From NCBI GenBank assembly GCA_022508535.1, contig JAFLUZ010000004.1:18130-82129 (forward strand): DNA of 64,000 bases, in the 5' to 3' direction. Positions 1 through 64,000 of the stretch are shown here, in pieces (the stretch's first letter is position 1; each line of letters opens with the position of its first letter). Source of the stretch: Erysipelotrichales bacterium. Its GTDB lineage: Bacteria > Bacillota_I > Bacilli_A > RFN20 > CAG-826. The position numbers and the translations under genes are program-made. The notes beneath the pieces are model-generated. The model had not been told where the DNA came from. It saw only the letters and a program-made list of their open reading frames with translations, and made no database searches.

Positions 1-764
1 GTATTGCTATGGGGCAAAGTGGCACGGATGTTGCAAAAGATGCTTCAGATATGATTTTATTAAATGATGATTTTACTTCTCTTGTCGATGCGATATTTGA
101 AGGAAGAAAAGTTTTTCAAAACATTCAAAAAGTAATACAGTTTCTACTTGCAGGAAATGTGGGAGAAATTTTAACTTTGCTATTTGCGATGATTTTAGGT
201 TTCAAATATATGCCAGTTACAGCAATACAAATTTTATGGGTGAATCTTGCCACTGATACATTACCAGCCTTAGCGTTAGGTGTTGATCCTGCAAGTAAAG
301 AGATTTTAAATTCGCGCCCACGTAAAAATGATAGTTTTATGGATAAACCTTTAATTAAAAGGGTGATATTTAATGGCTTTGTAATTGCTATTGCTACATT
401 AATTGTCTATTCAATTGGTTATCGTAGAAATTTATATCTAGGCAAAACTTTTGATGAGGCAAATATTGTTGCGCAAACAATGGCATTCTGTGTTTTAGCT
501 TTCTCGCAATTATTACATTCTTTTAACCAACGTTCAAATATATATTCGATGTTTTCTACCCATAACGGACATAATAAATACTTAATATATTCTTTATTAA
601 TTTCTTTTGTGCTTTTAATGTGTATTTTATTTATTCCATTTTTCCAAAATATTTTCAATTTTACAAATCTGCATCTATCAGAATGGCTATTAGTGGGAGT
701 ATTCTCTCTTCTTCCAATTTTTGTTACAGAACTATTTAAATTGATACGTTATCATAAGGGATAG
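1..764 (+). CDS. C-terminal fragment of a P-type cation-transporting ATPase (type IIA, Ca2+/Mg2+-like). The 5' end lies upstream of the window.
   Basis: Translation from position 3 gives ...IAMGQSGTDVAKDASDMILLNDDFTSLVDAIFEGRKVFQNIQK. This is the conserved hinge and C-terminal TM block of E1-E2 ATPases (GxAMGxxGTDVAKEAADMVLxDDNF), followed by four or five hydrophobic helices. There is no upstream start codon in frame, so the gene continues off the window. Confidence 0.8.
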   Translation, partial: IAMGQSGTDVAKDASDMILLNDDFTSLVDAIFEGRKVFQNIQKVIQFLLAGNVGEILTLLFAMILGFKYMPVTAIQILWVNLATDTLPALALGVDPASKEILNSRPRKNDSFMDKPLIKRVIFNGFVIAIATLIVYSIGYRRNLYLGKTFDEANIVAQTMAFCVLAFSQLLHSFNQRSNIYSMFSTHNGHNKYLIYSLLISFVLLMCILFIPFFQNIFNFTNLHLSEWLLVGVFSLLPIFVTELFKLIRYHKG

Positions 765-812
765 AATATAGTTTACTTATTTGACAAATAATAATTTAAG
801 AGGTAAAACACC

Positions 813-2192
813 ATGACAAAAGATCGATATGAAATAATGATAAATGGTGCAATAAAACCATTAATTATAAAATTAGCCATACCTACTGTTATTTCAATGA
901 TGGTAACAGCGATATATAATTTTGCAGATACTTATTTTGTAAGTAATGTTGAGCATTCGACAGAAGCAATAAGTGCGGTAGGAGTCATATTTTCATTTAT
1001 GGCGATAATCCAGGCGATTGGTTTTTTCTTTGGGCATGGTTCAGGAAACTTTATATCGCGCTTAATTGGAGAAAAAAATATTGATAATGCAAAAGTATAT
1101 GCTGCAGTAGGTTTTTTCCTCTCTTTCTTTTGTGGATTATTGATTACAATTTTTGGATTAATATTTTTAAATCCAATAACAAGATTTTTAACAGCAAATA
1201 AAGATGAATTTGTTTTTAAATATGCGAAAGATTATTTATTTTGGATTCTACTTGGAACGCCTTTTATGTGTAGTTCTAACACACTAAATAATCAATTACG
1301 TTATCAAGGCAATGCCACTCTTGCAATGATAGGAATTACATCTGGTGCAGTATTAAATATATTTTTAGATCCAATTTTTATTAAAGACTATGGTGTTTAT
1401 GGAGCAGGAATATCAACTTTTGTGAGTCAAATACTAGGTTTTTCTTTACTTTTTATAAGCACAACTTTTAAAAATAATATCCATATTCATCTTAAGAATT
1501 TCCGTTTCGATAAAGAAGTATTTAAAAATATTTCTAATGGTGGATTCCCTTCTCTTGCAAGGCAAGGGTTAAATGCTGTATCTATTTTAGTTCTTAATCT
1601 TGTGGCGATTAATTATTCTATTGATGCTTTAGCGGCAATGACTGTAGTAAATCGTATTATGTCTTTTGCCATCTCTATGACCATGGGTATTGGTCAAGGA
1701 TTTCAGCCAGTATGTGGAATCAACTATGGCGCTAAAAAATATAAACGTGTTAAAGAAGGATTTGTTTTTACAGTTATACTTGCTACAGTAGCACTAATTA
1801 TCTTTTCACTTATTTGTATTTTTAAAGGAGAAACTTTAATAAGCTTTTTTGTCAATAAAAATACAAAATTAGAAAGTTTTGATAATTTTATAAAAATAGG
1901 AAAAGAATTATTACTTTATCAATCTTTAGCAATTGTGCTTTTTGGTTTTTCAAATGTTTCAAATATGATGATGCAGACAATGGGGAAATCAGTGCGTGCC
2001 ACAATTTTGGCAATTGGAAGGCAAGCTTTATTTTTTATTCCGACTTTATTTATCATGCAGGCGATACTTGGTTTTAAAGGAATAGAACTAACACAAATGA
2101 TTGCAGATATTTTGTGTTTTGTTGTTGCGGTAATTTTAGTAATTACTGTTTTTAAAGAATTAAAGCAAGAAGAAAATCCATTGAAAAGTTAA
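813..2192 (+). CDS. MATE family efflux transporter
   Basis: 459-aa polytopic membrane protein. The N-terminus (IKLAIPTVISMMVTAIYNFADTYFVS) and overall 12-TM layout are typical of MatE/NorM/DinF transporters. A RBS (AAGAGG) precedes the ATG. Confidence 0.8.
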   Translation: MTKDRYEIMINGAIKPLIIKLAIPTVISMMVTAIYNFADTYFVSNVEHSTEAISAVGVIFSFMAIIQAIGFFFGHGSGNFISRLIGEKNIDNAKVYAAVGFFLSFFCGLLITIFGLIFLNPITRFLTANKDEFVFKYAKDYLFWILLGTPFMCSSNTLNNQLRYQGNATLAMIGITSGAVLNIFLDPIFIKDYGVYGAGISTFVSQILGFSLLFISTTFKNNIHIHLKNFRFDKEVFKNISNGGFPSLARQGLNAVSILVLNLVAINYSIDALAAMTVVNRIMSFAISMTMGIGQGFQPVCGINYGAKKYKRVKEGFVFTVILATVALIIFSLICIFKGETLISFFVNKNTKLESFDNFIKIGKELLLYQSLAIVLFGFSNVSNMMMQTMGKSVRATILAIGRQALFFIPTLFIMQAILGFKGIELTQMIADILCFVVAVILVITVFKELKQEENPLKS

Positions 2193-2265
2193 CAATAAAA
2201 AATATTTTCTTATTTTCTCTCTTGGTTTATAATTAATTAGCAAAAAAGGAGAACAGTAAAATACT

Positions 2266-3390
2266 ATGATAGAAATTAAAGAAGTAACTAATCGCAGGAT
2301 GCTCAAACAATTTATTGATTTTCCTGCTAAGTTATATAAAGATTGTCCATACTTCACTCCATATTTATATGAAGATGAAATAGACAATTTAGTGCCTGGA
2401 AAAAATCCAGCAAGTAAATATTGTGATTTTAAATTATTTATGGCTTATAAAGATGGAAAATTGGTTGGTAGAATTTGTGGAATCCTTAATCACTTTTCTA
2501 ACTCTAAATATAATCAAAAACGTATAAGATTCAATCGTATTGATATGATTGATGATATAGAAGTTACAAAAGCATTAATTAAAGCAGTCGAAGATTTTGG
2601 TAAAGAAAACGGAATGGAAGAAATAAACGGACCATTAGGTTATTCTGATCAAGATAAAGAAGGAATGCTCACTAAAGGATTTGACCAATTAAATACTTTT
2701 ATGACTTTCTATACTCATGAATATTATGTTGAACACATGAAGAAATTAGGCTTTAATGTCGATGTTACATGGAAAGAATACAAGATTTATATTCCAAAAG
2801 AAGTAGATCCTCGCTTAAAGAAAGCTTCTCAATTTGTTCAAAAGAAATACGGGTTCCATTTACAAAAAATTAAATCTAAACGTCAACTAACTAAAGATGT
2901 TATTGTCGAAGTATTAAAATTAACAAATGTATGTTATGCAAATTTATATGGATATGTCCCAATTGATGAAAAGCAAATGATGCATTTAGCAGATCAATAT
3001 ATACCACTTATCAATTTAGATTATCTTAGCTTAGTTCGTGATCAAGATAATAAACTTGTAGCGTATGGTTTAATGATTCCAACACCTGTACGTGCTTTAA
3101 AGAAACATAAAGGACATTTACTCCCAATAGGCTGGATTGACTTCTTATGGGACTTAAAACATGCGAAAGTCTTAGATATGCTTCTTGTTGCTGTTGATCC
3201 TCAATATCAATCAAGTGGTGTAATGTCGATGATTTTTGAACAATGTATTGAAAACGCTCTTAAAAATGGCATTGAGCATGCAGAAACTGGACCAGAACTC
3301 GAGTATAATACAAATGTACAATCTTTGTGGAAAATGTTTGAAACAGAAAATCATAAAGAAAGAGTTTGTTGGTTAAAGAAAATAGACTAA
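2266..3390 (+). CDS. hypothetical cytoplasmic protein, possibly of the roughly 380-aa GNAT-like N-acyltransferase family
   Basis: 374-aa ORF with a strong RBS (AAAAGGAG). The N-terminus MIEIKEVTNRRMLKQFIDFPAKLYKDCPYFTPYLYEDE resembles a widespread family annotated as GNAT-like N-acetyltransferases. That assignment is made from memory and is not verified. Confidence 0.5.
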   Translation: MIEIKEVTNRRMLKQFIDFPAKLYKDCPYFTPYLYEDEIDNLVPGKNPASKYCDFKLFMAYKDGKLVGRICGILNHFSNSKYNQKRIRFNRIDMIDDIEVTKALIKAVEDFGKENGMEEINGPLGYSDQDKEGMLTKGFDQLNTFMTFYTHEYYVEHMKKLGFNVDVTWKEYKIYIPKEVDPRLKKASQFVQKKYGFHLQKIKSKRQLTKDVIVEVLKLTNVCYANLYGYVPIDEKQMMHLADQYIPLINLDYLSLVRDQDNKLVAYGLMIPTPVRALKKHKGHLLPIGWIDFLWDLKHAKVLDMLLVAVDPQYQSSGVMSMIFEQCIENALKNGIEHAETGPELEYNTNVQSLWKMFETENHKERVCWLKKID

Positions 3391-3472
3391 TGAAAATTAA
3401 GCACACTTATGTGTGCTTTTTCTTAACTTTTGTTTTAAAATGCCTATAATAAAATAAGAAAGGAGCGATATT

Positions 3473-4360
3473 ATGTGGAATGTAATCTTAGATGCTTTAT
3501 TGGATAGTTTAAAAGTTTTGGCGTTTATTATTGTATTTTATATAATATTTGCTCTTCTAGAAAAAAAGATTTCGAAAAAAATGGAAAACAATCATAAATT
3601 AAATCCATTTTTAGGCGCACTTTTTGGTTTGATCCCACAATGTGGATTCTCTGTCGTTGCTTCTGATTTATATTTAAAAAGGCATATTACGATGGGAACA
3701 CTTGTGGCAATTTTTATTGCTTGTAGTGATGAAGCTATACCAATTTTTTTAGCAAATCCTAATAAAATATTAATGGTATTGCCATTAATTTTAATAAAAT
3801 TTGTAGTTGGCTTTGTAGTAGGATTTATCATTGACTTTATTTATGTTAAATCAACAAAAGAAGTTAAACACCATCATGATGAGTGTGAGCATGAAGAAGA
3901 ATTACATGTAGGATGTTGTAACCATATAATAGAAGAAGAAAATCACGAAAATAAATTTCATGAATATTTTCTTCATCCTTTAATTCATTCTTTAAAAATA
4001 TTTGCGTATGTTTTGGTTATAAATATTTTATTTAGTTTATTAGTATATTTTGTTAAAGAAGAAAACATTCGATTATTCCTTGAAAATAGTTCATATTTTA
4101 CACCAATTGTCGCGGTAGTGGTTGGACTTATTCCTAATTGTGCAAGCTCGGTTATTTTATCGGATTTATATTTGACAAATTGCATAACATTTGGATCTTG
4201 TGTGGCAGGATTGATTTGTAATGCAGGACTAGGTTTTGTGATTTTATTTAAGAATAAAAGTAATGTAAAAAACAATTTTGTAATATTAGCTATTGTTGCT
4301 TTTGTAGGAATAATTGTTGGTTATATATTAAATCTAATTTTAGGTTTTTCAGTACTATAA
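3473..4360 (+). CDS. internally duplicated membrane protein with a central His/Cys-rich loop. It may be a heavy-metal exporter or sensor, possibly ArsP_2-like (10-TM family).
   Basis: The two halves each carry the motif LIP(Q/N)C(G/A)(F/S)SV(V/I)(A/L)SDLYL, at residues 53-67 and 219-233. The halves are separated by HHHDECEHEEELHVGCCNHIIEEENHENKFHEYFLHP, which is dense in metal ligands. RBS GAAAGGAG. Confidence 0.6.
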   Translation: MWNVILDALLDSLKVLAFIIVFYIIFALLEKKISKKMENNHKLNPFLGALFGLIPQCGFSVVASDLYLKRHITMGTLVAIFIACSDEAIPIFLANPNKILMVLPLILIKFVVGFVVGFIIDFIYVKSTKEVKHHHDECEHEEELHVGCCNHIIEEENHENKFHEYFLHPLIHSLKIFAYVLVINILFSLLVYFVKEENIRLFLENSSYFTPIVAVVVGLIPNCASSVILSDLYLTNCITFGSCVAGLICNAGLGFVILFKNKSNVKNNFVILAIVAFVGIIVGYILNLILGFSVL

Positions 4361-4396
4361 TAAAATATGCTATAATTTTATTTGAAGGTGATAATT

Positions 4397-5587
4397 ATGA
4401 CAACTCTAATTGTTGGTGCTGGTGCAAGTGGACTTGTGTTGGCTATAAAACTCAAATTGAATAATTTAAATCATAAAGTAATTATCATTGATAAAAATAA
4501 TAAACCAGGTCGTAAATTATCCGTAACTGGCAATGGTAAATGTAATATTGGAAACATTAATTTAAGTAGTAATTATTATCGAAATAAAGTTTTTTCGGAT
4601 TTGGTTTTTAATAAGTATGATTTCAAAGCACAATGTGATTTTTTTGAATGTCTTGGAATAAAAACAAAAATGATTCACGAGTTATGTTATCCGTTTTCGG
4701 AATCTGCAAAAACATTTGTAGATTATTTGTATAGTTACGCTCTTGAACAGGGAGTGGAATTTCGATTTGAAGAAGAATTAATTGATTATTTAGTTGAAGA
4801 AAAAAGTATTAAGGCAAAAACTAACAAGAATGTTTATAAAATAGATAATCTTGTTTTTGGAACAGGTGGAAAATCATACTCTAAATTTGGATCTGATGGT
4901 AAAATCTTTGATATTTTAAAATCACATAAATATCAAATAAGCAAAATGTATCCAGGATTATGTCCAATTAAAACAAAAGAAGTTACAAAAATTATATCTG
5001 GCATGAGATTAAAGGCTAATGTTTCGCTTTTATTGGATAATAAAATTTCTTATGAAGAAAATGGCGAAGTATTGTTTAAAGATGATGGATTATCCGGTAT
5101 TGCAATTTTTAATACTAGTTCAATTATTGCAAGAAACATCAATAATTTTAATAACGCTAATATAGTATTGGATTTATTCCCTGACATGACATTAGATGAA
5201 TTAACTAAAGAATTTATGAAAAAATCTGAAGGTAACTATTTTAATATTTTAAAGGGTTATTTTGTTCAAAACGTAGCAAGTTATATTTTAAAAAGAGCAA
5301 ATCTCAATATTGATTTAAAAATTGAGAATAAGAAAGATATAGTTAATTTAGCAAAGATATGTAAGAATTTTGCTTTTACTTATAAAGATTTATATGATTT
5401 TGAAAATGCGCAAGTTACTATTGGTGGTCTATCTATTAATAATTTGGGTAAGTATTTGGAATCGAATATTGAAAATAATGTTTATTTTGTGGGAGAAATT
5501 ATTGATAACGATGGTTTATGTGGTGGATTTAATCTCATGTGGGCATTTGGTAGTGCATTATATTTAGGTGATAATTTATGCAAGTAA
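4397..5587 (+). CDS. HI0933-like NAD(FAD)-utilising flavoprotein (aminoacetone-oxidase-like family)
   Basis: Dinucleotide-binding start TLIVGAGASGLVLAI, then GRKLSVTGNGKCNIGN, and a C-terminal GGFNLMWAFGSALYLG. The ATG at 4397 is preferred because the upstream in-frame ATG at 4382 overlaps the RBS GAAGGTGA. Confidence 0.75.
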   Translation: MTTLIVGAGASGLVLAIKLKLNNLNHKVIIIDKNNKPGRKLSVTGNGKCNIGNINLSSNYYRNKVFSDLVFNKYDFKAQCDFFECLGIKTKMIHELCYPFSESAKTFVDYLYSYALEQGVEFRFEEELIDYLVEEKSIKAKTNKNVYKIDNLVFGTGGKSYSKFGSDGKIFDILKSHKYQISKMYPGLCPIKTKEVTKIISGMRLKANVSLLLDNKISYEENGEVLFKDDGLSGIAIFNTSSIIARNINNFNNANIVLDLFPDMTLDELTKEFMKKSEGNYFNILKGYFVQNVASYILKRANLNIDLKIENKKDIVNLAKICKNFAFTYKDLYDFENAQVTIGGLSINNLGKYLESNIENNVYFVGEIIDNDGLCGGFNLMWAFGSALYLGDNLCK

Positions 5588-7158
5588 TCGTTAATAATGT
5601 TTTTTTAACGCTTCGCGAAGATGAGAGTAAATTTAAAGCTAAGCTATTAAAAATTTTAAAGATTGAAGAAAAAGAGTTGCTGGAATATAAACTTATAAAA
5701 AAAGCGGTAGATGCTAGAAAAAAATCTAATATTATTTTTGTATGCAGTTTTTTGGTTACGCTTCTTGGAGAGCATAAGTTTAATAATCCTAATATAAAGG
5801 ATGTTAATTTTATTGAAGATATAGAAATTGAAGAAATCAAAATGTCTCATCGACCAGTTATTGTTGGTTTTGGACCAGCTGGTATGTTTTTGGGCTTATA
5901 TTTAGCAAGAGCAAATGCTAAACCAATTATAATTGAGCGAGGAAAAAGTATTGATGGACGTTTAAAAGATATTTCTATCTTTAAAGAAAAAGGCGTATTT
6001 GATAAAACATCTAATGTTTGTTTTGGCGAGGGTGGAGCAGGAACTTTTAGCGATGGAAAGTTAAACACAGGAATAAAAGATCCACGCATTAGGTTTTGTT
6101 TAAATGAATTTATTAAGCATGGTGCGCCTGAAGAAATATATTATGAAGCACATCCCCATATTGGTAGCGACAATCTAAGAAATGTTGTAAAAAACATTCG
6201 AGAAGAAATCATCTCTTTAGGTGGAGAGGTTAGATTTGAGCACCAATTAATAGATTTTACAAAAGACAAAAACATAATTGTTAAAATAAAAAATCACGAA
6301 AATGTATACGAATTAGTTACAGATGATTTAATTCTTGCTATTGGACATAGTGCACGAGATACATATAAGATGCTTTATGATAATGGCGTTTTTATGAAGC
6401 CAAAAGACTTTTCAATGGGTGTAAGAATTGAACACTTACAAGAACAAGTTAATTATTCACAATATGGTATAGAATATAAAAATCCTAAACTTCCAGTGGC
6501 TGATTATAAACTTGTAGTACATTTACCAAATAATCGCACTCTTTATTCTTTTTGTATGTGTCCGGGTGGAGAAGTTGTTGCTTCTAATAGTGAAGAAAAT
6601 TCAATTGTTACAAATGGAATGAGTTATTTTAAAAGAGATTTAGATAATGCAAACTCAGCATTACTTGTTAATGTGAGAGTAGATGATTATTATAAGAGTT
6701 CACCACTTGATGGCGTAGATTTTCAAAAAAAATATGAGCAATTAGCGTTTAATTCTAAATATCCTTATTTTGCTCCTATACAACGAGTTGATGATTTTCT
6801 TCAAAACAAGGTTTCAACATCTTTAGGTCGAGTAATTCCTTCGTATAAACCAGGATATTATTTTGCCGCATTAGATACAGTTTTGCCTGATTTTGTAATA
6901 GAATCTTTAAGAATAGGCATCCCTATATTACAAAAGCAATTTCCATTCTTTAAAGACGAAGAGGCAATTATAACTGGTGTTGAAACTAGATCTTCTAGTC
7001 CGATTGTAATTCCGCGTGATGAAAATGGATTCTCAAATATTCCTAATATATATCCATGTGGTGAAGGAGCGTCTTATGCAGGAGGAATCATGTCTGCAGC
7101 AATTGATGGCTTAAGAATAGGAGAATTTATTAGACAAAAATATAAAAAACATAATTAA
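5578..7158 (+). CDS. FAD-dependent dehydrogenase of the COG2509 family, function uncharacterised
   Basis: PVIVGFGPAGMFLGLYLARANAKPIIIERGK...GEGGAGTFSDGKLNTG...CPGGEVVA...GEGASYAGGIMSAA. This is the typical COG2509 layout. It overlaps the preceding flavoprotein gene by 10 nt, so the two are probably co-translated. Confidence 0.7.
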   Translation: MQVIVNNVFLTLREDESKFKAKLLKILKIEEKELLEYKLIKKAVDARKKSNIIFVCSFLVTLLGEHKFNNPNIKDVNFIEDIEIEEIKMSHRPVIVGFGPAGMFLGLYLARANAKPIIIERGKSIDGRLKDISIFKEKGVFDKTSNVCFGEGGAGTFSDGKLNTGIKDPRIRFCLNEFIKHGAPEEIYYEAHPHIGSDNLRNVVKNIREEIISLGGEVRFEHQLIDFTKDKNIIVKIKNHENVYELVTDDLILAIGHSARDTYKMLYDNGVFMKPKDFSMGVRIEHLQEQVNYSQYGIEYKNPKLPVADYKLVVHLPNNRTLYSFCMCPGGEVVASNSEENSIVTNGMSYFKRDLDNANSALLVNVRVDDYYKSSPLDGVDFQKKYEQLAFNSKYPYFAPIQRVDDFLQNKVSTSLGRVIPSYKPGYYFAALDTVLPDFVIESLRIGIPILQKQFPFFKDEEAIITGVETRSSSPIVIPRDENGFSNIPNIYPCGEGASYAGGIMSAAIDGLRIGEFIRQKYKKHN

Positions 7159-7228
7159 TTATCGTATACGATAATAATTCTTTTAAAATAACAATTTAGA
7201 AATTATAATAAAAAAAAGGAGTGAAATA

Positions 7229-8152
7229 ATGAAGCGATTAAAATATTTTGTTTATTTTTTAAAAAATGCTTGGTTTGTTTTGCTCTATAAGTTTTTTAGA
7301 AAAAAGAAAAGTTGCGAACGATTTGTAGGGAAAAAAAATATAACCACAAATTATGGTGATGAAGTCTTATTAGATTATATTAAAAGTAATAAACCTTTTA
7401 TGGCTGTAAGGTACGGAGCGGTAGAATTGTCATGTATCAATAATTTTGAAAAAATAAGATTGGGTTTAAAGAAAAACTACAAAGATATTGTCAAAATGTC
7501 AATGAAAAATAATGCGGGCTTTTTTCCACCTACTGATGAATATTTAAATAGATATTCTAAATTGATGAATGAAATTATGAAAAACACGGACATATTAGGA
7601 ATATCTGGAATACATATGGAAGATTACTTTTATAAACTTCAATGTAGCGATGCAAAAATAATTCAATATTTCTCTTTTGAACCTATAGGAAAGAAATGGC
7701 TATCAGGATTAAATGGTAAAAAAGTTCTTGTTATTTCCCCTTTTAAAGAAGAAATAGAAGAACAGATTAAAAGAAAAGAACATTTAGACGATTTAAAAGA
7801 TATTGATGCGAGTTTTAAAGTTATAAGAGCAGTTCAATCAATTGGTGATGAAGTACCAGACTATTCTACGTGGTTTGATGCGTTAGATCATATGAAAAGT
7901 GAAATTAGTAAAATTGACTTTGATATAGCGCTTGTTGGAGCCGGAGCGTATGGGACACCATTATGCGCCTATATCAAAAGCTTAAATAAGCAAGCGATAC
8001 AAACTGGTGGAGCAACCTCGTTATTATTTGGTATAATAGGATCAAGATGGGAAAAACGAGACTATGTAAAGAATAAAATAAATGAGTTTTGGATTAGACC
8101 ATCAAGTAAACCAAAAGGTTATGAAAAAGTTGAGAAAGGATGTTATTGGTAA
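7229..8152 (+). CDS. putative GT-D/DUF1792-like glycosyltransferase
   Basis: 307-aa cytoplasmic protein. FMAVRYGAVELSCINN ... KVLVISPF ... IALVGAGAYGTPLCAYIK is reminiscent of the DUF1792/GT-D fold in Gram-positive glycan transferases. The assignment is tentative. The gene context is membrane and surface proteins. RBS AAAAGGAG. Confidence 0.4.
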   Translation: MKRLKYFVYFLKNAWFVLLYKFFRKKKSCERFVGKKNITTNYGDEVLLDYIKSNKPFMAVRYGAVELSCINNFEKIRLGLKKNYKDIVKMSMKNNAGFFPPTDEYLNRYSKLMNEIMKNTDILGISGIHMEDYFYKLQCSDAKIIQYFSFEPIGKKWLSGLNGKKVLVISPFKEEIEEQIKRKEHLDDLKDIDASFKVIRAVQSIGDEVPDYSTWFDALDHMKSEISKIDFDIALVGAGAYGTPLCAYIKSLNKQAIQTGGATSLLFGIIGSRWEKRDYVKNKINEFWIRPSSKPKGYEKVEKGCYW

Positions 8153-9501
8153 TGGAAAACGAAGCAAAAGAAAGCATATTTGATGTATTAAAAAATTTAA
8201 TTCCTTTATTTGCGGTAGAAATTGTTCTTTTAACGGTAATGAATTTTGCTAATTTATCTGTAGTATATCGATATTTAGCAATATTCTTAATGATTATTGC
8301 TTTTATGCAAATTATAAAAGTTTTGCCTAAAAGTAGAGCAATTATCCCTCTTTTTATTCAAATAGGTGGATTGCTGCTCTTTGAATTTCTTTCTATTTCG
8401 TTTGGATGGTTTGGTGTTTTTAATACAGCAGTTCAAGGTAGTTTATTTAGTTCTATTTTAATTATTATTTCTATTATATTTGGTGGAGTTGCATTTTACA
8501 TTATTGGTGGATATTATGGATTATTCCATAAAAACAACTTAGATATAACAAAACTAATAGCAGTTTTCTATACAGGTATTGGTATATATGTTCTAATTTG
8601 TTTAATTGCCACAATTTATGGTATGGGAACGGCATTTCATACAATTGTATTTGCTAATCCTAATCGTGAGAATGCTTGGGCATTCGTGAAACTTACACAA
8701 CAAGCACGTATACTTATTGGATTTAACACTGTCTTAAGAGATGATGGTGTATTGATGTTAGGAAATATGGCACTTATTTCTTCAACAGGATTATTGGCGG
8801 TTTTCTTTATAGATAGAAAGAAAAATCCATTATTCTTCTATGGATCACTTATTGGTGGTGCATGTGGTTTAATAACAATTATTTTGTTGCCACTTGTATT
8901 TGACTTAGCAATATTTATTTTCGCATTTGTTTTAGTTACTTTAATTAAACTACCAATTAAACATAAGAAAATTGCATTAATTACATTCTTTGCGGTGTTT
9001 GGCATACTTGCTATTTTATACTTTATATTTAGAATAGACGTACATAACCACGCAGATAAATATAAAGATATGAATTATATTGTTGAAGCATTATTAACAA
9101 GAAAAATTGGTGTCATTTCTAATATAAGTTCCACAAAATTATTAACAAATCATCTACCGGCTTTTGTAGGACCAAGTTATCAAGAAAATATCTATCTTGG
9201 AACAGGAACATTTGTTTTGAATATAGTATATCAAAATGGTATACTCGCGCTATTATGTTTATTGGCTTTCTTCGTTGTGGCTGGAATAGAGTTAGTTAAG
9301 TTTTGTAAAACATATGATAATAATGCTGTAAAAATTATAATGATAAGTTTATTTGTTAGTTATCTTGGAACGATTTTAGTAAATGATATTGGATTCCCAT
9401 TAATAGAAGACTTTGTATTTTTGGGATTATTAGTTTTACTAGGATATGTTACTGCTTATAATATTGAGCATAAAAAAACATTAGAAAGCAAAAATGACTA
9501 A
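8152..9501 (+). CDS. polytopic membrane protein with about 12 TM helices, possibly a polymerase or ligase-like component of the same locus
   Basis: Long hydrophobic ORF. The start at 8152 (TAATG overlap with the upstream gene, RBS AAGGA 9 nt upstream) is preferred over the 8140 ATG, which has no spacer to its RBS. Confidence 0.6.
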   Translation: MENEAKESIFDVLKNLIPLFAVEIVLLTVMNFANLSVVYRYLAIFLMIIAFMQIIKVLPKSRAIIPLFIQIGGLLLFEFLSISFGWFGVFNTAVQGSLFSSILIIISIIFGGVAFYIIGGYYGLFHKNNLDITKLIAVFYTGIGIYVLICLIATIYGMGTAFHTIVFANPNRENAWAFVKLTQQARILIGFNTVLRDDGVLMLGNMALISSTGLLAVFFIDRKKNPLFFYGSLIGGACGLITIILLPLVFDLAIFIFAFVLVTLIKLPIKHKKIALITFFAVFGILAILYFIFRIDVHNHADKYKDMNYIVEALLTRKIGVISNISSTKLLTNHLPAFVGPSYQENIYLGTGTFVLNIVYQNGILALLCLLAFFVVAGIELVKFCKTYDNNAVKIIMISLFVSYLGTILVNDIGFPLIEDFVFLGLLVLLGYVTAYNIEHKKTLESKND

Positions 9502-9542
9502 ATTAAAAGTGTTGTCATTAAAGGCAACACTTTTTAATTGAT

Positions 9543-10412
9543 TTATCTAGACCATTTAGAATAAGGCATTCCAATATCGTATAATTTAACGAATGTTTTA
9601 CCAAGGGAATCATCGTGATTTTTTTCATCATCTATATTGTCATAATACTTAGCGAATGAATTAGAAATTTGTGGGTTTTGTTTTTCTTCTTCGGTTAAGT
9701 CGATTCGTTCATATCTTAGACCAAGCATATTGCATCCTTTTAATATAGAAGTGTTTTCTAATATTTTTGTTAAATCTAAATAGAAGAACTTTGGACCAGC
9801 AACTGATGTTCCAAGATTAGTGTAAAAACTAAATTGATATTCGTCATATTGAAGAGGAAGAGTACCAGTAGGTTTATACAAAGTAAATATTGCGCGCATC
9901 TTTAAAGTTAAATAATTGTGCGTCATATAAAATGTAATACCGCTTGCATTTTCTAATGTTCTATTAAGTTCTAATATGATTCCATCAGAATATATGCCAA
10001 TACGAGAGTTTGATACTGGACCGGCGCAAGATACTTGTCCATCAAAAATTTTAGGGTATCTAGTGGATGTTGGTAATTCAGCATCTTTTTGTAAAGAAGT
10101 ATTTTGTGCATAGCTAAGAATATTATCATAACCATGTGCAAGCTCTGTACCTTTTATATAATCAAAATCAGGTATTACGGATTTATCAGATTCCTCAAAA
10201 AGTTGTTTTTTATCGTTTGATGAATCGAATTCGTGGTTATATATTGGATTATCGAGTTCGTATTTATAACTATTTTTAATACTTGGATTTTTTTTGCTAT
10301 ATGTGAAGTTGATGTCTGGAAAATCAGCAACACTATCATCACATTGTTGCGCATCTCCACCACAACTTGCTAGTAACAACATAGGAATTAAAATAAATAA
10401 TTTCTTTTTCAT
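9543..10412 (-). CDS. lipoprotein, unknown function
   Basis: MKKKLFILIPMLLLASCGGDAQQCDD has the lipobox LLASC. The protein is 289 aa with no recognisable catalytic motif. Confidence 0.6.
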   Translation of the reverse strand: MKKKLFILIPMLLLASCGGDAQQCDDSVADFPDINFTYSKKNPSIKNSYKYELDNPIYNHEFDSSNDKKQLFEESDKSVIPDFDYIKGTELAHGYDNILSYAQNTSLQKDAELPTSTRYPKIFDGQVSCAGPVSNSRIGIYSDGIILELNRTLENASGITFYMTHNYLTLKMRAIFTLYKPTGTLPLQYDEYQFSFYTNLGTSVAGPKFFYLDLTKILENTSILKGCNMLGLRYERIDLTEEEKQNPQISNSFAKYYDNIDDEKNHDDSLGKTFVKLYDIGMPYSKWSR

Positions 10413-10424
10413 AATATTTTCCTC

Positions 10425-11315
10425 CTAAATTTTTAACCATTTTCCCATTTCAAAATCGGCGTTATCATCATCAAGAATCAAGGTTCCTTTTGCGGGAGTG
10501 AAGGTCATTTCACCAAAATAAATTTTACCGTTTATATTATACAAATCTACACGAACAAATGGAAAGGGTTTTGCAAGTTTTTCGGATAGTTTAACCATTT
10601 CTTCAAAGTTTGCTGGTTTTTCCAATTCATAATCAGTTTTTTTCCATCCATTAAATTGTGAGCCATCAAATGGTGTCCAATCTATATAATAATTGTTATA
10701 TCGAATGTCTTTTCCACGCCCAGTTACGACGTAGAGACTTTTAGCTACACCATTGAACACATGGATTTTATATTCTGTTGGAAGATCAAGTGCACCGATA
10801 TATTGTTCAATTATTATTTGAGGCTTAATTTTTGCATAATGTAATTCAATGGTCTTTTTGCCATAATTAGTTTTTAGCCATTTATTAAATTTTTTTCTTA
10901 AATCATTAATGTCCATTTTAGATTTGTCTTTAATAATAGCGTTAAATGCACAAGCGTGAGAGCATTTCATTACAAACTGATCTGGCAAAGCATCAAAGTC
11001 AATATCATCAAATTTATCAAATACACCTAAACAAGGAATTAAATATTTTTCTAAGCCTAATTCTTTTAGATAGTCGCGCACACCAACTCTAGAAGCACAT
11101 TGACTTACCTTTGTATCTTTAGGATATTCATATAGTCTTAAATGTTGTAATTTTTCTGTGTATCTAATAGGATTTTTAAGATTTAATTTATGATGTGTAA
11201 TGTATTTGTATTGATATTTTACATATAAAACGGGCGATATTTTTTTCACAATATTACGAAAAGGCAAAAGAATGCTGCGCTTAAGAAGATTCTCTTTTAA
11301 ATTCTTGTTTCGCAT
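10425..11315 (-). CDS. ATP-grasp fold amidoligase, TupA-like (teichuronopeptide-type)
   Basis: About 295 aa. The pattern ...YTEKLQHLRLYEYP...KYLIPCLGVFDKFDDIDFDALPDQFVMKCSHACAFN...IIIEQYIG...YKIHVFNGVAKSLYVVTGRG...RVDLYNINGKIYFGEMTFTPA matches the ATPgrasp_TupA family. A -10 TATAAT lies on the minus strand just upstream, at about 11331-11336. The start is taken at the internal ATG, which follows the RBS GAAGTGGTGA. Confidence 0.55.
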   Translation of the reverse strand: MRNKNLKENLLKRSILLPFRNIVKKISPVLYVKYQYKYITHHKLNLKNPIRYTEKLQHLRLYEYPKDTKVSQCASRVGVRDYLKELGLEKYLIPCLGVFDKFDDIDFDALPDQFVMKCSHACAFNAIIKDKSKMDINDLRKKFNKWLKTNYGKKTIELHYAKIKPQIIIEQYIGALDLPTEYKIHVFNGVAKSLYVVTGRGKDIRYNNYYIDWTPFDGSQFNGWKKTDYELEKPANFEEMVKLSEKLAKPFPFVRVDLYNINGKIYFGEMTFTPAKGTLILDDDNADFEMGKWLKI

Positions 11316-11417
11316 AATAATCACCACTTCGTATTATAGCACAATTAAGAAATATTAATAAATAATTACCAATGTATCTTTAAAAATGGTATCATATTTA
11401 TAATTAGGAGGATAAAA

Positions 11418-11771
11418 GTGATGATTCATGCTTTAAAGAAAAAATCTACAATCATATTGGCTTCGATAATTAGTTCATTAATTGTCGCATTTTTTGTAGT
11501 GAGTATAGTCTTAGAACAAGCTCTAATTGTTGATGAATTACCATATAATCTTCCTGTTGCTTTGGTATTGATTTTGATTGTTTTAATATTAGTAGCGTTT
11601 GTGACAAGTGACACATATGTAGCAAAATACCGAAAAAAGAATAATTTACTAGCTGGTCCATTACCAGTTGAAGTTAAACAAAAAGTATGGGATATAATAA
11701 CACCTTGGCTTATAGCTATTATTGTCACGATTTTAATCGCAACTTTAGATACCTTGATATGGCGCATATGA
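11418..11771 (+). CDS. small membrane protein (3 TM), unknown function
   Basis: A strong RBS TAGGAGGA precedes the ATG and there are three clear hydrophobic helices. The antisense ORF 11426..11767 is rejected in its favour. Confidence 0.5.
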   Translation: MMIHALKKKSTIILASIISSLIVAFFVVSIVLEQALIVDELPYNLPVALVLILIVLILVAFVTSDTYVAKYRKKNNLLAGPLPVEVKQKVWDIITPWLIAIIVTILIATLDTLIWRI

Positions 11772-11828
11772 TATGTGCCATTTTATTTCTTTTGGTATGG
11801 CTTTCAATCATTAAATGGTAAAAAATGA

Positions 11829-11857
11829 TTGACTTGTAAATATTATAGTAGTATCAT
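11829..11857 (+). promoter_or_regulatory. sigma-A-type promoter for the opp operon
   Basis: TTGACT (11829-11834), a 17-nt spacer, then TATCAT (11852-11857). It lies about 55 nt upstream of the oppA RBS. Confidence 0.45.
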
Positions 11858-11911
11858 TTAATAAAATTCCACGTTGGAGTTTTTTATTTATAAATAAAAA
11901 GGAGGATTTTT

Positions 11912-14371
11912 ATGAGTAAAAAATTAAACAGATTAATGGTTTTAGGTGCTGTCGCTATGCTTTTAGGCGCTTGTGGACCTAAAGAACCAGAAGAAGTAAC
12001 TTTTGATATTGTTAATAACGAATATATTCCAAGTTCTTATAAAGGCAAAACAACATATACTTCATATATTGCGACACCTTTAAAGTCTTTAAATACTGCT
12101 TTAACAATGTCTGCAGAAAATGGCCAACATATCGCCAACTTCGTCGACGGATTATTAGAAAACAATTCTTATGGTCGTTTATCAAAAGCTCTCGCAGAGA
12201 AAATATTTGTTAATGATTCATACACAAAATATAAATTCTATATTCGTGGTAATGAGTTAGGAAAGGGTACAGCAGATCCAATCCCATGGTTAAAGTGGGA
12301 TGGAACACAATATAATGACCGTGTTGCTGGACCACAATATGTTACAGGTGAAGACTTTGTTACATCTGCAATGTATGTCTTAGATGCTCGTAACCAATCA
12401 GACTGCTACTATTTACCTGCGATGTTCATTAGAGGTGGTTATGAATACTGGGCATATACTTATGCTGACTACCTTTCAAGACAACCAAACTCAAGTGTTA
12501 AAATGGACAGTGATGCAGCCATTGCTGAAAACATTAACAAATTTGCTAAACAATATGGAAACCTTGATTTAAATGTCACTGCATCAATGGTTGATGATAT
12601 TAAAAACGGTAGAAATATTGGTATTAAAGCTGGTAAAGAAAATGATCCAGAAACTGACGTTGAATATTACTACGTCGAGTATGAACTTCAAAGTCCAGCA
12701 GAATATTTCCCATCAGTATTAACTTACACTCCATTCTTACCAATTAATGATAACTTTGTTAAAAACTCTGCTCAAGGTATCACATTATTTGGTACAGGTA
12801 GTAAAGAAAGATTATTGTATTGTGGTGCTTACTTATTAGACAAATGGGAAGCAAGTGGTACATTAGTGTATAAGAAAAATGCTAAATACTGGGATGCTAA
12901 GAATGTTCATATTGATACAATCACATACAATCTATTACCAGAAGGCACAAATGATGACTTCATTCGTAAAGAATACGAATTAGGTAAAATCGACTCATTC
13001 GGTGTTGCACAAACTGATGAAGAAGGTTGGAAAAAATACGTTACTGGTCAAAAAGGTGAAGGATCAATCGAAAGTCCAGTAAATAGTGATGTTTACTCTC
13101 GTGAAATCGATACAGTCGATTCAACATTCTACACTCAATTGAATGTAAACCGCAAAAACTATTCTAAAAACACTTCAGCTATTACAGAAGATGAAAATGA
13201 AAGAGCAAATGCTGCTATCAAAATTAACGCTGTTCGTGACTTATTATTAAATGGTGTCGACTATACAATTTATAACCAAAGATATGGTTTGGCTAAGGAT
13301 ATGCAAAACCAATATCAAATGTGGACATTCATTCCAAAAGGCTTCGTTGAAGATAAAAATGGTAAAGATTACATTGAATACGTTTATGAAGCATATGCTG
13401 ATAAATATGGAATGGACAAAGAAGATGTTCGTGAGTTGTTAAAACAAGGACAACTTCCAGAAAGCTATGACCCTGATGCAAATACTAAAGAGTTAGCTAA
13501 AAAGGCTAAAGCAGCAGTTGAGTACTGGATGAGTCAAAATAACGGAGAAATTGAATATAAAGTTGATGGTATTAAGAAAACACATAAATTAAATTTCCCA
13601 ATTAAATTTGAATACTTAGGATTAAACTTTGATGCAAAACAATCTGTATGGGATTCTCAATGGATTGAAAAATTCAATGAAACAGTCAATGCTTGTACAA
13701 CAAACAGAGATAAGGTTTCATCTGGATTAACTTACTGTGATGGTGGAAAATATCCATACTTTGAAATCGTAAAGAATGAAAAAGTAACAGCAGTTAACTA
13801 TTCATCTTTAGGTGAAAGTGGAGAATACCAATTATATGTTGTTGGTTGGGGTGCTGACTATGCTGATCCACTTACATATTTAAACACTATGACAACTGGT
13901 GGAGATATGTGTGGATATGCTGGTACACAAGAAGAAGTTCCAGATTATGTCAATACATTTGATAAAGATGGTAAAGTCGTTTCTGGAACAAGAAAAGACA
14001 ACATGTTAGATATATATGATGATTTAGTTGCAAGAGGTGCTGCAACAACAAATAACACTATTCAAAGATATGAATTATTTGCTCAAGCAGAAGTCGAATT
14101 ATTATTTGAAGTACACATTATGTCACCTGATTATATGTCAGGACAAGGATGGTCTGTTACTGTATCTCGTTTAGCGGGTTATGAAACACCTTCTGCAGCA
14201 TATGGTTTAAGCTCATACAAGTTAAAAGGTGTTTATGCATTAACTAAAGCTATGGGGGGCGCTGATCGTAAAGCGGCAAAAGCAAAATTTGATGCTAACA
14301 AAAAGAATGCACTTGCTACTTCTTCAGATGAAGATATTTTCGATGGCAAGGGATCACAATATTTTAATTAG
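11912..14371 (+). CDS. oppA: oligopeptide ABC transporter substrate-binding lipoprotein, oversized at 819 aa
   Basis: Lipobox MVLGAVAMLLGACG. The ORF is long and sits directly upstream of oppBCDF. This size of about 800 aa is typical of Mollicutes and Erysipelotrichia OppA proteins. RBS AAAAGGAGG. Confidence 0.75.
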   Translation: MSKKLNRLMVLGAVAMLLGACGPKEPEEVTFDIVNNEYIPSSYKGKTTYTSYIATPLKSLNTALTMSAENGQHIANFVDGLLENNSYGRLSKALAEKIFVNDSYTKYKFYIRGNELGKGTADPIPWLKWDGTQYNDRVAGPQYVTGEDFVTSAMYVLDARNQSDCYYLPAMFIRGGYEYWAYTYADYLSRQPNSSVKMDSDAAIAENINKFAKQYGNLDLNVTASMVDDIKNGRNIGIKAGKENDPETDVEYYYVEYELQSPAEYFPSVLTYTPFLPINDNFVKNSAQGITLFGTGSKERLLYCGAYLLDKWEASGTLVYKKNAKYWDAKNVHIDTITYNLLPEGTNDDFIRKEYELGKIDSFGVAQTDEEGWKKYVTGQKGEGSIESPVNSDVYSREIDTVDSTFYTQLNVNRKNYSKNTSAITEDENERANAAIKINAVRDLLLNGVDYTIYNQRYGLAKDMQNQYQMWTFIPKGFVEDKNGKDYIEYVYEAYADKYGMDKEDVRELLKQGQLPESYDPDANTKELAKKAKAAVEYWMSQNNGEIEYKVDGIKKTHKLNFPIKFEYLGLNFDAKQSVWDSQWIEKFNETVNACTTNRDKVSSGLTYCDGGKYPYFEIVKNEKVTAVNYSSLGESGEYQLYVVGWGADYADPLTYLNTMTTGGDMCGYAGTQEEVPDYVNTFDKDGKVVSGTRKDNMLDIYDDLVARGAATTNNTIQRYELFAQAEVELLFEVHIMSPDYMSGQGWSVTVSRLAGYETPSAAYGLSSYKLKGVYALTKAMGGADRKAAKAKFDANKKNALATSSDEDIFDGKGSQYFN

Positions 14372-14454
14372 TGTTATTTATTAGATAATTTTATAGAGAT
14401 TAGGTTCTTGCCTAATCTCTTATGCATTTTTTGAGACTATAGAGGAGGGATATA

Positions 14455-15663
14455 ATGGCAACATTTTTAATAGGTTACACCATTATAGCTTTGATTGTCT
14501 TATTTGTTTTATTTGTAATTCTTGTAAGCCGCAGAATTATATTTAAAAACAATGCTAAGATACAAAGTATTTTCGCACATCCATTACTAATTTATTCTTT
14601 GAAGCGTATTGGATCTGCTTTAATTTCTGTCATGCTTGCTATTACAGCAACATACTTATTATTACGATTAAAAAGTAGAACAACTATTTGCCAAGGATAT
14701 ATTGAAAACTGGCAAAAACTACCTGTAGATGTTCGTGAAGTAAGATGTGATAGCGTTTTAAAAGATTTAGGCTTATATGGAAATAGTTTTGGAGAAATTT
14801 TAGGGCAAATTATAAATTACTTCTACAAAATCCTACCTTTCCCAAAAACAATATGTACACAAGAAACTGGTACAGATATTATTTATGATGCATTTAATAA
14901 TGCAATTAGCTATGTTCGAGTTTATGATTGCCGTACCTTTATTATTGATTTAGGTATATCATACAAAGCATCTGGTACAGATTCTCGCTACGTTATTGAT
15001 ATCATCTTTGGTGAAAGAATGATGCACTCATTTAGAATTGGTATATTAGCAGTAGTTATTGAACTTGCTATTGGCTATCCTTTGGGTGTTTTAATGGCTA
15101 AACATAAAGATGGAATAATTGATAAAATCGGTAAGACATACATTATTTCTATTGACGCTATTCCTGGTGTTGCATATTACTACATTTGGCAATTGCTCTT
15201 AGTATACATTATTGGTTTAGAAAATAGATACGATGCCTCAAACTTTGCTTCTTGGCTGGCACCTGCTTTAACAATGGGATTAACAGGTATGGCAGGTATT
15301 GCTTTATGGGTTAGAAGATTTATGTTGGATGAATTCAATTCTGATTATGTTAAATTTGCACGTGCAAAAGGTATATCAGAAAATAGAATTATGTATACCC
15401 ATGTTTTGAGAAATGCTATTGTTCCTTTAATTAGATCAATTCCTGCTTCAATTTTAGGTGCCCTTTTAGGTTCCTTCTATATTGAAAAAATATATGGTGT
15501 TCCAGGATTAGGTGAGTATTTAATATGGGCTAATGATTACAATGATATGTATGCTTTGCAAGGCATTGTTGTTGTCTCAGCATTTATTTCTATTCTCGCT
15601 TATTTGGCTGGCGATATTGTAACTGCTATGGTTGACCCTCGTGTCAGCTTGGCATCGGAATAG
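14455..15663 (+). CDS. oppB: oligopeptide ABC transporter permease, with an extracytoplasmic insertion of about 100 aa after TM1
   Basis: 402 aa. The C-terminal EAA-type permease core (ARAKGISENRIMYTHVLRNAIVPLI) is present. The inserted loop between TM1 and TM2 contains several Cys residues. Confidence 0.85.
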   Translation: MATFLIGYTIIALIVLFVLFVILVSRRIIFKNNAKIQSIFAHPLLIYSLKRIGSALISVMLAITATYLLLRLKSRTTICQGYIENWQKLPVDVREVRCDSVLKDLGLYGNSFGEILGQIINYFYKILPFPKTICTQETGTDIIYDAFNNAISYVRVYDCRTFIIDLGISYKASGTDSRYVIDIIFGERMMHSFRIGILAVVIELAIGYPLGVLMAKHKDGIIDKIGKTYIISIDAIPGVAYYYIWQLLLVYIIGLENRYDASNFASWLAPALTMGLTGMAGIALWVRRFMLDEFNSDYVKFARAKGISENRIMYTHVLRNAIVPLIRSIPASILGALLGSFYIEKIYGVPGLGEYLIWANDYNDMYALQGIVVVSAFISILAYLAGDIVTAMVDPRVSLASE

Positions 15664-15675
15664 GAGGTGGAGTAA

Positions 15676-16656
15676 ATGGCAAAGAACATTGATGAAGTTG
15701 TTGAATTTAATACAAAAGATTTGTTTACTGTCGTTGGTAATTCGGATGACGAAGCCGAAAAACTCGAATCCACTCCTTATTCATATTGGGGAGAGACCTT
15801 TAAACAATTATGGAAGAATCCATTAACGATAATTTGTATTGCTATAATTATTTTAATTGTTATTATGGCGTTTGTTGGACCTTTAATTAAACAATATAAA
15901 ATTATTGGTGCTGGCAACAAAACTACTTTTGATACTTTTGAAAATTACTTACCACCATCTGCTGATCATTTCTTTGGTACAGCGGGGGCTGAGATGAAGC
16001 CATATGATGGCCAAGATTTATGGACACTTGTGTGGAAGGGTACACAATTATCGCTCCTTTTAGGAACGGTTGTCGCTCTTATTGATACATTCTTTGGAAT
16101 TATTATTGGTTCCATGTGGGGATACTTTAAATGGTTAGATCCAATTTTAATTGAATTACGTAACTTTATTAATACTATCCCATCAATTTTACTTTATATT
16201 TTATTAATGCAATTCCTAGAACCATCATTCTGGACAATTGTTCTCGTATTATGTATGTTTGGTTGGATGGGACTTGCTGGATTTATTCGTAACCAAATTA
16301 TTATTATTCGTAATCGTGAATATAATATTGCTTCGCAAACTCTTGGTAGTTCATCAAAGGCAATGATTACACATAACTTATTACCTTATTTAATTTCTGT
16401 TATTGTAACAGTTATTTCTACTGCAATTCCTGGTGCAATTTCCTCAGAAGTTGGTCTTGCTTACTTTAATTTAAGTTTCAAGGCTGATGATCAAGTAACG
16501 CTTGGACAAGTATTGACACTTGCTGCTAAAGATAACTGGATTGATCACATTTATTTATTGTTGGCACCGATGGTTGTTATGGCACCACTTACAATTTGTT
16601 TCTTCTATCTTGGCTTGGCTTTAGCTGATGCTACAGATCCGAAGAACCACCGCTAG
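15676..16656 (+). CDS. oppC: oligopeptide ABC transporter permease
   Basis: 326 aa with the BPD_transp_1 architecture. RBS AGGAGGTGGAG. Confidence 0.85.
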   Translation: MAKNIDEVVEFNTKDLFTVVGNSDDEAEKLESTPYSYWGETFKQLWKNPLTIICIAIIILIVIMAFVGPLIKQYKIIGAGNKTTFDTFENYLPPSADHFFGTAGAEMKPYDGQDLWTLVWKGTQLSLLLGTVVALIDTFFGIIIGSMWGYFKWLDPILIELRNFINTIPSILLYILLMQFLEPSFWTIVLVLCMFGWMGLAGFIRNQIIIIRNREYNIASQTLGSSSKAMITHNLLPYLISVIVTVISTAIPGAISSEVGLAYFNLSFKADDQVTLGQVLTLAAKDNWIDHIYLLLAPMVVMAPLTICFFYLGLALADATDPKNHR

Positions 16657-16668
16657 GAGGTTAATATT

Positions 16669-17754
16669 ATGGAAAAGAAAAAAGTTCTTGAAATAAAAAA
16701 TCTTAGCGTAGGATTTTTATCACATGGTAAAAAGATGAATGTCATTAGAGATATTACTCTCGATGTTTTTGAGGGTGAAACATTAGCTATCGTTGGTGAA
16801 TCAGGTTCTGGTAAATCTGTATTTACCAAGACATTTACAGGAATGTTAGATTCTAATGGTTATATTTCTAACGGTTCTATTATGTTTGATGGCGTTGATT
16901 TAGCTACTTTAAAGAAAACTAAAGAATGGTTGGGAATTAGAGGTAAAAGAATTGCTACTATTTTCCAAGACCCAATGACATCTTTAAATCCACTATTCTC
17001 AATTGGTTATCAAATTTCGGAAGTTTTGCGTTTGCATCATAACTTATCAAAAGAAGAAGCAAAAAAAGAAGCAATAAACTTACTTAAAAAAGTTCGTATT
17101 CCAGATGCCGAAAAAAGATATAACGATTATCCATTCCAATATTCTGGTGGTATGCGTCAAAGAGTTGTTATCGCAATTGCGCTTGCTTGCCGTCCAGAAA
17201 TATTAATCTGTGATGAGCCAACAACAGCGCTTGACGTTACTGTACAAGCTCAAATTTTGGATCTTATCAAAGAATTACAAAAAGAATATAAATGGACAAC
17301 CATATTTATCACTCACGACTTAGGTGTTGTTGCTAATGTTGCAGATCGTGTTGCAGTTATGTATGGTGGTCAAATTATTGAATATGGTACAGTCGAGGAT
17401 ATTTTCTATCGTTCTGCACATCCATATACATGGGCTTTACTTGCTTCACTTCCTCAATTAGGTAGTAAAGAAGATCCTTTGAGTTATATTTCAGGAAATC
17501 CACCAACATTTACATCAGAGATTATTGGAGATGCTTTTGCTGTAAGAAATAAATACGCTATGCGCATTGACTTCTTAGTTGAACCTCCAATGTTTAAAAT
17601 TAGTGAAACTCATTCAGCAAAAACATGGCTTTTAGACCCACGTGCGCCAAAAGTGGAAAAGCCAACTATTATAAAAAATCTCTCTAAACGCATTAAAGAA
17701 GTGTCTAGTGAGTTGAAGAAAGAAATTGAGATAGGTGGTGAAAAACATGAGTAA
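16669..17754 (+). CDS. oppD: oligopeptide ABC transporter ATP-binding protein
   Basis: Walker A GESGSGKS, signature YSGGMRQR, Walker B ILICDEPTTALD, and the oligopeptide C-terminal extension. Confidence 0.9.
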   Translation: MEKKKVLEIKNLSVGFLSHGKKMNVIRDITLDVFEGETLAIVGESGSGKSVFTKTFTGMLDSNGYISNGSIMFDGVDLATLKKTKEWLGIRGKRIATIFQDPMTSLNPLFSIGYQISEVLRLHHNLSKEEAKKEAINLLKKVRIPDAEKRYNDYPFQYSGGMRQRVVIAIALACRPEILICDEPTTALDVTVQAQILDLIKELQKEYKWTTIFITHDLGVVANVADRVAVMYGGQIIEYGTVEDIFYRSAHPYTWALLASLPQLGSKEDPLSYISGNPPTFTSEIIGDAFAVRNKYAMRIDFLVEPPMFKISETHSAKTWLLDPRAPKVEKPTIIKNLSKRIKEVSSELKKEIEIGGEKHE

Positions 17755-18769
17755 TGTAGTTGATACACCTGTTAAATATGTTGATATTCATCGTAAAGAT
17801 AATAATCGTAATGTTTTAGTTTCTTTCCAAGACATTCGAATTTCTTTTAAGCATGGAATATACGAAAGAGTTATTATTGATCACTTGAATTTAGATATTT
17901 ATAAAGGCGAAATTTTGGGCTTGGTTGGTGAGTCTGGTTCTGGTAAGACTACAATTGGACGTGCACTTATTAGAATTATTCCTACTTCAGGTGGACAAAT
18001 TCTTTATGGCGATGAAACAAAAGAAGTAATTTCTGGCAAAATCAAAAAAGATCGTGCAAGAAATTTAAAGACTAAAATTCAAATGATTTTCCAAGATCCT
18101 TCAGCGTCTTTAAATGATCGTAGTAATGTTGATTACATTATTAGTGAAGGATTACGTGCTTTCCATCTTTATAAAGATGAAGCTGAACGTTTAGAAAAAG
18201 TTGAAAAAATGATTCGCCGTGTAGGCTTAAGTCCAGAACACTTAAAACGTTACCCACACGAGTTTTCCGGTGGTCAAAGACAACGTATCGGTATTGCTCG
18301 TTGTATGATTATGGATCCTGAAATGATTATTGCAGATGAACCAATTTCTGCACTTGACGTTTCAATTCGTGCTCAAGTTTTAAATCTTATCAAAGAATTC
18401 CGTGATGAACGTGGATTGACAGTTTTATTTATTGCTCACGATTTATCAGTTGTTAAATATATTTCTGATCGTATTGCTGTTATTTATCAAGGTAGATTAG
18501 TAGAATTATGTCCTGCTGATCGCCTATTTGAAGTCCCACTTCATCCGTACACAAAATCATTATTATCAGCAATTCCTCTTCCTGATCCAAAGGTTGAAAA
18601 GAAAAAAACTGTGATAATTTATAACCCTAGTCAACATAATTACACAGCTGATGACCCAGCTGATTTCTATGAAGTTGAACCACATCATTATGTGCATTGT
18701 AATTTAGAGGAACTTGCTAACTATAAAAGAATTATTAAAGGATTGAAAGAAGGTGGCAAAAATGAATAA
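17747..18769 (+). CDS. oppF: oligopeptide ABC transporter ATP-binding protein
   Basis: Walker [10 protein letters not shown], signature FSGGQRQR, Walker [12 protein letters not shown]. The start at ATG 17747 follows the RBS AGGTGGTGA and overlaps the oppD stop. Confidence 0.9.
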
Positions 18770-20762
18770 AAAGAAATTTATGAAAATTTTCTTTCCTGTT
18801 TTAGGTGCCACCGTATTAGTTGCGGGAGTATATTGGGCCGCAATTGAATTCATTTTAAAAGATTATCGAAATATTGGTGTAATTCAATTTAGATATATCG
18901 TTGATGCAGATGGCAATTCTGAAGGCACTCCAGCATATATTACAGGTATTAAAGAAGAAGGTTATCCAGAAGTATTTGAATTACCTAAAAAACTATTAGG
19001 GCATCCTATTGTTGGAATTGATGCGGAAGCATTTAAAAATCTTCCTAAACTTAAAAAAGTAATTTTACCAAAGACCGTAGAAGAAATAGGTGATGAAGCT
19101 TTTTCTAATTGCCCATTACTTACAGATGTTGTTGTTAATGGTGAATTAAAATCAGTTGGTAATGAAATTTTCAAAAACTCTGGTTGGTTAGATGCTCATA
19201 GTGATGAAGAATTTATTACTTTCGGAAACTTCTTATATAAATATAATGGTAATAATACAGGAGACTTTATTTTAAAAAGTATCAAAGATAAAAAAGATGG
19301 AGAAAATGAGTCGGGATATGTTTATATTCCTACAGAAATAAATCATTTGGCTAGTGGTGCATTTTCTAATCAACCACATCTAGTTGAAGTGGAAATGCCA
19401 GAAGAATATACAGTAATTGAGAGAAATGTTTTTATGAATTGCTCCAAATTAGAAAAAGTTGATCTCAAGAATGTTACTTCAATTCAAACAGGAGCTTTTA
19501 GTGGATGTGCAAACTTAACTTCAATTGATCTTAAGGATGTCACTGTAATTGGAAATGGTGCTTTCAAAGGAACAGCACTTGAAGAAGTTACACTCAATGA
19601 AAACATTACTGTGATTAATCAATCAGTCTTTGAAAATTGTACAAAACTATCATCAATTTATATTCCTGAAAGCGTGACATCTATTGGAAATGATGCATTT
19701 GCAGGTGATATTTCTCTTAAGAGTCTAAACTTGACTGATAATGTTAAGACAATTGGAAATAGAGTTTTTAAAAATTCTGGTATTGAAGAATTTGTATTTC
19801 CTAAATATGTAGATACAATTAATAATGAGTTGTTCGCAGAAGCTAAATCATTGACAAAAGTAGTCCTTCCTAGCATAGAAGAAGATAATACTGGTATTCT
19901 TGCAATTGGTAATTCTGCATTTAAAAATGCAAGTAACCTAACTTCTATCGAATTCCCAAAAGATAGCAATGGAGAAGAGACTGTAAAAACAATTGGCTCT
20001 AGCGCATTTGAAGGATCTGGACTTAAATCAATAACTATTCCAAAAACCGTGACATCACTTTCTGATGCGGTATTTAAGAATTGTGTTGATTTGGAAGAAG
20101 TAAATTTCTATGATGATAGTCAATTAATTACTATTAATGCTGAATGTTTTAGTGGAACTACTTCTTTAAATAGAATTGAATTCCCAAATTCAGTTGATGT
20201 ATTCTTTAGTGCGATTTTGTCTAACTCTGGTGTTTCAGAAGTTATACTACCTAATAATAATTTCAAATTTACAACATTAAATAAATCATTCTTTGAAAAT
20301 TGTGTGAACTTAACTAGTATTGTTATACCTGAAAGTGTGACAACAATTGATGCGAATGTATTTAAAGGATGCACAAATTTAACAAGTATTACTTTTGGTG
20401 GTCAAGTTAGAAATATTTCTGAAGGAACATTTGAAGATGCTTCATCATTATCATCAATTGTTATCCCTAATAGTGTAAAAATAATTGATAAAAATGCTTT
20501 TAAAAATTGTACATCATTGATATCAATTACTATTTCTAAAAGTGTAAATAGCATAAAAGAAGATGCTTTCTTAAATGCTGAATCGTTAGAAAATGTTTAT
20601 TATGAAGGAACGATTGAAGATTGGAATAAGATCGCATTTGCCAATGAATATTCTAATCCAATGTATTATGCAAAACACTTCTTTGTAATAGATGAAAATT
20701 ACGAAGATGGTCAAGATGAAGCTAATAAATGGGTAGAATTAACACCTATTGAATTATCATAG
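18762..20762 (+). CDS. leucine-rich-repeat surface protein (BspA/LRR_5-type) with an N-terminal membrane anchor
   Basis: After an N-terminal TM there are at least 15 tandem repeats of about 23 aa of the form (F)xNCxxLxSIxIPxSVxxIGxxAF. The RBS GGTGG precedes ATG 18762 and the gene overlaps the end of oppF. Confidence 0.75.
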   Translation: MNKKKFMKIFFPVLGATVLVAGVYWAAIEFILKDYRNIGVIQFRYIVDADGNSEGTPAYITGIKEEGYPEVFELPKKLLGHPIVGIDAEAFKNLPKLKKVILPKTVEEIGDEAFSNCPLLTDVVVNGELKSVGNEIFKNSGWLDAHSDEEFITFGNFLYKYNGNNTGDFILKSIKDKKDGENESGYVYIPTEINHLASGAFSNQPHLVEVEMPEEYTVIERNVFMNCSKLEKVDLKNVTSIQTGAFSGCANLTSIDLKDVTVIGNGAFKGTALEEVTLNENITVINQSVFENCTKLSSIYIPESVTSIGNDAFAGDISLKSLNLTDNVKTIGNRVFKNSGIEEFVFPKYVDTINNELFAEAKSLTKVVLPSIEEDNTGILAIGNSAFKNASNLTSIEFPKDSNGEETVKTIGSSAFEGSGLKSITIPKTVTSLSDAVFKNCVDLEEVNFYDDSQLITINAECFSGTTSLNRIEFPNSVDVFFSAILSNSGVSEVILPNNNFKFTTLNKSFFENCVNLTSIVIPESVTTIDANVFKGCTNLTSITFGGQVRNISEGTFEDASSLSSIVIPNSVKIIDKNAFKNCTSLISITISKSVNSIKEDAFLNAESLENVYYEGTIEDWNKIAFANEYSNPMYYAKHFFVIDENYEDGQDEANKWVELTPIELS

Positions 20763-20960
20763 TTGGTTACTAAAATTGATGATTTTTAATATTTTTAACA
20801 TAAAAATGTCAATAAATTAGTAAACACTATTGGAGAAAAGTGTTTTAGGATTGTGATAAAATGACTATTAAATGCAAAGAAATGCCTAAGACATAGTGTT
20901 GATTGGAATTTCAATATTGCTAAGTAATTTAAAATTTGTATTGATTACTAAACATTTCTA

Positions 20961-20990
20961 AGAGTGAGTAATATGCTCACTCTTTTATTA
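20961..20990 (+). terminator. rho-independent terminator-like hairpin downstream of the opp-LRR operon
   Basis: AGAGTGAG-taatatg-CTCACTCT followed by TTTATTA. Confidence 0.45.
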
Positions 20991-21247
20991 AACATACAGA
21001 TTAATTACCTTCAATAATGTGCAATATTATAGGCCATTAGATGAATATTGTTTTATAGTTAAACGGAAACATATGAATAAAATAGATTGAAAATTAAGTT
21101 TTTTAATCTATTTTTTTCTTTGCTATAAGAGGTATATTTTTCATTTTTATTTTGTTATACAAAATAATATTAAGCTTTTTGCGTGCCTATTTTATTTACA
21201 TAAATGGGCATAATTAGTATAATTAACTTATAAATGAGGAAAAAAAT

Positions 21248-23518
21248 ATGAAAAAAAACATTATTAAATCATTTGTATTAATAAGTATGTTGTCAATTTG
21301 TGCATTATTAAATATTAATTTTAATAATGCTTATGTTTTGGCGGAAAATGTTGATGCTAGATTAGAATACTATAATCTTAATGGTGTAAATAGTGAGTAT
21401 TTAGATGATATTAATGGTGCATTTGGAATCGACTTACAAAATGGATTATCTATTTTAATGTCGGCAACCCAAACTAAAATAACATCATATGATGAATTGA
21501 AAAGAGAAACAATAAATACTGATGCTGATCCAATGAATAGCAATAATATTATTACTTTATACGCTAGAGATTCAATATCTGGAGTTTGGGATTCTTCTTT
21601 ATGGAATCGTGAACATGTTTGGTGTAAAAGCTTATCCAATGGATTATACACCTCAGTTGCTGAATCACATCGAAATGCAGGTACAGATATTCATCATTTA
21701 AGACCAGCATATGTGACTTATAATTCATCAAGACAAGATAGACCATATGGCATAGTTGATAAAAATAGTGCGGACACAAAAGAATTAGGCAATACAGGAA
21801 ACTTTGCAATGCCTGGGATTTTCGAACCACGCGATGATATTAAAGGTGATGTGGCGAGAATTTTAATGTATGTCTATACTCGATATAGTAGTAATTTATC
21901 TTCAACAAATGGTGAATTGGGTCAAAGAGGAGAACTTAGGATTACTGATATTGTAAAAACTAGTTCAAATAGTGAAGTAGATGCCTGGGATTTATTAATA
22001 AAGTGGAATGAGGATGATCCAGTTGATTATTTAGAAATGCATCGCAACGATGAGGCACAAAAATTACAAGGTAATCGAAATGTTTTTATTGACCATCCAG
22101 AATTTGCAAAAATGTGTTTTGGATCTTATCAAGGAGAAGGAGCATTAGTTGATTTAAATAATACATATGATGAAAATAAAATCAGTTATCTTGGTATTAA
22201 TAATCGTAATTTAACATTAATTGCAGGGAGAAGTGAAAGTTTTATTGCTAAGACTTTTCCTGAAAATATAGCTGCACCTACTATTAAGTGGAAGTCATTT
22301 GATAATAGCATTGTTACTATTAATTCTTCAGGTAAAGCTGTAGCAATTAATGAAGGCAATACAGTAATAGAAGCATATGTTGTTGATAGCGTGGGTGCTG
22401 CTGATACATCAAGTAAAAAGGTAGATAATGTTTTGTTATCAGTAAAATGTAATGTTGAAGTAGTTAATTCAAAACTAATATATAGATATGATGGTAATGC
22501 ATTAAGCACTACTAGTACTTATAATTCTAATATTAAATCAGAATTTACAAGTAATAATATTACGATGGAAGTAATGGCTAGTTATGGTTCAGCAAATAAT
22601 GGCAATTTATGGTTGGGCACTAATAACAACCAAAATCATATGGATAAAAGTAAAATTGCTAAGGATAGTCCAATCGGAGTTGCGTTAACTCCTAAAATCA
22701 GTGCGGACAGAAAAGGTGCAGTCTTATATTTTAATGGAGAATTAGATAACGTAGGAAAAGTTACTTTCCAACAACTCGGAGGGCAAAGTGGCACTTATAT
22801 TTATCTTCTTTACTCAATAGATTTTGGTGATACCTACCAACAAATTGGTGAAAGACTAAATATTGGTGGAAGTACTGAAATGATAACATTTAATTTTGAT
22901 ACAATCGAAAGAGCAAGATATGCAATTGCACTTACTACTGCAGATGATTCAAGATATTATGTTCAATCTAAAAAGCCATCAGTCACGTTTTATTCGGAAG
23001 AAGTTACTGGAGATGAACTAGTAGATGATTTATTAAATAATTTTGATGTGAATGATCTTGATAATAGCATTTATCAAGCAACTTTAATAACTAATGCAAA
23101 TGATAAATATATAACACTTACGGAAAGTGAAAAGAATAATATATCAAAGAATAATATTGCTAAATTAGAATCACTTTCCAATGAGCAACTTCAAGGATAT
23201 AGTTTTATTTATTGTTATTGGAGTAAAACAATTAATGAATTATCGCAAGCTGAAATTGATGAAATTGTTGAGGCTTTTAATAATTTGCCAGAAGATGGAA
23301 AAGCGTTTGTTTCAAAAATGAAAAACGTCACAATGGAATATGATGATATTATAACTATTGGAGATGCTATTAAACAATTTGATAAAGATGACAACAATGA
23401 TACTCAACAAGACCCGGATATTCCTAGCAATAATTATTTATGGGCTATTGTAGGAGTTGGAATTGGGGTAATAATAATTGCTATTGCACTGATATTTATT
23501 TTAAAAAGAAAACATTAA
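21248..23518 (+). CDS. membrane-anchored extracellular nuclease: Endonuclease-I family domain plus Big_2 plus an unnamed domain (domain Y) plus a C-terminal TM anchor
   Basis: Signal peptide. NREHVWCKS and GTDIHHLRPAYVTYNSSRQDRPYG match the Endonuclease_1 (EndA/Vvn-like) catalytic motifs. Big_2-like segment at 331-400. Domain Y spans about 408-575. The C-terminus LWAIVGVGIGVIIIAIALIFILKRKH is a hydrophobic anchor followed by basic residues. Confidence 0.7.
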   Translation: MKKNIIKSFVLISMLSICALLNINFNNAYVLAENVDARLEYYNLNGVNSEYLDDINGAFGIDLQNGLSILMSATQTKITSYDELKRETINTDADPMNSNNIITLYARDSISGVWDSSLWNREHVWCKSLSNGLYTSVAESHRNAGTDIHHLRPAYVTYNSSRQDRPYGIVDKNSADTKELGNTGNFAMPGIFEPRDDIKGDVARILMYVYTRYSSNLSSTNGELGQRGELRITDIVKTSSNSEVDAWDLLIKWNEDDPVDYLEMHRNDEAQKLQGNRNVFIDHPEFAKMCFGSYQGEGALVDLNNTYDENKISYLGINNRNLTLIAGRSESFIAKTFPENIAAPTIKWKSFDNSIVTINSSGKAVAINEGNTVIEAYVVDSVGAADTSSKKVDNVLLSVKCNVEVVNSKLIYRYDGNALSTTSTYNSNIKSEFTSNNITMEVMASYGSANNGNLWLGTNNNQNHMDKSKIAKDSPIGVALTPKISADRKGAVLYFNGELDNVGKVTFQQLGGQSGTYIYLLYSIDFGDTYQQIGERLNIGGSTEMITFNFDTIERARYAIALTTADDSRYYVQSKKPSVTFYSEEVTGDELVDDLLNNFDVNDLDNSIYQATLITNANDKYITLTESEKNNISKNNIAKLESLSNEQLQGYSFIYCYWSKTINELSQAEIDEIVEAFNNLPEDGKAFVSKMKNVTMEYDDIITIGDAIKQFDKDDNNDTQQDPDIPSNNYLWAIVGVGIGVIIIAIALIFILKRKH

Positions 23519-23545
23519 AAAATTAGAAAGGTGGATCTATAAATC

Positions 23546-25987
23546 GTGGACACTAAAAAGTTTAGAATACAAAAGATATACGATAAAGCAATAATATGCT
23601 TTACTTTTGTCTTGCTTCTATATCTTTTACTATCTACGATTTCTTATAATAATACAAATATTATTAATGCTATTATTGAAAATGCTCTTATTGTAAGAAT
23701 ATTGAACGCAACATTTACAGGAGTTATTGGACTTTTTACCGTTGGTTGGCTTATCTTAAATAAAGAACATTTTAAATTATTGCCGACAATTGTATTTGTT
23801 AGTTTATTAGGCATATATATTATTTATTATTCTATATTAGGTGGTGTCAGTCAAACACCATTGAATGAAACTCTTAGTAACATAAAAAACGTATTAGTGA
23901 TTATAGTGAATATGTATTTTGTGCTATTTGTTTTATCTAAAATAATTAAACTCAAACATATAAAGATAATTTATTTTGGATTACTTTTTCTGATTTTGTT
24001 TTCATTTTCCTATGTAATAATTATTGATTATCATAATATTATTGATATATTATCGAATAGGCAAATATATGATTTTTCCGATTTGTCACCATTTTTAAAT
24101 AAAAATTTAATTGGTGCTTTTGTTTTCCTTTCTGCTTTAATGTCTTATTATCTTTATTCGTTTGAAAAGAAAAAAAGGTACATTTTATTATATATAATTT
24201 TATTCGTACCAAATATTATGAGTTTATGTAAAACCTCTATTATATGCATGATTTTACTAACAATTATTATATTGTGTTATTTTAAAAATAAATCAATAAA
24301 AAGAATACTTTTCCGTATATTTTTGATAACTTTAATATTAGTGTCTGTTATTTTTATAGTATTAATTTTGTTTGAAGTAATAAAACCTATTGGATTTGAA
24401 TCATTAGTGACGAAATTACGTTTTTCTTTTTTCAAAACAATTGCGGTTAGATTTGCTTTGTTTACAAAATCTGTGTATTTGTTAAATTATAAAAATGTAT
24501 GGCTTGGTAATGGATATGCATCTAGCTTAGTGTATTTAAATAAAATTGAAGGTGTCTATTTTCATAATAGTTACGTCTATTTATTAAATACAGGTGGTAT
24601 TGTTTTAACTATTTTATTTATATATGTTTTTTATCGAATTATTGCCAATTTGCGGACGATAAAAAAATTTAATCATTATTTATATTTTTCATTATTTGCA
24701 ATAGTTTTGATATATGTGTTTTATGCGATGTTTGAAAATTTAGCATTTTTCTCATTTACATTCATTTCTTGCATATTTACTATATGCCTTGTAATAACTC
24801 CAGAAATATTTGTAAACAACCTAAAAATTCGTGAAAAAGAAGAAAAAGTTTATAAAGAGATAGCATTTATTACAACTATTTATCCTACCAAAAACAAAAA
24901 ATGGTATGGCATTTATTTGAAGTACATTGCGAAATCATTAAAGATATTAGGACATAAACTTAATGTAATATATATTCATGAAGGGGACGGAGATGTTCAC
25001 AATTCTATTTATGATGGCATAACAATTACGCATATTTATTATAAACCTTCTTTTGCGCATAAATTAATGATATCTAAGGGATTTAAATTTAAGAGCGATT
25101 TCGAGTATATAATTAAAAAATATCATTTTGATGATGCAATAATACATTTTTATCCACCGGCTTTCCAAAACTTTATGATTAAGACATTAAAAGAAGATGG
25201 AGTAAAAGTTCTCCATTATCTCCATTCTAGAAATATTTGGCGAAGAGTAGAGGAAAAGCGTCCAATATTTAGAAAGCTATATTATAATCGTTTTTATAAG
25301 AGTGCTTATAAAAAGTGTGATACAATTATTTGTGTTTCTAAACTTGTAGAAGATGACTTTAAAGTCAAATTAAAGAATGTACATACTCAAGTGGTATATA
25401 ATGGTGTGGATAATATTTTCTTTAATGATACAAAAAATATTAAGACCATGGATGATAAGCAAATTAAATTAATTTCAGTGGGAAATTTATATTCAATAAA
25501 AGGTCATGAATATGTCTTAAAAGCACTTAGTACTTTAGTTGATAAACATAAAGATCTTAAATTCGAATATTTGATTATAGGATCAGGTGAACAAAAAAAT
25601 CGCTTGAGGCAAATTGTTAAAGAGAGCAAGTTAAGTCATGTTGTAAAGTTTGTTAAAGAAATGCCACAAGAGAAAATAAAGCAAAGTCTCTTAAATTATG
25701 ATATATTTATTTTACCATCCTATTATGAAGCATTGGGATGTTGCTATCTTGAAGCGATGGCGAGTGGTTGCTATACGATTGGATGTAAGCACCAAGGTAT
25801 TTCTGAAATAATAACTCCATGTAATGGATACTTAGTTGACGAATATAGTAGTGATGATATAGTTAACATTGTTGAAGGAATTATTCGCAATTCTAACAAT
25901 AATTCATATATTCGTAGAAACGCAATCAAGACGGCAAAACAATACACATGGATGAACTGTGCAATAGAATTATCAAAATATTTGTAA
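23546..25987 (+). CDS. fusion protein: an N-terminal polytopic membrane domain (Wzy/O-antigen-ligase-like, about 420 aa) joined to a C-terminal GT4 glycosyltransferase
   Basis: At least 11 TM helices, then a soluble domain with the GT4 hallmark ...YEALGCCYLEAMASGCYTIGCKHQGISEII (E-x7-E). The GTG start follows the RBS AAAGGTGG. Confidence 0.65.
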   Translation: MDTKKFRIQKIYDKAIICFTFVLLLYLLLSTISYNNTNIINAIIENALIVRILNATFTGVIGLFTVGWLILNKEHFKLLPTIVFVSLLGIYIIYYSILGGVSQTPLNETLSNIKNVLVIIVNMYFVLFVLSKIIKLKHIKIIYFGLLFLILFSFSYVIIIDYHNIIDILSNRQIYDFSDLSPFLNKNLIGAFVFLSALMSYYLYSFEKKKRYILLYIILFVPNIMSLCKTSIICMILLTIIILCYFKNKSIKRILFRIFLITLILVSVIFIVLILFEVIKPIGFESLVTKLRFSFFKTIAVRFALFTKSVYLLNYKNVWLGNGYASSLVYLNKIEGVYFHNSYVYLLNTGGIVLTILFIYVFYRIIANLRTIKKFNHYLYFSLFAIVLIYVFYAMFENLAFFSFTFISCIFTICLVITPEIFVNNLKIREKEEKVYKEIAFITTIYPTKNKKWYGIYLKYIAKSLKILGHKLNVIYIHEGDGDVHNSIYDGITITHIYYKPSFAHKLMISKGFKFKSDFEYIIKKYHFDDAIIHFYPPAFQNFMIKTLKEDGVKVLHYLHSRNIWRRVEEKRPIFRKLYYNRFYKSAYKKCDTIICVSKLVEDDFKVKLKNVHTQVVYNGVDNIFFNDTKNIKTMDDKQIKLISVGNLYSIKGHEYVLKALSTLVDKHKDLKFEYLIIGSGEQKNRLRQIVKESKLSHVVKFVKEMPQEKIKQSLLNYDIFILPSYYEALGCCYLEAMASGCYTIGCKHQGISEIITPCNGYLVDEYSSDDIVNIVEGIIRNSNNNSYIRRNAIKTAKQYTWMNCAIELSKYL

Positions 25988-25999
25988 GGGAGAAAAATT

Positions 26000-26929
26000 A
26001 TGAACACAAAATATTCAATTCTCGTACCAGCATACAACGAACAAGAAGTTTTAAAAATCTTTTATGATACTGCAACAAAGCAATTTGATACTTTAAAAGA
26101 AGATTATGAAATAATATTTGTAAATGATGGTAGTAAAGACAATACGTATTCAATTCTGAAAGAATTAGCAGAACAAGATAAGCGAATTAAAGTAATTAAC
26201 TTTTCACGAAATTTTGGTCAACAAGCTGCGGAGCTTGCTGCATTACAATATGCGACAGGTGAAGCAATAATTATTATGGATTGTGATTTGCAAGATCCAC
26301 CTGAAGTAGCCTTACAAATGATTGAGAAATGGAAAGAAGGCTATGATGTTGTTCACGGAAAACGCAAAAAAAGACAAAGCGAGACAGCATTTAAAAAATT
26401 AACAGCCCATGTTTATTATCGCTTTTTACGAAGAATAACTGGTATGGATATCCCAACAGATACTGGAGAATTTAAATTATATGATCGCAAAGTTGTTGAA
26501 GCAATTTTGAAGTTGCCAGAACATAATAGATATTTAAGAGCTTTGGCCACTTGGGTTGGATTTAAACAAACATCTATATCTTTTGATCGTCCAAATAGAA
26601 GTGCTGGTGTCACAAAATGGACTTTAAAAAAGATGATAAAACTTGCTGAAGATGGAATTATTGCCAATAGTGCTTATCCTCTTGCTTTAGCGTTAAAATG
26701 TGGTATATTTTTGTCCTTTGCTTCTTTACTTACATTTATCGTATTTATAATTTTGGCAATTGTTGGTACAAGTCTTTCATTGGTTGCTTGGCTATTTCCA
26801 ACAGTTGGCCTATTAGCGGGCATTATATTAGTAATGCAAGGATTCTCTAATTTATATATCGGTCGAGTTTATGATGAAGTGAAAGGACGTCCTAACTATA
26901 TTGTTAGTGAGACAATTAATATTGAATAA
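26000..26929 (+). CDS. GT2 polyprenyl-phosphate glycosyltransferase (GtrB/ArnC/DPM1-like) with a C-terminal 2-TM anchor
   Basis: SILVPAYNEQEV...FVNDGSKDNT...INFSRNFGQQAA...MDCDLQDPPE, then two C-terminal hydrophobic helices. Confidence 0.8.
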   Translation: MNTKYSILVPAYNEQEVLKIFYDTATKQFDTLKEDYEIIFVNDGSKDNTYSILKELAEQDKRIKVINFSRNFGQQAAELAALQYATGEAIIIMDCDLQDPPEVALQMIEKWKEGYDVVHGKRKKRQSETAFKKLTAHVYYRFLRRITGMDIPTDTGEFKLYDRKVVEAILKLPEHNRYLRALATWVGFKQTSISFDRPNRSAGVTKWTLKKMIKLAEDGIIANSAYPLALALKCGIFLSFASLLTFIVFIILAIVGTSLSLVAWLFPTVGLLAGIILVMQGFSNLYIGRVYDEVKGRPNYIVSETINIE

Positions 26930-27933
26930 TGAAAGTATTACTTTATTTTGAAAAAGAAAAAGCGCTTCGTCAAAGTGGCATTGGCAGAGCACTTCGTCAT
27001 CAAAAGCAAGCTTTAGAGGCTAATGGCGTTGATTATACATTAGATCCTAAAGATTCTTTTGATATTGCACATATTAACACAAATTTCTTTGAATCATATC
27101 GCCTTCTCAAAAGATGTAAAAAAGAAGGGAAAAAAGTAATTGTGCACGGACATTCAACATTTGAAGATTTTCGTAAATCTTTTCGCTGTTGGAAATTAAT
27201 TGAACCATTTTTTGATCGATTAATTATTAGAATGTATAGAAATGCAGATGCGATTATTACTCCTACACAGTATTCGAAACATCTAATTGAAAACTATAAA
27301 GGAGTAACTTGCCCTGTTTATAGTTTAAGTAACGGAATTAACCTGCCAGATTATGCTTATTCTGGTAAGAAAGTGAAACAATTCCGCAATTATTTTAAAT
27401 TAAAGCCACAAGAAAAAGTAGTGATTGGTGTTGGTCTATTTTTTGAAAGAAAAGGAATACTTGATTTCTTTGAAATTGCACGTCAAATGCCTGATGTTAA
27501 ATTTATTTGGTTTGGGCACTTAAGTAAGATTATGACACAAGGGAAGATTTTAAGAGCCATTAAAAAAAGACCTTCCAATGTTATAATGCCTGGATATATT
27601 GATGGGGATATTATAAAAGGAGCATTTAGTAATGCAAATCTTGTTTTATTTCCAACTCTAGAAGAAACTGAAGGAATTGTAGTATTAGAAGCACTTGCAA
27701 GTAAAACACCTGTTTTAGTAAGAGATATTCCGGTATTCGATGGATGGTTAGAGGATAATGTCAATTGTCTAAAAGCAAAAGATAATGATGAATTTATTAA
27801 AAAGATAAACTACGCTTTATATAATGATTTAAGTAACATTATTGAAAATGGTTATAAAACTGTCACGGAGCGTGAGATTGCGCTTGTTGGTAAAGAACTT
27901 GTAAATATCTATCATGAAGTTTTAAAAAATTAA
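26929..27933 (+). CDS. GT4 family glycosyltransferase, possibly a glycolipid or teichoic-type glycosyl-DAG synthase-like enzyme
   Basis: The N-terminus MKVLLYFEKEKALRQSGIGRALRHQKQALEANGV is followed by the C-terminal GT4 EX7E region (...FPTLEETEGIVVLEALASKTPVLV). It overlaps the upstream gene at ATGA. Confidence 0.65.
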   Translation: MKVLLYFEKEKALRQSGIGRALRHQKQALEANGVDYTLDPKDSFDIAHINTNFFESYRLLKRCKKEGKKVIVHGHSTFEDFRKSFRCWKLIEPFFDRLIIRMYRNADAIITPTQYSKHLIENYKGVTCPVYSLSNGINLPDYAYSGKKVKQFRNYFKLKPQEKVVIGVGLFFERKGILDFFEIARQMPDVKFIWFGHLSKIMTQGKILRAIKKRPSNVIMPGYIDGDIIKGAFSNANLVLFPTLEETEGIVVLEALASKTPVLVRDIPVFDGWLEDNVNCLKAKDNDEFIKKINYALYNDLSNIIENGYKTVTEREIALVGKELVNIYHEVLKN

Positions 27934-28737
27934 AACCAATATTCCAACAATTAAGCAATAAAGGGAAAAATAATATAGTTTCCCTTTTTTTATTATTTTT
28001 AGAAGTAATTTTAAGGAAATATAAGTAACAACCATACTTATAATTGCGCCAATGACATTTAAAATAATTTCTTGCTCTGTAAGTATTAATTTTCCAGTGC
28101 ATAATTCAATTATTTCTAAAAGACCTGTTCCAAGTGCAACAGGAATAAAAAGTAAAAAAGAATAATTAATTGCGTCCTCGTCTTTAAGTTTTGATACCTT
28201 ACCGCCAATTGTTGTTATTCCACTTCGAGAAATTCCAGGCATTATTCCTATTGCCTGAAATATACCAATAGTAAGAGCATCTTTAAACTTTATATCATCA
28301 ATTGATTTGGTTCCTTTATTTCTTGTTAAAAGAAGAAGCAGTATTGCAGTTATAATTAAGTTAATGCCAATAAACAATGTAGTAGAGAATATTTCTTCAA
28401 TTTTGCTTTTAAATATTAGTCCTAATATACCAGCTGGTAAAATTGATATTAGCATCATTAAAATTAGATGCCATGAATTTTTGCCTTCACTTGATTTGTC
28501 TTTTTTTAAAACATATTTAAAGGCATTAGATCCCATGACCTTTAAAGTGGAGAAGTAGAATATAATAACTGCGATTAAAGATCCAATATGCAAAAAAATC
28601 GATGTGGACATATTGCTTATGTCTAAACCTAATAATTTTTGAGAAATAATTAAATGACCAGAAGAAGAAATAGGAAGTATTTCACTTATTCCTTGGATAA
28701 TTGCAAGGAGTATATATTTCAATAAATTAATGAGCAT
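27922..28737 (-). CDS. uppP: undecaprenyl-diphosphate phosphatase
   Basis: MLINLLKYILLAIIQGISEILPISSSGHLII and ...GISRSGITTIGG are the BacA/UppP signature regions. Confidence 0.85.
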   Translation of the reverse strand: MLINLLKYILLAIIQGISEILPISSSGHLIISQKLLGLDISNMSTSIFLHIGSLIAVIIFYFSTLKVMGSNAFKYVLKKDKSSEGKNSWHLILMMLISILPAGILGLIFKSKIEEIFSTTLFIGINLIITAILLLLLTRNKGTKSIDDIKFKDALTIGIFQAIGIMPGISRSGITTIGGKVSKLKDEDAINYSFLLFIPVALGTGLLEIIELCTGKLILTEQEIILNVIGAIISMVVTYISLKLLLKIIKKGKLYYFSLYCLIVGILVLIF

Positions 28738-28887
28738 AAAATCACCTGACTAATAAAGTCTATGGTTTTTGTTACAAAATAATGATTTTTATTTTTACAT
28801 AATGAATAAAGAAAATGCTTAAACAAATTAAACATTGTTAATATATCAATATTTTGATATATTATTTAATAAAGATAGGTGATTAAA

Positions 28888-29790
28888 ATGGCATTTGAAG
28901 TATTTGAAATGACTTTTAAAGATGAAACAATAAGAAAAGGAATAGCGTGGCCTATTAAAAACGCTAAAGCAAATATAGTAATTGCAACAGGCATGGAAGA
29001 ACATGCACGTCGTTATGATGAGTTTGCAACTTTTTTAAATGAACAAGGGTATTCTGTTTATGCTTTAGATCATTATGGACAAGGCGAAAATGCTGATAAC
29101 CCTGAAGAATTAGGAACATGGGAGAAATCCGGGTTTAGAAAAACTGTTAATTATCTTGATGAATTGGTGTCAAAACTTAGAATTACTTGTAAACCAACTA
29201 TAATTATGGGTCATTCTATGGGATCATTTATTGTTCAAGATTATATTCAAAGATATTCCAATCATGTGGTTAAAGCAATTATTTGTGGTTCTTGTGGTAA
29301 ACAATTTGAATTTGCTCTTGCGGATAGATTATCAAGAATATTTGTTAATAAAAAGAATTACAATAAAAAATCAAAAGTTTTCCATAAATTAGCATTTGGT
29401 GGCTATAACAAAAACATCAAAAATCCTCGAACACCATTTGATTGGTTATCAGTAAACGAAGAAAATGTTGATCGCTATATTGAAGATCCTAAATGTGGAT
29501 ATGGATCTACTTGTGGTTTCTATAAAGAATTCTTTAAAGGTTTAAATCGCTTAAATGTTCCACGCTTTTTAGCGAAAATTAGAAAAGATTTGCCTATTCT
29601 TTTAATAGCGGGTGAAAATGACCCAGTAGGAAAATATGGAAAAGGTGTTTCTAAATTAGCAAAAACATATGAAAAGTATGGAATTAAGAATGTTGAAACA
29701 ATCCTATATCCAAATATGAGACATGAGATTCTAAACGAGACTGAAAAAGGAAAAGTTTACGAAGATATTTTAAAATTTATTGAAAATTAA
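28888..29790 (+). CDS. alpha/beta hydrolase (lysophospholipase / monoacylglycerol-lipase-like)
   Basis: GHSMGSFIV is a nucleophile elbow (GxSxG). The C-terminus has NDPVG...H at the acid and histidine positions. The start at ATG 28888 follows the RBS ATAGGTGA. Confidence 0.7.
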   Translation: MAFEVFEMTFKDETIRKGIAWPIKNAKANIVIATGMEEHARRYDEFATFLNEQGYSVYALDHYGQGENADNPEELGTWEKSGFRKTVNYLDELVSKLRITCKPTIIMGHSMGSFIVQDYIQRYSNHVVKAIICGSCGKQFEFALADRLSRIFVNKKNYNKKSKVFHKLAFGGYNKNIKNPRTPFDWLSVNEENVDRYIEDPKCGYGSTCGFYKEFFKGLNRLNVPRFLAKIRKDLPILLIAGENDPVGKYGKGVSKLAKTYEKYGIKNVETILYPNMRHEILNETEKGKVYEDILKFIEN

Positions 29791-29836
29791 CAAACTAGAT
29801 GTATCAATCTAGTTTTTTAAAAGGAAGGTGAAAATA

Positions 29837-31387
29837 ATGAAGAAAAAATCGATAATATTATTGATAATATTTGTTCTATTTAATTGCTTTATTTTCGCCG
29901 AGGCTTTAACACCAGGTGATGCATCTGGTGCTCAAAGCGATAGTATAACAAATGTATTTAATGACTTGCATAATTATGTAGGGAAAGATGAGTTTGAATA
30001 TGTAAAGCCAACTAAAATTGAGATTACAAATAATGATTCTATGTTCGTTGGAGAAACAATTAAACTATCTCCTAAGATTACTCCTAGTAATACTACAAAT
30101 ACTGCCACAATATATGAATCATTAACTCCAGATATTGCTACTGTTGATATGGATGGAAATGTTTATGCCATAAAAAAAGGCGAAGCAACAATTCGTGCTA
30201 AATGTGATGATGATGAAAGTGTATTTGTCGATTTTGTAATTATTATTAATGAACAAGAACAAATATCACCGACTGAAATTAGTTTCCAAAATAGTAGTGC
30301 CAAAATAAAAAATAAAAGAGCTACATATATTCAAGATTTAATTGGTAACATTATATTTTCTCCTGGTGATTGTACAGATCGAAGTGTAAGATATGAGATT
30401 TCTAATAACTATGGTTCAATTAGTGGTGATTACCTAATTTCTAATGAACCTGGTGATTTAATATTGAAAGCAATTTTGAATAGCAATAATAGTATTTATT
30501 GTGAAATGAAAGTTACTATTTTAGATGATGTAGCAACAAAGCCGAAAACTATTACTATTAAAAATATTGGCGATGTATATATAAATAGGTATGCAGAAAT
30601 TGATGTTGAATTTGACAAAGACAATATTGATGATAAAACATTAAACTATATTATCGAAACAGAAGATTTAAAAACTATCGCAAGCTATAATATTAAAAAT
30701 GGGTTAAAAGGAATTAGAGAGGGTAAAGGCACAGTTCAAGCTTGTTCTGTTTATAACAATGAAATTTGCTCAAATAAGATGGAATTTGAAGTGAATAAAG
30801 TATCTTTGGACGATCTTGAAATAAAATATAATGAATCTATTTTAGAGTATTTTAAATCAGGCGAGAAAATAGAATTATCATATGCATTATATCCTAGTGA
30901 TGTCACTTATAAAGATGTTGAATGGTCAGTGAATAGTGATAATGCAAAAATATCGCAAAGTGGATTACTCGTTGCTTTGAAAGAAGGTACAACTACTGTG
31001 ACATTAAAGCATCTTGATTCAGGATTAACAGCAACTCACAAAATAAAGATTTTCAAAGCATCAGCGTTAAACCGTCAACAATTAGATAAGTTAAAGAAAA
31101 ATATAAGAAAATTAATAGGTCATTTTAGCTTGTTTGCTATAGATGGAATTATTGGTTTTTTATTCTTTATGTCTTTAGATATTAAAAAGAGAGATAAGAC
31201 AATCATTATAATAGCTACGGGTATTTTAATTGCGGTAATTGCAGAATTATTGCAATTAATTCCTAAGGGAAGAAGCTGTCAATTTAGCGATATGGTAATT
31301 AATTCCAGTGGCTTTTTGATGGGAATAGCGTTGTCACTTATATTTTTCAAAATAAAATCGCGTATAGAACAAAGGAGGAAGAATTAA
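29837..31387 (+). CDS. secreted protein with multiple Big_2 domains fused to a C-terminal VanZ-like membrane domain
   Basis: Signal peptide, then several roughly 80-aa Ig-like segments (...TIRAKCDDDESVFVDFVII, ...GKGTVQACSVYNNEICSN, ...GTTTVTLKHLDSGLTATHKIKIF). The C-terminus FSLFAIDGIIGFLFF...GRSCQFSDMVINSSGFLMGIALS matches the VanZ family motif. Confidence 0.6.
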   Translation: MKKKSIILLIIFVLFNCFIFAEALTPGDASGAQSDSITNVFNDLHNYVGKDEFEYVKPTKIEITNNDSMFVGETIKLSPKITPSNTTNTATIYESLTPDIATVDMDGNVYAIKKGEATIRAKCDDDESVFVDFVIIINEQEQISPTEISFQNSSAKIKNKRATYIQDLIGNIIFSPGDCTDRSVRYEISNNYGSISGDYLISNEPGDLILKAILNSNNSIYCEMKVTILDDVATKPKTITIKNIGDVYINRYAEIDVEFDKDNIDDKTLNYIIETEDLKTIASYNIKNGLKGIREGKGTVQACSVYNNEICSNKMEFEVNKVSLDDLEIKYNESILEYFKSGEKIELSYALYPSDVTYKDVEWSVNSDNAKISQSGLLVALKEGTTTVTLKHLDSGLTATHKIKIFKASALNRQQLDKLKKNIRKLIGHFSLFAIDGIIGFLFFMSLDIKKRDKTIIIIATGILIAVIAELLQLIPKGRSCQFSDMVINSSGFLMGIALSLIFFKIKSRIEQRRKN

Positions 31388-31851
31388 TGAATGTTGCTCA
31401 AAAAATTATTGCCAAAAACTCTAAGGCATCGTTTAACTATTTCTTAAGTGATTTTTTAGAGTGTGGTCTTTCTCTTGTGGGAACAGAAATTAAAGCATTA
31501 AGAGTGCATGGTGCTTCATTAAATGATTCATACGTTATTATTAGAAATAATGAAGCTTTTATAGTTAATATGCATATTGCCCCTTATGATAAAGGTAATA
31601 TTTTTAATCATGATCCATTAAGAACAAGAAAATTATTATTACATAAAAAAGAAATTCTCAAATTGGGTCAAAAAGTTAAAGAAAAGCAATTTACAATTAT
31701 TCCAACAAAAGTTTATCTTGTACGTGGTAAGGCGAAGTTAGAAATAGCCTTAGGTAAAGGTAAAAAACTTTACGATAAGAGAGACACAGAAAAAGCGCGC
31801 GATGACAAGCGTAAAATTGATAAAGCAATAAAGTCTTATAACAACAAGTAA
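31387..31851 (+). CDS. smpB: SsrA-binding protein
   Basis: 154 aa. ...NSKASFNYFL...GTEIKALR...LLLHKKEI...IIPTKVY... and a basic C-terminal tail. Confidence 0.9.
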   Translation: MNVAQKIIAKNSKASFNYFLSDFLECGLSLVGTEIKALRVHGASLNDSYVIIRNNEAFIVNMHIAPYDKGNIFNHDPLRTRKLLLHKKEILKLGQKVKEKQFTIIPTKVYLVRGKAKLEIALGKGKKLYDKRDTEKARDDKRKIDKAIKSYNNK

Positions 31852-31855
31852 CAAA

Positions 31856-31896
31856 GCTGTAGAGCTATACAAATAGCATCTACAGCCTTTTTATTT
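31856..31896. terminator. bidirectional rho-independent terminator between the convergent smpB and folT-like genes
   Basis: GCTGTAGA-(15 nt)-TCTACAGC followed by CTTTTTATTT. The complement also gives a T-rich tail. Confidence 0.6.
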
Positions 31897-33061
31897 AAAT
31901 TTCTTGATTTGGTTTTGTAATTATTTGAGATTTATCTAAATATCTAAATCTTACTAAAATAGGTGATACTGACCTAATAAATATATAAAGTAATAATGAT
32001 TGAGGAATTAAGAATATTAAGTTCTTTGGTAATTCATAATAAACCATATAGACCATAGTAGTGTGCACGTCATAACTCATAGTAATTGCCCACAAAATTG
32101 ATCCAAATATGACGTTTAATATGATATTTACAATCAAACGTGCAAAAAAACAATTTGCAAATGATATCTTCTTTTTATATAGACATAGACCATATGTTAA
32201 TCCTGCAAAGGCTGCAATTAGTGTATATCCAAAATTAAATGCTCCTTCAGTTGGAAAAATAACAAATCCTAGTATGTCTGACATAATACCTATTATAAAG
32301 CCTGGTGCAGGTCCAAAAATCATACTAATAAGTGCAAAGAATAAATACACAAGGGAAATTTTTAAATTGGCAAATCCTGTGGGAATAGAGAAGGCTTTAC
32401 ATACAATCATTAATGCGAAAAGAAGTGCGATAGTAGATATGTTTTTAATAGATTTAAATGAATTAAGTGATTCCTTCCAGTAGGTAAGAGAAAATGACGA
32501 AATAGAAGAAGAATTAGCTTCAATACTAGCTTCATATAAACGATTGGTGTTTATAAATAAATATATTAAATAGACTAATGAACCAACACCTAAAGCAATA
32601 AAACTAGTAGGCAATAATCCAATATTATTAGTTTGTATAATTGTATCTTCATAGTTAAATGTGGCATTTTCATCAAGATTTAGCACCAATTCTTTTAAAA
32701 ATGCTTCAGCACGTGTTTTTACTTTTTGGCTTTTACTTGAAAAGAAATCAGCGTAATATCTACTCTTAGTTATAATATGATAATTATTATTTATAGTTTC
32801 TAAGTAAATATCGTTATTGTTTAACATTTTCTCTATTTCGATTGCTTCAAAATTCTTATTTGTTTTTTGGGCTACTGAAAGTAATTCTAAGGTTATATTC
32901 TTATTTTCAAGTTGTATATCACTTTTAAATGAAATATCGTAGTCAGCTTTGAAGTGATTATATACTTCACTACTAAATGAACCAATCGCAAATGAAAAAA
33001 GCATTATGAAGAATAGACTAAACTTTTTTTTCCAAACTAATTTAAAAAAATTCTTAAACAT
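31895..33061 (-). CDS. folT: ECF transporter S-component of the folate family (FolT-like), with an extra N-terminal domain of about 190 aa (TM, an extracytoplasmic segment of about 115 aa, TM)
   Basis: The C-terminal 190 aa (IALLFALMIVCKAFSIP...FGPAPGFIIGIMSDILGFVIFPTEGAFNFGYTLIAAFAGL...) has the 6-TM ECF S-component layout. The THF riboswitch in its leader supports a folate specificity. RBS GGAGG. Confidence 0.6.
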   Translation of the reverse strand: MFKNFFKLVWKKKFSLFFIMLFSFAIGSFSSEVYNHFKADYDISFKSDIQLENKNITLELLSVAQKTNKNFEAIEIEKMLNNNDIYLETINNNYHIITKSRYYADFFSSKSQKVKTRAEAFLKELVLNLDENATFNYEDTIIQTNNIGLLPTSFIALGVGSLVYLIYLFINTNRLYEASIEANSSSISSFSLTYWKESLNSFKSIKNISTIALLFALMIVCKAFSIPTGFANLKISLVYLFFALISMIFGPAPGFIIGIMSDILGFVIFPTEGAFNFGYTLIAAFAGLTYGLCLYKKKISFANCFFARLIVNIILNVIFGSILWAITMSYDVHTTMVYMVYYELPKNLIFLIPQSLLLYIFIRSVSPILVRFRYLDKSQIITKPNQEI

Positions 33062-33120
33062 AAAAAGACCTCCGTAAACAAAGGCCCGCTTAAAATATTA
33101 CATCTTAAAAGATAAACTTA

Positions 33121-33210
33121 ACAGCGGACGCACTAGAAAACCGCCACAAAAGTGTTCGTCTATATCCAACTTCCCATGATATAGCACTTAACGCTTTCTA
33201 GTTACTCTGT
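33121..33210 (-). ncRNA. THF (tetrahydrofolate) riboswitch aptamer in the 5' leader of the folT-like gene
   Basis: The minus-strand read ACAGAGUAACUAGAAAGCGUUAAGUGCUAUAUCAUGGGAAGUUGGAUAUAGACGAACACUUUUGUGGCGGUUUUCUAGUGCGUCCGCUGU contains the THF-class conserved blocks AGAGUA, GCGUUAAGUG, GGGA, CGAAC and UCCGCU. A P1 stem ACAG/CUGU closes the aptamer. A -10 TATAAT lies 9 nt upstream on the minus strand, and the RBS GGAGG sits about 60 nt downstream. Confidence 0.75.
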
Positions 33211-33261
33211 ATTCTAATTATATAATGAAACTTATTCATAACAAAGAAAATATTTAACAAT

Positions 33262-33300
33262 TAAAAAAGGAATACCAATGTTACTTGGTATTCCATATTT
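33262..33300 (-). terminator. rho-independent terminator of the 932-aa surface-protein gene
   Basis: Minus-strand GGAATACCAAGTAACATTGGTATTCC followed by TTTTTTAATTG. Confidence 0.6.
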
Positions 33301-33317
33301 TGATTTATTTAGTTAAA

Positions 33318-36116
33318 TTATTTAACTAATTTGTTTTTTCTTCTTAAGAGAACGTATCCAACGAATGTTCCAGCGATTAATGCCATAACAATTGCGATTG
33401 TGCCAGCGTTATCTTTAACAGCTGTTAATAATAATCCGCTTGCTGGTTGATCAGCACTTGGAGTTACATCCATTCCTAAGAATGATCTTAAGTATTCAAC
33501 AGAATTTTTAATTGTATTTCCTTCATAATCTAATGAAGCATCAACAATTGCTTTGACTTCTGGACTTAATGCATCATATTTTGCAATCATTGCTTTGAGT
33601 TCACTTGCTTCACCATTTAATTGATCACAAATGCTTCCTTCATCATTTCTTAATGCTAACCATTCTTGTACGAATGCATCTGCTTCAACTTGTGGATCTA
33701 CTTCTACAATGATTTCAAATGGACCTACTAAAGCATAGTCTGAATCAAGATAATGTTCACCATCACCAAGAGTTTTGACATATACATCATAAGTTCCTGC
33801 TGCGTAGTCATCATTTGGATTTAAATATCCACCATTAGTAATATCGTGTTCGTATTTGACTTTCTCGCCTTGACGATATTGAACATGATAGCCACTTGCA
33901 TTAGTGACATCAGCAAATGCTAATATTTTACGACCATCCCCAGTTGTATTAATAACAAGTCCCACTGGAGCATTTAATTTAACTGGTTCAACTGGTTTAT
34001 CAGGATCAGGTTCAGTGACATCATTAACATAAGTTCCTTTTGCTACTAAAACGTCATTTTCAAACCATTCAAAGACATATTCTTTTTCTTTGTAGTCACT
34101 ATCAGTAATATAAGCATTGAATTCATGATCATTTAAGTATTCAAACATTAATGGTTGTTTACCATTAATCTTTGTATTTTGTGCTGTTTTTCCTTCTAAA
34201 GTAACATCTGAACGATCAATTGAATAAGAGAAACGTCCATAGTGATCATTATATTTGTTTGTTAATTCTAATGTTACATTTGCAACTTCGACTTCTTCAC
34301 TAGGTGTAGTGTGTTCTGTTAATTGTGAACCAGTTGGCATTTCAGGAGTTTTGTTTCCATAGTTTATTAGTTTACCATAACATACTACTGTGTCACCAAC
34401 TGCAACTTGATCTTCGGCTGTGAATTTTTCGCCACCAAGATAATAAATTCTATATAATCTTAATACATCTACACCATCAGCAGTATCTGCAATATCCATT
34501 GTGGCGTTACCAAATGATGGGGAGATTTCGACAATATTTGTAACGATACCTTTTACATAATAACTTTCTGTTGTGTTTGCATTACCAGCATCTACACATA
34601 CTTTGATAGCGTCTTCAACTGTTAATGGATCATCTTCAGTTCCTGCGTGTTCTAACATTAGGGCTTCTTTGACTTGAATAGAAGGAGTAGAAACTGAGTA
34701 GTCAGTACCATTAACATTAATTTTAGCAGTTGCAACAAATGTACCTGCTGCTAAAGCTGTTACCTTGCCATCTACATCTATTGAAGCGACAGAAGTATTA
34801 TTAACAGACCATTCAACTGTAGCGCCTTCAGCATTTCTTGTTTTAGTTTCTAAATCAAGAGTTTCACCAACGCGCATAACACTTGGGATGGTTGTTTCAA
34901 TAGAAATTGATGGTTTATCCTTTTCAACTGCCTTTTCCCAAACAACAGTAATGCTATCTAGATATAGAGCACCATTAGTAGAAGTCATACCAAAGTGTGC
35001 ATATTGTCCTTTTGGTACATATGTTGTACCAGAAGATTTTGCAATTGATCCTTCTTCGGCTTTGGCAACATCTTTATTATATAAATCATTAGGTGATGCG
35101 AAAGCAGAGTCGGAGAAATAGATTTTTACTGATCTAGCATCTGAAGTATTAGAATTCCATGCAACTCTAATTTCTTTAATTGTGCCACCAGATACTACTG
35201 AAACAACACCAGCATAATCACTGGAATTAGCAGCAGTAGTACTTCTTAATTGGATAGAAGAGTATTGACCTGCTGAATATCCTTTATATGTAGCACCCGA
35301 GTTGAAATTACCTGTTGTATCCCAACCCTTATAAGTATTAGCAGTTGAGTTAATTGTGTTAGCATTATTTAACACATCTTCAATCGCATCTGTTTCAGGA
35401 GCTTCAATGACATTTACGGTAAATGTATCATACAATGATTCTTTTTCATCATAATAAGCTGTTGCCACAACGTCATCTTTGACCACAGAAGTATCTACAT
35501 TGACATGATGAGCTTTGGCAGTACCAGTTGTACTATCATCATATGTAAGTGTCAATTCAACATCATCACCAGAAATGCTTCCACCTTGATATACTGTGTC
35601 TGGATGTGAAGCAATAGCTACAGATGAAACTGTCTTTTCAGGATCAGGTGCAGTAGATGTATTATAATACACTGTTAAATTATCCCATCTTGCTTGAGCA
35701 GTAGGGGTAAATGTAATGGTTGTTGCACTGCCACTAAAATCTAATGTAACAACTTTACCGCTGGTACTTACCGTCGGTGCAACTGACCAAAATGCTGTGT
35801 TAGCTGTGTTTGTAACATAATTTCCTGTTTGATTTGCTGTTACAACCAATTTTGTTATGCTTGTAGCCGGCGAATCTACACTAATTGTAAAAGTTGAATT
35901 TGCATAAATTCTTAATGGTGTGTAAGTGTTATATTCTGACATTGAAACTGTTACAGGTCCATCTGTCATTGCTGCACTCATACCACTTGAAAAATTAAAT
36001 TGAACATTTTCTTCGGCTTTTACACTTTTTGAGACTTTTTCACCAACAAGCCCTATTCCCATCATTAAAGCAAAAGAAGCAAATAATAAAGGGACTTTTT
36101 TGTTAAACTTTTTCAT
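33318..36116 (-). CDS. large surface protein (932 aa): signal peptide, N-terminal domain X, Big_2 domains, and a C-terminal hydrophobic anchor. It is a paralog of the protein at 36807..38396.
   Basis: MKKFNKKVPLLFASFALMMGIGLVG is a signal peptide. Residues 40-150 are more than 60% identical to the paralog. Big_2-like segment ...EWSVNNTSVASIDVDGKVTALAAGTFVATAK. The C-terminus ...GTIAIVMALIAGTFVGYVLLRRKNKLVK is an anchor. RBS AGGAAAGGA. Confidence 0.7.
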   Translation of the reverse strand: MKKFNKKVPLLFASFALMMGIGLVGEKVSKSVKAEENVQFNFSSGMSAAMTDGPVTVSMSEYNTYTPLRIYANSTFTISVDSPATSITKLVVTANQTGNYVTNTANTAFWSVAPTVSTSGKVVTLDFSGSATTITFTPTAQARWDNLTVYYNTSTAPDPEKTVSSVAIASHPDTVYQGGSISGDDVELTLTYDDSTTGTAKAHHVNVDTSVVKDDVVATAYYDEKESLYDTFTVNVIEAPETDAIEDVLNNANTINSTANTYKGWDTTGNFNSGATYKGYSAGQYSSIQLRSTTAANSSDYAGVVSVVSGGTIKEIRVAWNSNTSDARSVKIYFSDSAFASPNDLYNKDVAKAEEGSIAKSSGTTYVPKGQYAHFGMTSTNGALYLDSITVVWEKAVEKDKPSISIETTIPSVMRVGETLDLETKTRNAEGATVEWSVNNTSVASIDVDGKVTALAAGTFVATAKINVNGTDYSVSTPSIQVKEALMLEHAGTEDDPLTVEDAIKVCVDAGNANTTESYYVKGIVTNIVEISPSFGNATMDIADTADGVDVLRLYRIYYLGGEKFTAEDQVAVGDTVVCYGKLINYGNKTPEMPTGSQLTEHTTPSEEVEVANVTLELTNKYNDHYGRFSYSIDRSDVTLEGKTAQNTKINGKQPLMFEYLNDHEFNAYITDSDYKEKEYVFEWFENDVLVAKGTYVNDVTEPDPDKPVEPVKLNAPVGLVINTTGDGRKILAFADVTNASGYHVQYRQGEKVKYEHDITNGGYLNPNDDYAAGTYDVYVKTLGDGEHYLDSDYALVGPFEIIVEVDPQVEADAFVQEWLALRNDEGSICDQLNGEASELKAMIAKYDALSPEVKAIVDASLDYEGNTIKNSVEYLRSFLGMDVTPSADQPASGLLLTAVKDNAGTIAIVMALIAGTFVGYVLLRRKNKLVK

Positions 36117-36180
36117 TTTTTTAATTCCTTTCCTAAAGTTTAAGTTGAATATTTACATTATCTTATCTATAAAGCCCGAA

Positions 36181-36192
36181 TGATAATTGAGA
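36181..36192. repeat. left arm of a perfect 12-bp inverted repeat (TGATAATTGAGA) bracketing the intergenic region between the divergent surface-protein paralogs
   Basis: 36181-36192 is TGATAATTGAGA and 36723-36734 is TCTCAATTATCA, its exact reverse complement. Both arms share a further partial match (AAGC-N6) on the outer side. The arm lies 65 nt from the start of the 33318..36116 gene. Confidence 0.7.
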
Positions 36193-36722
36193 TACATCTA
36201 ACAAACTTATTGTTTGCTTGCATTATTTCTTATGCACAAGCCAAATATAGATATGACAACTTCATATGCATCTTAAATATACCACATACGCGCGTGCACT
36301 CGCAAGGCGATTTTGATTTTATTTTGAAAACATCGGCAAAATGCGTATGTTTTTGTCAAAAAAAGAGTTTTAATATTTTGTGAATTATAAATTAAATATT
36401 TTTTTTGAGAATGTAAGCCTTTATTTAAATCTGGTACGTTTTATGATTTTTAGCGCAAAGGTTTTATCAAATTTTAATAATCAATTAACTTTTACATAGA
36501 TAAATTATAAAAAGTAAAAATGTTTGTATAATCCCATTGTATCGCATAATATGCCTGTTTGAAAAATTAATATAACCGCTTACAATTATATATTTATATA
36601 TAATGTTCTTGCATAAGTAAAATATTATGGTATTATTTAATTGTAATTATATTTAGTTGCTTCCTTTTGGCTGTTAGCGTTTCATTCGCTTATATCTTAG
36701 ACGATAATTAGGGTATAGTTGG

Positions 36723-36734
36723 TCTCAATTATCA
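36723..36734. repeat. right arm of the 12-bp inverted repeat
   Basis: It is the reverse complement of 36181-36192 and lies 73 nt upstream of the ATG at 36807. Confidence 0.7.
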
Positions 36735-36806
36735 ACATAGCTTAGGTAAAGTGATTAGATGAATACAAAAAAAATTATTTTGAAAAATGAAAGGGAAAAC
36801 AAAAAA

Positions 36807-38396
36807 ATGAAAAAAATTAACAAAAAACTTCCAATCTTATTTGCTTCATTAGCTATGGCAATGGGCGTAGGATTAGTCGGAAGTAAAGACGCTGTTGGTG
36901 TAAATGCTGAAGAGAGTGTTAAATTTAGTTTCTCAAGCGGTATGAGTGCAGCGATGACAGATGGACCTATAACAGTTTCAATGTCAGCCTATAATAATTA
37001 TACACCTTTAAGAATTTATGCTAATAATACTTTTACAATTGCTACAGATTCACCAACTACAAAAATAACAAAATTGGTTGCAACCGCAAATAGCACTGGC
37101 GCTTACGTTACTAATACAGCTACTACATCATTTTGGTCAGCTGCATCTCAAGTAAGCACAAGTGGCAAAGTTGTTACATTAGAGTTTAGTAGCAGTGAAA
37201 CAACGGTTACTTTTACCCCTACTGCTCAAACAAGATGGGATGATTTAACAGTTTATTACAATACGTATAATGATCCTACAAAGACAGTTAAAGAAGTAAC
37301 AGGTGTTGAATCAGCTCCAACCGAAATTTTTGTTGGAGATTCAATTGAAGGACAAGATGTTGAATTACAAGTTTTATACGATGATGGTGAAACAGGTGTT
37401 GAATTAGCACATCACGTTAATGTTGATTCAAGTGTTGTTGCAAATGGTGTAACAGCAACTGCTTATTACGATGAAGAAGGAACAATGAGTGCAACATTTA
37501 CAGTTGACGTTCTCGAATTGCCTAATACAGTAGCATTATTTGAGTCTTCAGATGTTGTTACTGCTGATAGCTATGGTAAATATGAAAATGCTGACTGGAT
37601 TCTAACGCATGGTGGATATAGCAAATCTGGTGGTACTAACGACAAGAATGCTGCTAATTGTAGAGCAGACAGTAAGTATATTGGTGATTCAGGAGTTTCT
37701 AGTAGTGTATTATCATTTGCTATTGCTAGTGTTAATAAATTAGATAATGTAGGTAAATTAGTATTTACATATACTGCTGGTAACACTTATAGCAATGCAA
37801 AAATGTATTTGACAAGTTCAGATGATGGTGTTAATTATTCAATGGTTACATTAACAAACGGAAAGCAAGGAATGTCTGTTGGCGCTGTTAATACAGATTA
37901 CATTTTTGAATTTGATAAAATTGAATCTGCTTATTATGCAATTGTTATTGCATCAAGTGCAACAAGTGGTACATTTAGATTAGATTTCATTGTAGCTGAA
38001 TTCTTTGCTGCACCAGAAAAAGTTAATCTTGTAGAACAATTTATTAACGATTGGAAAGAAATGAGAGCAAGTGGTACAAAGGGCATTTGTGACTACGACC
38101 TCAATGGAGAAAATGCACTTACAGATCTCTTAAAACGCTTTGAAGACTTTGGTGAAGAAGACAAAGGATTAATTCGTGAAGCTATTGATGTCGATGATGT
38201 AACAATTGGACAAACAATGGATTATATTAATACCGTGTTAAAGGCCGAGTCTGTTGCTTCTGAAGCTGGTAATTTAGGTTCATTCATCTTTAGTGCGAGT
38301 GACAATACAACTTCATTAGTTGCATTATTCGCAATCTTAGGATTAGTTGCAGTATCTGCATACTACTTCATTGAAAAAAGAAAATTAGCTAAATAA
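36807..38396 (+). CDS. surface protein paralog (530 aa): signal peptide, domain X, domain Y, and a C-terminal anchor
   Basis: The start is taken at the second Met, MKKINKKLPILFASLAMAMGVGLVG, which aligns with the paralog N-terminus and follows the RBS AAAGGGAAAA. Domain Y spans about 265-415 (…DNVGKLVFTYTAGNTYSN…YIFEFDKIESAYYAIVIAS…). The C-terminus SLVALFAILGLVAVSAYYFIEKRKLAK is an anchor. Confidence 0.7.
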   Translation: MKKINKKLPILFASLAMAMGVGLVGSKDAVGVNAEESVKFSFSSGMSAAMTDGPITVSMSAYNNYTPLRIYANNTFTIATDSPTTKITKLVATANSTGAYVTNTATTSFWSAASQVSTSGKVVTLEFSSSETTVTFTPTAQTRWDDLTVYYNTYNDPTKTVKEVTGVESAPTEIFVGDSIEGQDVELQVLYDDGETGVELAHHVNVDSSVVANGVTATAYYDEEGTMSATFTVDVLELPNTVALFESSDVVTADSYGKYENADWILTHGGYSKSGGTNDKNAANCRADSKYIGDSGVSSSVLSFAIASVNKLDNVGKLVFTYTAGNTYSNAKMYLTSSDDGVNYSMVTLTNGKQGMSVGAVNTDYIFEFDKIESAYYAIVIASSATSGTFRLDFIVAEFFAAPEKVNLVEQFINDWKEMRASGTKGICDYDLNGENALTDLLKRFEDFGEEDKGLIREAIDVDDVTIGQTMDYINTVLKAESVASEAGNLGSFIFSASDNTTSLVALFAILGLVAVSAYYFIEKRKLAK

Positions 38397-38550
38397 TTAA
38401 ACAATTAAAATAATTACAAAGGCGAATTTACAAACGTAAATTCGTCTTTTTGTATAGTGTTATTTGACAGTCAATCTGAGTCTATTATGCTTTGTTTTTT
38501 GTTGTTTATTATATATAATAAAAGTGGTATGAAATTCATGGAGGTTTGTT

Positions 38551-39996
38551 ATGAAAAAAGGAACTTTTTTAGCAATATGTACTTTAGTTTTTGGTTTGAC
38601 TATAAATAGTTACATTAGTAAATATCACACCAAAAAAACAGAAAAGAACCTTGAGATTGAATTAATTGACGAAAATAATAATGTAAATGATACAAGTATT
38701 AATAAAATAAATAAGGCTATTGATGTAACTATTACTATGCGCACAATAGCAGATTTTTTAGAAACAAAAAAAGAACATTATCCTTTGTCTGATGAATTTA
38801 TAGAAAGATATCAACAGGCAAGTGGCGGATACATTGATAATGCTAAAAAAGCAGGCCTTTTAGTTGATAGAGAAATGCATGAACCAAATCAAAAATGGCA
38901 TTTTTTTGACTCGTGGTTATATCCAAGTATTGATGATGGATCATTAACTTGGGATGAAGATGCAAAATCAAGAGTATATACAAAACTTTTATGTCCTGAG
39001 TTATTACTTTGGATTTATGAAGCTTGTGAAGTTGATCCAGTTAAAGTTAGAAATGCAAAAATAGTTGCAGAACAAGGAAGAGCTGCAAATACTAATGTTT
39101 CTACAATTGCTAAAAATATGAGAGCATGTGTTCCTTGGGAAGATCTCCAAAATACAATTGCTAATTCAGATAAAGAAATTAAGAAAGCAACAAGTGTTAC
39201 TCTAAATCCAAGTTCACTAGAATTAACTGTTGGAGGACAAGATGCAAAAATTGTTGCAATGACAGAGCCGATTGATACAACTGATAGAGCATCTTGGAGT
39301 GTTATTGAAGGCGAAAATTGTATTAAAATTACTCCTAGTGCTAATGAAGTAACAGTTCATGCTCTTAAAGAGGGAACAGCTAAAATAAAAGTAACATATA
39401 ACGAAAATGTTAGTGCAGAATGCTTAGTCACTATTAAAGCATCTAGTACTTCAGATACTTCACAAGCACAAGCTAAATACAATATTAAATATGACTTAGG
39501 TTCTAGAACAACTTCTAAACTTATTAATTCTACTGAAGAATTATTTGATACGTTTGAATTCGATATTGGTGAAGATATAATTACATCTATAAGTCAAATG
39601 GAATATATCTATGGTGGTGGATATGGTGGATCAGGAGATACAAAATGGTATGCTGGTAACATGTTAAAATTTGGCACAACTAGTGTAAATGGAAGTTTAA
39701 CTTTTGCTCTTAATACTGAAATAAATCGTGTAAAAATTACAGGTTATGTCAGTGATGGTGCTAGCAAAATTAGAGTTGGAGATAGCGATTCTTCAGATTG
39801 GACAGATGAAACTAATGATAATAAAACAACATTAGTTACTTGTACGGAAATGAATGAAACAGCAAAAGATGTAGTAGAAAGTAATCAAACATCTACAATT
39901 ACAATTGATTTTGTGAATACTAAGAGTTTAAAAATTGCCACAACTAATAAAAAACCACTATACATTACATCTATTGAATTTATTTGTGTGAAATAA
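38551..39996 (+). CDS. secreted protein with a Big_2 domain and a C-terminal domain X
   Basis: N-terminal signal or anchor helix. Big_2-like segment ...VTLNPSSLELTVGGQDAKIVAMTEP...GTAKIKVTYNENVSAECLVTIKA. The C-terminal ~100 aa (...NGSLTFALNTEINRVKITGYVSDG...TSTITIDFVNTKSLKIATTNKKPLYITSIEFI) resembles the domain-X region of the divergent paralogs and the C-terminus of the 61120 protein. Confidence 0.6.
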   Translation: MKKGTFLAICTLVFGLTINSYISKYHTKKTEKNLEIELIDENNNVNDTSINKINKAIDVTITMRTIADFLETKKEHYPLSDEFIERYQQASGGYIDNAKKAGLLVDREMHEPNQKWHFFDSWLYPSIDDGSLTWDEDAKSRVYTKLLCPELLLWIYEACEVDPVKVRNAKIVAEQGRAANTNVSTIAKNMRACVPWEDLQNTIANSDKEIKKATSVTLNPSSLELTVGGQDAKIVAMTEPIDTTDRASWSVIEGENCIKITPSANEVTVHALKEGTAKIKVTYNENVSAECLVTIKASSTSDTSQAQAKYNIKYDLGSRTTSKLINSTEELFDTFEFDIGEDIITSISQMEYIYGGGYGGSGDTKWYAGNMLKFGTTSVNGSLTFALNTEINRVKITGYVSDGASKIRVGDSDSSDWTDETNDNKTTLVTCTEMNETAKDVVESNQTSTITIDFVNTKSLKIATTNKKPLYITSIEFICVK

Positions 39997-40008
39997 TTGG
40001 AGGTATTT

Positions 40009-41388
40009 ATGAAAAAAAGAAAAACAATAATGATATTATTATCTCTAATTTGTGGAATGGGACTTGTTTCTTGTGGCGATAATAATGAAAATAGTTATGA
40101 AGCCACATATACGGTTACGTGGATTAATGATAATGGCGATATTTTAGAAGTGGATTCAAATGTTAAAGAAGGCACGATTCCTACTTATGATGGAGAAACA
40201 CCTACAAAAGTTGGTAATGCACAATATTCTTATGTCTTTGCTGGATGGGATCATGAAATAGTAGAAGTATATGAAAATACAACGTATACTGCTACATTCT
40301 CACAAAGTACAAATAAATATGTAGTTACGTGGGTTAATTATAATGGCGATGTTTTAGAAGTAGATGAAGATGTAGAATATGGCACAATGCCAAGCTTTGA
40401 TAGTGCTACACCAACAAAGGAAGGAAATGAAGAAATAAACTATATATTTTCTGGTTGGTCTCCTTCTATTAGTGAAGTAAAAGGGAATGCCACATATACT
40501 GCTACATTTATTGAAAGACATAACGGAGAATTAATTCCAGGTGCGGATCCAATTGTTTCTGAAGATGGAAAAACTATTCAATATGGCTTTTATCCTCAAA
40601 CCTATGTTAGTGATAAAACATTAATTGCAGAACTTGATAATTTGACAACAACTGAAGTAAATGGATGGTATTTATATAATGGTGATTATTATACAAAAGA
40701 AATAGCGAAAGTCTATAATAATGAAAACTATACTTTTGATGATGGTACAACTATCATCAATGGAAGTGAATATTGGTTTAAATGTGAAATTATCGAATGG
40801 AAAGTTCTTAGTGTTGAAAGTGGCTCATACTTCTTATTAGCATCTAAATTATTAGATACTCATAATTACTATAAAAATTATTCTAATAGGACAATTGATA
40901 ATGCGACTGTTTATGCGAACAACTATGAACAAAGTGATATTCGAGCCTGGTTAAATGATGATTTCTATAATACAGCATTTAATTTAAATAATAGTTATAT
41001 TCATGAAACAATAGTTAGTAATAGCACTACAACAGATATGAGTAGTGATAATCAATATATTTGTAATGATACAAATGACAAAGTTTATTTGCTAAGTTAT
41101 CAAGATTATTTAAATTCTAATTATGGGTTCGGCTCTAGCGCTGCTGAAGCATCATCTACAAGAGAAGCAAGAACTACTGATTATGCAAGAGCAAGAGGGG
41201 CATGGTGTAATACTAGGGATACATCTAAACCTGGTTTAAAGTTTAATGGATCTTATTGGACACGTTCTCCATCTAATGAATACTATTATTGTGCTTGGAA
41301 CGTTAATTCTAGTGGCTATTTAAGTACATATGCAGTTGATGGTGACAGTCATTGTGTTCGTCCTAGTATTTCAATTAGTGTGGCGTAG
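40009..41388 (+). CDS. lipoprotein with two Listeria-Bacteroides-type repeats (flg_new / InlB B-repeat-like) and a C-terminal domain of unknown function
   Basis: Lipobox LSLICGMGLVSCG. Two roughly 68-aa repeats, YTVTWINDNGDILEVDSNVKEGTIPTYDGETPTKVGNAQYSYVFAGWD...TYTATF and YVVTWVNYNGDVLEVDEDVEYGTMPSFDSATPTKEGNEEINYIFSGWS...TYTATF. The ATG at 40009 follows the RBS GGAGG. Confidence 0.65.
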   Translation: MKKRKTIMILLSLICGMGLVSCGDNNENSYEATYTVTWINDNGDILEVDSNVKEGTIPTYDGETPTKVGNAQYSYVFAGWDHEIVEVYENTTYTATFSQSTNKYVVTWVNYNGDVLEVDEDVEYGTMPSFDSATPTKEGNEEINYIFSGWSPSISEVKGNATYTATFIERHNGELIPGADPIVSEDGKTIQYGFYPQTYVSDKTLIAELDNLTTTEVNGWYLYNGDYYTKEIAKVYNNENYTFDDGTTIINGSEYWFKCEIIEWKVLSVESGSYFLLASKLLDTHNYYKNYSNRTIDNATVYANNYEQSDIRAWLNDDFYNTAFNLNNSYIHETIVSNSTTTDMSSDNQYICNDTNDKVYLLSYQDYLNSNYGFGSSAAEASSTREARTTDYARARGAWCNTRDTSKPGLKFNGSYWTRSPSNEYYYCAWNVNSSGYLSTYAVDGDSHCVRPSISISVA

Positions 41389-41542
41389 AAATATGAAATA
41401 ATCTAAATTGACGATTTTACATAAAATGTAGAGTCGTCTTTTTTTATTATATGAGCTTTTAATATCTTAAAAAAATCTTTTTACAATTCGTAAAATAATA
41501 TATAATGAATTTGCCTTATAAGAGGGCAAAGGGGTATGTTAT

Positions 41543-42499
41543 ATGAAGAACATTTTTAAAACATTTATTTTAGTCGTGTCTTGTTTTTTATTTGGTTTTT
41601 CACAAAAATCAAATATGTCAGTTGCGCATGCTGAAGAAATAGTGGGTTTTTACAACGAATTTAATGATTTATCCACCACTGATATTGGATATTCAAAAGG
41701 TAATAATACAACATTTATTTCGCATAATTATACGTATTATGCATCTTCTTTTTCTTATAATTGTGTAAATAAAGAATTGCAATTTGGAAGAAGTTCTACG
41801 GCAACTATGAATATTTCTAATGAAGACTATTTAAGCATGGAATTTGATCTAAATGGATATGTAGAATATATAAAACTAGATATCGGCACTATAAATTTAA
41901 ATAGAACAGATGCTATACAATTTAAAGTTCAATATTCAACTGATTTTGGAAAAACATATAGTGATGTTAATGGTAGCTTAAAAACTATGACTGGTAATGA
42001 AACGTATTCTTTATATGTAGATAAAACTTATGATGCAGTTAGATTTAAATTTGTAATTGCAAATGTCAACGAAATAGCAGGTAAGAATATGGTGATTCAA
42101 AGTCTTTCAATTACTGGTAGCAATTTATATGTGTATTCTATTGGTCATTTAGTAAAAATGATTGATGAGTGCACCTGTGACAATGTGCGTTTGAATTATC
42201 AAAATATTGCATCAGAATATGAAAAATTAAGTGATTATGAAAAAGAAGTATTTGATAATCTTTTAACAGAGGATGGACAAACCACTTATAAAGAAAGATT
42301 GGATTATATATTAAATTTATGCGCCAAAGAAGATGGAAATAGCAACAGCAGTGTTTCATCAGTATTAACGAACTTATCAAATGGTGATGCTAATTTAAAT
42401 AAAGAATATCGACCTTTTGTATATATCATAATTGCACTTGCTATAATAGTTTTAGGATACTATTTGGTAGTAAAAAATAAATCTAAAAAGAGCAATTAA
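41543..42499 (+). CDS. secreted protein carrying domain Y and a C-terminal TM anchor
   Basis: Signal peptide. ...IQFKVQYSTDFGKTYSDVNGSLKT...YSLYVDKTYDAVRFKFVIANV matches the YSxDFGxTY ... FxFDxIExAxYAIxIA pattern seen in the 21248 and 36807 proteins. The C-terminus FVYIIIALAIIVLGYYLVVKNKSKKSN is an anchor. Confidence 0.6.
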   Translation: MKNIFKTFILVVSCFLFGFSQKSNMSVAHAEEIVGFYNEFNDLSTTDIGYSKGNNTTFISHNYTYYASSFSYNCVNKELQFGRSSTATMNISNEDYLSMEFDLNGYVEYIKLDIGTINLNRTDAIQFKVQYSTDFGKTYSDVNGSLKTMTGNETYSLYVDKTYDAVRFKFVIANVNEIAGKNMVIQSLSITGSNLYVYSIGHLVKMIDECTCDNVRLNYQNIASEYEKLSDYEKEVFDNLLTEDGQTTYKERLDYILNLCAKEDGNSNSSVSSVLTNLSNGDANLNKEYRPFVYIIIALAIIVLGYYLVVKNKSKKSN

Positions 42500-42581
42500 A
42501 ATTTGTAAAAATCTTTAAGCAAACTTCTTTATTTTTCTTAAGAAAAATATTATTATTAAGAATAGAAAAAGGGTGAGCAAT

Positions 42582-43817
42582 ATGTTAATAACAATTTTGG
42601 CAATAGAAGAAATTATTATCCCTATTGTTTTAGGTGTTTTGCTGTTGCTTATTTTATCTTTCTTTTTAATTAAAGCAATTCATAAGCACAAATTACGCAC
42701 TCTTTTTTATCATAAATATAATAAGTTTTTAACGAAAAGTGAGCAAAAACTCAATGTAAATATTAAATCGAAAAAAATAGTTATTAGAGAAAATAATAGA
42801 ATTAATAACAATGATATTTTAAAAAACATTTCTAATTTTGGAATTATAAACTCAAATTGTAATGATCTTATAGCGACATTAAATAAGAATAAACAAAAAA
42901 GAAAAAAAGATTTAAGATTCGATTTAAACGCCTTACAAGAATTACCTAAATTAATCGATGTACGTTTGTTTGAAGACTTAAGAGAACCAAAACTTTTGCA
43001 AGACTTAATAGATTATTTCTTTAAGAAAAGAGTTAGACCTACTATAGACTGGATACTTACTTCCTGTTTTGGTGCAAAAAACTATTATAAATATAAAAAT
43101 TCTGTCTTATATGCGTATAATGGGGCATTAGTGCTAATTAAGATTAATAAAAATAAACTTATCGAACCAGCAGTTTATAGTTATGCTGATTTAAGTGTTT
43201 CAATCGATGTTAAAGTAGATGATAGAATAATGTTAATGTGTGATTTTATCATTAAATATAATGATGAGATTATCATTAGTAAAAGAGTAAGACATCTTAA
43301 ATTATTTAGAAGTAAAGTAGAAGAAATTAACAACCTAGTAATGTTACTTGATTCGTATCAACTATATAACGACTGCGCAAGCATAAGCGATGCAAACAAG
43401 AAGCATGATCATATTAAAAAGATGAATGAGGCAACACTTAAAAAGATTGAAACTATGAATGCTAGGAAGTTTATTTCTTGGGTTCAATTAGCGTTTAAAT
43501 CTCTTTATAAAACAGAAGTAGAACTTAAAAGTGATGACAAGTTTGGAGCGTATCTTCTTATGCAGGCCTCAAGACACACTAGTTTAACTATTATAGGTGT
43601 AAAAAGAAATGCAGGCAAAATTAGTACAACATATATTAATAATCTTATAGAACTACAAAAGAAGACCAAAGCTCTTGAGATATGGATTATAACAAATAAC
43701 GAGTTTTCAAAAGATTCTCTTTCTTTAGCAAATAGTTTGCATATTAGATTAATTAATAATAATGAATTAAAGCATATTATTAATAGATATAATACGAATT
43801 ATTATAAAGGGTTCTAA
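42582..43817 (+). CDS. membrane-anchored protein with a C-terminal Mrr-like restriction-endonuclease fold domain (PD-(D/E)xK)
   Basis: N-terminal TM helix. The C-terminal ~90 aa, SDDKFGAYLLMQASRHTSLTIIGVKRNAGKISTTYINNLIELQKKTKALEIWIITNNEFSKDSLSLANSLHIRLINNNELKHII, follows the Mrr_cat layout (D...xVK.....TTxxFTxxAxxxA...IxLIxxxxL). The catalytic E/Q position appears substituted. The ATG at 42582 follows the RBS AAAGGGTGA. Confidence 0.5.
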   Translation: MLITILAIEEIIIPIVLGVLLLLILSFFLIKAIHKHKLRTLFYHKYNKFLTKSEQKLNVNIKSKKIVIRENNRINNNDILKNISNFGIINSNCNDLIATLNKNKQKRKKDLRFDLNALQELPKLIDVRLFEDLREPKLLQDLIDYFFKKRVRPTIDWILTSCFGAKNYYKYKNSVLYAYNGALVLIKINKNKLIEPAVYSYADLSVSIDVKVDDRIMLMCDFIIKYNDEIIISKRVRHLKLFRSKVEEINNLVMLLDSYQLYNDCASISDANKKHDHIKKMNEATLKKIETMNARKFISWVQLAFKSLYKTEVELKSDDKFGAYLLMQASRHTSLTIIGVKRNAGKISTTYINNLIELQKKTKALEIWIITNNEFSKDSLSLANSLHIRLINNNELKHIINRYNTNYYKGF

Positions 43818-43825
43818 GCATAATT

Positions 43826-43860
43826 AGTGGATAAGTTTTCAATTCTTATTCACTTTTTAT
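43826..43860 (+). terminator. rho-independent terminator after the Mrr-like gene
   Basis: GTGGATAAG-ttttcaatt-CTTATTCAC followed by TTTTTATTT. The stem sequence AGTGGATAAG recurs at 44104. Confidence 0.5.
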
Positions 43861-43884
43861 TTCACTTGTCTACACTAAAATTTC

Positions 43885-43913
43885 TTGACATATTTTTATT
43901 CTAATAACATAAT
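43885..43913 (+). promoter_or_regulatory. orphan sigma-A-like promoter inside a 330-bp intergenic region
   Basis: TTGACA (43885-43890), a 17-nt spacer, then CATAAT (43908-43913). There is no protein-coding gene downstream on this strand for about 2 kb. See the sRNA finding. Confidence 0.4.
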
Positions 43914-44103
43914 AATTTCAGCGAAAGTGTGTGAGACTCAATTAATTAGTCTTCCCCCTCGAATTGGTTCTGTTATTATAGAATGAGGCACTATCGCTTT
44001 TTCTTTTTAATGATGATTTTGAAAGAATACTAGAAAGCAATTCCCAAAAGTCAAAAAAAATTGAAGTTTTGGGAATCGCTATTGTAGATAACAATAAAAA
44101 AAA

Positions 44104-44140
44104 TAGTGGATAAGAAGCAATATCTTATCCACTTTTAATT
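44104..44140. terminator. bidirectional terminator downstream of the minus-strand ABC transporter genes
   Basis: AGTGGATAAG-aagcaatat-CTTATCCACT flanked by A8 upstream and TTTTAATTTATTTT downstream. Confidence 0.6.
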
Positions 44141-44147
44141 TATTTTA

Positions 44148-44981
44148 CTATACAAGTTCTAGACGATGTTCTAGTAAATATACTGTCAATTGATAACCAC
44201 CAATATCAACAGCCAAATCTATTATTAATTGGACGATTAAAGGTATTATGAAAAGAGTTGTTCCTCTTATAGATACTTGAATTATTTGTGTTATGAAATG
44301 GACACCAAATATGAGAAGGAAAAATATCAATACTACCGGATTTTTTTTGATTGATTTTATAACGTTTGTGTTTACTAAAGATCCCGCAATAAAGAATAAA
44401 ATTAGATATGTTGGTATAGCGGCAATTATATTTAACACAATTAGGATTCTAGACCATACTACTAGCGATTGATTGTTATTGTTCATAGCTAAGTATATGG
44501 TATCAAATACTTCGCGAATTTCACTAAAGTCGATACTCTGAAATTCTGCCTTAATTTCTTCAATAGGAATATAGTGAGTTATAATTAAGAATCCTTCACC
44601 TAGCATTATTGAAAGGCCAAGTATTACAACTAAGATGTAACAAACTGACCATGCGATTATAGTAATTATCTTTGACAATACTATTTGCGAGGTTTTATAA
44701 GGCAAAGTGAATGTAAGATATCCTTGCTTTGTAAACAAAGAATCTTTAATGTATTTATAAGAAGTTGTAAGTACTAAAACAGAAATAGCTATAAGTACAC
44801 CAAATACTATTGTTGAAAGAAAACTGAGAATACCAGAAGCAGCAAAATTGTTATTATTTACTGATAAAATTTCTAACCAAATTAGAAGTGGTGTCAAAAT
44901 AGAGATGGCTAATGTCACGATAAACAAAGTAAAGTATTTTTTCTTTGTTTGTAAGAAATCGTGTTTGAGTAGCATTTTCAT
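44148..44981 (-). CDS. ABC-2-type transporter permease (6 TM)
   Basis: 277-aa hydrophobic protein translationally coupled (ATGA overlap) to the upstream ATPase gene. Confidence 0.6.
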   Translation of the reverse strand: MKMLLKHDFLQTKKKYFTLFIVTLAISILTPLLIWLEILSVNNNNFAASGILSFLSTIVFGVLIAISVLVLTTSYKYIKDSLFTKQGYLTFTLPYKTSQIVLSKIITIIAWSVCYILVVILGLSIMLGEGFLIITHYIPIEEIKAEFQSIDFSEIREVFDTIYLAMNNNNQSLVVWSRILIVLNIIAAIPTYLILFFIAGSLVNTNVIKSIKKNPVVLIFFLLIFGVHFITQIIQVSIRGTTLFIIPLIVQLIIDLAVDIGGYQLTVYLLEHRLELV

Positions 44982-45679
44982 CGGAATACCTCCTTAAACA
45001 CTTCGTTTAGTGATTTACTTTCATGAGTGTTGATAATATTTTCTTTTGTATCATCCATAACTACTTCACCTTTTTTGATAAATATAGCGCGATTTAATAT
45101 ACTATCAATATCTTCAATTAGATGAGTGGAAATAATCACTAATGAATTATAGGCATAGTTATTTAAAATTGTGTTAATGATGAAATCTCTTTGTGCTGGA
45201 TCAACACCACCAATAGGCTCATCAAGAACATATATTTTTGCGTTTCTTGATAATACTAGGGCTAGTTGAAGTTTTTCTTTATTACCTTTGGAAAGAGTTT
45301 TGATAACACTAGATGTATCAATATCCATTGTTTTTAGCATGCTTAGCATTTTTTCTTTATCAAAGTTTTCATAAAAATCTGCAAACATGGTAATAACATC
45401 TTTAATGACCATTTCTTCTTTTAAATAAGTAGAATCTGGTAAATAACTAACCATCATTTTGCTTTCTACACCAATGTGTTTATCGTTAATAAGAATTTCT
45501 CCTTGATGGTTTTTCAAAAGTCCCGCAATCAATTTAATAATTGTAGTTTTTCCTGAACCATTTGGTCCTAAAAGTCCAACAATTTGGCCTTCATTTAATG
45601 ATAAGTTAACATTGTTTAAGGCGTTTTGGTTTGCACCTTTATATTTAAATGTTACATTTTTAAATTCTATTAATGCCAT
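44978..45679 (-). CDS. ABC transporter ATP-binding protein
   Basis: Walker A GPNGSGKTT, signature LSKGNKEKLQ, Walker B IYVLDEP, H-loop. Confidence 0.85.
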   Translation of the reverse strand: MALIEFKNVTFKYKGANQNALNNVNLSLNEGQIVGLLGPNGSGKTTIIKLIAGLLKNHQGEILINDKHIGVESKMMVSYLPDSTYLKEEMVIKDVITMFADFYENFDKEKMLSMLKTMDIDTSSVIKTLSKGNKEKLQLALVLSRNAKIYVLDEPIGGVDPAQRDFIINTILNNYAYNSLVIISTHLIEDIDSILNRAIFIKKGEVVMDDTKENIINTHESKSLNEVFKEVFR

Positions 45680-45912
45680 AGGTTTTCTCCTTTGATTTAA
45701 TATTATGACTAATTATAAAGAAAATCAATCATTGTTATCTATGTTTATAAATTTTGACCACATATCACAATTAATCATTTAATTGCAATTTTGTTAAAAA
45801 ATACTTTTTTCCTATTTTTAAGTTTGTCTTGACTATAAGTTATATGAAGACTTTGGATAATATAGATGTAAAAAGTTTTAAAACACTTTATAGCGTGAAT
45901 GGGAGGTAAATA

Positions 45913-46929
45913 ATGTCAAATTCAAAAATAAAAGAAATTGAAAGTGTAGAAAACATTAAATTTTATAAAGAATTCATAGAGTCAAAAATATATGATATTC
46001 GTGGACAAAAAGTAATGCTGGATTTTGAATTAGCAGAAATTTATAATTATTCAACAAAAAATTTTAATAGACAAGTCAACAACAATATTAACAAATTCCC
46101 TAATGATTTTAGATTTCAGTTATCAAAAGAAGAAGTTGATGAGATATCGAGGTGCAAAAATTGCACCTCGATAATGCAAACTACTGGAACTAAAGGAGGT
46201 AGATCGTATTTGCCTTATGCATTCACAGAGCAAGGCATCTATATGTTGATGACTGTTTTAAAAGGAGATGTGGCTACAAAACAAAGCATTTCAATTATTC
46301 GAACTTTTAAAAGTATGAAAGACTATATTATGCATACACATGGCTTATTACCAATTAATGAGATGTTAAAGATAGTAAATAGAGTAGATGCAAATTCTAA
46401 AGCACTTATTGAATTAAAAAATGAAAATGAGATTATCAAAGACACATTAAAAATTGTTATGGATAATTTTATTGATCCAAATATTTATAAACATTTTCTT
46501 TTGCTTGATGGTAATAAAATAGAAGCAGACAATGCTTATCAATCTATATATAAATTAGCAAATAATTCTATTTATATTATTGATGATTATATTGATATCA
46601 AAACCTTAGAATTATTAAAAATTTGCAAAGAAAATATTAAAATCATTATTTTTAGTGATAATAAATCAAGAAATAGTCTTACAAATAATTTTGTTCTTGA
46701 TTTTAAAAATGATACTAATCTTGATATTATCTTTAAAAGAACAAATGGTAAATGCCATGATCGCTATATCATTATAGATTATGAAACAAAGAACGAGAAT
46801 ATTTTCCATTCTGGTGCTTTAGTAAAAGATGCTGGAAACAGAATAACAACTATAACAAAGATTGAAGATAAAAATGTTTATCATTCGATGATTGACTCTC
46901 TTTTGTTAAATCAAAATTATAACATATAG
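45913..46929 (+). CDS. ORF6N (KilA-N-like) domain protein with a C-terminal extension of about 200 aa of unknown function
   Basis: The N-terminal 130 aa, KIYDIRGQKVMLDFELAEIYNYSTKNFNRQVNNNINKFPNDFRFQLSKEE...TGTKGGRSYLPYAFTEQGIYMLMTVLKGD, matches the ORF6N domain consensus. The remainder has no motif I can name. RBS GGGAGG. Confidence 0.6.
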   Translation: MSNSKIKEIESVENIKFYKEFIESKIYDIRGQKVMLDFELAEIYNYSTKNFNRQVNNNINKFPNDFRFQLSKEEVDEISRCKNCTSIMQTTGTKGGRSYLPYAFTEQGIYMLMTVLKGDVATKQSISIIRTFKSMKDYIMHTHGLLPINEMLKIVNRVDANSKALIELKNENEIIKDTLKIVMDNFIDPNIYKHFLLLDGNKIEADNAYQSIYKLANNSIYIIDDYIDIKTLELLKICKENIKIIIFSDNKSRNSLTNNFVLDFKNDTNLDIIFKRTNGKCHDRYIIIDYETKNENIFHSGALVKDAGNRITTITKIEDKNVYHSMIDSLLLNQNYNI

Positions 46930-47090
46930 CTGATTACTAGAATTTTTATTAATAAACTTATGTGTGGATAATTGATTTGATTTTGCATTGATAGTTGCAC
47001 GAAAATATATATTTAATGATATAATCATTAAAAATAGGTGCTAATTCATTAAAGATAGTTTATAATCTTAATTGAATTCGAGGTGTTATT

Positions 47091-47561
47091 ATGGAAAAAA
47101 GACCAGATTATATTACATGGGAAGAATATTTTATGGGTATCGCCCAATTATCAGCATTGAGAAGTAAAGATCCTTCAACACAAGTTGGTGCTTGTATTGC
47201 TAATAGTGATAACAAAGTAGTAAGTATTGGCTATAACGGTATGCCGCATGGACTTAACGACGACCATATGCCTTGGGGACATGGTGAAGGTTTAGAATCC
47301 AAATATTTATATGTATGCCATGCTGAGTTTAACGCTATTTTAAATAGTAATATCTCCAATTTAAAAGACACAAAAATTTATGTGACATTATTTCCTTGTA
47401 ATGAGTGCACTAAAGCAATCATTCAAACAGGAATCAAAGAAGTTATCTATTTAAGTGATAAATATGCAGATACAGTTGAGACTATGGCAAGTAAAAAAAT
47501 GCTTGATATGGCTGGCATTAAATATCGTAAGTTTGAAGGAAAACTAGTTGAGTTTAAATAA
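47091..47561 (+). CDS. comEB: dCMP deaminase (ComEB-type deoxycytidylate deaminase)
   Basis: HAEFNAIL and PCNECTKAI are the CDA-fold zinc-binding motifs. 156 aa. Confidence 0.85.
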   Translation: MEKRPDYITWEEYFMGIAQLSALRSKDPSTQVGACIANSDNKVVSIGYNGMPHGLNDDHMPWGHGEGLESKYLYVCHAEFNAILNSNISNLKDTKIYVTLFPCNECTKAIIQTGIKEVIYLSDKYADTVETMASKKMLDMAGIKYRKFEGKLVEFK

Positions 47562-47563
47562 TT

Positions 47564-47782
47564 ATGGAAAAGAAAAAATTATTTAATAAAGGTTTTTTTA
47601 AACGATTTATCATTTGCTTTTTAGCATATGCATTATTAATGGGTGGTATTATTTCGGCTTTAGGAGAAATACTAACAAACGCCCATATTGCTATTAAAAT
47701 CGTTGTAGGTGTAGCAATTGTTTTGCTTTTCATAGGTTTAATTGTTTATGTAGAATTAACGCATAGAAGGAAGGAAAAATAA
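47564..47782 (+). CDS. small membrane protein (2 TM)
   Basis: 72-aa ORF with two hydrophobic helices. It is tightly packed between comEB and ecfA1. Confidence 0.45.
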   Translation: MEKKKLFNKGFFKRFIICFLAYALLMGGIISALGEILTNAHIAIKIVVGVAIVLLFIGLIVYVELTHRRKEK

Positions 47783-47783
47783 A

Positions 47784-48599
47784 TTGAATATTTTGTCAAT
47801 AAAAGATTTATCGTTTGGTTATGAAAAAGATAAACAAGTTTTGAAAAATATATCGTTAGATATTGAAGAAGGTAAATATGTTTCTCTTATTGGTCATAAT
47901 GGTTCAGGTAAATCAACTTTAGCAAAATTAATCGTTGGATTATTAGAGCTTCAATCTGGTTCGATTGAAGTTTTTGGCGAAGTAATGAATGGCAAAAATA
48001 TTTATAATTTAAGGCAAAACATAGGAATTGTATTCCAAAATCCTGATAATCAATTCATTGGAGCAACAGTTAGAGATGATATTGCTTTTGGTTTAGAAAA
48101 TAACTGTGTTCCCCATGACCAAATGGATGAGATTATTAATGAATTTGCGGGCAAAGTAAATATGTTAGAGTTCTTAGATAAAGAACCAACTAGATTATCG
48201 GGTGGACAAAAGCAACGTGTTGCTATTGCAGGCGTTTTAGCAATGAAACCAAAAATTATTATTTTTGATGAGGCAACTGCAATGCTTGATCCAAAAGGAA
48301 AAAAAGAGATTCGTGAATATATTTTAAAAATGAAACAAGAAGATGAATCTTTGACAATTATTTCTATTACGCATGATATTGAAGAAGCTTATAACTCGGA
48401 TGAAGTTATTATTTTAAATGATGGCGAATTATATTTAAAAGGAAAACCAGAAGAAGTATTCAAAAATGAAGATAAACTAAAAGAAATAAATTTGGATTTG
48501 CCATTTTTGACAAAATTAAAAAATTCACTTAAAAAACATAATGTTGATGTCTTAAATGTTAAGACAATGGAAGAGTTGGTGAATAAATTATGCCAATAA
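47784..48599 (+). CDS. ecfA1: energy-coupling factor transporter ATPase
   Basis: TTG start. Walker A GHNGSGKST, signature LSGGQKQR, Walker B IIIFDEAT. It sits in the ecfA-ecfA'-ecfT order. Confidence 0.9.
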   Translation: MNILSIKDLSFGYEKDKQVLKNISLDIEEGKYVSLIGHNGSGKSTLAKLIVGLLELQSGSIEVFGEVMNGKNIYNLRQNIGIVFQNPDNQFIGATVRDDIAFGLENNCVPHDQMDEIINEFAGKVNMLEFLDKEPTRLSGGQKQRVAIAGVLAMKPKIIIFDEATAMLDPKGKKEIREYILKMKQEDESLTIISITHDIEEAYNSDEVIILNDGELYLKGKPEEVFKNEDKLKEINLDLPFLTKLKNSLKKHNVDVLNVKTMEELVNKLCQ

Positions 48600-49450
48600 C
48601 TTTTGATCATGTCTTTTATACATATTCGAAAAAAACGCCTTTTGAGCAAATTGGATTAGAAGATATTAACATCTCCCTTGATGAATATAAATTTATCGCT
48701 CTTGTGGGACATACTGGTTCAGGAAAATCAACACTTGCTCAACACATTACCGGACTTATTATTCCAGATGAAGGAATAGTTCATGTCGATGAATATGTTA
48801 TTACTCCACAAAAAAAGAAAAACAAAAGTATTAAAAAAATTCGTGAACAAGTGGGACTTGTCTTTCAATTCCCTGAATATCAACTTTTTGAAGAAACTGT
48901 TTTAAAAGATGTCGCTTTTGGACCTAAGAATTTTGGTGCAAGTGAAGAAAATGCGATAAGAAACGCTAAAGAAGCTCTTTTAAAAGTGGGGCTAGATGAA
49001 AGTTATTTTGATCGTTCTCCATTTGATTTGAGTGGGGGAGAAAAAAGAAGAGTCGCAATCGCAGGTATTATTGCTGTTCATCCAAAAGTTTTAATTCTTG
49101 ATGAACCAACCGCAGGACTAGATCCACAAGGATCGGAAAAAATGATGCAATTGTTCCGTGAAATAAATGCAAATGGCACACAAATCATTATGGTAACGCA
49201 TGATATGGATTTAGTTTTAGAATATGCGGATCATGTTATTGTAATGAAGGATGGTAAAGTTGCTAAAGAATCATCGCCACTAGAATTATTCTCTAGTGAT
49301 GATTATCAAGATTTATCATTAGACTATCCACGTGTTTTTGAAGTTGCTACAGAATTAATTAAAAATGGTGCCAAAATAAATATCAAAAATATCAAAAATA
49401 TTGAAACATTAGTAAAAGAAATTTGTAAAGGTAGGGATACTTATGAATAA
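48590..49450 (+). CDS. ecfA2: energy-coupling factor transporter ATPase
   Basis: Walker A GHTGSGKST, signature LSGGEKRR, Walker B ILDEPTAGLD. Confidence 0.9.
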   Translation: MPITFDHVFYTYSKKTPFEQIGLEDINISLDEYKFIALVGHTGSGKSTLAQHITGLIIPDEGIVHVDEYVITPQKKKNKSIKKIREQVGLVFQFPEYQLFEETVLKDVAFGPKNFGASEENAIRNAKEALLKVGLDESYFDRSPFDLSGGEKRRVAIAGIIAVHPKVLILDEPTAGLDPQGSEKMMQLFREINANGTQIIMVTHDMDLVLEYADHVIVMKDGKVAKESSPLELFSSDDYQDLSLDYPRVFEVATELIKNGAKINIKNIKNIETLVKEICKGRDTYE

Positions 49451-50303
49451 TATCTCTATCGGTCGCTATATCCCATATAATTCAAAAATTCATCGTTTGG
49501 ATCCACGATTAAAACTTTTTGCCATGGTTTTATTTATGGTGATGATTTTTTTACGTTTTGGTGGTACTGATACGAATTACATGGATTTTATAATTTACGG
49601 GATTATTGCTATAGTAATTCTTATCATAATGGCAATTTCTCATGTAAAACTATCGATGCTTTTTAAACAGTTAAAATCATTATGGTTTCTTGTGTTAATA
49701 TTATTTATTTTTAATTTAATTATGCCAAATGATGGACCATATTTTCTAATATTTAATACAATTAAAATTTATCATAAAGCGATATATGATACGGCATATA
49801 TTTTTATTAGATTATTATTAATGATATCTTTAACAATGATTTTAACATCAACTACAACGCCTTTAGATTTGACATATGCAATTGAATGGTATCTACTTCC
49901 TTTTAAGATTATTAAAGTTCCAACACACGAAATTGCAATGACAATATCAATTGCCTTGCGTTTTATTCCTACTTTACTTGATGAAACAGATCGTATTATG
50001 AAGGCTCAAGCAAGTAGAGGTGTAGACTTTCAAAATGGTAAATTTAAAGAAAAAGTTAGAGCGATAATTTCACTTATTGTTCCGCTTTTAGTTTCGGCTT
50101 TTCAAAGAAGTGAAGAACTTGCAAATGCAATGGAGGCACGTGGATATAATCCTGGTGCTAAAAGAACGCGTTATCGAGTATTAAAATGGAAATTACTAGA
50201 TACATTTGCGCTTATTTTGTCTTTGGCATTTTTTGGCTTAATTTTATATATTTGCATTGCAAAGATTGATTTAGTTGTATTAATTACAAGTATTGTGGGG
50301 TGA
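49443..50303 (+). CDS. ecfT: energy-coupling factor transporter transmembrane (T) component
   Basis: CbiQ-like membrane protein. The conserved ...ARG...G motif region (KAQASRGVDFQNGKFKEK) follows the ecfA genes. Confidence 0.85.
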   Translation: MNNISIGRYIPYNSKIHRLDPRLKLFAMVLFMVMIFLRFGGTDTNYMDFIIYGIIAIVILIIMAISHVKLSMLFKQLKSLWFLVLILFIFNLIMPNDGPYFLIFNTIKIYHKAIYDTAYIFIRLLLMISLTMILTSTTTPLDLTYAIEWYLLPFKIIKVPTHEIAMTISIALRFIPTLLDETDRIMKAQASRGVDFQNGKFKEKVRAIISLIVPLLVSAFQRSEELANAMEARGYNPGAKRTRYRVLKWKLLDTFALILSLAFFGLILYICIAKIDLVVLITSIVG

Positions 50304-51049
50304 AGATTATGCGTGTTAGATTAGATATTAGTTATGACGGACATAATTTCATGGGTTTTCAAAGACAACCTGATCTTCGCACAGTGCAAGGTGAAATTGA
50401 AAAGGTTTTAACACAAATCTTTGATATAGAAACGGTGGTTACAGCTGCGGGAAGAACTGATGCTGGTGTGCATGCATTAAACCAAGTTGTAACATTTACG
50501 CCTAGTAAGGAAATAGAATTAAATAGACTTCGTTATTCTTTAAATTGTTTACTACCTAATGATATTCATGTGAATGTTATACAAGAAGTTAATGATGATT
50601 TTCATCCTCGTCAAAGTGCAGAAAGTAAGATTTATCGTTATTTGATTAACATGGGTGAAGCCAATCCTTTTTATGAAAATTATCGTTATGAATTAAAAAG
50701 AAAATTAGATGTAGAAAAGATGATTGAAGCTTCTAAATTATTTATTGGAACGCATGATTTTAAAAACTTTACAACTAAGAAAGAAGATTTAAAAAATTTT
50801 ATTCGCACTATTTATGATTTAAAAATTTCTCAAAAAGAAAATGAATTATGTGTTGAAATAACTGGTGACGGATTTATGCGTTACATGGTAAGAATGATTG
50901 TAGGAACTTTGATTATGGTTGGTTTAAATAAAGAAAATAAAGAATTTATTACTGAACGTTTAAATAGTGTTGAACATAATGTTGTAATATATAAAGCTCC
51001 AAGTAATGGCTTATATTTAGTAAAAGTAAATTATAAGGAGGACAAATAA
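50300..51049 (+). CDS. truA: tRNA pseudouridine(38-40) synthase
   Basis: MRVRLDISYDGHNFMGFQRQ...AAGRTDAGVHALNQV is the TruA catalytic region with the conserved Asp. It overlaps the ecfT stop. Confidence 0.9.
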   Translation: MKIMRVRLDISYDGHNFMGFQRQPDLRTVQGEIEKVLTQIFDIETVVTAAGRTDAGVHALNQVVTFTPSKEIELNRLRYSLNCLLPNDIHVNVIQEVNDDFHPRQSAESKIYRYLINMGEANPFYENYRYELKRKLDVEKMIEASKLFIGTHDFKNFTTKKEDLKNFIRTIYDLKISQKENELCVEITGDGFMRYMVRMIVGTLIMVGLNKENKEFITERLNSVEHNVVIYKAPSNGLYLVKVNYKEDK

Positions 51050-51850
51050 ATGATACCGTATAATTTTCATACCCATACTAAAAGATGTGGTCATGCATTT
51101 GGTGAAGATGAAGAATATGTCCTAGAGGCAATTGCTGCTGGAGTTCGTCGTTTAGGTTTTTCTGATCATGTTATGATTCCTGGCTTTTCTCAACCAAGAA
51201 TTCGAGGAGATTATAAAGAAGCAGAAGGATATTTTAATTCTCTTAATGATTTAAAGAAAAAATACCAAGATAAAATTAAAATGTATATTGGATTTGAAGC
51301 AGAATATAGTGATTTTTTTGAATCATATTATCGTTCCCTTTTTGAGGAAAATAAGATTGATTATTTAATCTTAGGACAGCATTTTAACTTTGTTAACGGA
51401 AAAATAGATGACTATTTTAGTCATGTTCATGATAAAACATCAATGTTTAAATATCGTGATCAAGTTGTTAAAGCTATGTCTACAGGTTTGTTTTCTATCG
51501 TTGCACATCCTGATTTATACTTATCAAGTATTCCAAGATTTGATGCTGGTGCAAAAGCAGTAGCGATAGATATATGTAAAGCATCTTTACAATATGATGT
51601 TGCACTTGAAATTAATTTGGCTGGAATAAGAAAAGGAATAGTTGCGGTAGGAAACGAGAAACGTTATCTTTATCCTTATCGTCCGTTTTGGGAAGTAGTA
51701 GCAAAATATAAATGTCGTGTTGTTGTTGGAGTGGATGCTCATGATCCACGTGATTTTAAATCAAACGAATATAGTATGGCTTTACAAATGATTCGTGAAT
51801 TAGGTTTAAATCATGATCAACAGTTAGTTCTTAAAGAGTATAAAAAATAG
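51050..51850 (+). CDS. PHP-domain phosphoesterase (HisJ-family histidinol-phosphatase-like)
   Basis: NFHTHTKRCGHA, then SDHV, then later His/Asp ligands (...GVDAHD...), typical of PHP/HisK. Confidence 0.75.
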   Translation: MIPYNFHTHTKRCGHAFGEDEEYVLEAIAAGVRRLGFSDHVMIPGFSQPRIRGDYKEAEGYFNSLNDLKKKYQDKIKMYIGFEAEYSDFFESYYRSLFEENKIDYLILGQHFNFVNGKIDDYFSHVHDKTSMFKYRDQVVKAMSTGLFSIVAHPDLYLSSIPRFDAGAKAVAIDICKASLQYDVALEINLAGIRKGIVAVGNEKRYLYPYRPFWEVVAKYKCRVVVGVDAHDPRDFKSNEYSMALQMIRELGLNHDQQLVLKEYKK

Positions 51851-51948
51851 TGTTACGTGACAAAAAGTGTTAAAAATACGATTTTTAAGTGACAAAAAAT
51901 GTGATTTTTATATATTTTTATAAAAAATATGTAATATCACATAAAAAG

Positions 51949-51957
51949 TGTTATAAT
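51949..51957 (+). promoter_or_regulatory. extended -10 promoter (TGnTATAAT) for yebC, overlapping a triple repeat of the GTGACAAAAAGTGT motif
   Basis: TGTTATAAT lies at 51949-51957, about 30 nt before the yebC RBS. The repeat copies are at 51857-51870, 51889-51902 and, with a C at the first position, 51938-51951. Confidence 0.45.
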
Positions 51958-51988
51958 TTTAAAGGTTTATAATAAGGAGAAATGAATT

Positions 51989-52714
51989 ATGGGAAGAGCA
52001 CATGAAGTACGTGCTGCGTCAATGGCAGCGACTGCAGCAAAAAAATCCGCACTATGTATGCGTGCATCTAAAGAAATTTATATGGCTGCAAAATCTGGAG
52101 TTCCTGATCCTGTATCAAATCTTGCACTTAAGGCTGCAATTGAAAAATATAAAGGTCAAAACTTACCAAAAGATGTTATTACTAGAGCTATTGAAAAGGC
52201 AAAAGGTGGTTCACAAGAATCATATATTCAAGGACGTTTTGAAGGTTTCGGTGCTGGTAATGTTGCAATTATTATTGATACCTTATCAGATAACGCTAAT
52301 AGAGCTTATGTTGAAGTAAAAACAGCAGTAGCTAAAAAAGGTGGACACTTAGGCACACCTGGTAGCGTTTCATATAATTTTACTGAAGCAGGTTTATTAA
52401 TTTTTAAATCTGACAAGAGTGTTGAAGAAATTGAAGAATTATTAATTATGTCTGATGTAGATGTTACAGAAGTTACTAAAGATGAAGAATACATTGAAGT
52501 ACATGTCGCACCTACAGCATTTGGTAATGCTAAAAATGTTTTAACAGAAGATGGTGTTACTGAATTTGATAAGGCTGAAATTTCAATGTTACCAAACGAT
52601 TATGTTAAATTAACTGGTGAAGATTTGCAAAAATTCAAAGAAATGTTAGATTTACTTGATGATTGCCAAGATGTTCAAGAAGTATATCATAATTGTGATT
52701 TATCAGAAGAATAA
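51989..52714 (+). CDS. yebC: YebC/PmpR family DNA-binding transcriptional regulator
   Basis: The N-terminus MGRAHEVRAASMAATAAKKS... is highly conserved. The protein is 241 aa. Confidence 0.9.
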   Translation: MGRAHEVRAASMAATAAKKSALCMRASKEIYMAAKSGVPDPVSNLALKAAIEKYKGQNLPKDVITRAIEKAKGGSQESYIQGRFEGFGAGNVAIIIDTLSDNANRAYVEVKTAVAKKGGHLGTPGSVSYNFTEAGLLIFKSDKSVEEIEELLIMSDVDVTEVTKDEEYIEVHVAPTAFGNAKNVLTEDGVTEFDKAEISMLPNDYVKLTGEDLQKFKEMLDLLDDCQDVQEVYHNCDLSEE

Positions 52715-52742
52715 TATTTAAATTTACTTTACTAACTTAAAA

Positions 52743-52770
52743 ATGATGCATATTTCTGCATCATTTTTTA
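52743..52770 (+). terminator. rho-independent terminator of yebC
   Basis: ATGATGCA-tatttc-TGCATCAT followed by TTTTTTAT. Confidence 0.65.
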
Positions 52771-52796
52771 TATAATCGACATAAGATAGCATTTAA

Positions 52797-52827
52797 AAAA
52801 GAAGCAAACACAGGATTTGCTTCTTTT
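52797..52827 (-). terminator. rho-independent terminator of the 744-aa peptidase gene
   Basis: AAGAAGCAAA-cacagga-TTTGCTTCTT with a T-tract on the minus strand. Confidence 0.6.
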
Positions 52828-52841
52828 TGTATTGTTAAATT

Positions 52842-55076
52842 TTAATATCTATACCATGAACCATATGTTGAATTAAGTTCGCGCCAATTATCAAAATATG
52901 TTTCAGATTTAGTGTATGATGATCTACTTCCATATCCACCAATTGCACAGAAGAAGTTTAATCCACCAGCATCATCAGAGTCTTTACCATAAACATTATA
53001 AATAACAAGTTCTTCAAATGCTTTTTCTACTTCATCAATTCCTGTTGAAGAATAAGTAGCATCTTCTTTCATTGCTTCTATAAAATCTTTTACATCAAAT
53101 ACATCGAAAGGATAACCATAACTTGAGTCGTAACCGAATTTTTGGCATCCGTTAACAAGAGTTTTGAATGATGTCCATTTGCTAGGACTTGTAATAATAC
53201 TAGAAAGATTCGCGGACATATTTTCCCATGCCTCACGGAAACTAGGCATTTTACTTAAATCTAATACAGACATTGTTGCATCATTGAAATCACGATATCC
53301 CCAAGATTTATAAAACACATCACATTTTTCTACGAATGTATCTGCAATTTCTTTTAATAAATCAGGAGTTTCTATTTTTGTGTTTTCATATAAATCATCA
53401 AGCCAATTGTCATAATCCCAACCTTCACCAGGTTCACTTTCTTGAGATGCGACCATATATTCAAAATAATCACTATTTAAATCAGCGACATCGGCTGTTG
53501 CCATTAAACAACAGTCATAACCAATCCATGATAATTTTTCGCTTACACCAGCGTTTAAGAATGCTTTTTCTAACGCACTATGCGCTTCACCACTTGTTAA
53601 TGCATCGTAATCATAGATCTCATCATAACAACTTCCTTGTACTGCTCCACCATGTCCCCATAAAACAACACCAGTTTGGTTTGCTGGGTATTTTGTTAAT
53701 CCCCATTCCATAAAGCTTTGGAAAGTGGAAGATGCGCCCATTGAAGCATTTGGAAGTTCTTCATCCATAACAAGACTTTGATTTTCTACATGCCATCTTT
53801 GAAGATTGTTGGAACTAATTCCGTGTGTTGAACTCCATTTTTTAGCACCACCAGTTTGAATGATGATATTAAGATTATCAGGCATATTATCTAATGAAAG
53901 TATTTCTGTAATATTTTCTGAAGCTAACCCTGCGTCAGTTTCTAAGTCAGTTCCACTAAGATAAATCATAACTGTGTAATCATCTAGGAGTTGATCTTTA
54001 ACTTCAACTTCACAGGATGCAACTTTATTTCCTTCTTCAGAAGATACAGTGATTACGGTTGTGCCAGCACCAAGTGCCTCAACGATTCCATCAGTAACTG
54101 TTGCAACTGCTGGATTACTTGAATTCCAAATTAGATTTTTATTTGTTGCGTTTTCAGGAAGAATAGTTGCGACCAATTTATAAGTTTGATTTATGAATAA
54201 TTCAAGTGAAGTTTTATTTAGAGTTAAACTTGTGATTGGAACATTTTTAACAGTAATAGTAACTTTACCTTGAATATCTACATTATTATCTCCTTTTACT
54301 GTTGCGGTAATTTCAGTAGTTCCACTTTTTAAAGCAGACACTCTACCATTGTCTGAAACTGTTGCAACAGAAGAATCACTTGATTCCCACACAACACCTT
54401 TTCTATTAGTGTTAGCTGGTGTGAAGTTAACTGATAGTTGTGTTTCATATCCGACCATTAAATTTGTTTCACCAACAATATTTATAGATTTAGCGTATAT
54501 TGGGTCACCGATTTTGCCACGATAAATTTGCGGATAAGCTTGTACAGAAGTAAAAGTTCTAAAGTTGGATTTTACTGAATTGTAGTAAAGTGTTCCAAAA
54601 GTGCTATTGGTGTTTCGAATAGTTGCATTACCATCACTTGAGATACTAATATCCCAAGTAGTAGTGCCAGAGTCCCAAGCTAGTTCACGAGAAGATGAAG
54701 CACCTAACAATTCACCATTTTTATTTATTAATGTCCAATTTCCATTTTCTTCACCTAAAGTAAATTGAATAGTTCCGCTAGATAAAGATGTAATTGTCTT
54801 TTTATCATTAGTAAATGTTGAAGTTTCTGCAACTAAATAACGGGTATTATTTTCAAATCCCATTTCACCAGCCGTAGAATTATTTTTAGAATTTGCGATA
54901 ACAATGACATCGCCAGCGTGTAATTCTGTTTCATCGGTTATTAAGTTCCAAGATAATTCTTCAGCTACATTTGATCCTGAGTTTTGGCTATTTGAAGTAT
55001 TACTAGAATCAGAACACGATGCACAAGTTAATAATGTAAGTGCAAAGAGTAAGAATATTTTTTTAGATTTGTTCAT
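52842..55076 (-). CDS. lipoprotein with two Big_2 domains and a C-terminal clostripain-like (C11, clan CD) cysteine peptidase domain
   Basis: Lipobox LLTCASCS. Big_2 segments (...GETNLMVGYETQLSVNFTPANTNRKGVVWESSDSSVATV...). The peptidase domain has His in VVLWGHGGAVQG and Cys in WIGYDCCLMATADVA, matching the C11 H/C dyad spacing. Confidence 0.6.
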   Translation of the reverse strand: MNKSKKIFLLFALTLLTCASCSDSSNTSNSQNSGSNVAEELSWNLITDETELHAGDVIVIANSKNNSTAGEMGFENNTRYLVAETSTFTNDKKTITSLSSGTIQFTLGEENGNWTLINKNGELLGASSSRELAWDSGTTTWDISISSDGNATIRNTNSTFGTLYYNSVKSNFRTFTSVQAYPQIYRGKIGDPIYAKSINIVGETNLMVGYETQLSVNFTPANTNRKGVVWESSDSSVATVSDNGRVSALKSGTTEITATVKGDNNVDIQGKVTITVKNVPITSLTLNKTSLELFINQTYKLVATILPENATNKNLIWNSSNPAVATVTDGIVEALGAGTTVITVSSEEGNKVASCEVEVKDQLLDDYTVMIYLSGTDLETDAGLASENITEILSLDNMPDNLNIIIQTGGAKKWSSTHGISSNNLQRWHVENQSLVMDEELPNASMGASSTFQSFMEWGLTKYPANQTGVVLWGHGGAVQGSCYDEIYDYDALTSGEAHSALEKAFLNAGVSEKLSWIGYDCCLMATADVADLNSDYFEYMVASQESEPGEGWDYDNWLDDLYENTKIETPDLLKEIADTFVEKCDVFYKSWGYRDFNDATMSVLDLSKMPSFREAWENMSANLSSIITSPSKWTSFKTLVNGCQKFGYDSSYGYPFDVFDVKDFIEAMKEDATYSSTGIDEVEKAFEELVIYNVYGKDSDDAGGLNFFCAIGGYGSRSSYTKSETYFDNWRELNSTYGSWYRY

Positions 55077-55404
55077 AAATTTTCCTCCTTAAACTTAGCC
55101 GTAAATATTATTTTACATAATATTAACATCAAAAGTAAATGTTTTTTAGAAATTAATACGAATTAATTTTTACGTAAAAACAGTATATAATATTTAATTT
55201 TGAAATTATTTGTGTCAAACCTTTGTGAAAAAACAACTAATTTTTCATTATTCTTTTTTTTGAATATCATGCAAAAAGCGCTGTAATTAACGTATAGAAA
55301 ATGAAATTATTCTACATTGACGATAGTTATTAAAAAAAAACCAGCATTATGTATGCGTGGTCTAAAGAAACTGTATAGTTATAAAATCCAGTTTTTGCTA
55401 ATTA

Positions 55405-58002
55405 TTAATACCATGTTCCATATTTGATATTGAGATTACGCCAATTCGTGAAATATGTATCAGAAGTTGTATATGTTGACTTTTGGCTATATCCATAAAC
55501 TGCACAGAAGAAGCATAGCCCAGATGCATCAGCAGAGTCTTTGCCATAGGTATTGTATATCACTAATGCATTAAACGCATTTTCTACATCATTAATGCCA
55601 ATTTGAGAATAAGTTGAATTTGCTTTTATTAAATCAATGAAGTCTTTCATATCAAATACATCAAAAGAATAACCATATTCATCATCGTAGCCAAATTGTT
55701 GACATTTTTTAACAAGTGTTTTAAAAGTTGACCAAGAACTGCTGCTTGTAATAATGCTAGAAAGTTTAAGGGCCATATTTTCCCAAGCTTCACGGAAACT
55801 AGGCATTTTACTTAAATCTAAAACAGACATTGTTGCGTCGTTAAATCCACGATATTGACCGCCATAGCTATTATAGCTAGCAGCGCATTTTGTAACGAAA
55901 GTATCAGAAATTTCTATTAGTAATTCAGGTGCTTCGATTTTTGTGTTGCTATAAATATTATCAATCCAATTATCATAATCCCAACCCTCACCAGGTTCAC
56001 TTTCTTGGGATGCAACCATATATTCGAAATAATCACTATTTAAGTCAGCAACATCTGCTACTGCCATTAAGCAAGCATCATAGCCAATCCAAGACAATTT
56101 TTCTGTTCTACCAACATTTTTAAAAGCATTTTTTAGCGCAGTATGTACTTCACTATTTGTCAAAGGATCATCATTGAAGTTTTCATCATAGCAACATCCA
56201 TCCATTGCGCCACCATGATTCCACAATACTACACCAGTTTGGCTTGCTGGATATTCAGTTAATCCCCACTCCATAAAACTTTGGAAAGTAGAAGATAATC
56301 CCATTGAAGCTTTTGTGAGTTGGTCGTCTTTTACTAATTGGTTATTCTCAACATGCCATCTTTGTAAGTAATTAGCACTAATACCATATTTAGTTTTCCA
56401 TTTTTTAGCGCCACCAGTTTCGATAATAATATTGACATTATCTGGTTTATTTTTGACGGAAAGAATCTCGGTAATATTATCAGTGGCTAATCCGCCATCA
56501 GAAGCACTTTCTAAGTCGGAACCGCACATATAAATCATAATCGTATAATCATCAAGGACAATATCTTTTACTTCAACATTACATGTGGCTTTGAAATTAC
56601 CATCTTCTGTTGTTGCAGTAATTATTGCTGAACCTGCACTAATACCAGTTACTGTACCATCTTTTACTGTGGCAATTGAGTTGTTGCTAGAAGTCCAAGT
56701 TACATTTTTATTAGTTGCGTTATTTGGAAGAATATTTGCAGTTAATTTAGAAGTTTTATTAATAGCTAATTCGATAGATGTGTTGTTTAAATTTATACCT
56801 GTAACAGGAACGGCTTTGATAGTAATAGTAATATTGTCTTGAATAAGATTATTATTATCTCCTTTAACAATGGCACTTATTGTCGCTGTTCCTTCTTTAA
56901 GAGCTGTTACAAGTCCTTTGTTAGAAATAGATGCGATTGAGGTATTACTTGATTGCCAAGTAACATCTTTCATGTTTGTGTTTGAAGGAGTGTAATTAAC
57001 GTATAATTGTGTTTCTTCTCCGATAGCTAAATCACTTTTTCCAACAATTTCAATTGATTCTGCATATACAGGATTAGCAATTTTGCCGCGATAAATTTGA
57101 GGATAAGTTTGAACTGAAGTGTATGTTGTAAAGCGAGGGCTTTGTTTGTTGTAATATAGTGTGCCGTAATTACTTTGTGTATTACTAATCGTTGCATTAC
57201 CATTACTAGCGATACTGATATTCCAAGTTGTACTACCAGAATCCCAAGCTAAGTTTTTAGCAGATGTGGCACCTAACAATTCGCCATTTTCATTAGATAA
57301 TGTCCAATAATTATTGTTTTTCCCAATAGTTAATAATGTGGCATTCTCATTTAAAGATGAAATGGATTTTTTATCATTTGAGAAAGTTGAACTAACTGCT
57401 TCTAAGTAATGAGTATTGCTACCTGTCTTTATTTGACCTGCTGTGTTACCGCCATCGGAGTTAGCAATAACAATTATATCTCCAACATGTAAATCGGATT
57501 CACTAGTTATTAAGTCCAAAGTGCTTGATTCATTAGATTCTACTGAGATTGTGCATTGAGTAGAAACTTTACTACCATCATTTGCAGTTACCTTAATAAT
57601 GGCGGTGCCCACAGATTTTGCAAGAACAACACCATTTTCATCAACACTAGCAATGCTAGAGGAAGATGAGGTCCAAGTGACACTTTTATCTGTTGCATCT
57701 TCAGGTAACACTATGCATTTAAGTGAAAATTGTTCACCAATTTTCATAATTCGATTTTCAGCATTTAATTCTAATGAATTAACATAAACAATACTTGAAG
57801 ATGGAATAGAACTTGAATCGGGGAGTACTGACGAATTGGAATGTGAAGGACTTGCTGATTCTTGGTTCGTACTACTGGTGTTTTCTGATAGTGGCGCTGA
57901 GTTAGCGCTATTTGAATTTGATCCAGAGTTAATTGTGCTACATGCCGTACAAGCTAGTAGAGCAAGTATTGGAAATATAAATAATTTTTTTGTACTTTTC
58001 AT
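55405..58002 (-). CDS. lipoprotein paralog (865 aa): an extra N-terminal Big_2 domain, a Ser-rich linker, two Big_2 domains, and a C11 clostripain-like peptidase domain
   Basis: Lipobox LLACTACS. Ser/Asn-rich low-complexity segment. VVLWNHGGAMDG and WIGYDACLMAVADVA are the catalytic motifs. It is about 65% identical to the 52842 gene across the shared region. Confidence 0.6.
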   Translation of the reverse strand: MKSTKKLFIFPILALLACTACSTINSGSNSNSANSAPLSENTSSTNQESASPSHSNSSVLPDSSSIPSSSIVYVNSLELNAENRIMKIGEQFSLKCIVLPEDATDKSVTWTSSSSSIASVDENGVVLAKSVGTAIIKVTANDGSKVSTQCTISVESNESSTLDLITSESDLHVGDIIVIANSDGGNTAGQIKTGSNTHYLEAVSSTFSNDKKSISSLNENATLLTIGKNNNYWTLSNENGELLGATSAKNLAWDSGSTTWNISIASNGNATISNTQSNYGTLYYNKQSPRFTTYTSVQTYPQIYRGKIANPVYAESIEIVGKSDLAIGEETQLYVNYTPSNTNMKDVTWQSSNTSIASISNKGLVTALKEGTATISAIVKGDNNNLIQDNITITIKAVPVTGINLNNTSIELAINKTSKLTANILPNNATNKNVTWTSSNNSIATVKDGTVTGISAGSAIITATTEDGNFKATCNVEVKDIVLDDYTIMIYMCGSDLESASDGGLATDNITEILSVKNKPDNVNIIIETGGAKKWKTKYGISANYLQRWHVENNQLVKDDQLTKASMGLSSTFQSFMEWGLTEYPASQTGVVLWNHGGAMDGCCYDENFNDDPLTNSEVHTALKNAFKNVGRTEKLSWIGYDACLMAVADVADLNSDYFEYMVASQESEPGEGWDYDNWIDNIYSNTKIEAPELLIEISDTFVTKCAASYNSYGGQYRGFNDATMSVLDLSKMPSFREAWENMALKLSSIITSSSSWSTFKTLVKKCQQFGYDDEYGYSFDVFDMKDFIDLIKANSTYSQIGINDVENAFNALVIYNTYGKDSADASGLCFFCAVYGYSQKSTYTTSDTYFTNWRNLNIKYGTWY

Positions 58003-58168
58003 AAAAGAATCCTCCTAGTCCTAGATGAAAGATTTTATTATACATATTAATTGTACTAAATGTAAATAAATTTTGAAAATTAAATACATTTAATTTTAAT
58101 AATTTGGAGTGTTTATTTTTATATATAGACTAAATGTTATAAAATAAGGCAATTGACTTAAAATCTTC

Positions 58169-58197
58169 TTGACACAATCAAATAATATATATATTAT
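58169..58197 (+). promoter_or_regulatory. sigma-A promoter of rplM-rpsI
   Basis: TTGACA (58169-58174), a 17-nt spacer, then TATTAT (58192-58197), about 65 nt before the rplM ATG. Confidence 0.55.
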
Positions 58198-58262
58198 TTT
58201 AAGTGGCACATAGCCTGATTGTAGTCCCGGTAAGACAAACAATTTGGTAAGGAGGATTAATT

Positions 58263-58703
58263 ATGCAACGTCAAACAACAATTGCAAAACCAAATGAAAT
58301 TAATCGTAAATGGTTAGTCATCGATGCGACAGACAAACCATTAGGCCGTTTAGCTTCCCAAGTCGCAATGGTATTAATGGGTAAAACAAAACCTACATAT
58401 ACTCCAAATGTCGACTGTGGAGACTATGTCATCGTCGTTAATGCTGATAAAGTTATGTTAACAGGCGATAAAATCCACAATAAAAAGTACTACAATGTTA
58501 GTCAATATGCTGGTGGATTAAGAACACGTACTGCTGGTACAATGTTAAAAGAATATCCTGTAGAAATGGTTGAAAGAGCAGTCTGGGGAATGCTTCCTAA
58601 AGGACGTCTTGGAAGACAAATCTACAAGAAATTATTCGTTTACGAAGGATCAGAACACAAACACGAAGCACAAAAACCAGAAGTGCTTGAATTCAAACGC
58701 TAG
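58263..58703 (+). CDS. rplM: 50S ribosomal protein L13
   Basis: MQRQTTIAKPNEINRKWLVIDATDKPLGRLASQVAMVLMGK... is canonical L13. Confidence 0.95.
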   Translation: MQRQTTIAKPNEINRKWLVIDATDKPLGRLASQVAMVLMGKTKPTYTPNVDCGDYVIVVNADKVMLTGDKIHNKKYYNVSQYAGGLRTRTAGTMLKEYPVEMVERAVWGMLPKGRLGRQIYKKLFVYEGSEHKHEAQKPEVLEFKR

Positions 58704-58716
58704 GAGGAATTAGATT

Positions 58717-59118
58717 ATGGCAAAAAAGAAAAATGAAGTCCGTTATTACGGTACTGGTCGTAGAAAAAGCTCTGTTGCTCGTGTCTATTTAGTTCCTGGT
58801 AAAGGTTCAATCACAGTTAATGGTCGCGATGTTAATGAGTACATGCCTTATGCAACTTTAGTTATGGACTTAAAACAACCATTAGAAATGACTGCTAGCG
58901 CTGACAAATTTGATGTCATCTGCTCAGTTAATGGTGGTGGATTTACAGGACAAGCCGGAGCAATTCGTTTGGGTATCGCAAGAGCGTTACTTGAAACAGG
59001 AGATGTTCGCGGAGTATTAAAAGCTGCTGGAATGTTAACTCGTAATGCACGTGCTAAAGAACGTAAGAAATATGGTCTTAAGGCCGCACGTCGTGCACCA
59101 CAATTCTCAAAGAGATAA
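58717..59118 (+). CDS. rpsI: 30S ribosomal protein S9
   Basis: ...[16 protein letters not shown]...[19 protein letters not shown]...RRAPQFSKR is canonical S9. Confidence 0.95.
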
Positions 59119-59133
59119 TTTGTGGCAACAAGT

Positions 59134-59165
59134 CCAATCCATTGTGGGTTGGGCTTTTTATTTTT
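59134..59165 (+). terminator. rho-independent terminator after rpsI
   Basis: CCAATCC-attgt-GGGTTGG followed by GCTTTTTATTTTTC. Confidence 0.5.
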
Positions 59166-59215
59166 CTTATAAGAATAAAAATAGAAATTAATACATAAAT
59201 CTAAATGGTGATAAA

Positions 59216-59887
59216 ATGAAACATCGTTATGTTTTTGTATTAATTATCATATTAGAAATAGCGCTAATAGGAATTAAACATATTAATAGAAATCAAAAGG
59301 TATCACTTTTTGGTATCAATTTTGTTATTGATCCTGGTCATGGCGGAAAAGATAATGGATCTTGTTATAATGAAGTGTTAGAAGATGAAATTAATCTTAA
59401 AATTGCCACTAAATTAATGGATATAAGTATAAATGAAGGGGCAATATCATCCTTAACAAGAGTGGGAGATTATGATTTATCTAGCGAAAACGCAAGTAAT
59501 CATAAAAGAGAAGATTTAAAAGCAAGAGTGGATTATATTAATAATTCTGGTGCACAATTTTTTGTATCAATTCACATGAATTCTTATCCAAGTAATATTA
59601 GTGTTAATGGGCCAATGGTTTACTATGAAAAAAACAATGAAGAATCTAAACACTTTGCTGAAGAAGTATCAAAAGTATTAAATGATTTTGCTAGTAGTGA
59701 TAAACCAATTCATTATGATGATTTCTATTTATTCCGTAACACTAAAATACCTGGAATTCTCGTTGAATGTGGATTCATATCTAACTCAAAAGATCGAAAT
59801 AATCTTACAAATGATTTATATCAACAAAAATTTGCAAAAAAACTATATGAAGGAATTGAAAACTATACTCTCGGAGAAAGATTTTAA
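59216..59887 (+). CDS. N-acetylmuramoyl-L-alanine amidase (Amidase_3, CwlD-like) with an N-terminal anchor
   Basis: IDPGHGGKDNG, the sequence between the two His-containing blocks, VSIHMNSYP, and a C-terminal Glu region match the Amidase_3 zinc-binding motifs. Confidence 0.8.
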   Translation: MKHRYVFVLIIILEIALIGIKHINRNQKVSLFGINFVIDPGHGGKDNGSCYNEVLEDEINLKIATKLMDISINEGAISSLTRVGDYDLSSENASNHKREDLKARVDYINNSGAQFFVSIHMNSYPSNISVNGPMVYYEKNNEESKHFAEEVSKVLNDFASSDKPIHYDDFYLFRNTKIPGILVECGFISNSKDRNNLTNDLYQQKFAKKLYEGIENYTLGERF

Positions 59888-59952
59888 AATATATTATTTT
59901 AATTTACATAAATTAATGCTATTCTAGTTTTGTTTTAAAGGATAGTGATATT

Positions 59953-61047
59953 ATGAAAGAAAAGTTAAAAAAAGCTTTTGATTTTGTATTAAAAACCACA
60001 AATGGCATGGCATATGGATTATTTGCAACGTTAATTATTGGAACAATTATCGGTGCAATTGGAAGACTATTTGGACTTGGCGATAATTCGTTTTGTGCAT
60101 TTATGTCTACCACATTAAATGAGGGAGCATCTGTTCTTCAAAATATGACAGGTGTAGGTATTGGAATTGGTATAGCATTATCTTTAGAATTTGATACTTT
60201 AAAAACAATTGCACTTGCAATTGTTGGAGAAATTGCTGCGTTTTTCTCTTTACCAACATCATTTGTAACGGCAGGAACTTATAATAATGTCATTAAAATA
60301 GGTGATCCATTGACAATATACCTAGTAGTGATAAGTGTTGCTTTATTAATTACTGTAATATTAAAAAAGAAAACACCAGTAGATATCATTTTAATTCCTT
60401 TACTTTCAGTAATATTAGGAATGATATGTGCAATGCTTATAAGATATCCAACTATATTTGTTACTTATGCAATCCAATGGCTTATTAATGTAGCAACAAA
60501 AGCTCAACCGTTTATTATGGGAATTGTTATTGCAGTTTTGATGGGAATGGCTCTGACAGCTCCTATTTCATCTGCAGCAATTGCTGCGATTATATTTACA
60601 GGTGCGACAAGTGGAAGTGGTCTTGCGATTGCCTCAGGGGCAGCAATTGTTGGATGTTGTACACAAATGGTAGGATTTGCAATTCAATCACGAAAAGATA
60701 ATAAACTGGGCATGGTTATATCAGTAGGAATTGGAACATCAATGTTACAGTTTAAAAATATACTTAAAAAGCCTATTGTTTGGCTTCCAACAATAATTGC
60801 TAGTGCAATATTAGGTCCAATTGCCACAACATTAATACACGTTGAATGTATTGGTGCGGATGCAGGAATGGGTACTGCCGGTTTAGTAGGTTTAATTGGT
60901 ACAATTACATCTATGGGTGCAGACAAATGGCAAACATGGGTAACAATTTTTGGCTTAGAATTAATTTTTCCGGCTGCATTAGTATTTGCGATTGATTTAT
61001 TGTTTAGAAAATTTAATTTAATAAAAGAAGGAGATTTAAAAATATAA
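59953..61047 (+). CDS. polytopic membrane protein, possibly a PTS-EIIC-like / PfoR (COG3641)-type protein
   Basis: 364 aa with about 10 TM helices and Gly-rich helices (GVGIGIGIALS, GADAGMGTAGLVGLIG). The family assignment is from memory and is weak. Confidence 0.4.
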   Translation: MKEKLKKAFDFVLKTTNGMAYGLFATLIIGTIIGAIGRLFGLGDNSFCAFMSTTLNEGASVLQNMTGVGIGIGIALSLEFDTLKTIALAIVGEIAAFFSLPTSFVTAGTYNNVIKIGDPLTIYLVVISVALLITVILKKKTPVDIILIPLLSVILGMICAMLIRYPTIFVTYAIQWLINVATKAQPFIMGIVIAVLMGMALTAPISSAAIAAIIFTGATSGSGLAIASGAAIVGCCTQMVGFAIQSRKDNKLGMVISVGIGTSMLQFKNILKKPIVWLPTIIASAILGPIATTLIHVECIGADAGMGTAGLVGLIGTITSMGADKWQTWVTIFGLELIFPAALVFAIDLLFRKFNLIKEGDLKI

Positions 61048-61119
61048 ATATTTTTGATTGACAAATAAATATCAATTTCTTAATATTTATATTATTAAAA
61101 ATAAAAGGAGACATAATTT

Positions 61120-63222
61120 ATGAAAAAAATGAAGACTTTTTTAGTCACTATGCTAGCACTTTGTGGATTAACTGCATGTGGAACTAATAATGATAGTCAA
61201 CCTAGTACACCAAATTCTGAAAATACATCAACTTCAAAAGAAGTAATCTGGAGTGAAGAAATTGATGCTGATATGGAATTATATCTTGGAACAGTTTTAC
61301 CTTATTTCGAGTTAGGTAATGAATTTGAATATGGTTTTGATGAAGATGAAGAAGGTATCTATTTCTATGCTTATGACTATGATACAAAAGATCTCACAGA
61401 TAATATTGTAAATGTTTTTGAGAAGGCAGGATACGAGTATGATAGTGAATACGAAGGCTATACATTCTTATATAAGGAAACAAGTCTTGGAGATTTAATA
61501 GTCCAAATTGGTTACTATAGTGATGTAGATGATTATGGAAACACAGTATTTGCTTGGATTCCTAGTGAAGATGATTCAGGCGATACTGAAAAGAATGGAT
61601 GGACTGATGAAGAGAAGGCTGACATGCTTGACACATGGGGATTTGAAATTCCTTTCTTTGCTGAAGGTTTAGATGCAGAAATGTATTTTGAGTCTGGCTC
61701 ATTAACTAGTTATATTTATGATATTGATATGACAGATGATCTTATTGATATTTTCTTAGATTTAGGATTCGAATATGACGAATTAAGTGATGGCTATCAT
61801 TACTTAATTATGGATATCGAAGATGGAATAATTGAAGTTGCGATTGCGTATACCGAAGATGAAGATTATGGCAATTACACAGAAGTGTATGGCTATATCT
61901 TATATCCATATGCTTTGATAAGAGATGAATTTATGTCTGACGGTGACGCAGTTTTATCTCAAGATTGGATTGAAGAGGAAATTAAAGAATATTTAGAAAC
62001 TAGAATTGCTATTCCTGAACCAGAATCTTCAGAATTTGCTTACGTTGAATATATTTATAGTGATGAAGAAACAAGCGAAAACACTCCATGTGTTGATGTA
62101 CTATTCCTAGATGAAGGAGATTATTTTGCGGATTTAGAAGAACTTGGTTGGTCTATTGAACTTGATTTCTTCTATTATTATTTCTTTGGTATAGAATACT
62201 ATAATACAGTTGATCCAACAGGCACTATTGAAATGGATTTATATGTTGAACAAGTAATTGAAGGCTATTGTTTATATGCTTCAATTTATAGAATTGGGGA
62301 AGAACCTACAGTCTTATCAACTGAATATAATGGCGAATATGTTGTTATGGACGATAATGGTGCATTAAGTGAAATGACAATTAGTAATGATGTTGTCACA
62401 TTTGCAAATAAAACATGGACTGTTACAAGCGAAGAAGATGATGTTTACACATTAGTAAGTGATGATGATTCTATGACATTAACTATTAATGAAGAAATAA
62501 CTTTAGCTGATGAAAACGTCACATATACTTGTATTAAAGTTGAAGAAGTAAAATTATCAAGAGCCGAACAAGGTACATATAATAATGGAACTATGACAGT
62601 TGTTATTGAAAAAAACACTGTTACTATTAATGAGGAAGATGCTAAAGTTGTTGCTTTAACTGATGATGGGATTCTTGTTGTAATAGATGATGTATTATAT
62701 GTATTTGAAATTACTGTTGAAGAAGAATCAACATCACTAGTAATTAGAAATGTATTTACTGAAGAAGAATACGCAACATTAGAAAAAGAAACATCACTTG
62801 ATAGAGTAGTCGAAGATGTAACATTTGATTTAACTTCAATGGAAACATCTGAGGAAAGTGATGCTAAAGTTGTATTTGAAAAAGACGATGCTCAAATTAT
62901 TTTAGAAAAAGGCAATAACAAGAACACAGGTGCAAATAATGGCTTACCATCTCAATATAAACATTTACGTGTATACTCTGGCCAAAAATTAACATTCGCT
63001 GTTGATGGTACAATTGATACAATTAAAATTGCTTATTCAAGTGTAGAAAAGGCAGATAAATTCAACTTAGAAGGTTGTGTTGTGACAGGTGGCACAATTG
63101 AATTTGGTGCAAATGAACTTATAATTACTGCTGATGCTGATGTATCTGAAGTAAGCATTCAATTTGCAGGTACAGCAGGACATATTAGAGTTACATCTGT
63201 GGTAATTTCAGCCCTATTTTAA
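61120..63222 (+). CDS. highly acidic lipoprotein (700 aa) with a C-terminal domain X
   Basis: Lipobox LALCGLTACG. The protein is very rich in Asp, Glu and Tyr, with internal repeats (EYDSEYEGYTFLY / EYDELSDGYHYLI). The C-terminal 110 aa, ...QYKHLRVYSGQKLTFAVDGTIDTIKIAYSS...VSIQFAGTAGHIRVTSVVISALF, resembles domain X. Confidence 0.6.
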   Translation: MKKMKTFLVTMLALCGLTACGTNNDSQPSTPNSENTSTSKEVIWSEEIDADMELYLGTVLPYFELGNEFEYGFDEDEEGIYFYAYDYDTKDLTDNIVNVFEKAGYEYDSEYEGYTFLYKETSLGDLIVQIGYYSDVDDYGNTVFAWIPSEDDSGDTEKNGWTDEEKADMLDTWGFEIPFFAEGLDAEMYFESGSLTSYIYDIDMTDDLIDIFLDLGFEYDELSDGYHYLIMDIEDGIIEVAIAYTEDEDYGNYTEVYGYILYPYALIRDEFMSDGDAVLSQDWIEEEIKEYLETRIAIPEPESSEFAYVEYIYSDEETSENTPCVDVLFLDEGDYFADLEELGWSIELDFFYYYFFGIEYYNTVDPTGTIEMDLYVEQVIEGYCLYASIYRIGEEPTVLSTEYNGEYVVMDDNGALSEMTISNDVVTFANKTWTVTSEEDDVYTLVSDDDSMTLTINEEITLADENVTYTCIKVEEVKLSRAEQGTYNNGTMTVVIEKNTVTINEEDAKVVALTDDGILVVIDDVLYVFEITVEEESTSLVIRNVFTEEEYATLEKETSLDRVVEDVTFDLTSMETSEESDAKVVFEKDDAQIILEKGNNKNTGANNGLPSQYKHLRVYSGQKLTFAVDGTIDTIKIAYSSVEKADKFNLEGCVVTGGTIEFGANELIITADADVSEVSIQFAGTAGHIRVTSVVISALF

Positions 63223-63500
63223 TTATATTATTATTCTAAATTACGACTTATTGATTTCAGTAAGTCGTTTTTTAATAGTTGTAAAATAATTTGAAAATGA
63301 CTGGGATATAGTATCGCTGATAATTTCCATTAAGTCAAAAATGATTGAGTAATTTGTCAATCATTTTTTGTTTTATTTATTTTTAGCTATGGATTTTATA
63401 TGGCAACTTTTTAAATTGACTATTTTAAATAAAATAAATTAAAAAAAATTCTTGATATTTTGACATCATTGTATTATATTTATATAGCGTAAGTATAAAT

Positions 63501-63577
<77 letters not shown>

Positions 63578-63588
63578 TTTAAAAAAAT

Positions 63589-63614
63589 GCCCGAGGTAAT
63601 CGGGCTTTTATTTT
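63589..63614 (+). terminator. rho-independent terminator after the tRNA
   Basis: GCCCGA-ggtaa-TCGGGC followed by TTTTATTTT. Confidence 0.7.
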
Positions 63615-63627
63615 GTAAGGAGAAGTT

Positions 63628-64000
63628 ATGCTACTTGTAGACACATTCAAAGATAAGAAATTCTTGAAATCTTTCTTTTCAATAGCGTTTCCAGTAATGA
63701 TTCAATCATTACTAGCTTTTATTGTGTCTTTTGTTGACACCTTTATGATTGGCGCAGTATCAAATGAGGCAGTATCTGCGGTATATGCGGTCAACCAAGC
63801 TGGTTATATTTTCTTAATCGCAGGATATGGTGTGTTGTCTGGCGCGGCAATATTTGTTCAGCAATTTAACGGAGCTAAAGATCATAAAAGGGTTCGTCAG
63901 TGTTTTAGATATAAGTGGATGGTAATGCTTGGCCTTTTAGCCATAATGACACCACTATATTATATATTTGGTAAAGATTTAGTTTGGTTTTATTGTAAAT
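63628..64000 (+). CDS. N-terminal fragment of a MATE family efflux transporter, which continues past the window end
   Basis: ...FPVMIQSLLAFIVSFVDTFMIGAVSNEAVSAVYAVNQ... is the typical MatE first repeat. RBS AAGGAGAAG. No stop codon occurs before the window end. Confidence 0.7.
   Translation, partial: MLLVDTFKDKKFLKSFFSIAFPVMIQSLLAFIVSFVDTFMIGAVSNEAVSAVYAVNQAGYIFLIAGYGVLSGAAIFVQQFNGAKDHKRVRQCFRYKWMVMLGLLAIMTPLYYIFGKDLVWFYCK

Follow-up and report, generated by a model that had tools for sequence, protein, structure and literature searches.

Adjacent genes for two putative clostripain-family (C11) lipoproteins with β-trefoil and Big_2 domains at the yebC-rplM hotspot of an Erysipelotrichales bacterium

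Gene pair and insertion site

The window analyzed here, a 64,000-nucleotide stretch of contig JAFLUZ010000004.1 from an Erysipelotrichales bacterium, carries two neighboring minus-strand genes, gene A (52842..55076) and gene B (55405..58002), which encode lipoproteins of 744 and 865 aa; both ORFs lie exactly where the preliminary description had placed them. The gene A product matches GenBank MCH5180151.1 exactly and that of gene B is MCH5180152.1 (identical to P0005), and both are under-annotated, their GenBank label being only "Ig-like domain-containing protein". The two products are 65% identical over 708 residues, and a chance origin of the ORFs, domains, and motifs described below is excluded. 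Both copies are under purifying selection, with dN/dS values against orthologues of 0.19 and 0.10 and every domain constrained. There is nothing obvious to indicate recent gene conversion: each of the three regions compared gives a dS between the paralogues of about 1.1, and no tract of near-identical DNA between them was reported.

The pair occupies a variable segment of approximately 5.4 kb (52718..58159) between yebC and the rplM promoter/leader, which was delimited by comparison with relative L009 and a synteny table of 80 loci. In this table, yebC normally adjoins rplM, directly so in many relatives, and in L009 homology ends after yebC and resumes at 58160 with 94.6% identity, the empty site measuring about 340 bp. 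The site is a variable hotspot, and the segment is an insertion specific to this lineage. The earlier statement that the genes are inserted next to rplM-rpsI thus holds, and the conserved truA/rplM neighborhood is refined to truA-PHP-yebC followed by rplM-rpsI, with the insertion between yebC and rplM. In another relative, L006, the same hotspot encodes a protein combining Peptidase_C1, Lectin_like (PF18560), three Big_2 domains, and the same β-trefoil module as in the window proteins. A mobile-element origin of the segment is unsupported, because no direct or inverted repeats were found bracketing it and its only further ORFs of at least 80 aa are antisense ones inside the two genes.

The convergent ends of yebC and gene A flank a hairpin (52787..52837; inverted repeat I3, with a terminator-like site at 52796-52828) that is likely a bidirectional terminator. 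The spacer between the paralogues (55077..55404) holds a promoter-like site for gene A (55218..55189, minus strand) with 10 of 12 consensus matches, the count of such sites being not above shuffled expectation. Another, TTTACA-18-TATAAT (58037..58066, minus strand), lies upstream of gene B, divergent from the rplM promoter, and is a consensus match only (11 of 12). Since neither the promoter nor the terminator scan showed enrichment over shuffles, all these sites are candidates only. Rfam returned no RNA family at 51.8-59.3 kb (E <= 0.1), so no known L13 leader or riboswitch accounts for the intergenic regions.

Domain architecture and the C11 catalytic domain

Both N-termini contain a basic n-region and a hydrophobic h-region. 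In gene A, the signal peptide and lipobox span residues 1-21 (55014..55076, minus strand), with the conserved Cys21 in ...LLTCAS-C. In gene B, the translation and orthologue N-termini place them at residues 1-21 (...LLACTA-C), followed by a Ser/Asn-rich linker at residues 22-71 (together 57790..58002, minus strand). The pattern [LIC][ATSV][SAG]-Cys21 occurs in 16 of the 17 sequences listed in the N-terminus comparison, the exception being P0018. These lipoprotein-like N-termini, with Cys21 kept across orthologues, confirm the lipobox reported for both genes; the surface tethering proposed along with it is plausible. Judging from the sequence, Cys21 is probably lipidated. However, lipobox position -3 is Cys in both window proteins, which is atypical and conflicts with the strict PROSITE rule. 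Secretion via signal peptidase I cleavage may be an alternative to lipidation. A lipoprotein precedent is provided by the Bacteroides C11 enzymes thetapain and iotapain, which likewise carry a lipobox and are membrane-tethered (10.1101/522870).

Gene A encodes two Big_2 Ig-like domains (residues 195-278 and 279-361; 53994..54494, minus strand; Pfam E 2.1e-27, two stretches). The gene B product matches Big_2 (PF02368) in three stretches (E 1.2e-47), comprising two domains at residues 314-481 (56560..57063, minus strand) and an extra N-terminal one at residues 72-155 (57538..57789, minus strand) that gene A lacks in the paralogue alignment. All of these boundaries agree with the tblastn module map. 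The two Big_2 domains described for each protein are therefore present, and the upstream copy does carry the additional one, after its Ser/Asn-rich linker.

The Peptidase_C11 domain, with the C-terminal domain, covers residues 362-744 of gene A (52845..53993, minus strand; Pfam E 8.5e-36) and residues 482-865 of gene B (55408..56559, minus strand; E 4.9e-36). The PF03415 matches score 124.7 and 125.4 bits against a curated cut-off of 25.8 bits. Both proteins contain the motifs VVLW(G/N)HGG...WIGYD(C/A)CLMA, at residues 472 (LWGHGG) and 519 (GYDCCLMA) of the gene A product and residues 593 (LWNHGG) and 640 (GYDACLMA) of that of gene B. In alignments to 9cip, 6mzo, and 4yec, the catalytic His corresponds to clostripain His176 and PmC11 His133, the second Cys of D(C/A)CLMA to Cys231 and Cys179, and the S1 Asp, which precedes the Cys by two residues, to Asp229 and Asp177, respectively (catalytic and S1 positions from PMC11296011 and PMC4850288). 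The codons were verified on the minus strand for gene A (His475, 53652-53654; Asp521, 53514-53516; Cys523, 53508-53510) and gene B (His596, 56215-56217; Asp642, 56077-56079; Cys644, 56071-56073), and all three residues are invariant in 43 of 43 homologues. The counterparts of PmC11 Asn50 and Asp207, aligned by hand from printed alignments, are Asp377 and Glu551. The profile search, at about 125 bits, and the alignment of His and Cys with PmC11 and clostripain thus bear out the C11 assignment made in the preliminary description.

Structure prediction agrees with this assignment. The AF2 model of the C11 domain (pLDDT 91, pTM 0.92) contains the caspase-like α/β/α sandwich and the C11-specific C-terminal domain, and its top 10 Foldseek matches are all C11 structures (TMq 0.64-0.71 over 375-414 columns, full-length chains), with clostripain 9cip at E 7e-19 and TMq 0.71. 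The family profile also matches clostripain 9cip best (E 3.8e-24), followed by 6mzo, thetapain 6n9j, 5dyn (B. fragilis), and PmC11. Both proteins belong to the clostripain family (MEROPS C11, clan CD). Because Asp521 (Asp642) lies in the S1 pocket, these enzymes should cut after Arg or Lys.

Clostripain from Clostridium histolyticum (MEROPS C11.001; PDB 9CIP) is the closest match in both sequence and structure, although identity is only about 20%. Features common to it and the window proteins are Sec-dependent export, the C-terminal domain, the His/Cys dyad, an S1 Asp that precedes the Cys by two residues, and the C-(W/Y)-D-(D/E) motif, with which the clostripain heavy chain starts. However, clostripain is secreted in soluble form and has a single domain, whereas the window proteins are lipoproteins with β-trefoil and Big_2 domains. 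The gut-commensal C11 enzymes of Bacteroidota, namely thetapain and iotapain (Bacteroides thetaiotaomicron), fragipain, PmC11, and the P. distasonis C11 zymogen (PDB 6N9J, 6NAG, 5DYN, 3UWS/4YEC, and 6MZO), have the same dyad, acidic S1 pocket, and fold (TMq 0.64-0.67), but their sequences diverge further (E 1e-5 to 1e-10) and they are single-domain Gram-negative proteins of about 370-400 aa without β-trefoil or Big_2. The gene A and gene B products depart only modestly from a known enzyme type and do not constitute a new one; what sets them apart is a β-trefoil, putatively a binding module, and the missing usual self-activation site.

The N-terminal β-trefoil module

The domain of unknown function noted earlier at the N-terminus is real, but its length is nearer 150 aa than the approximately 170 aa first given. 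In gene A it spans residues 37-194 (54495..54968, minus strand) and in gene B residues 156-313 (57064..57537, minus strand), the latter copy being 59% identical to the former (profile E 1.1e-68). It has no significant Pfam or NCBIfam match. The AF2 model is all-β (pLDDT 94.1), and the leading Foldseek matches are all β-trefoils of moderate similarity (E 2e-4 to 1e-2, TMq 0.52-0.60), the best of them lectin or carbohydrate-binding-module (CBM) trefoils. The domain is thus, on the predicted structure, a β-trefoil of about 150 aa. In predicted fold and in its accessory position on secreted hydrolases, it resembles β-trefoil lectins and CBM13-like modules (the StrLNBase CBM 8HVC, the 1UPS C-terminal module, HA33, BEL, and the lysenin C-terminal domain), but unlike these it has no significant sequence similarity to them and no QxW repeats.

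An exhaustive search of cluster representatives detected the module in at least 721 protein clusters at 50% identity. Among 51 carriers, the partners include Endonuclease_1 (10), Endonuclease_NS (4), C11 (6), and M6 (3), together with the surface repeats Flg_new and Big_2. The module often occurs in two to four tandem copies, and also in proteins without a detected catalytic domain. Since the same module is common to secreted nucleases and other proteases, it most likely serves to bind a glycan or other polymer, or to target the protein to it. Glycan binding in particular is a guess from the fold, because QxW motifs are absent from the module alignment and the match to the ricin-type lectin family is insignificant (RicinB_lectin_2, E 0.49, 11.6 bits against a 25.6-bit cut-off). 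Binding of DNA or another polyanion, suggested by the nuclease partners, was set aside, as the module looks acidic by eye rather than basic. The window's own Endonuclease_1 surface protein (21248-23518) lacks the trefoil in the module search. The module merits definition as a domain family, and its ligand would show what these surface hydrolases target.

Activation and proposed role

Every characterized C11 enzyme is a zymogen cut between His and Cys (PMC4850288, 10.1101/522870, PMC11296011, PMC10315481), a mode of activation that is typical of characterized members and lies outside the formal family definition. The cleavage sites are K147 in PmC11 (PMC4850288), R147 in thetapain and K152/R154/R172 in iotapain (10.1101/522870), R181/R190 in clostripain (PMC11296011), and K137/K144 in globupain (PMC10315481), and in all the Bacteroidota enzymes the activating cut follows a Lys or Arg located 11-31 residues past the His. 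In clostripain, which also has a propeptide, a 9-residue linker (182-190) is excised by Ca2+-dependent cleavage at Arg181 and Arg190, whereas the window proteins lack both the linker and the two Arg residues. In the alignment, the family sequence HGGald-GvCyDe stands against clostripain HGGGAR-eksnprlnr-AICWDD, and the extra nonapeptide is exactly linker residues 182-190 (PMC11296011). Globupain, a C11 enzyme from an Archaeoglobales MAG, requires DTT and Ca2+ and is first cleaved at His+5; cleavage at K137/K144 removes an intervening segment that is absent from the window proteins, and its heavy chain, beginning G145VCWD after K144, resembles the family GVCYDE (PMC10315481).

The canonical C11 activation site, a Lys or Arg just past the His, was not found in the window proteins. 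Neither contains a Lys or Arg from His+1 to +27, His+5 being Gln480 in gene A and Asp601 in gene B, and the first Lys, at His+29 and +28, lies within a predicted helix. The stretch from His+1 to +20 is acidic (mean net charge -3.9) and is predicted by AF2 as ordered β-strands rather than a flexible loop. Because the excisable linker is missing and the activation site has no basic residue, the gene A and gene B products probably act as single-chain enzymes without autoprocessing.

This reading has to be weighed against two others. Cleavage of the window proteins could occur at a different site or be carried out by a different protease, so that they would be zymogens activated at a non-canonical position or in trans by the paralogue or an unrelated enzyme. 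The precedent of the characterized enzymes speaks for this, as do the iotapain site as far as His+31 (10.1101/522870), the side-by-side paralogues, which would permit cross-activation, and a candidate site, the conserved Gly-Arg-Thr-Glu-Lys 8-11 residues before the catalytic Cys, kept as GR.EK shortly before the Cys strand in most family members. In addition, eight more distant members have Arg at His+5 and six have Lys at +12, for which reason cleavage may still be relevant in the wider family. However, the pocket-gating segment of clostripain is entirely missing here, the region past the His is acidic and predicted to be ordered, with the first Lys in a helix, and linker-deletion variants of clostripain are active according to Witte et al. 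(1996), as cited in PMC11296011. Non-canonical activation is therefore considered unlikely, though it is the strongest of the alternatives. By analogy with mycocypins, β-trefoils that inhibit the clan-CD proteases legumain (C13) and gingipain K (PMC9579014), the trefoil might instead be an in-cis inhibitor or prodomain replacing the gating of the autoinhibitory linker lost in this family, and the β-trefoil inhibitor cocaprin (7znx) is found among the Foldseek matches, at rank 50. However, the leading matches are lectin and CBM trefoils rather than inhibitors, two Big_2 domains separate the trefoil from the C11 domain, and the module also accompanies Endonuclease_1, Endonuclease_NS, and M6, often in multiple copies, or occurs with no detected catalytic domain at all; an inhibitory trefoil appears improbable.

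For the pair as a whole, single-chain activity included, the reading that we moderately favor is one of lipid-anchored, clostripain-family surface endopeptidases degrading extracellular proteins. The lipoprotein signal peptide would export each protein, with lipidation probably at Cys21, and the Ser/Asn-rich linker and Big_2 spacers would hold the enzyme off the membrane. The β-trefoil would bind a glycan or other polymer and thereby target the enzyme, and the C11 domain (His475/Cys523, or His596/Cys644 in the longer copy) would cut after Arg or Lys as a single chain without autoprocessing. Host, dietary, or microbial proteins may thus be broken down at the cell surface into peptides for uptake by this gut bacterium. 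This is the likeliest role of the pair, its nutritional part being suggested by context. Both roles put forward in the preliminary description, the processing of host proteins and the maturation of surface proteins, are speculative.

The pair might alternatively process or turn over the bacterium's own surface or secreted proteins in a dedicated manner. C. difficile Cwp84, a protease that acts on the S-layer precursor, has the combination of C1 and Lectin_like that is seen in the L006 hotspot protein, and the L006 protein resembles the window proteins in its cysteine protease head, three Big_2 domains, and the same β-trefoil. However, its catalytic fold is unrelated (papain clan CA versus caspase-like clan CD), and it has a C-terminal transmembrane anchor and the reverse domain order, in contrast to the putative N-terminal lipid anchor of the window proteins. 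Maturation would also be consistent with the several other large surface proteins and lipoproteins encoded in the window, and with the change in secreted-protein turnover ascribed to α-clostripain in C. perfringens (PMC3146509). Against it, the pair has no linked candidate substrate gene, and the trefoil also accompanies nucleases, which have no maturation role; because hotspot content differs among close relatives and is empty in L009, an accessory function fits better than essential maturation. A dedicated maturation role is thus rather unlikely, slightly more so than non-canonical activation. The GenBank label and the missing activation site might even suggest non-catalytic adhesins in which the C11 domain is a mere binding scaffold. 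This reading is rejected as highly improbable, because all 43 homologues keep the His, Cys, and S1 Asp without exception and constraint within the protein is strongest in the C11 domain (dN/dS 0.05 and 0.16).

A broader and more tentative picture we regard as possible but somewhat doubtful. This Erysipelotrichales clade would carry natural linker-less clostripains, active as intact single chains without a zymogen step and targeted by the trefoil; the trefoil would be a common address tag of gut Firmicutes for secreted nucleases and C11, C1, and M6 proteases, and C11 and C1 heads would have been exchanged on a Big_2/trefoil scaffold at the yebC-rplM hotspot. C11 biochemistry so far comes from single-domain enzymes needing internal cleavage; if true, a linker-less subfamily would indicate that C11 enzymes in nature can do without the zymogen step and would offer a simpler single-chain Arg/Lys protease scaffold. 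Gut-bacterial C11 proteases are under study for effector roles at the host-microbe interface, toxin activation being one example.

A peptide-uptake context is provided elsewhere in the window by an SBP_bac_5 protein and the four ORFs that come after it in the same direction (about 11.9-18.8 kb). The multidomain linker-less subfamily is widespread in uncultured Erysipelotrichales and Acholeplasmatales-like bacteria of the gut and rumen.

Tandem C11 proteins with a conserved lipobox

Gene A (52842-55076, minus strand, 744 aa) and gene B (55405-58002, minus strand, 865 aa) are found at exactly these coordinates in the ORF listing, and identity of 65% across 708 residues confirms that they are paralogues. 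Pfam assigns Peptidase_C11, the clostripain family, to residues 383-702 of the gene A product (E 8.5e-36) and 491-825 of the gene B product (E 4.9e-36), as the preliminary description had predicted from catalytic motifs that are indeed present in both proteins, and recognizes Big_2 Ig-like domains in two stretches of the former and three of the latter. The additional Big_2 domain and Ser/Asn-rich stretch that it attributed to the upstream copy correspond to residues 72-155, N-terminal to the core common to both proteins, and 22-71 of the gene B product. The GenBank entries of this Erysipelotrichales MAG, MCH5180151.1 (gene A) and MCH5180152.1 (gene B), are named solely 'Ig-like domain-containing protein', and the Big_2 and C11 architecture, common to dozens of homologues, is already in databases under this generic name. 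The C11 assignment is standard rather than novel; new are the β-trefoil fold and distribution of the unannotated N-terminal module, the missing activation linker and basic site in the clade of the window proteins, and the behaviour of the yebC-rplM hotspot, including a catalytic-head swap.

A C11 profile built from 22 family domains and searched against solved structures matches clostripain best (9cip, E 3.8e-24), followed by the P. distasonis zymogen 6mzo, thetapain 6n9j, the B. fragilis protease 5dyn and PmC11. In a Foldseek search of the PDB with an AlphaFold model of gene A residues 362-744 (pLDDT 91, pTM 0.92), the top ten matches are all C11 structures, led by clostripain (TMq 0.71); legumain and the cysteine protease domains of RTX and TcdA, which also have clan-CD folds, rank far lower. 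The proposed catalytic dyad is borne out by alignment, with His475/Cys523 (gene A) and His596/Cys644 (gene B) matching His176/Cys231 of clostripain (PMC11296011) and His133/Cys179 of PmC11 (PMC4850288), and Asp521 and Asp642 matching the S1 residues Asp229 and Asp177 reported there. His, Asp and Cys are invariant in 43/43 homologous C11 domains, and because the nucleophile is the second Cys of the motif D(C/A)CLMA, its C/A variation is harmless. A predicted function as surface-exposed, Arg/Lys-directed cysteine endopeptidases is well supported.

Both N-termini consist of a basic n-region and a hydrophobic core, and the expected lipobox is upheld by a Cys following [LIC][ATSV][SAG] in 16 of 17 family sequences (Cys21 in both window proteins), which makes lipidation of both proteins plausible, with an atypical Cys at position -3. 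This Cys is the sole one in several orthologues, and the only exception is the distant homologue P0018. Precedent for C11 enzymes with a lipobox is reported for thetapain and iotapain (10.1101/522870).

In an identity matrix and neighbour-joining tree on the common core, the 744-type and 865-type clades are sisters, and the single-copy protein of locus L007 lies outside both; the duplication is therefore later than the L007 split, and it was the shorter paralogue that lost the N-terminal Big_2 and linker. Relative to the orthologues of the nearest species (L001), the 744-aa gene has a dN/dS of 0.19 and the 865-aa gene one of 0.10 (dS ~0.64-0.72). Since all domains are constrained, most tightly C11 (0.16 and 0.05, respectively), both copies are functional, the shorter being somewhat more relaxed.

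Activation segment

The characterised C11 enzymes are all described as zymogens cut after Lys/Arg soon past the catalytic His (PMC11296011, PMC10315481, PMC4850288, 10.1101/522870). Reported sites are Arg181 and Arg190 in clostripain, excising the pocket-gating linker 182-190 (PMC11296011), K137 and K144 in globupain, whose heavy chain begins G145VCWD (PMC10315481), K147 in PmC11 (PMC4850288), and R147 in thetapain and K152/R154/R172 in iotapain (10.1101/522870). In the profile alignment, 'HGGald-GvCyDe' of the window family stands opposite 'HGGGAR-eksnprlnr-AICWDD' of clostripain, and the nine clostripain residues that HMMER scores as an insertion, missing in the window family, are exactly its excised linker. 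The His+5 residue is Gln480 in the gene A product and Asp601 in the gene B product, and the first Lys/Arg after the catalytic His occurs at +29 and +28, respectively, inside a predicted helix. The +1 to +20 segment is acidic family-wide (mean net charge -3.9) and lacks any basic residue in 26/43 members, including all near relatives of the window proteins; more distant members carry Arg at +5 (8 of 43) or Lys at +12 (6 of 43). Given the missing linker, the lack of an early basic residue and the reported activity of clostripain linker-deletion variants (Witte et al. 1996, cited in PMC11296011), the window proteins are most simply read as naturally linker-less, single-chain enzymes; cleavage at a non-canonical site would be a possible, less simple alternative.

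In the same region, a Cys at His+8 (Cys483 and Cys604) within 'G-x-C-Y-D-E' is invariant in 22/22 aligned C11 domains. Its counterpart in the alignment is the Cys of clostripain 'AICWDD', and the Cys of globupain 'GVCWD' seems to be equivalent; no stated role for it was found in the available text on characterised C11 enzymes.

N-terminal β-trefoil module

The N-terminal domain, described as of unknown function, has no Pfam or NCBIfam match and spans ~150 residues rather than ~170 (37-194 in the 744-aa and 156-313 in the 865-aa protein). Among 1.8 billion representatives searched exhaustively, the module is detected in at least 721 clusters (405 at E <= 1e-10); it is commonly repeated two to four times, and its place within large proteins varies. 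A Pfam scan of 51 carriers identifies as partners Flg_new (13), Big_2 (12), Endonuclease_1 (10), Flg_new_2 (9), Peptidase_C11 (6), Big_3 (6), Endonuclease_NS (4) and Peptidase_M6 (3). The AlphaFold model from 24 family sequences is all-β (pLDDT 94), and its leading Foldseek matches are all β-trefoils (E 2e-4 to 1e-2, TMq 0.52-0.60), among them the lacto-N-biosidase CBM, the lysenin C-terminal domain, the carbohydrate-binding module of 1ups, botulinum HA33, BEL lectin and fascin. The module contains no QxW repeats and does not belong to the ricin-B families by sequence. We conclude that it is a divergent β-trefoil and a putative portable binding module of secreted hydrolases. Mycocypins are β-trefoils that block clan-CD proteases (PMC9579014), and the module might by analogy act as an in-cis inhibitor; this is unlikely, however, because its partners include nucleases and metalloproteases and it also occurs as tandem copies.

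The yebC-rplM hotspot and surface proteins of the window

In the window, the C11 pair lies on the opposite strand between ecfA-ecfT-truA-PHP-yebC and rplM-rpsI-Amidase_3-PTS_EIIC_2, which a 700-aa lipoprotein gene follows. Neighbouring genes were mapped at 80 yebC loci of GTDB species representatives, and in many relatives (e.g. L009, L019, L026, L035, L052 and L068) rplM-rpsI begins ~120-450 bp past yebC. Alignment to the empty site of L009 (YebC 88% identical) delimits a variable segment of ~52718-58159, around which no flanking repeats or mobility genes were found. The nearest species (L001/L005; YebC 95-96% identical) carries a matching tandem pair at the same location, and L007 has one 865-aa homologue and two small membrane ORFs. 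In L006 (RUG131) the site instead holds a 1116-aa protein (11180-14530, minus strand) in which Peptidase_C1 is combined with Lectin_like (PF18560), the β-trefoil found in the window pair, three Big_2 domains and a transmembrane helix at the C-terminus; the accessory modules are those of the window pair, but the cysteine-protease family is unrelated. Beside it are two mutually paralogous lipoproteins of ~257 aa without a Pfam match (14751-16449, plus strand). The empty site and varied content among relatives therefore establish that the insertion noted near rplM-rpsI is real and lies in a hotspot between yebC and rplM. P0018 (43% identical) is a single copy at a different locus; this 794-aa protein has no signal peptide as called, and its start overlaps an upstream 541-aa ORF by 22 nt. 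A frameshift or gene-calling error may have divided a single longer gene into these two ORFs (L002:6397-10385, plus strand).

Immediately downstream of the variable segment, the rplM promoter and ~100-nt leader (58160-58262) are 94.6% conserved with L009, including a candidate promoter TTGACA-17-TATTAT (58169-58197, plus strand). The predicted fold does not exceed shuffled sequence in stability (z = 0.38), and no Rfam match was obtained at E <= 0.1. The leader core GTAGTCCCGGTAAGAC is invariant in 7/8 aligned loci, slightly altered in L066, and reaches relatives with YebC just ~60-65% identical; this region may be an undescribed r-protein leader.

The host is an uncultured gut/rumen Erysipelotrichales bacterium, and MAGs of its relatives derive from rumen, rabbit, horse and human gut. 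An Endonuclease_1 domain is present in a 756-aa protein (21248-23518, plus strand) that also has a signal peptide and a C-terminal transmembrane anchor. This protein is likely a surface nuclease; it lacks the β-trefoil module, though the two domains co-occur elsewhere. The window also encodes an SBP_bac_5 protein, which may form a peptide-uptake operon with the next four ORFs. These two regions fit a scavenging lifestyle, and the data are consistent with surface hydrolases supplying transporters. The main functional rival would be maturation of the cell's own surface proteins by the C11 pair, analogous to Cwp84, as suggested by the hotspot protease of L006, whose C1 and Lectin_like combination we take to be the Cwp84 architecture.

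Large exported proteins are abundant in the window. A very acidic, Asp/Glu/Tyr-rich 700-aa predicted lipoprotein (61120-63222, plus strand; lipobox LTAC) matches no Pfam family and is kept at the same position in L001/L005 (49-57% identity). Further surface-protein candidates are a 519-aa Big_2 and VanZ protein (29828-31387, plus strand), a 932-aa protein with one Big_2 (33318-36116, minus strand) and a 463-aa DUF6273 protein (39997-41388, plus strand).
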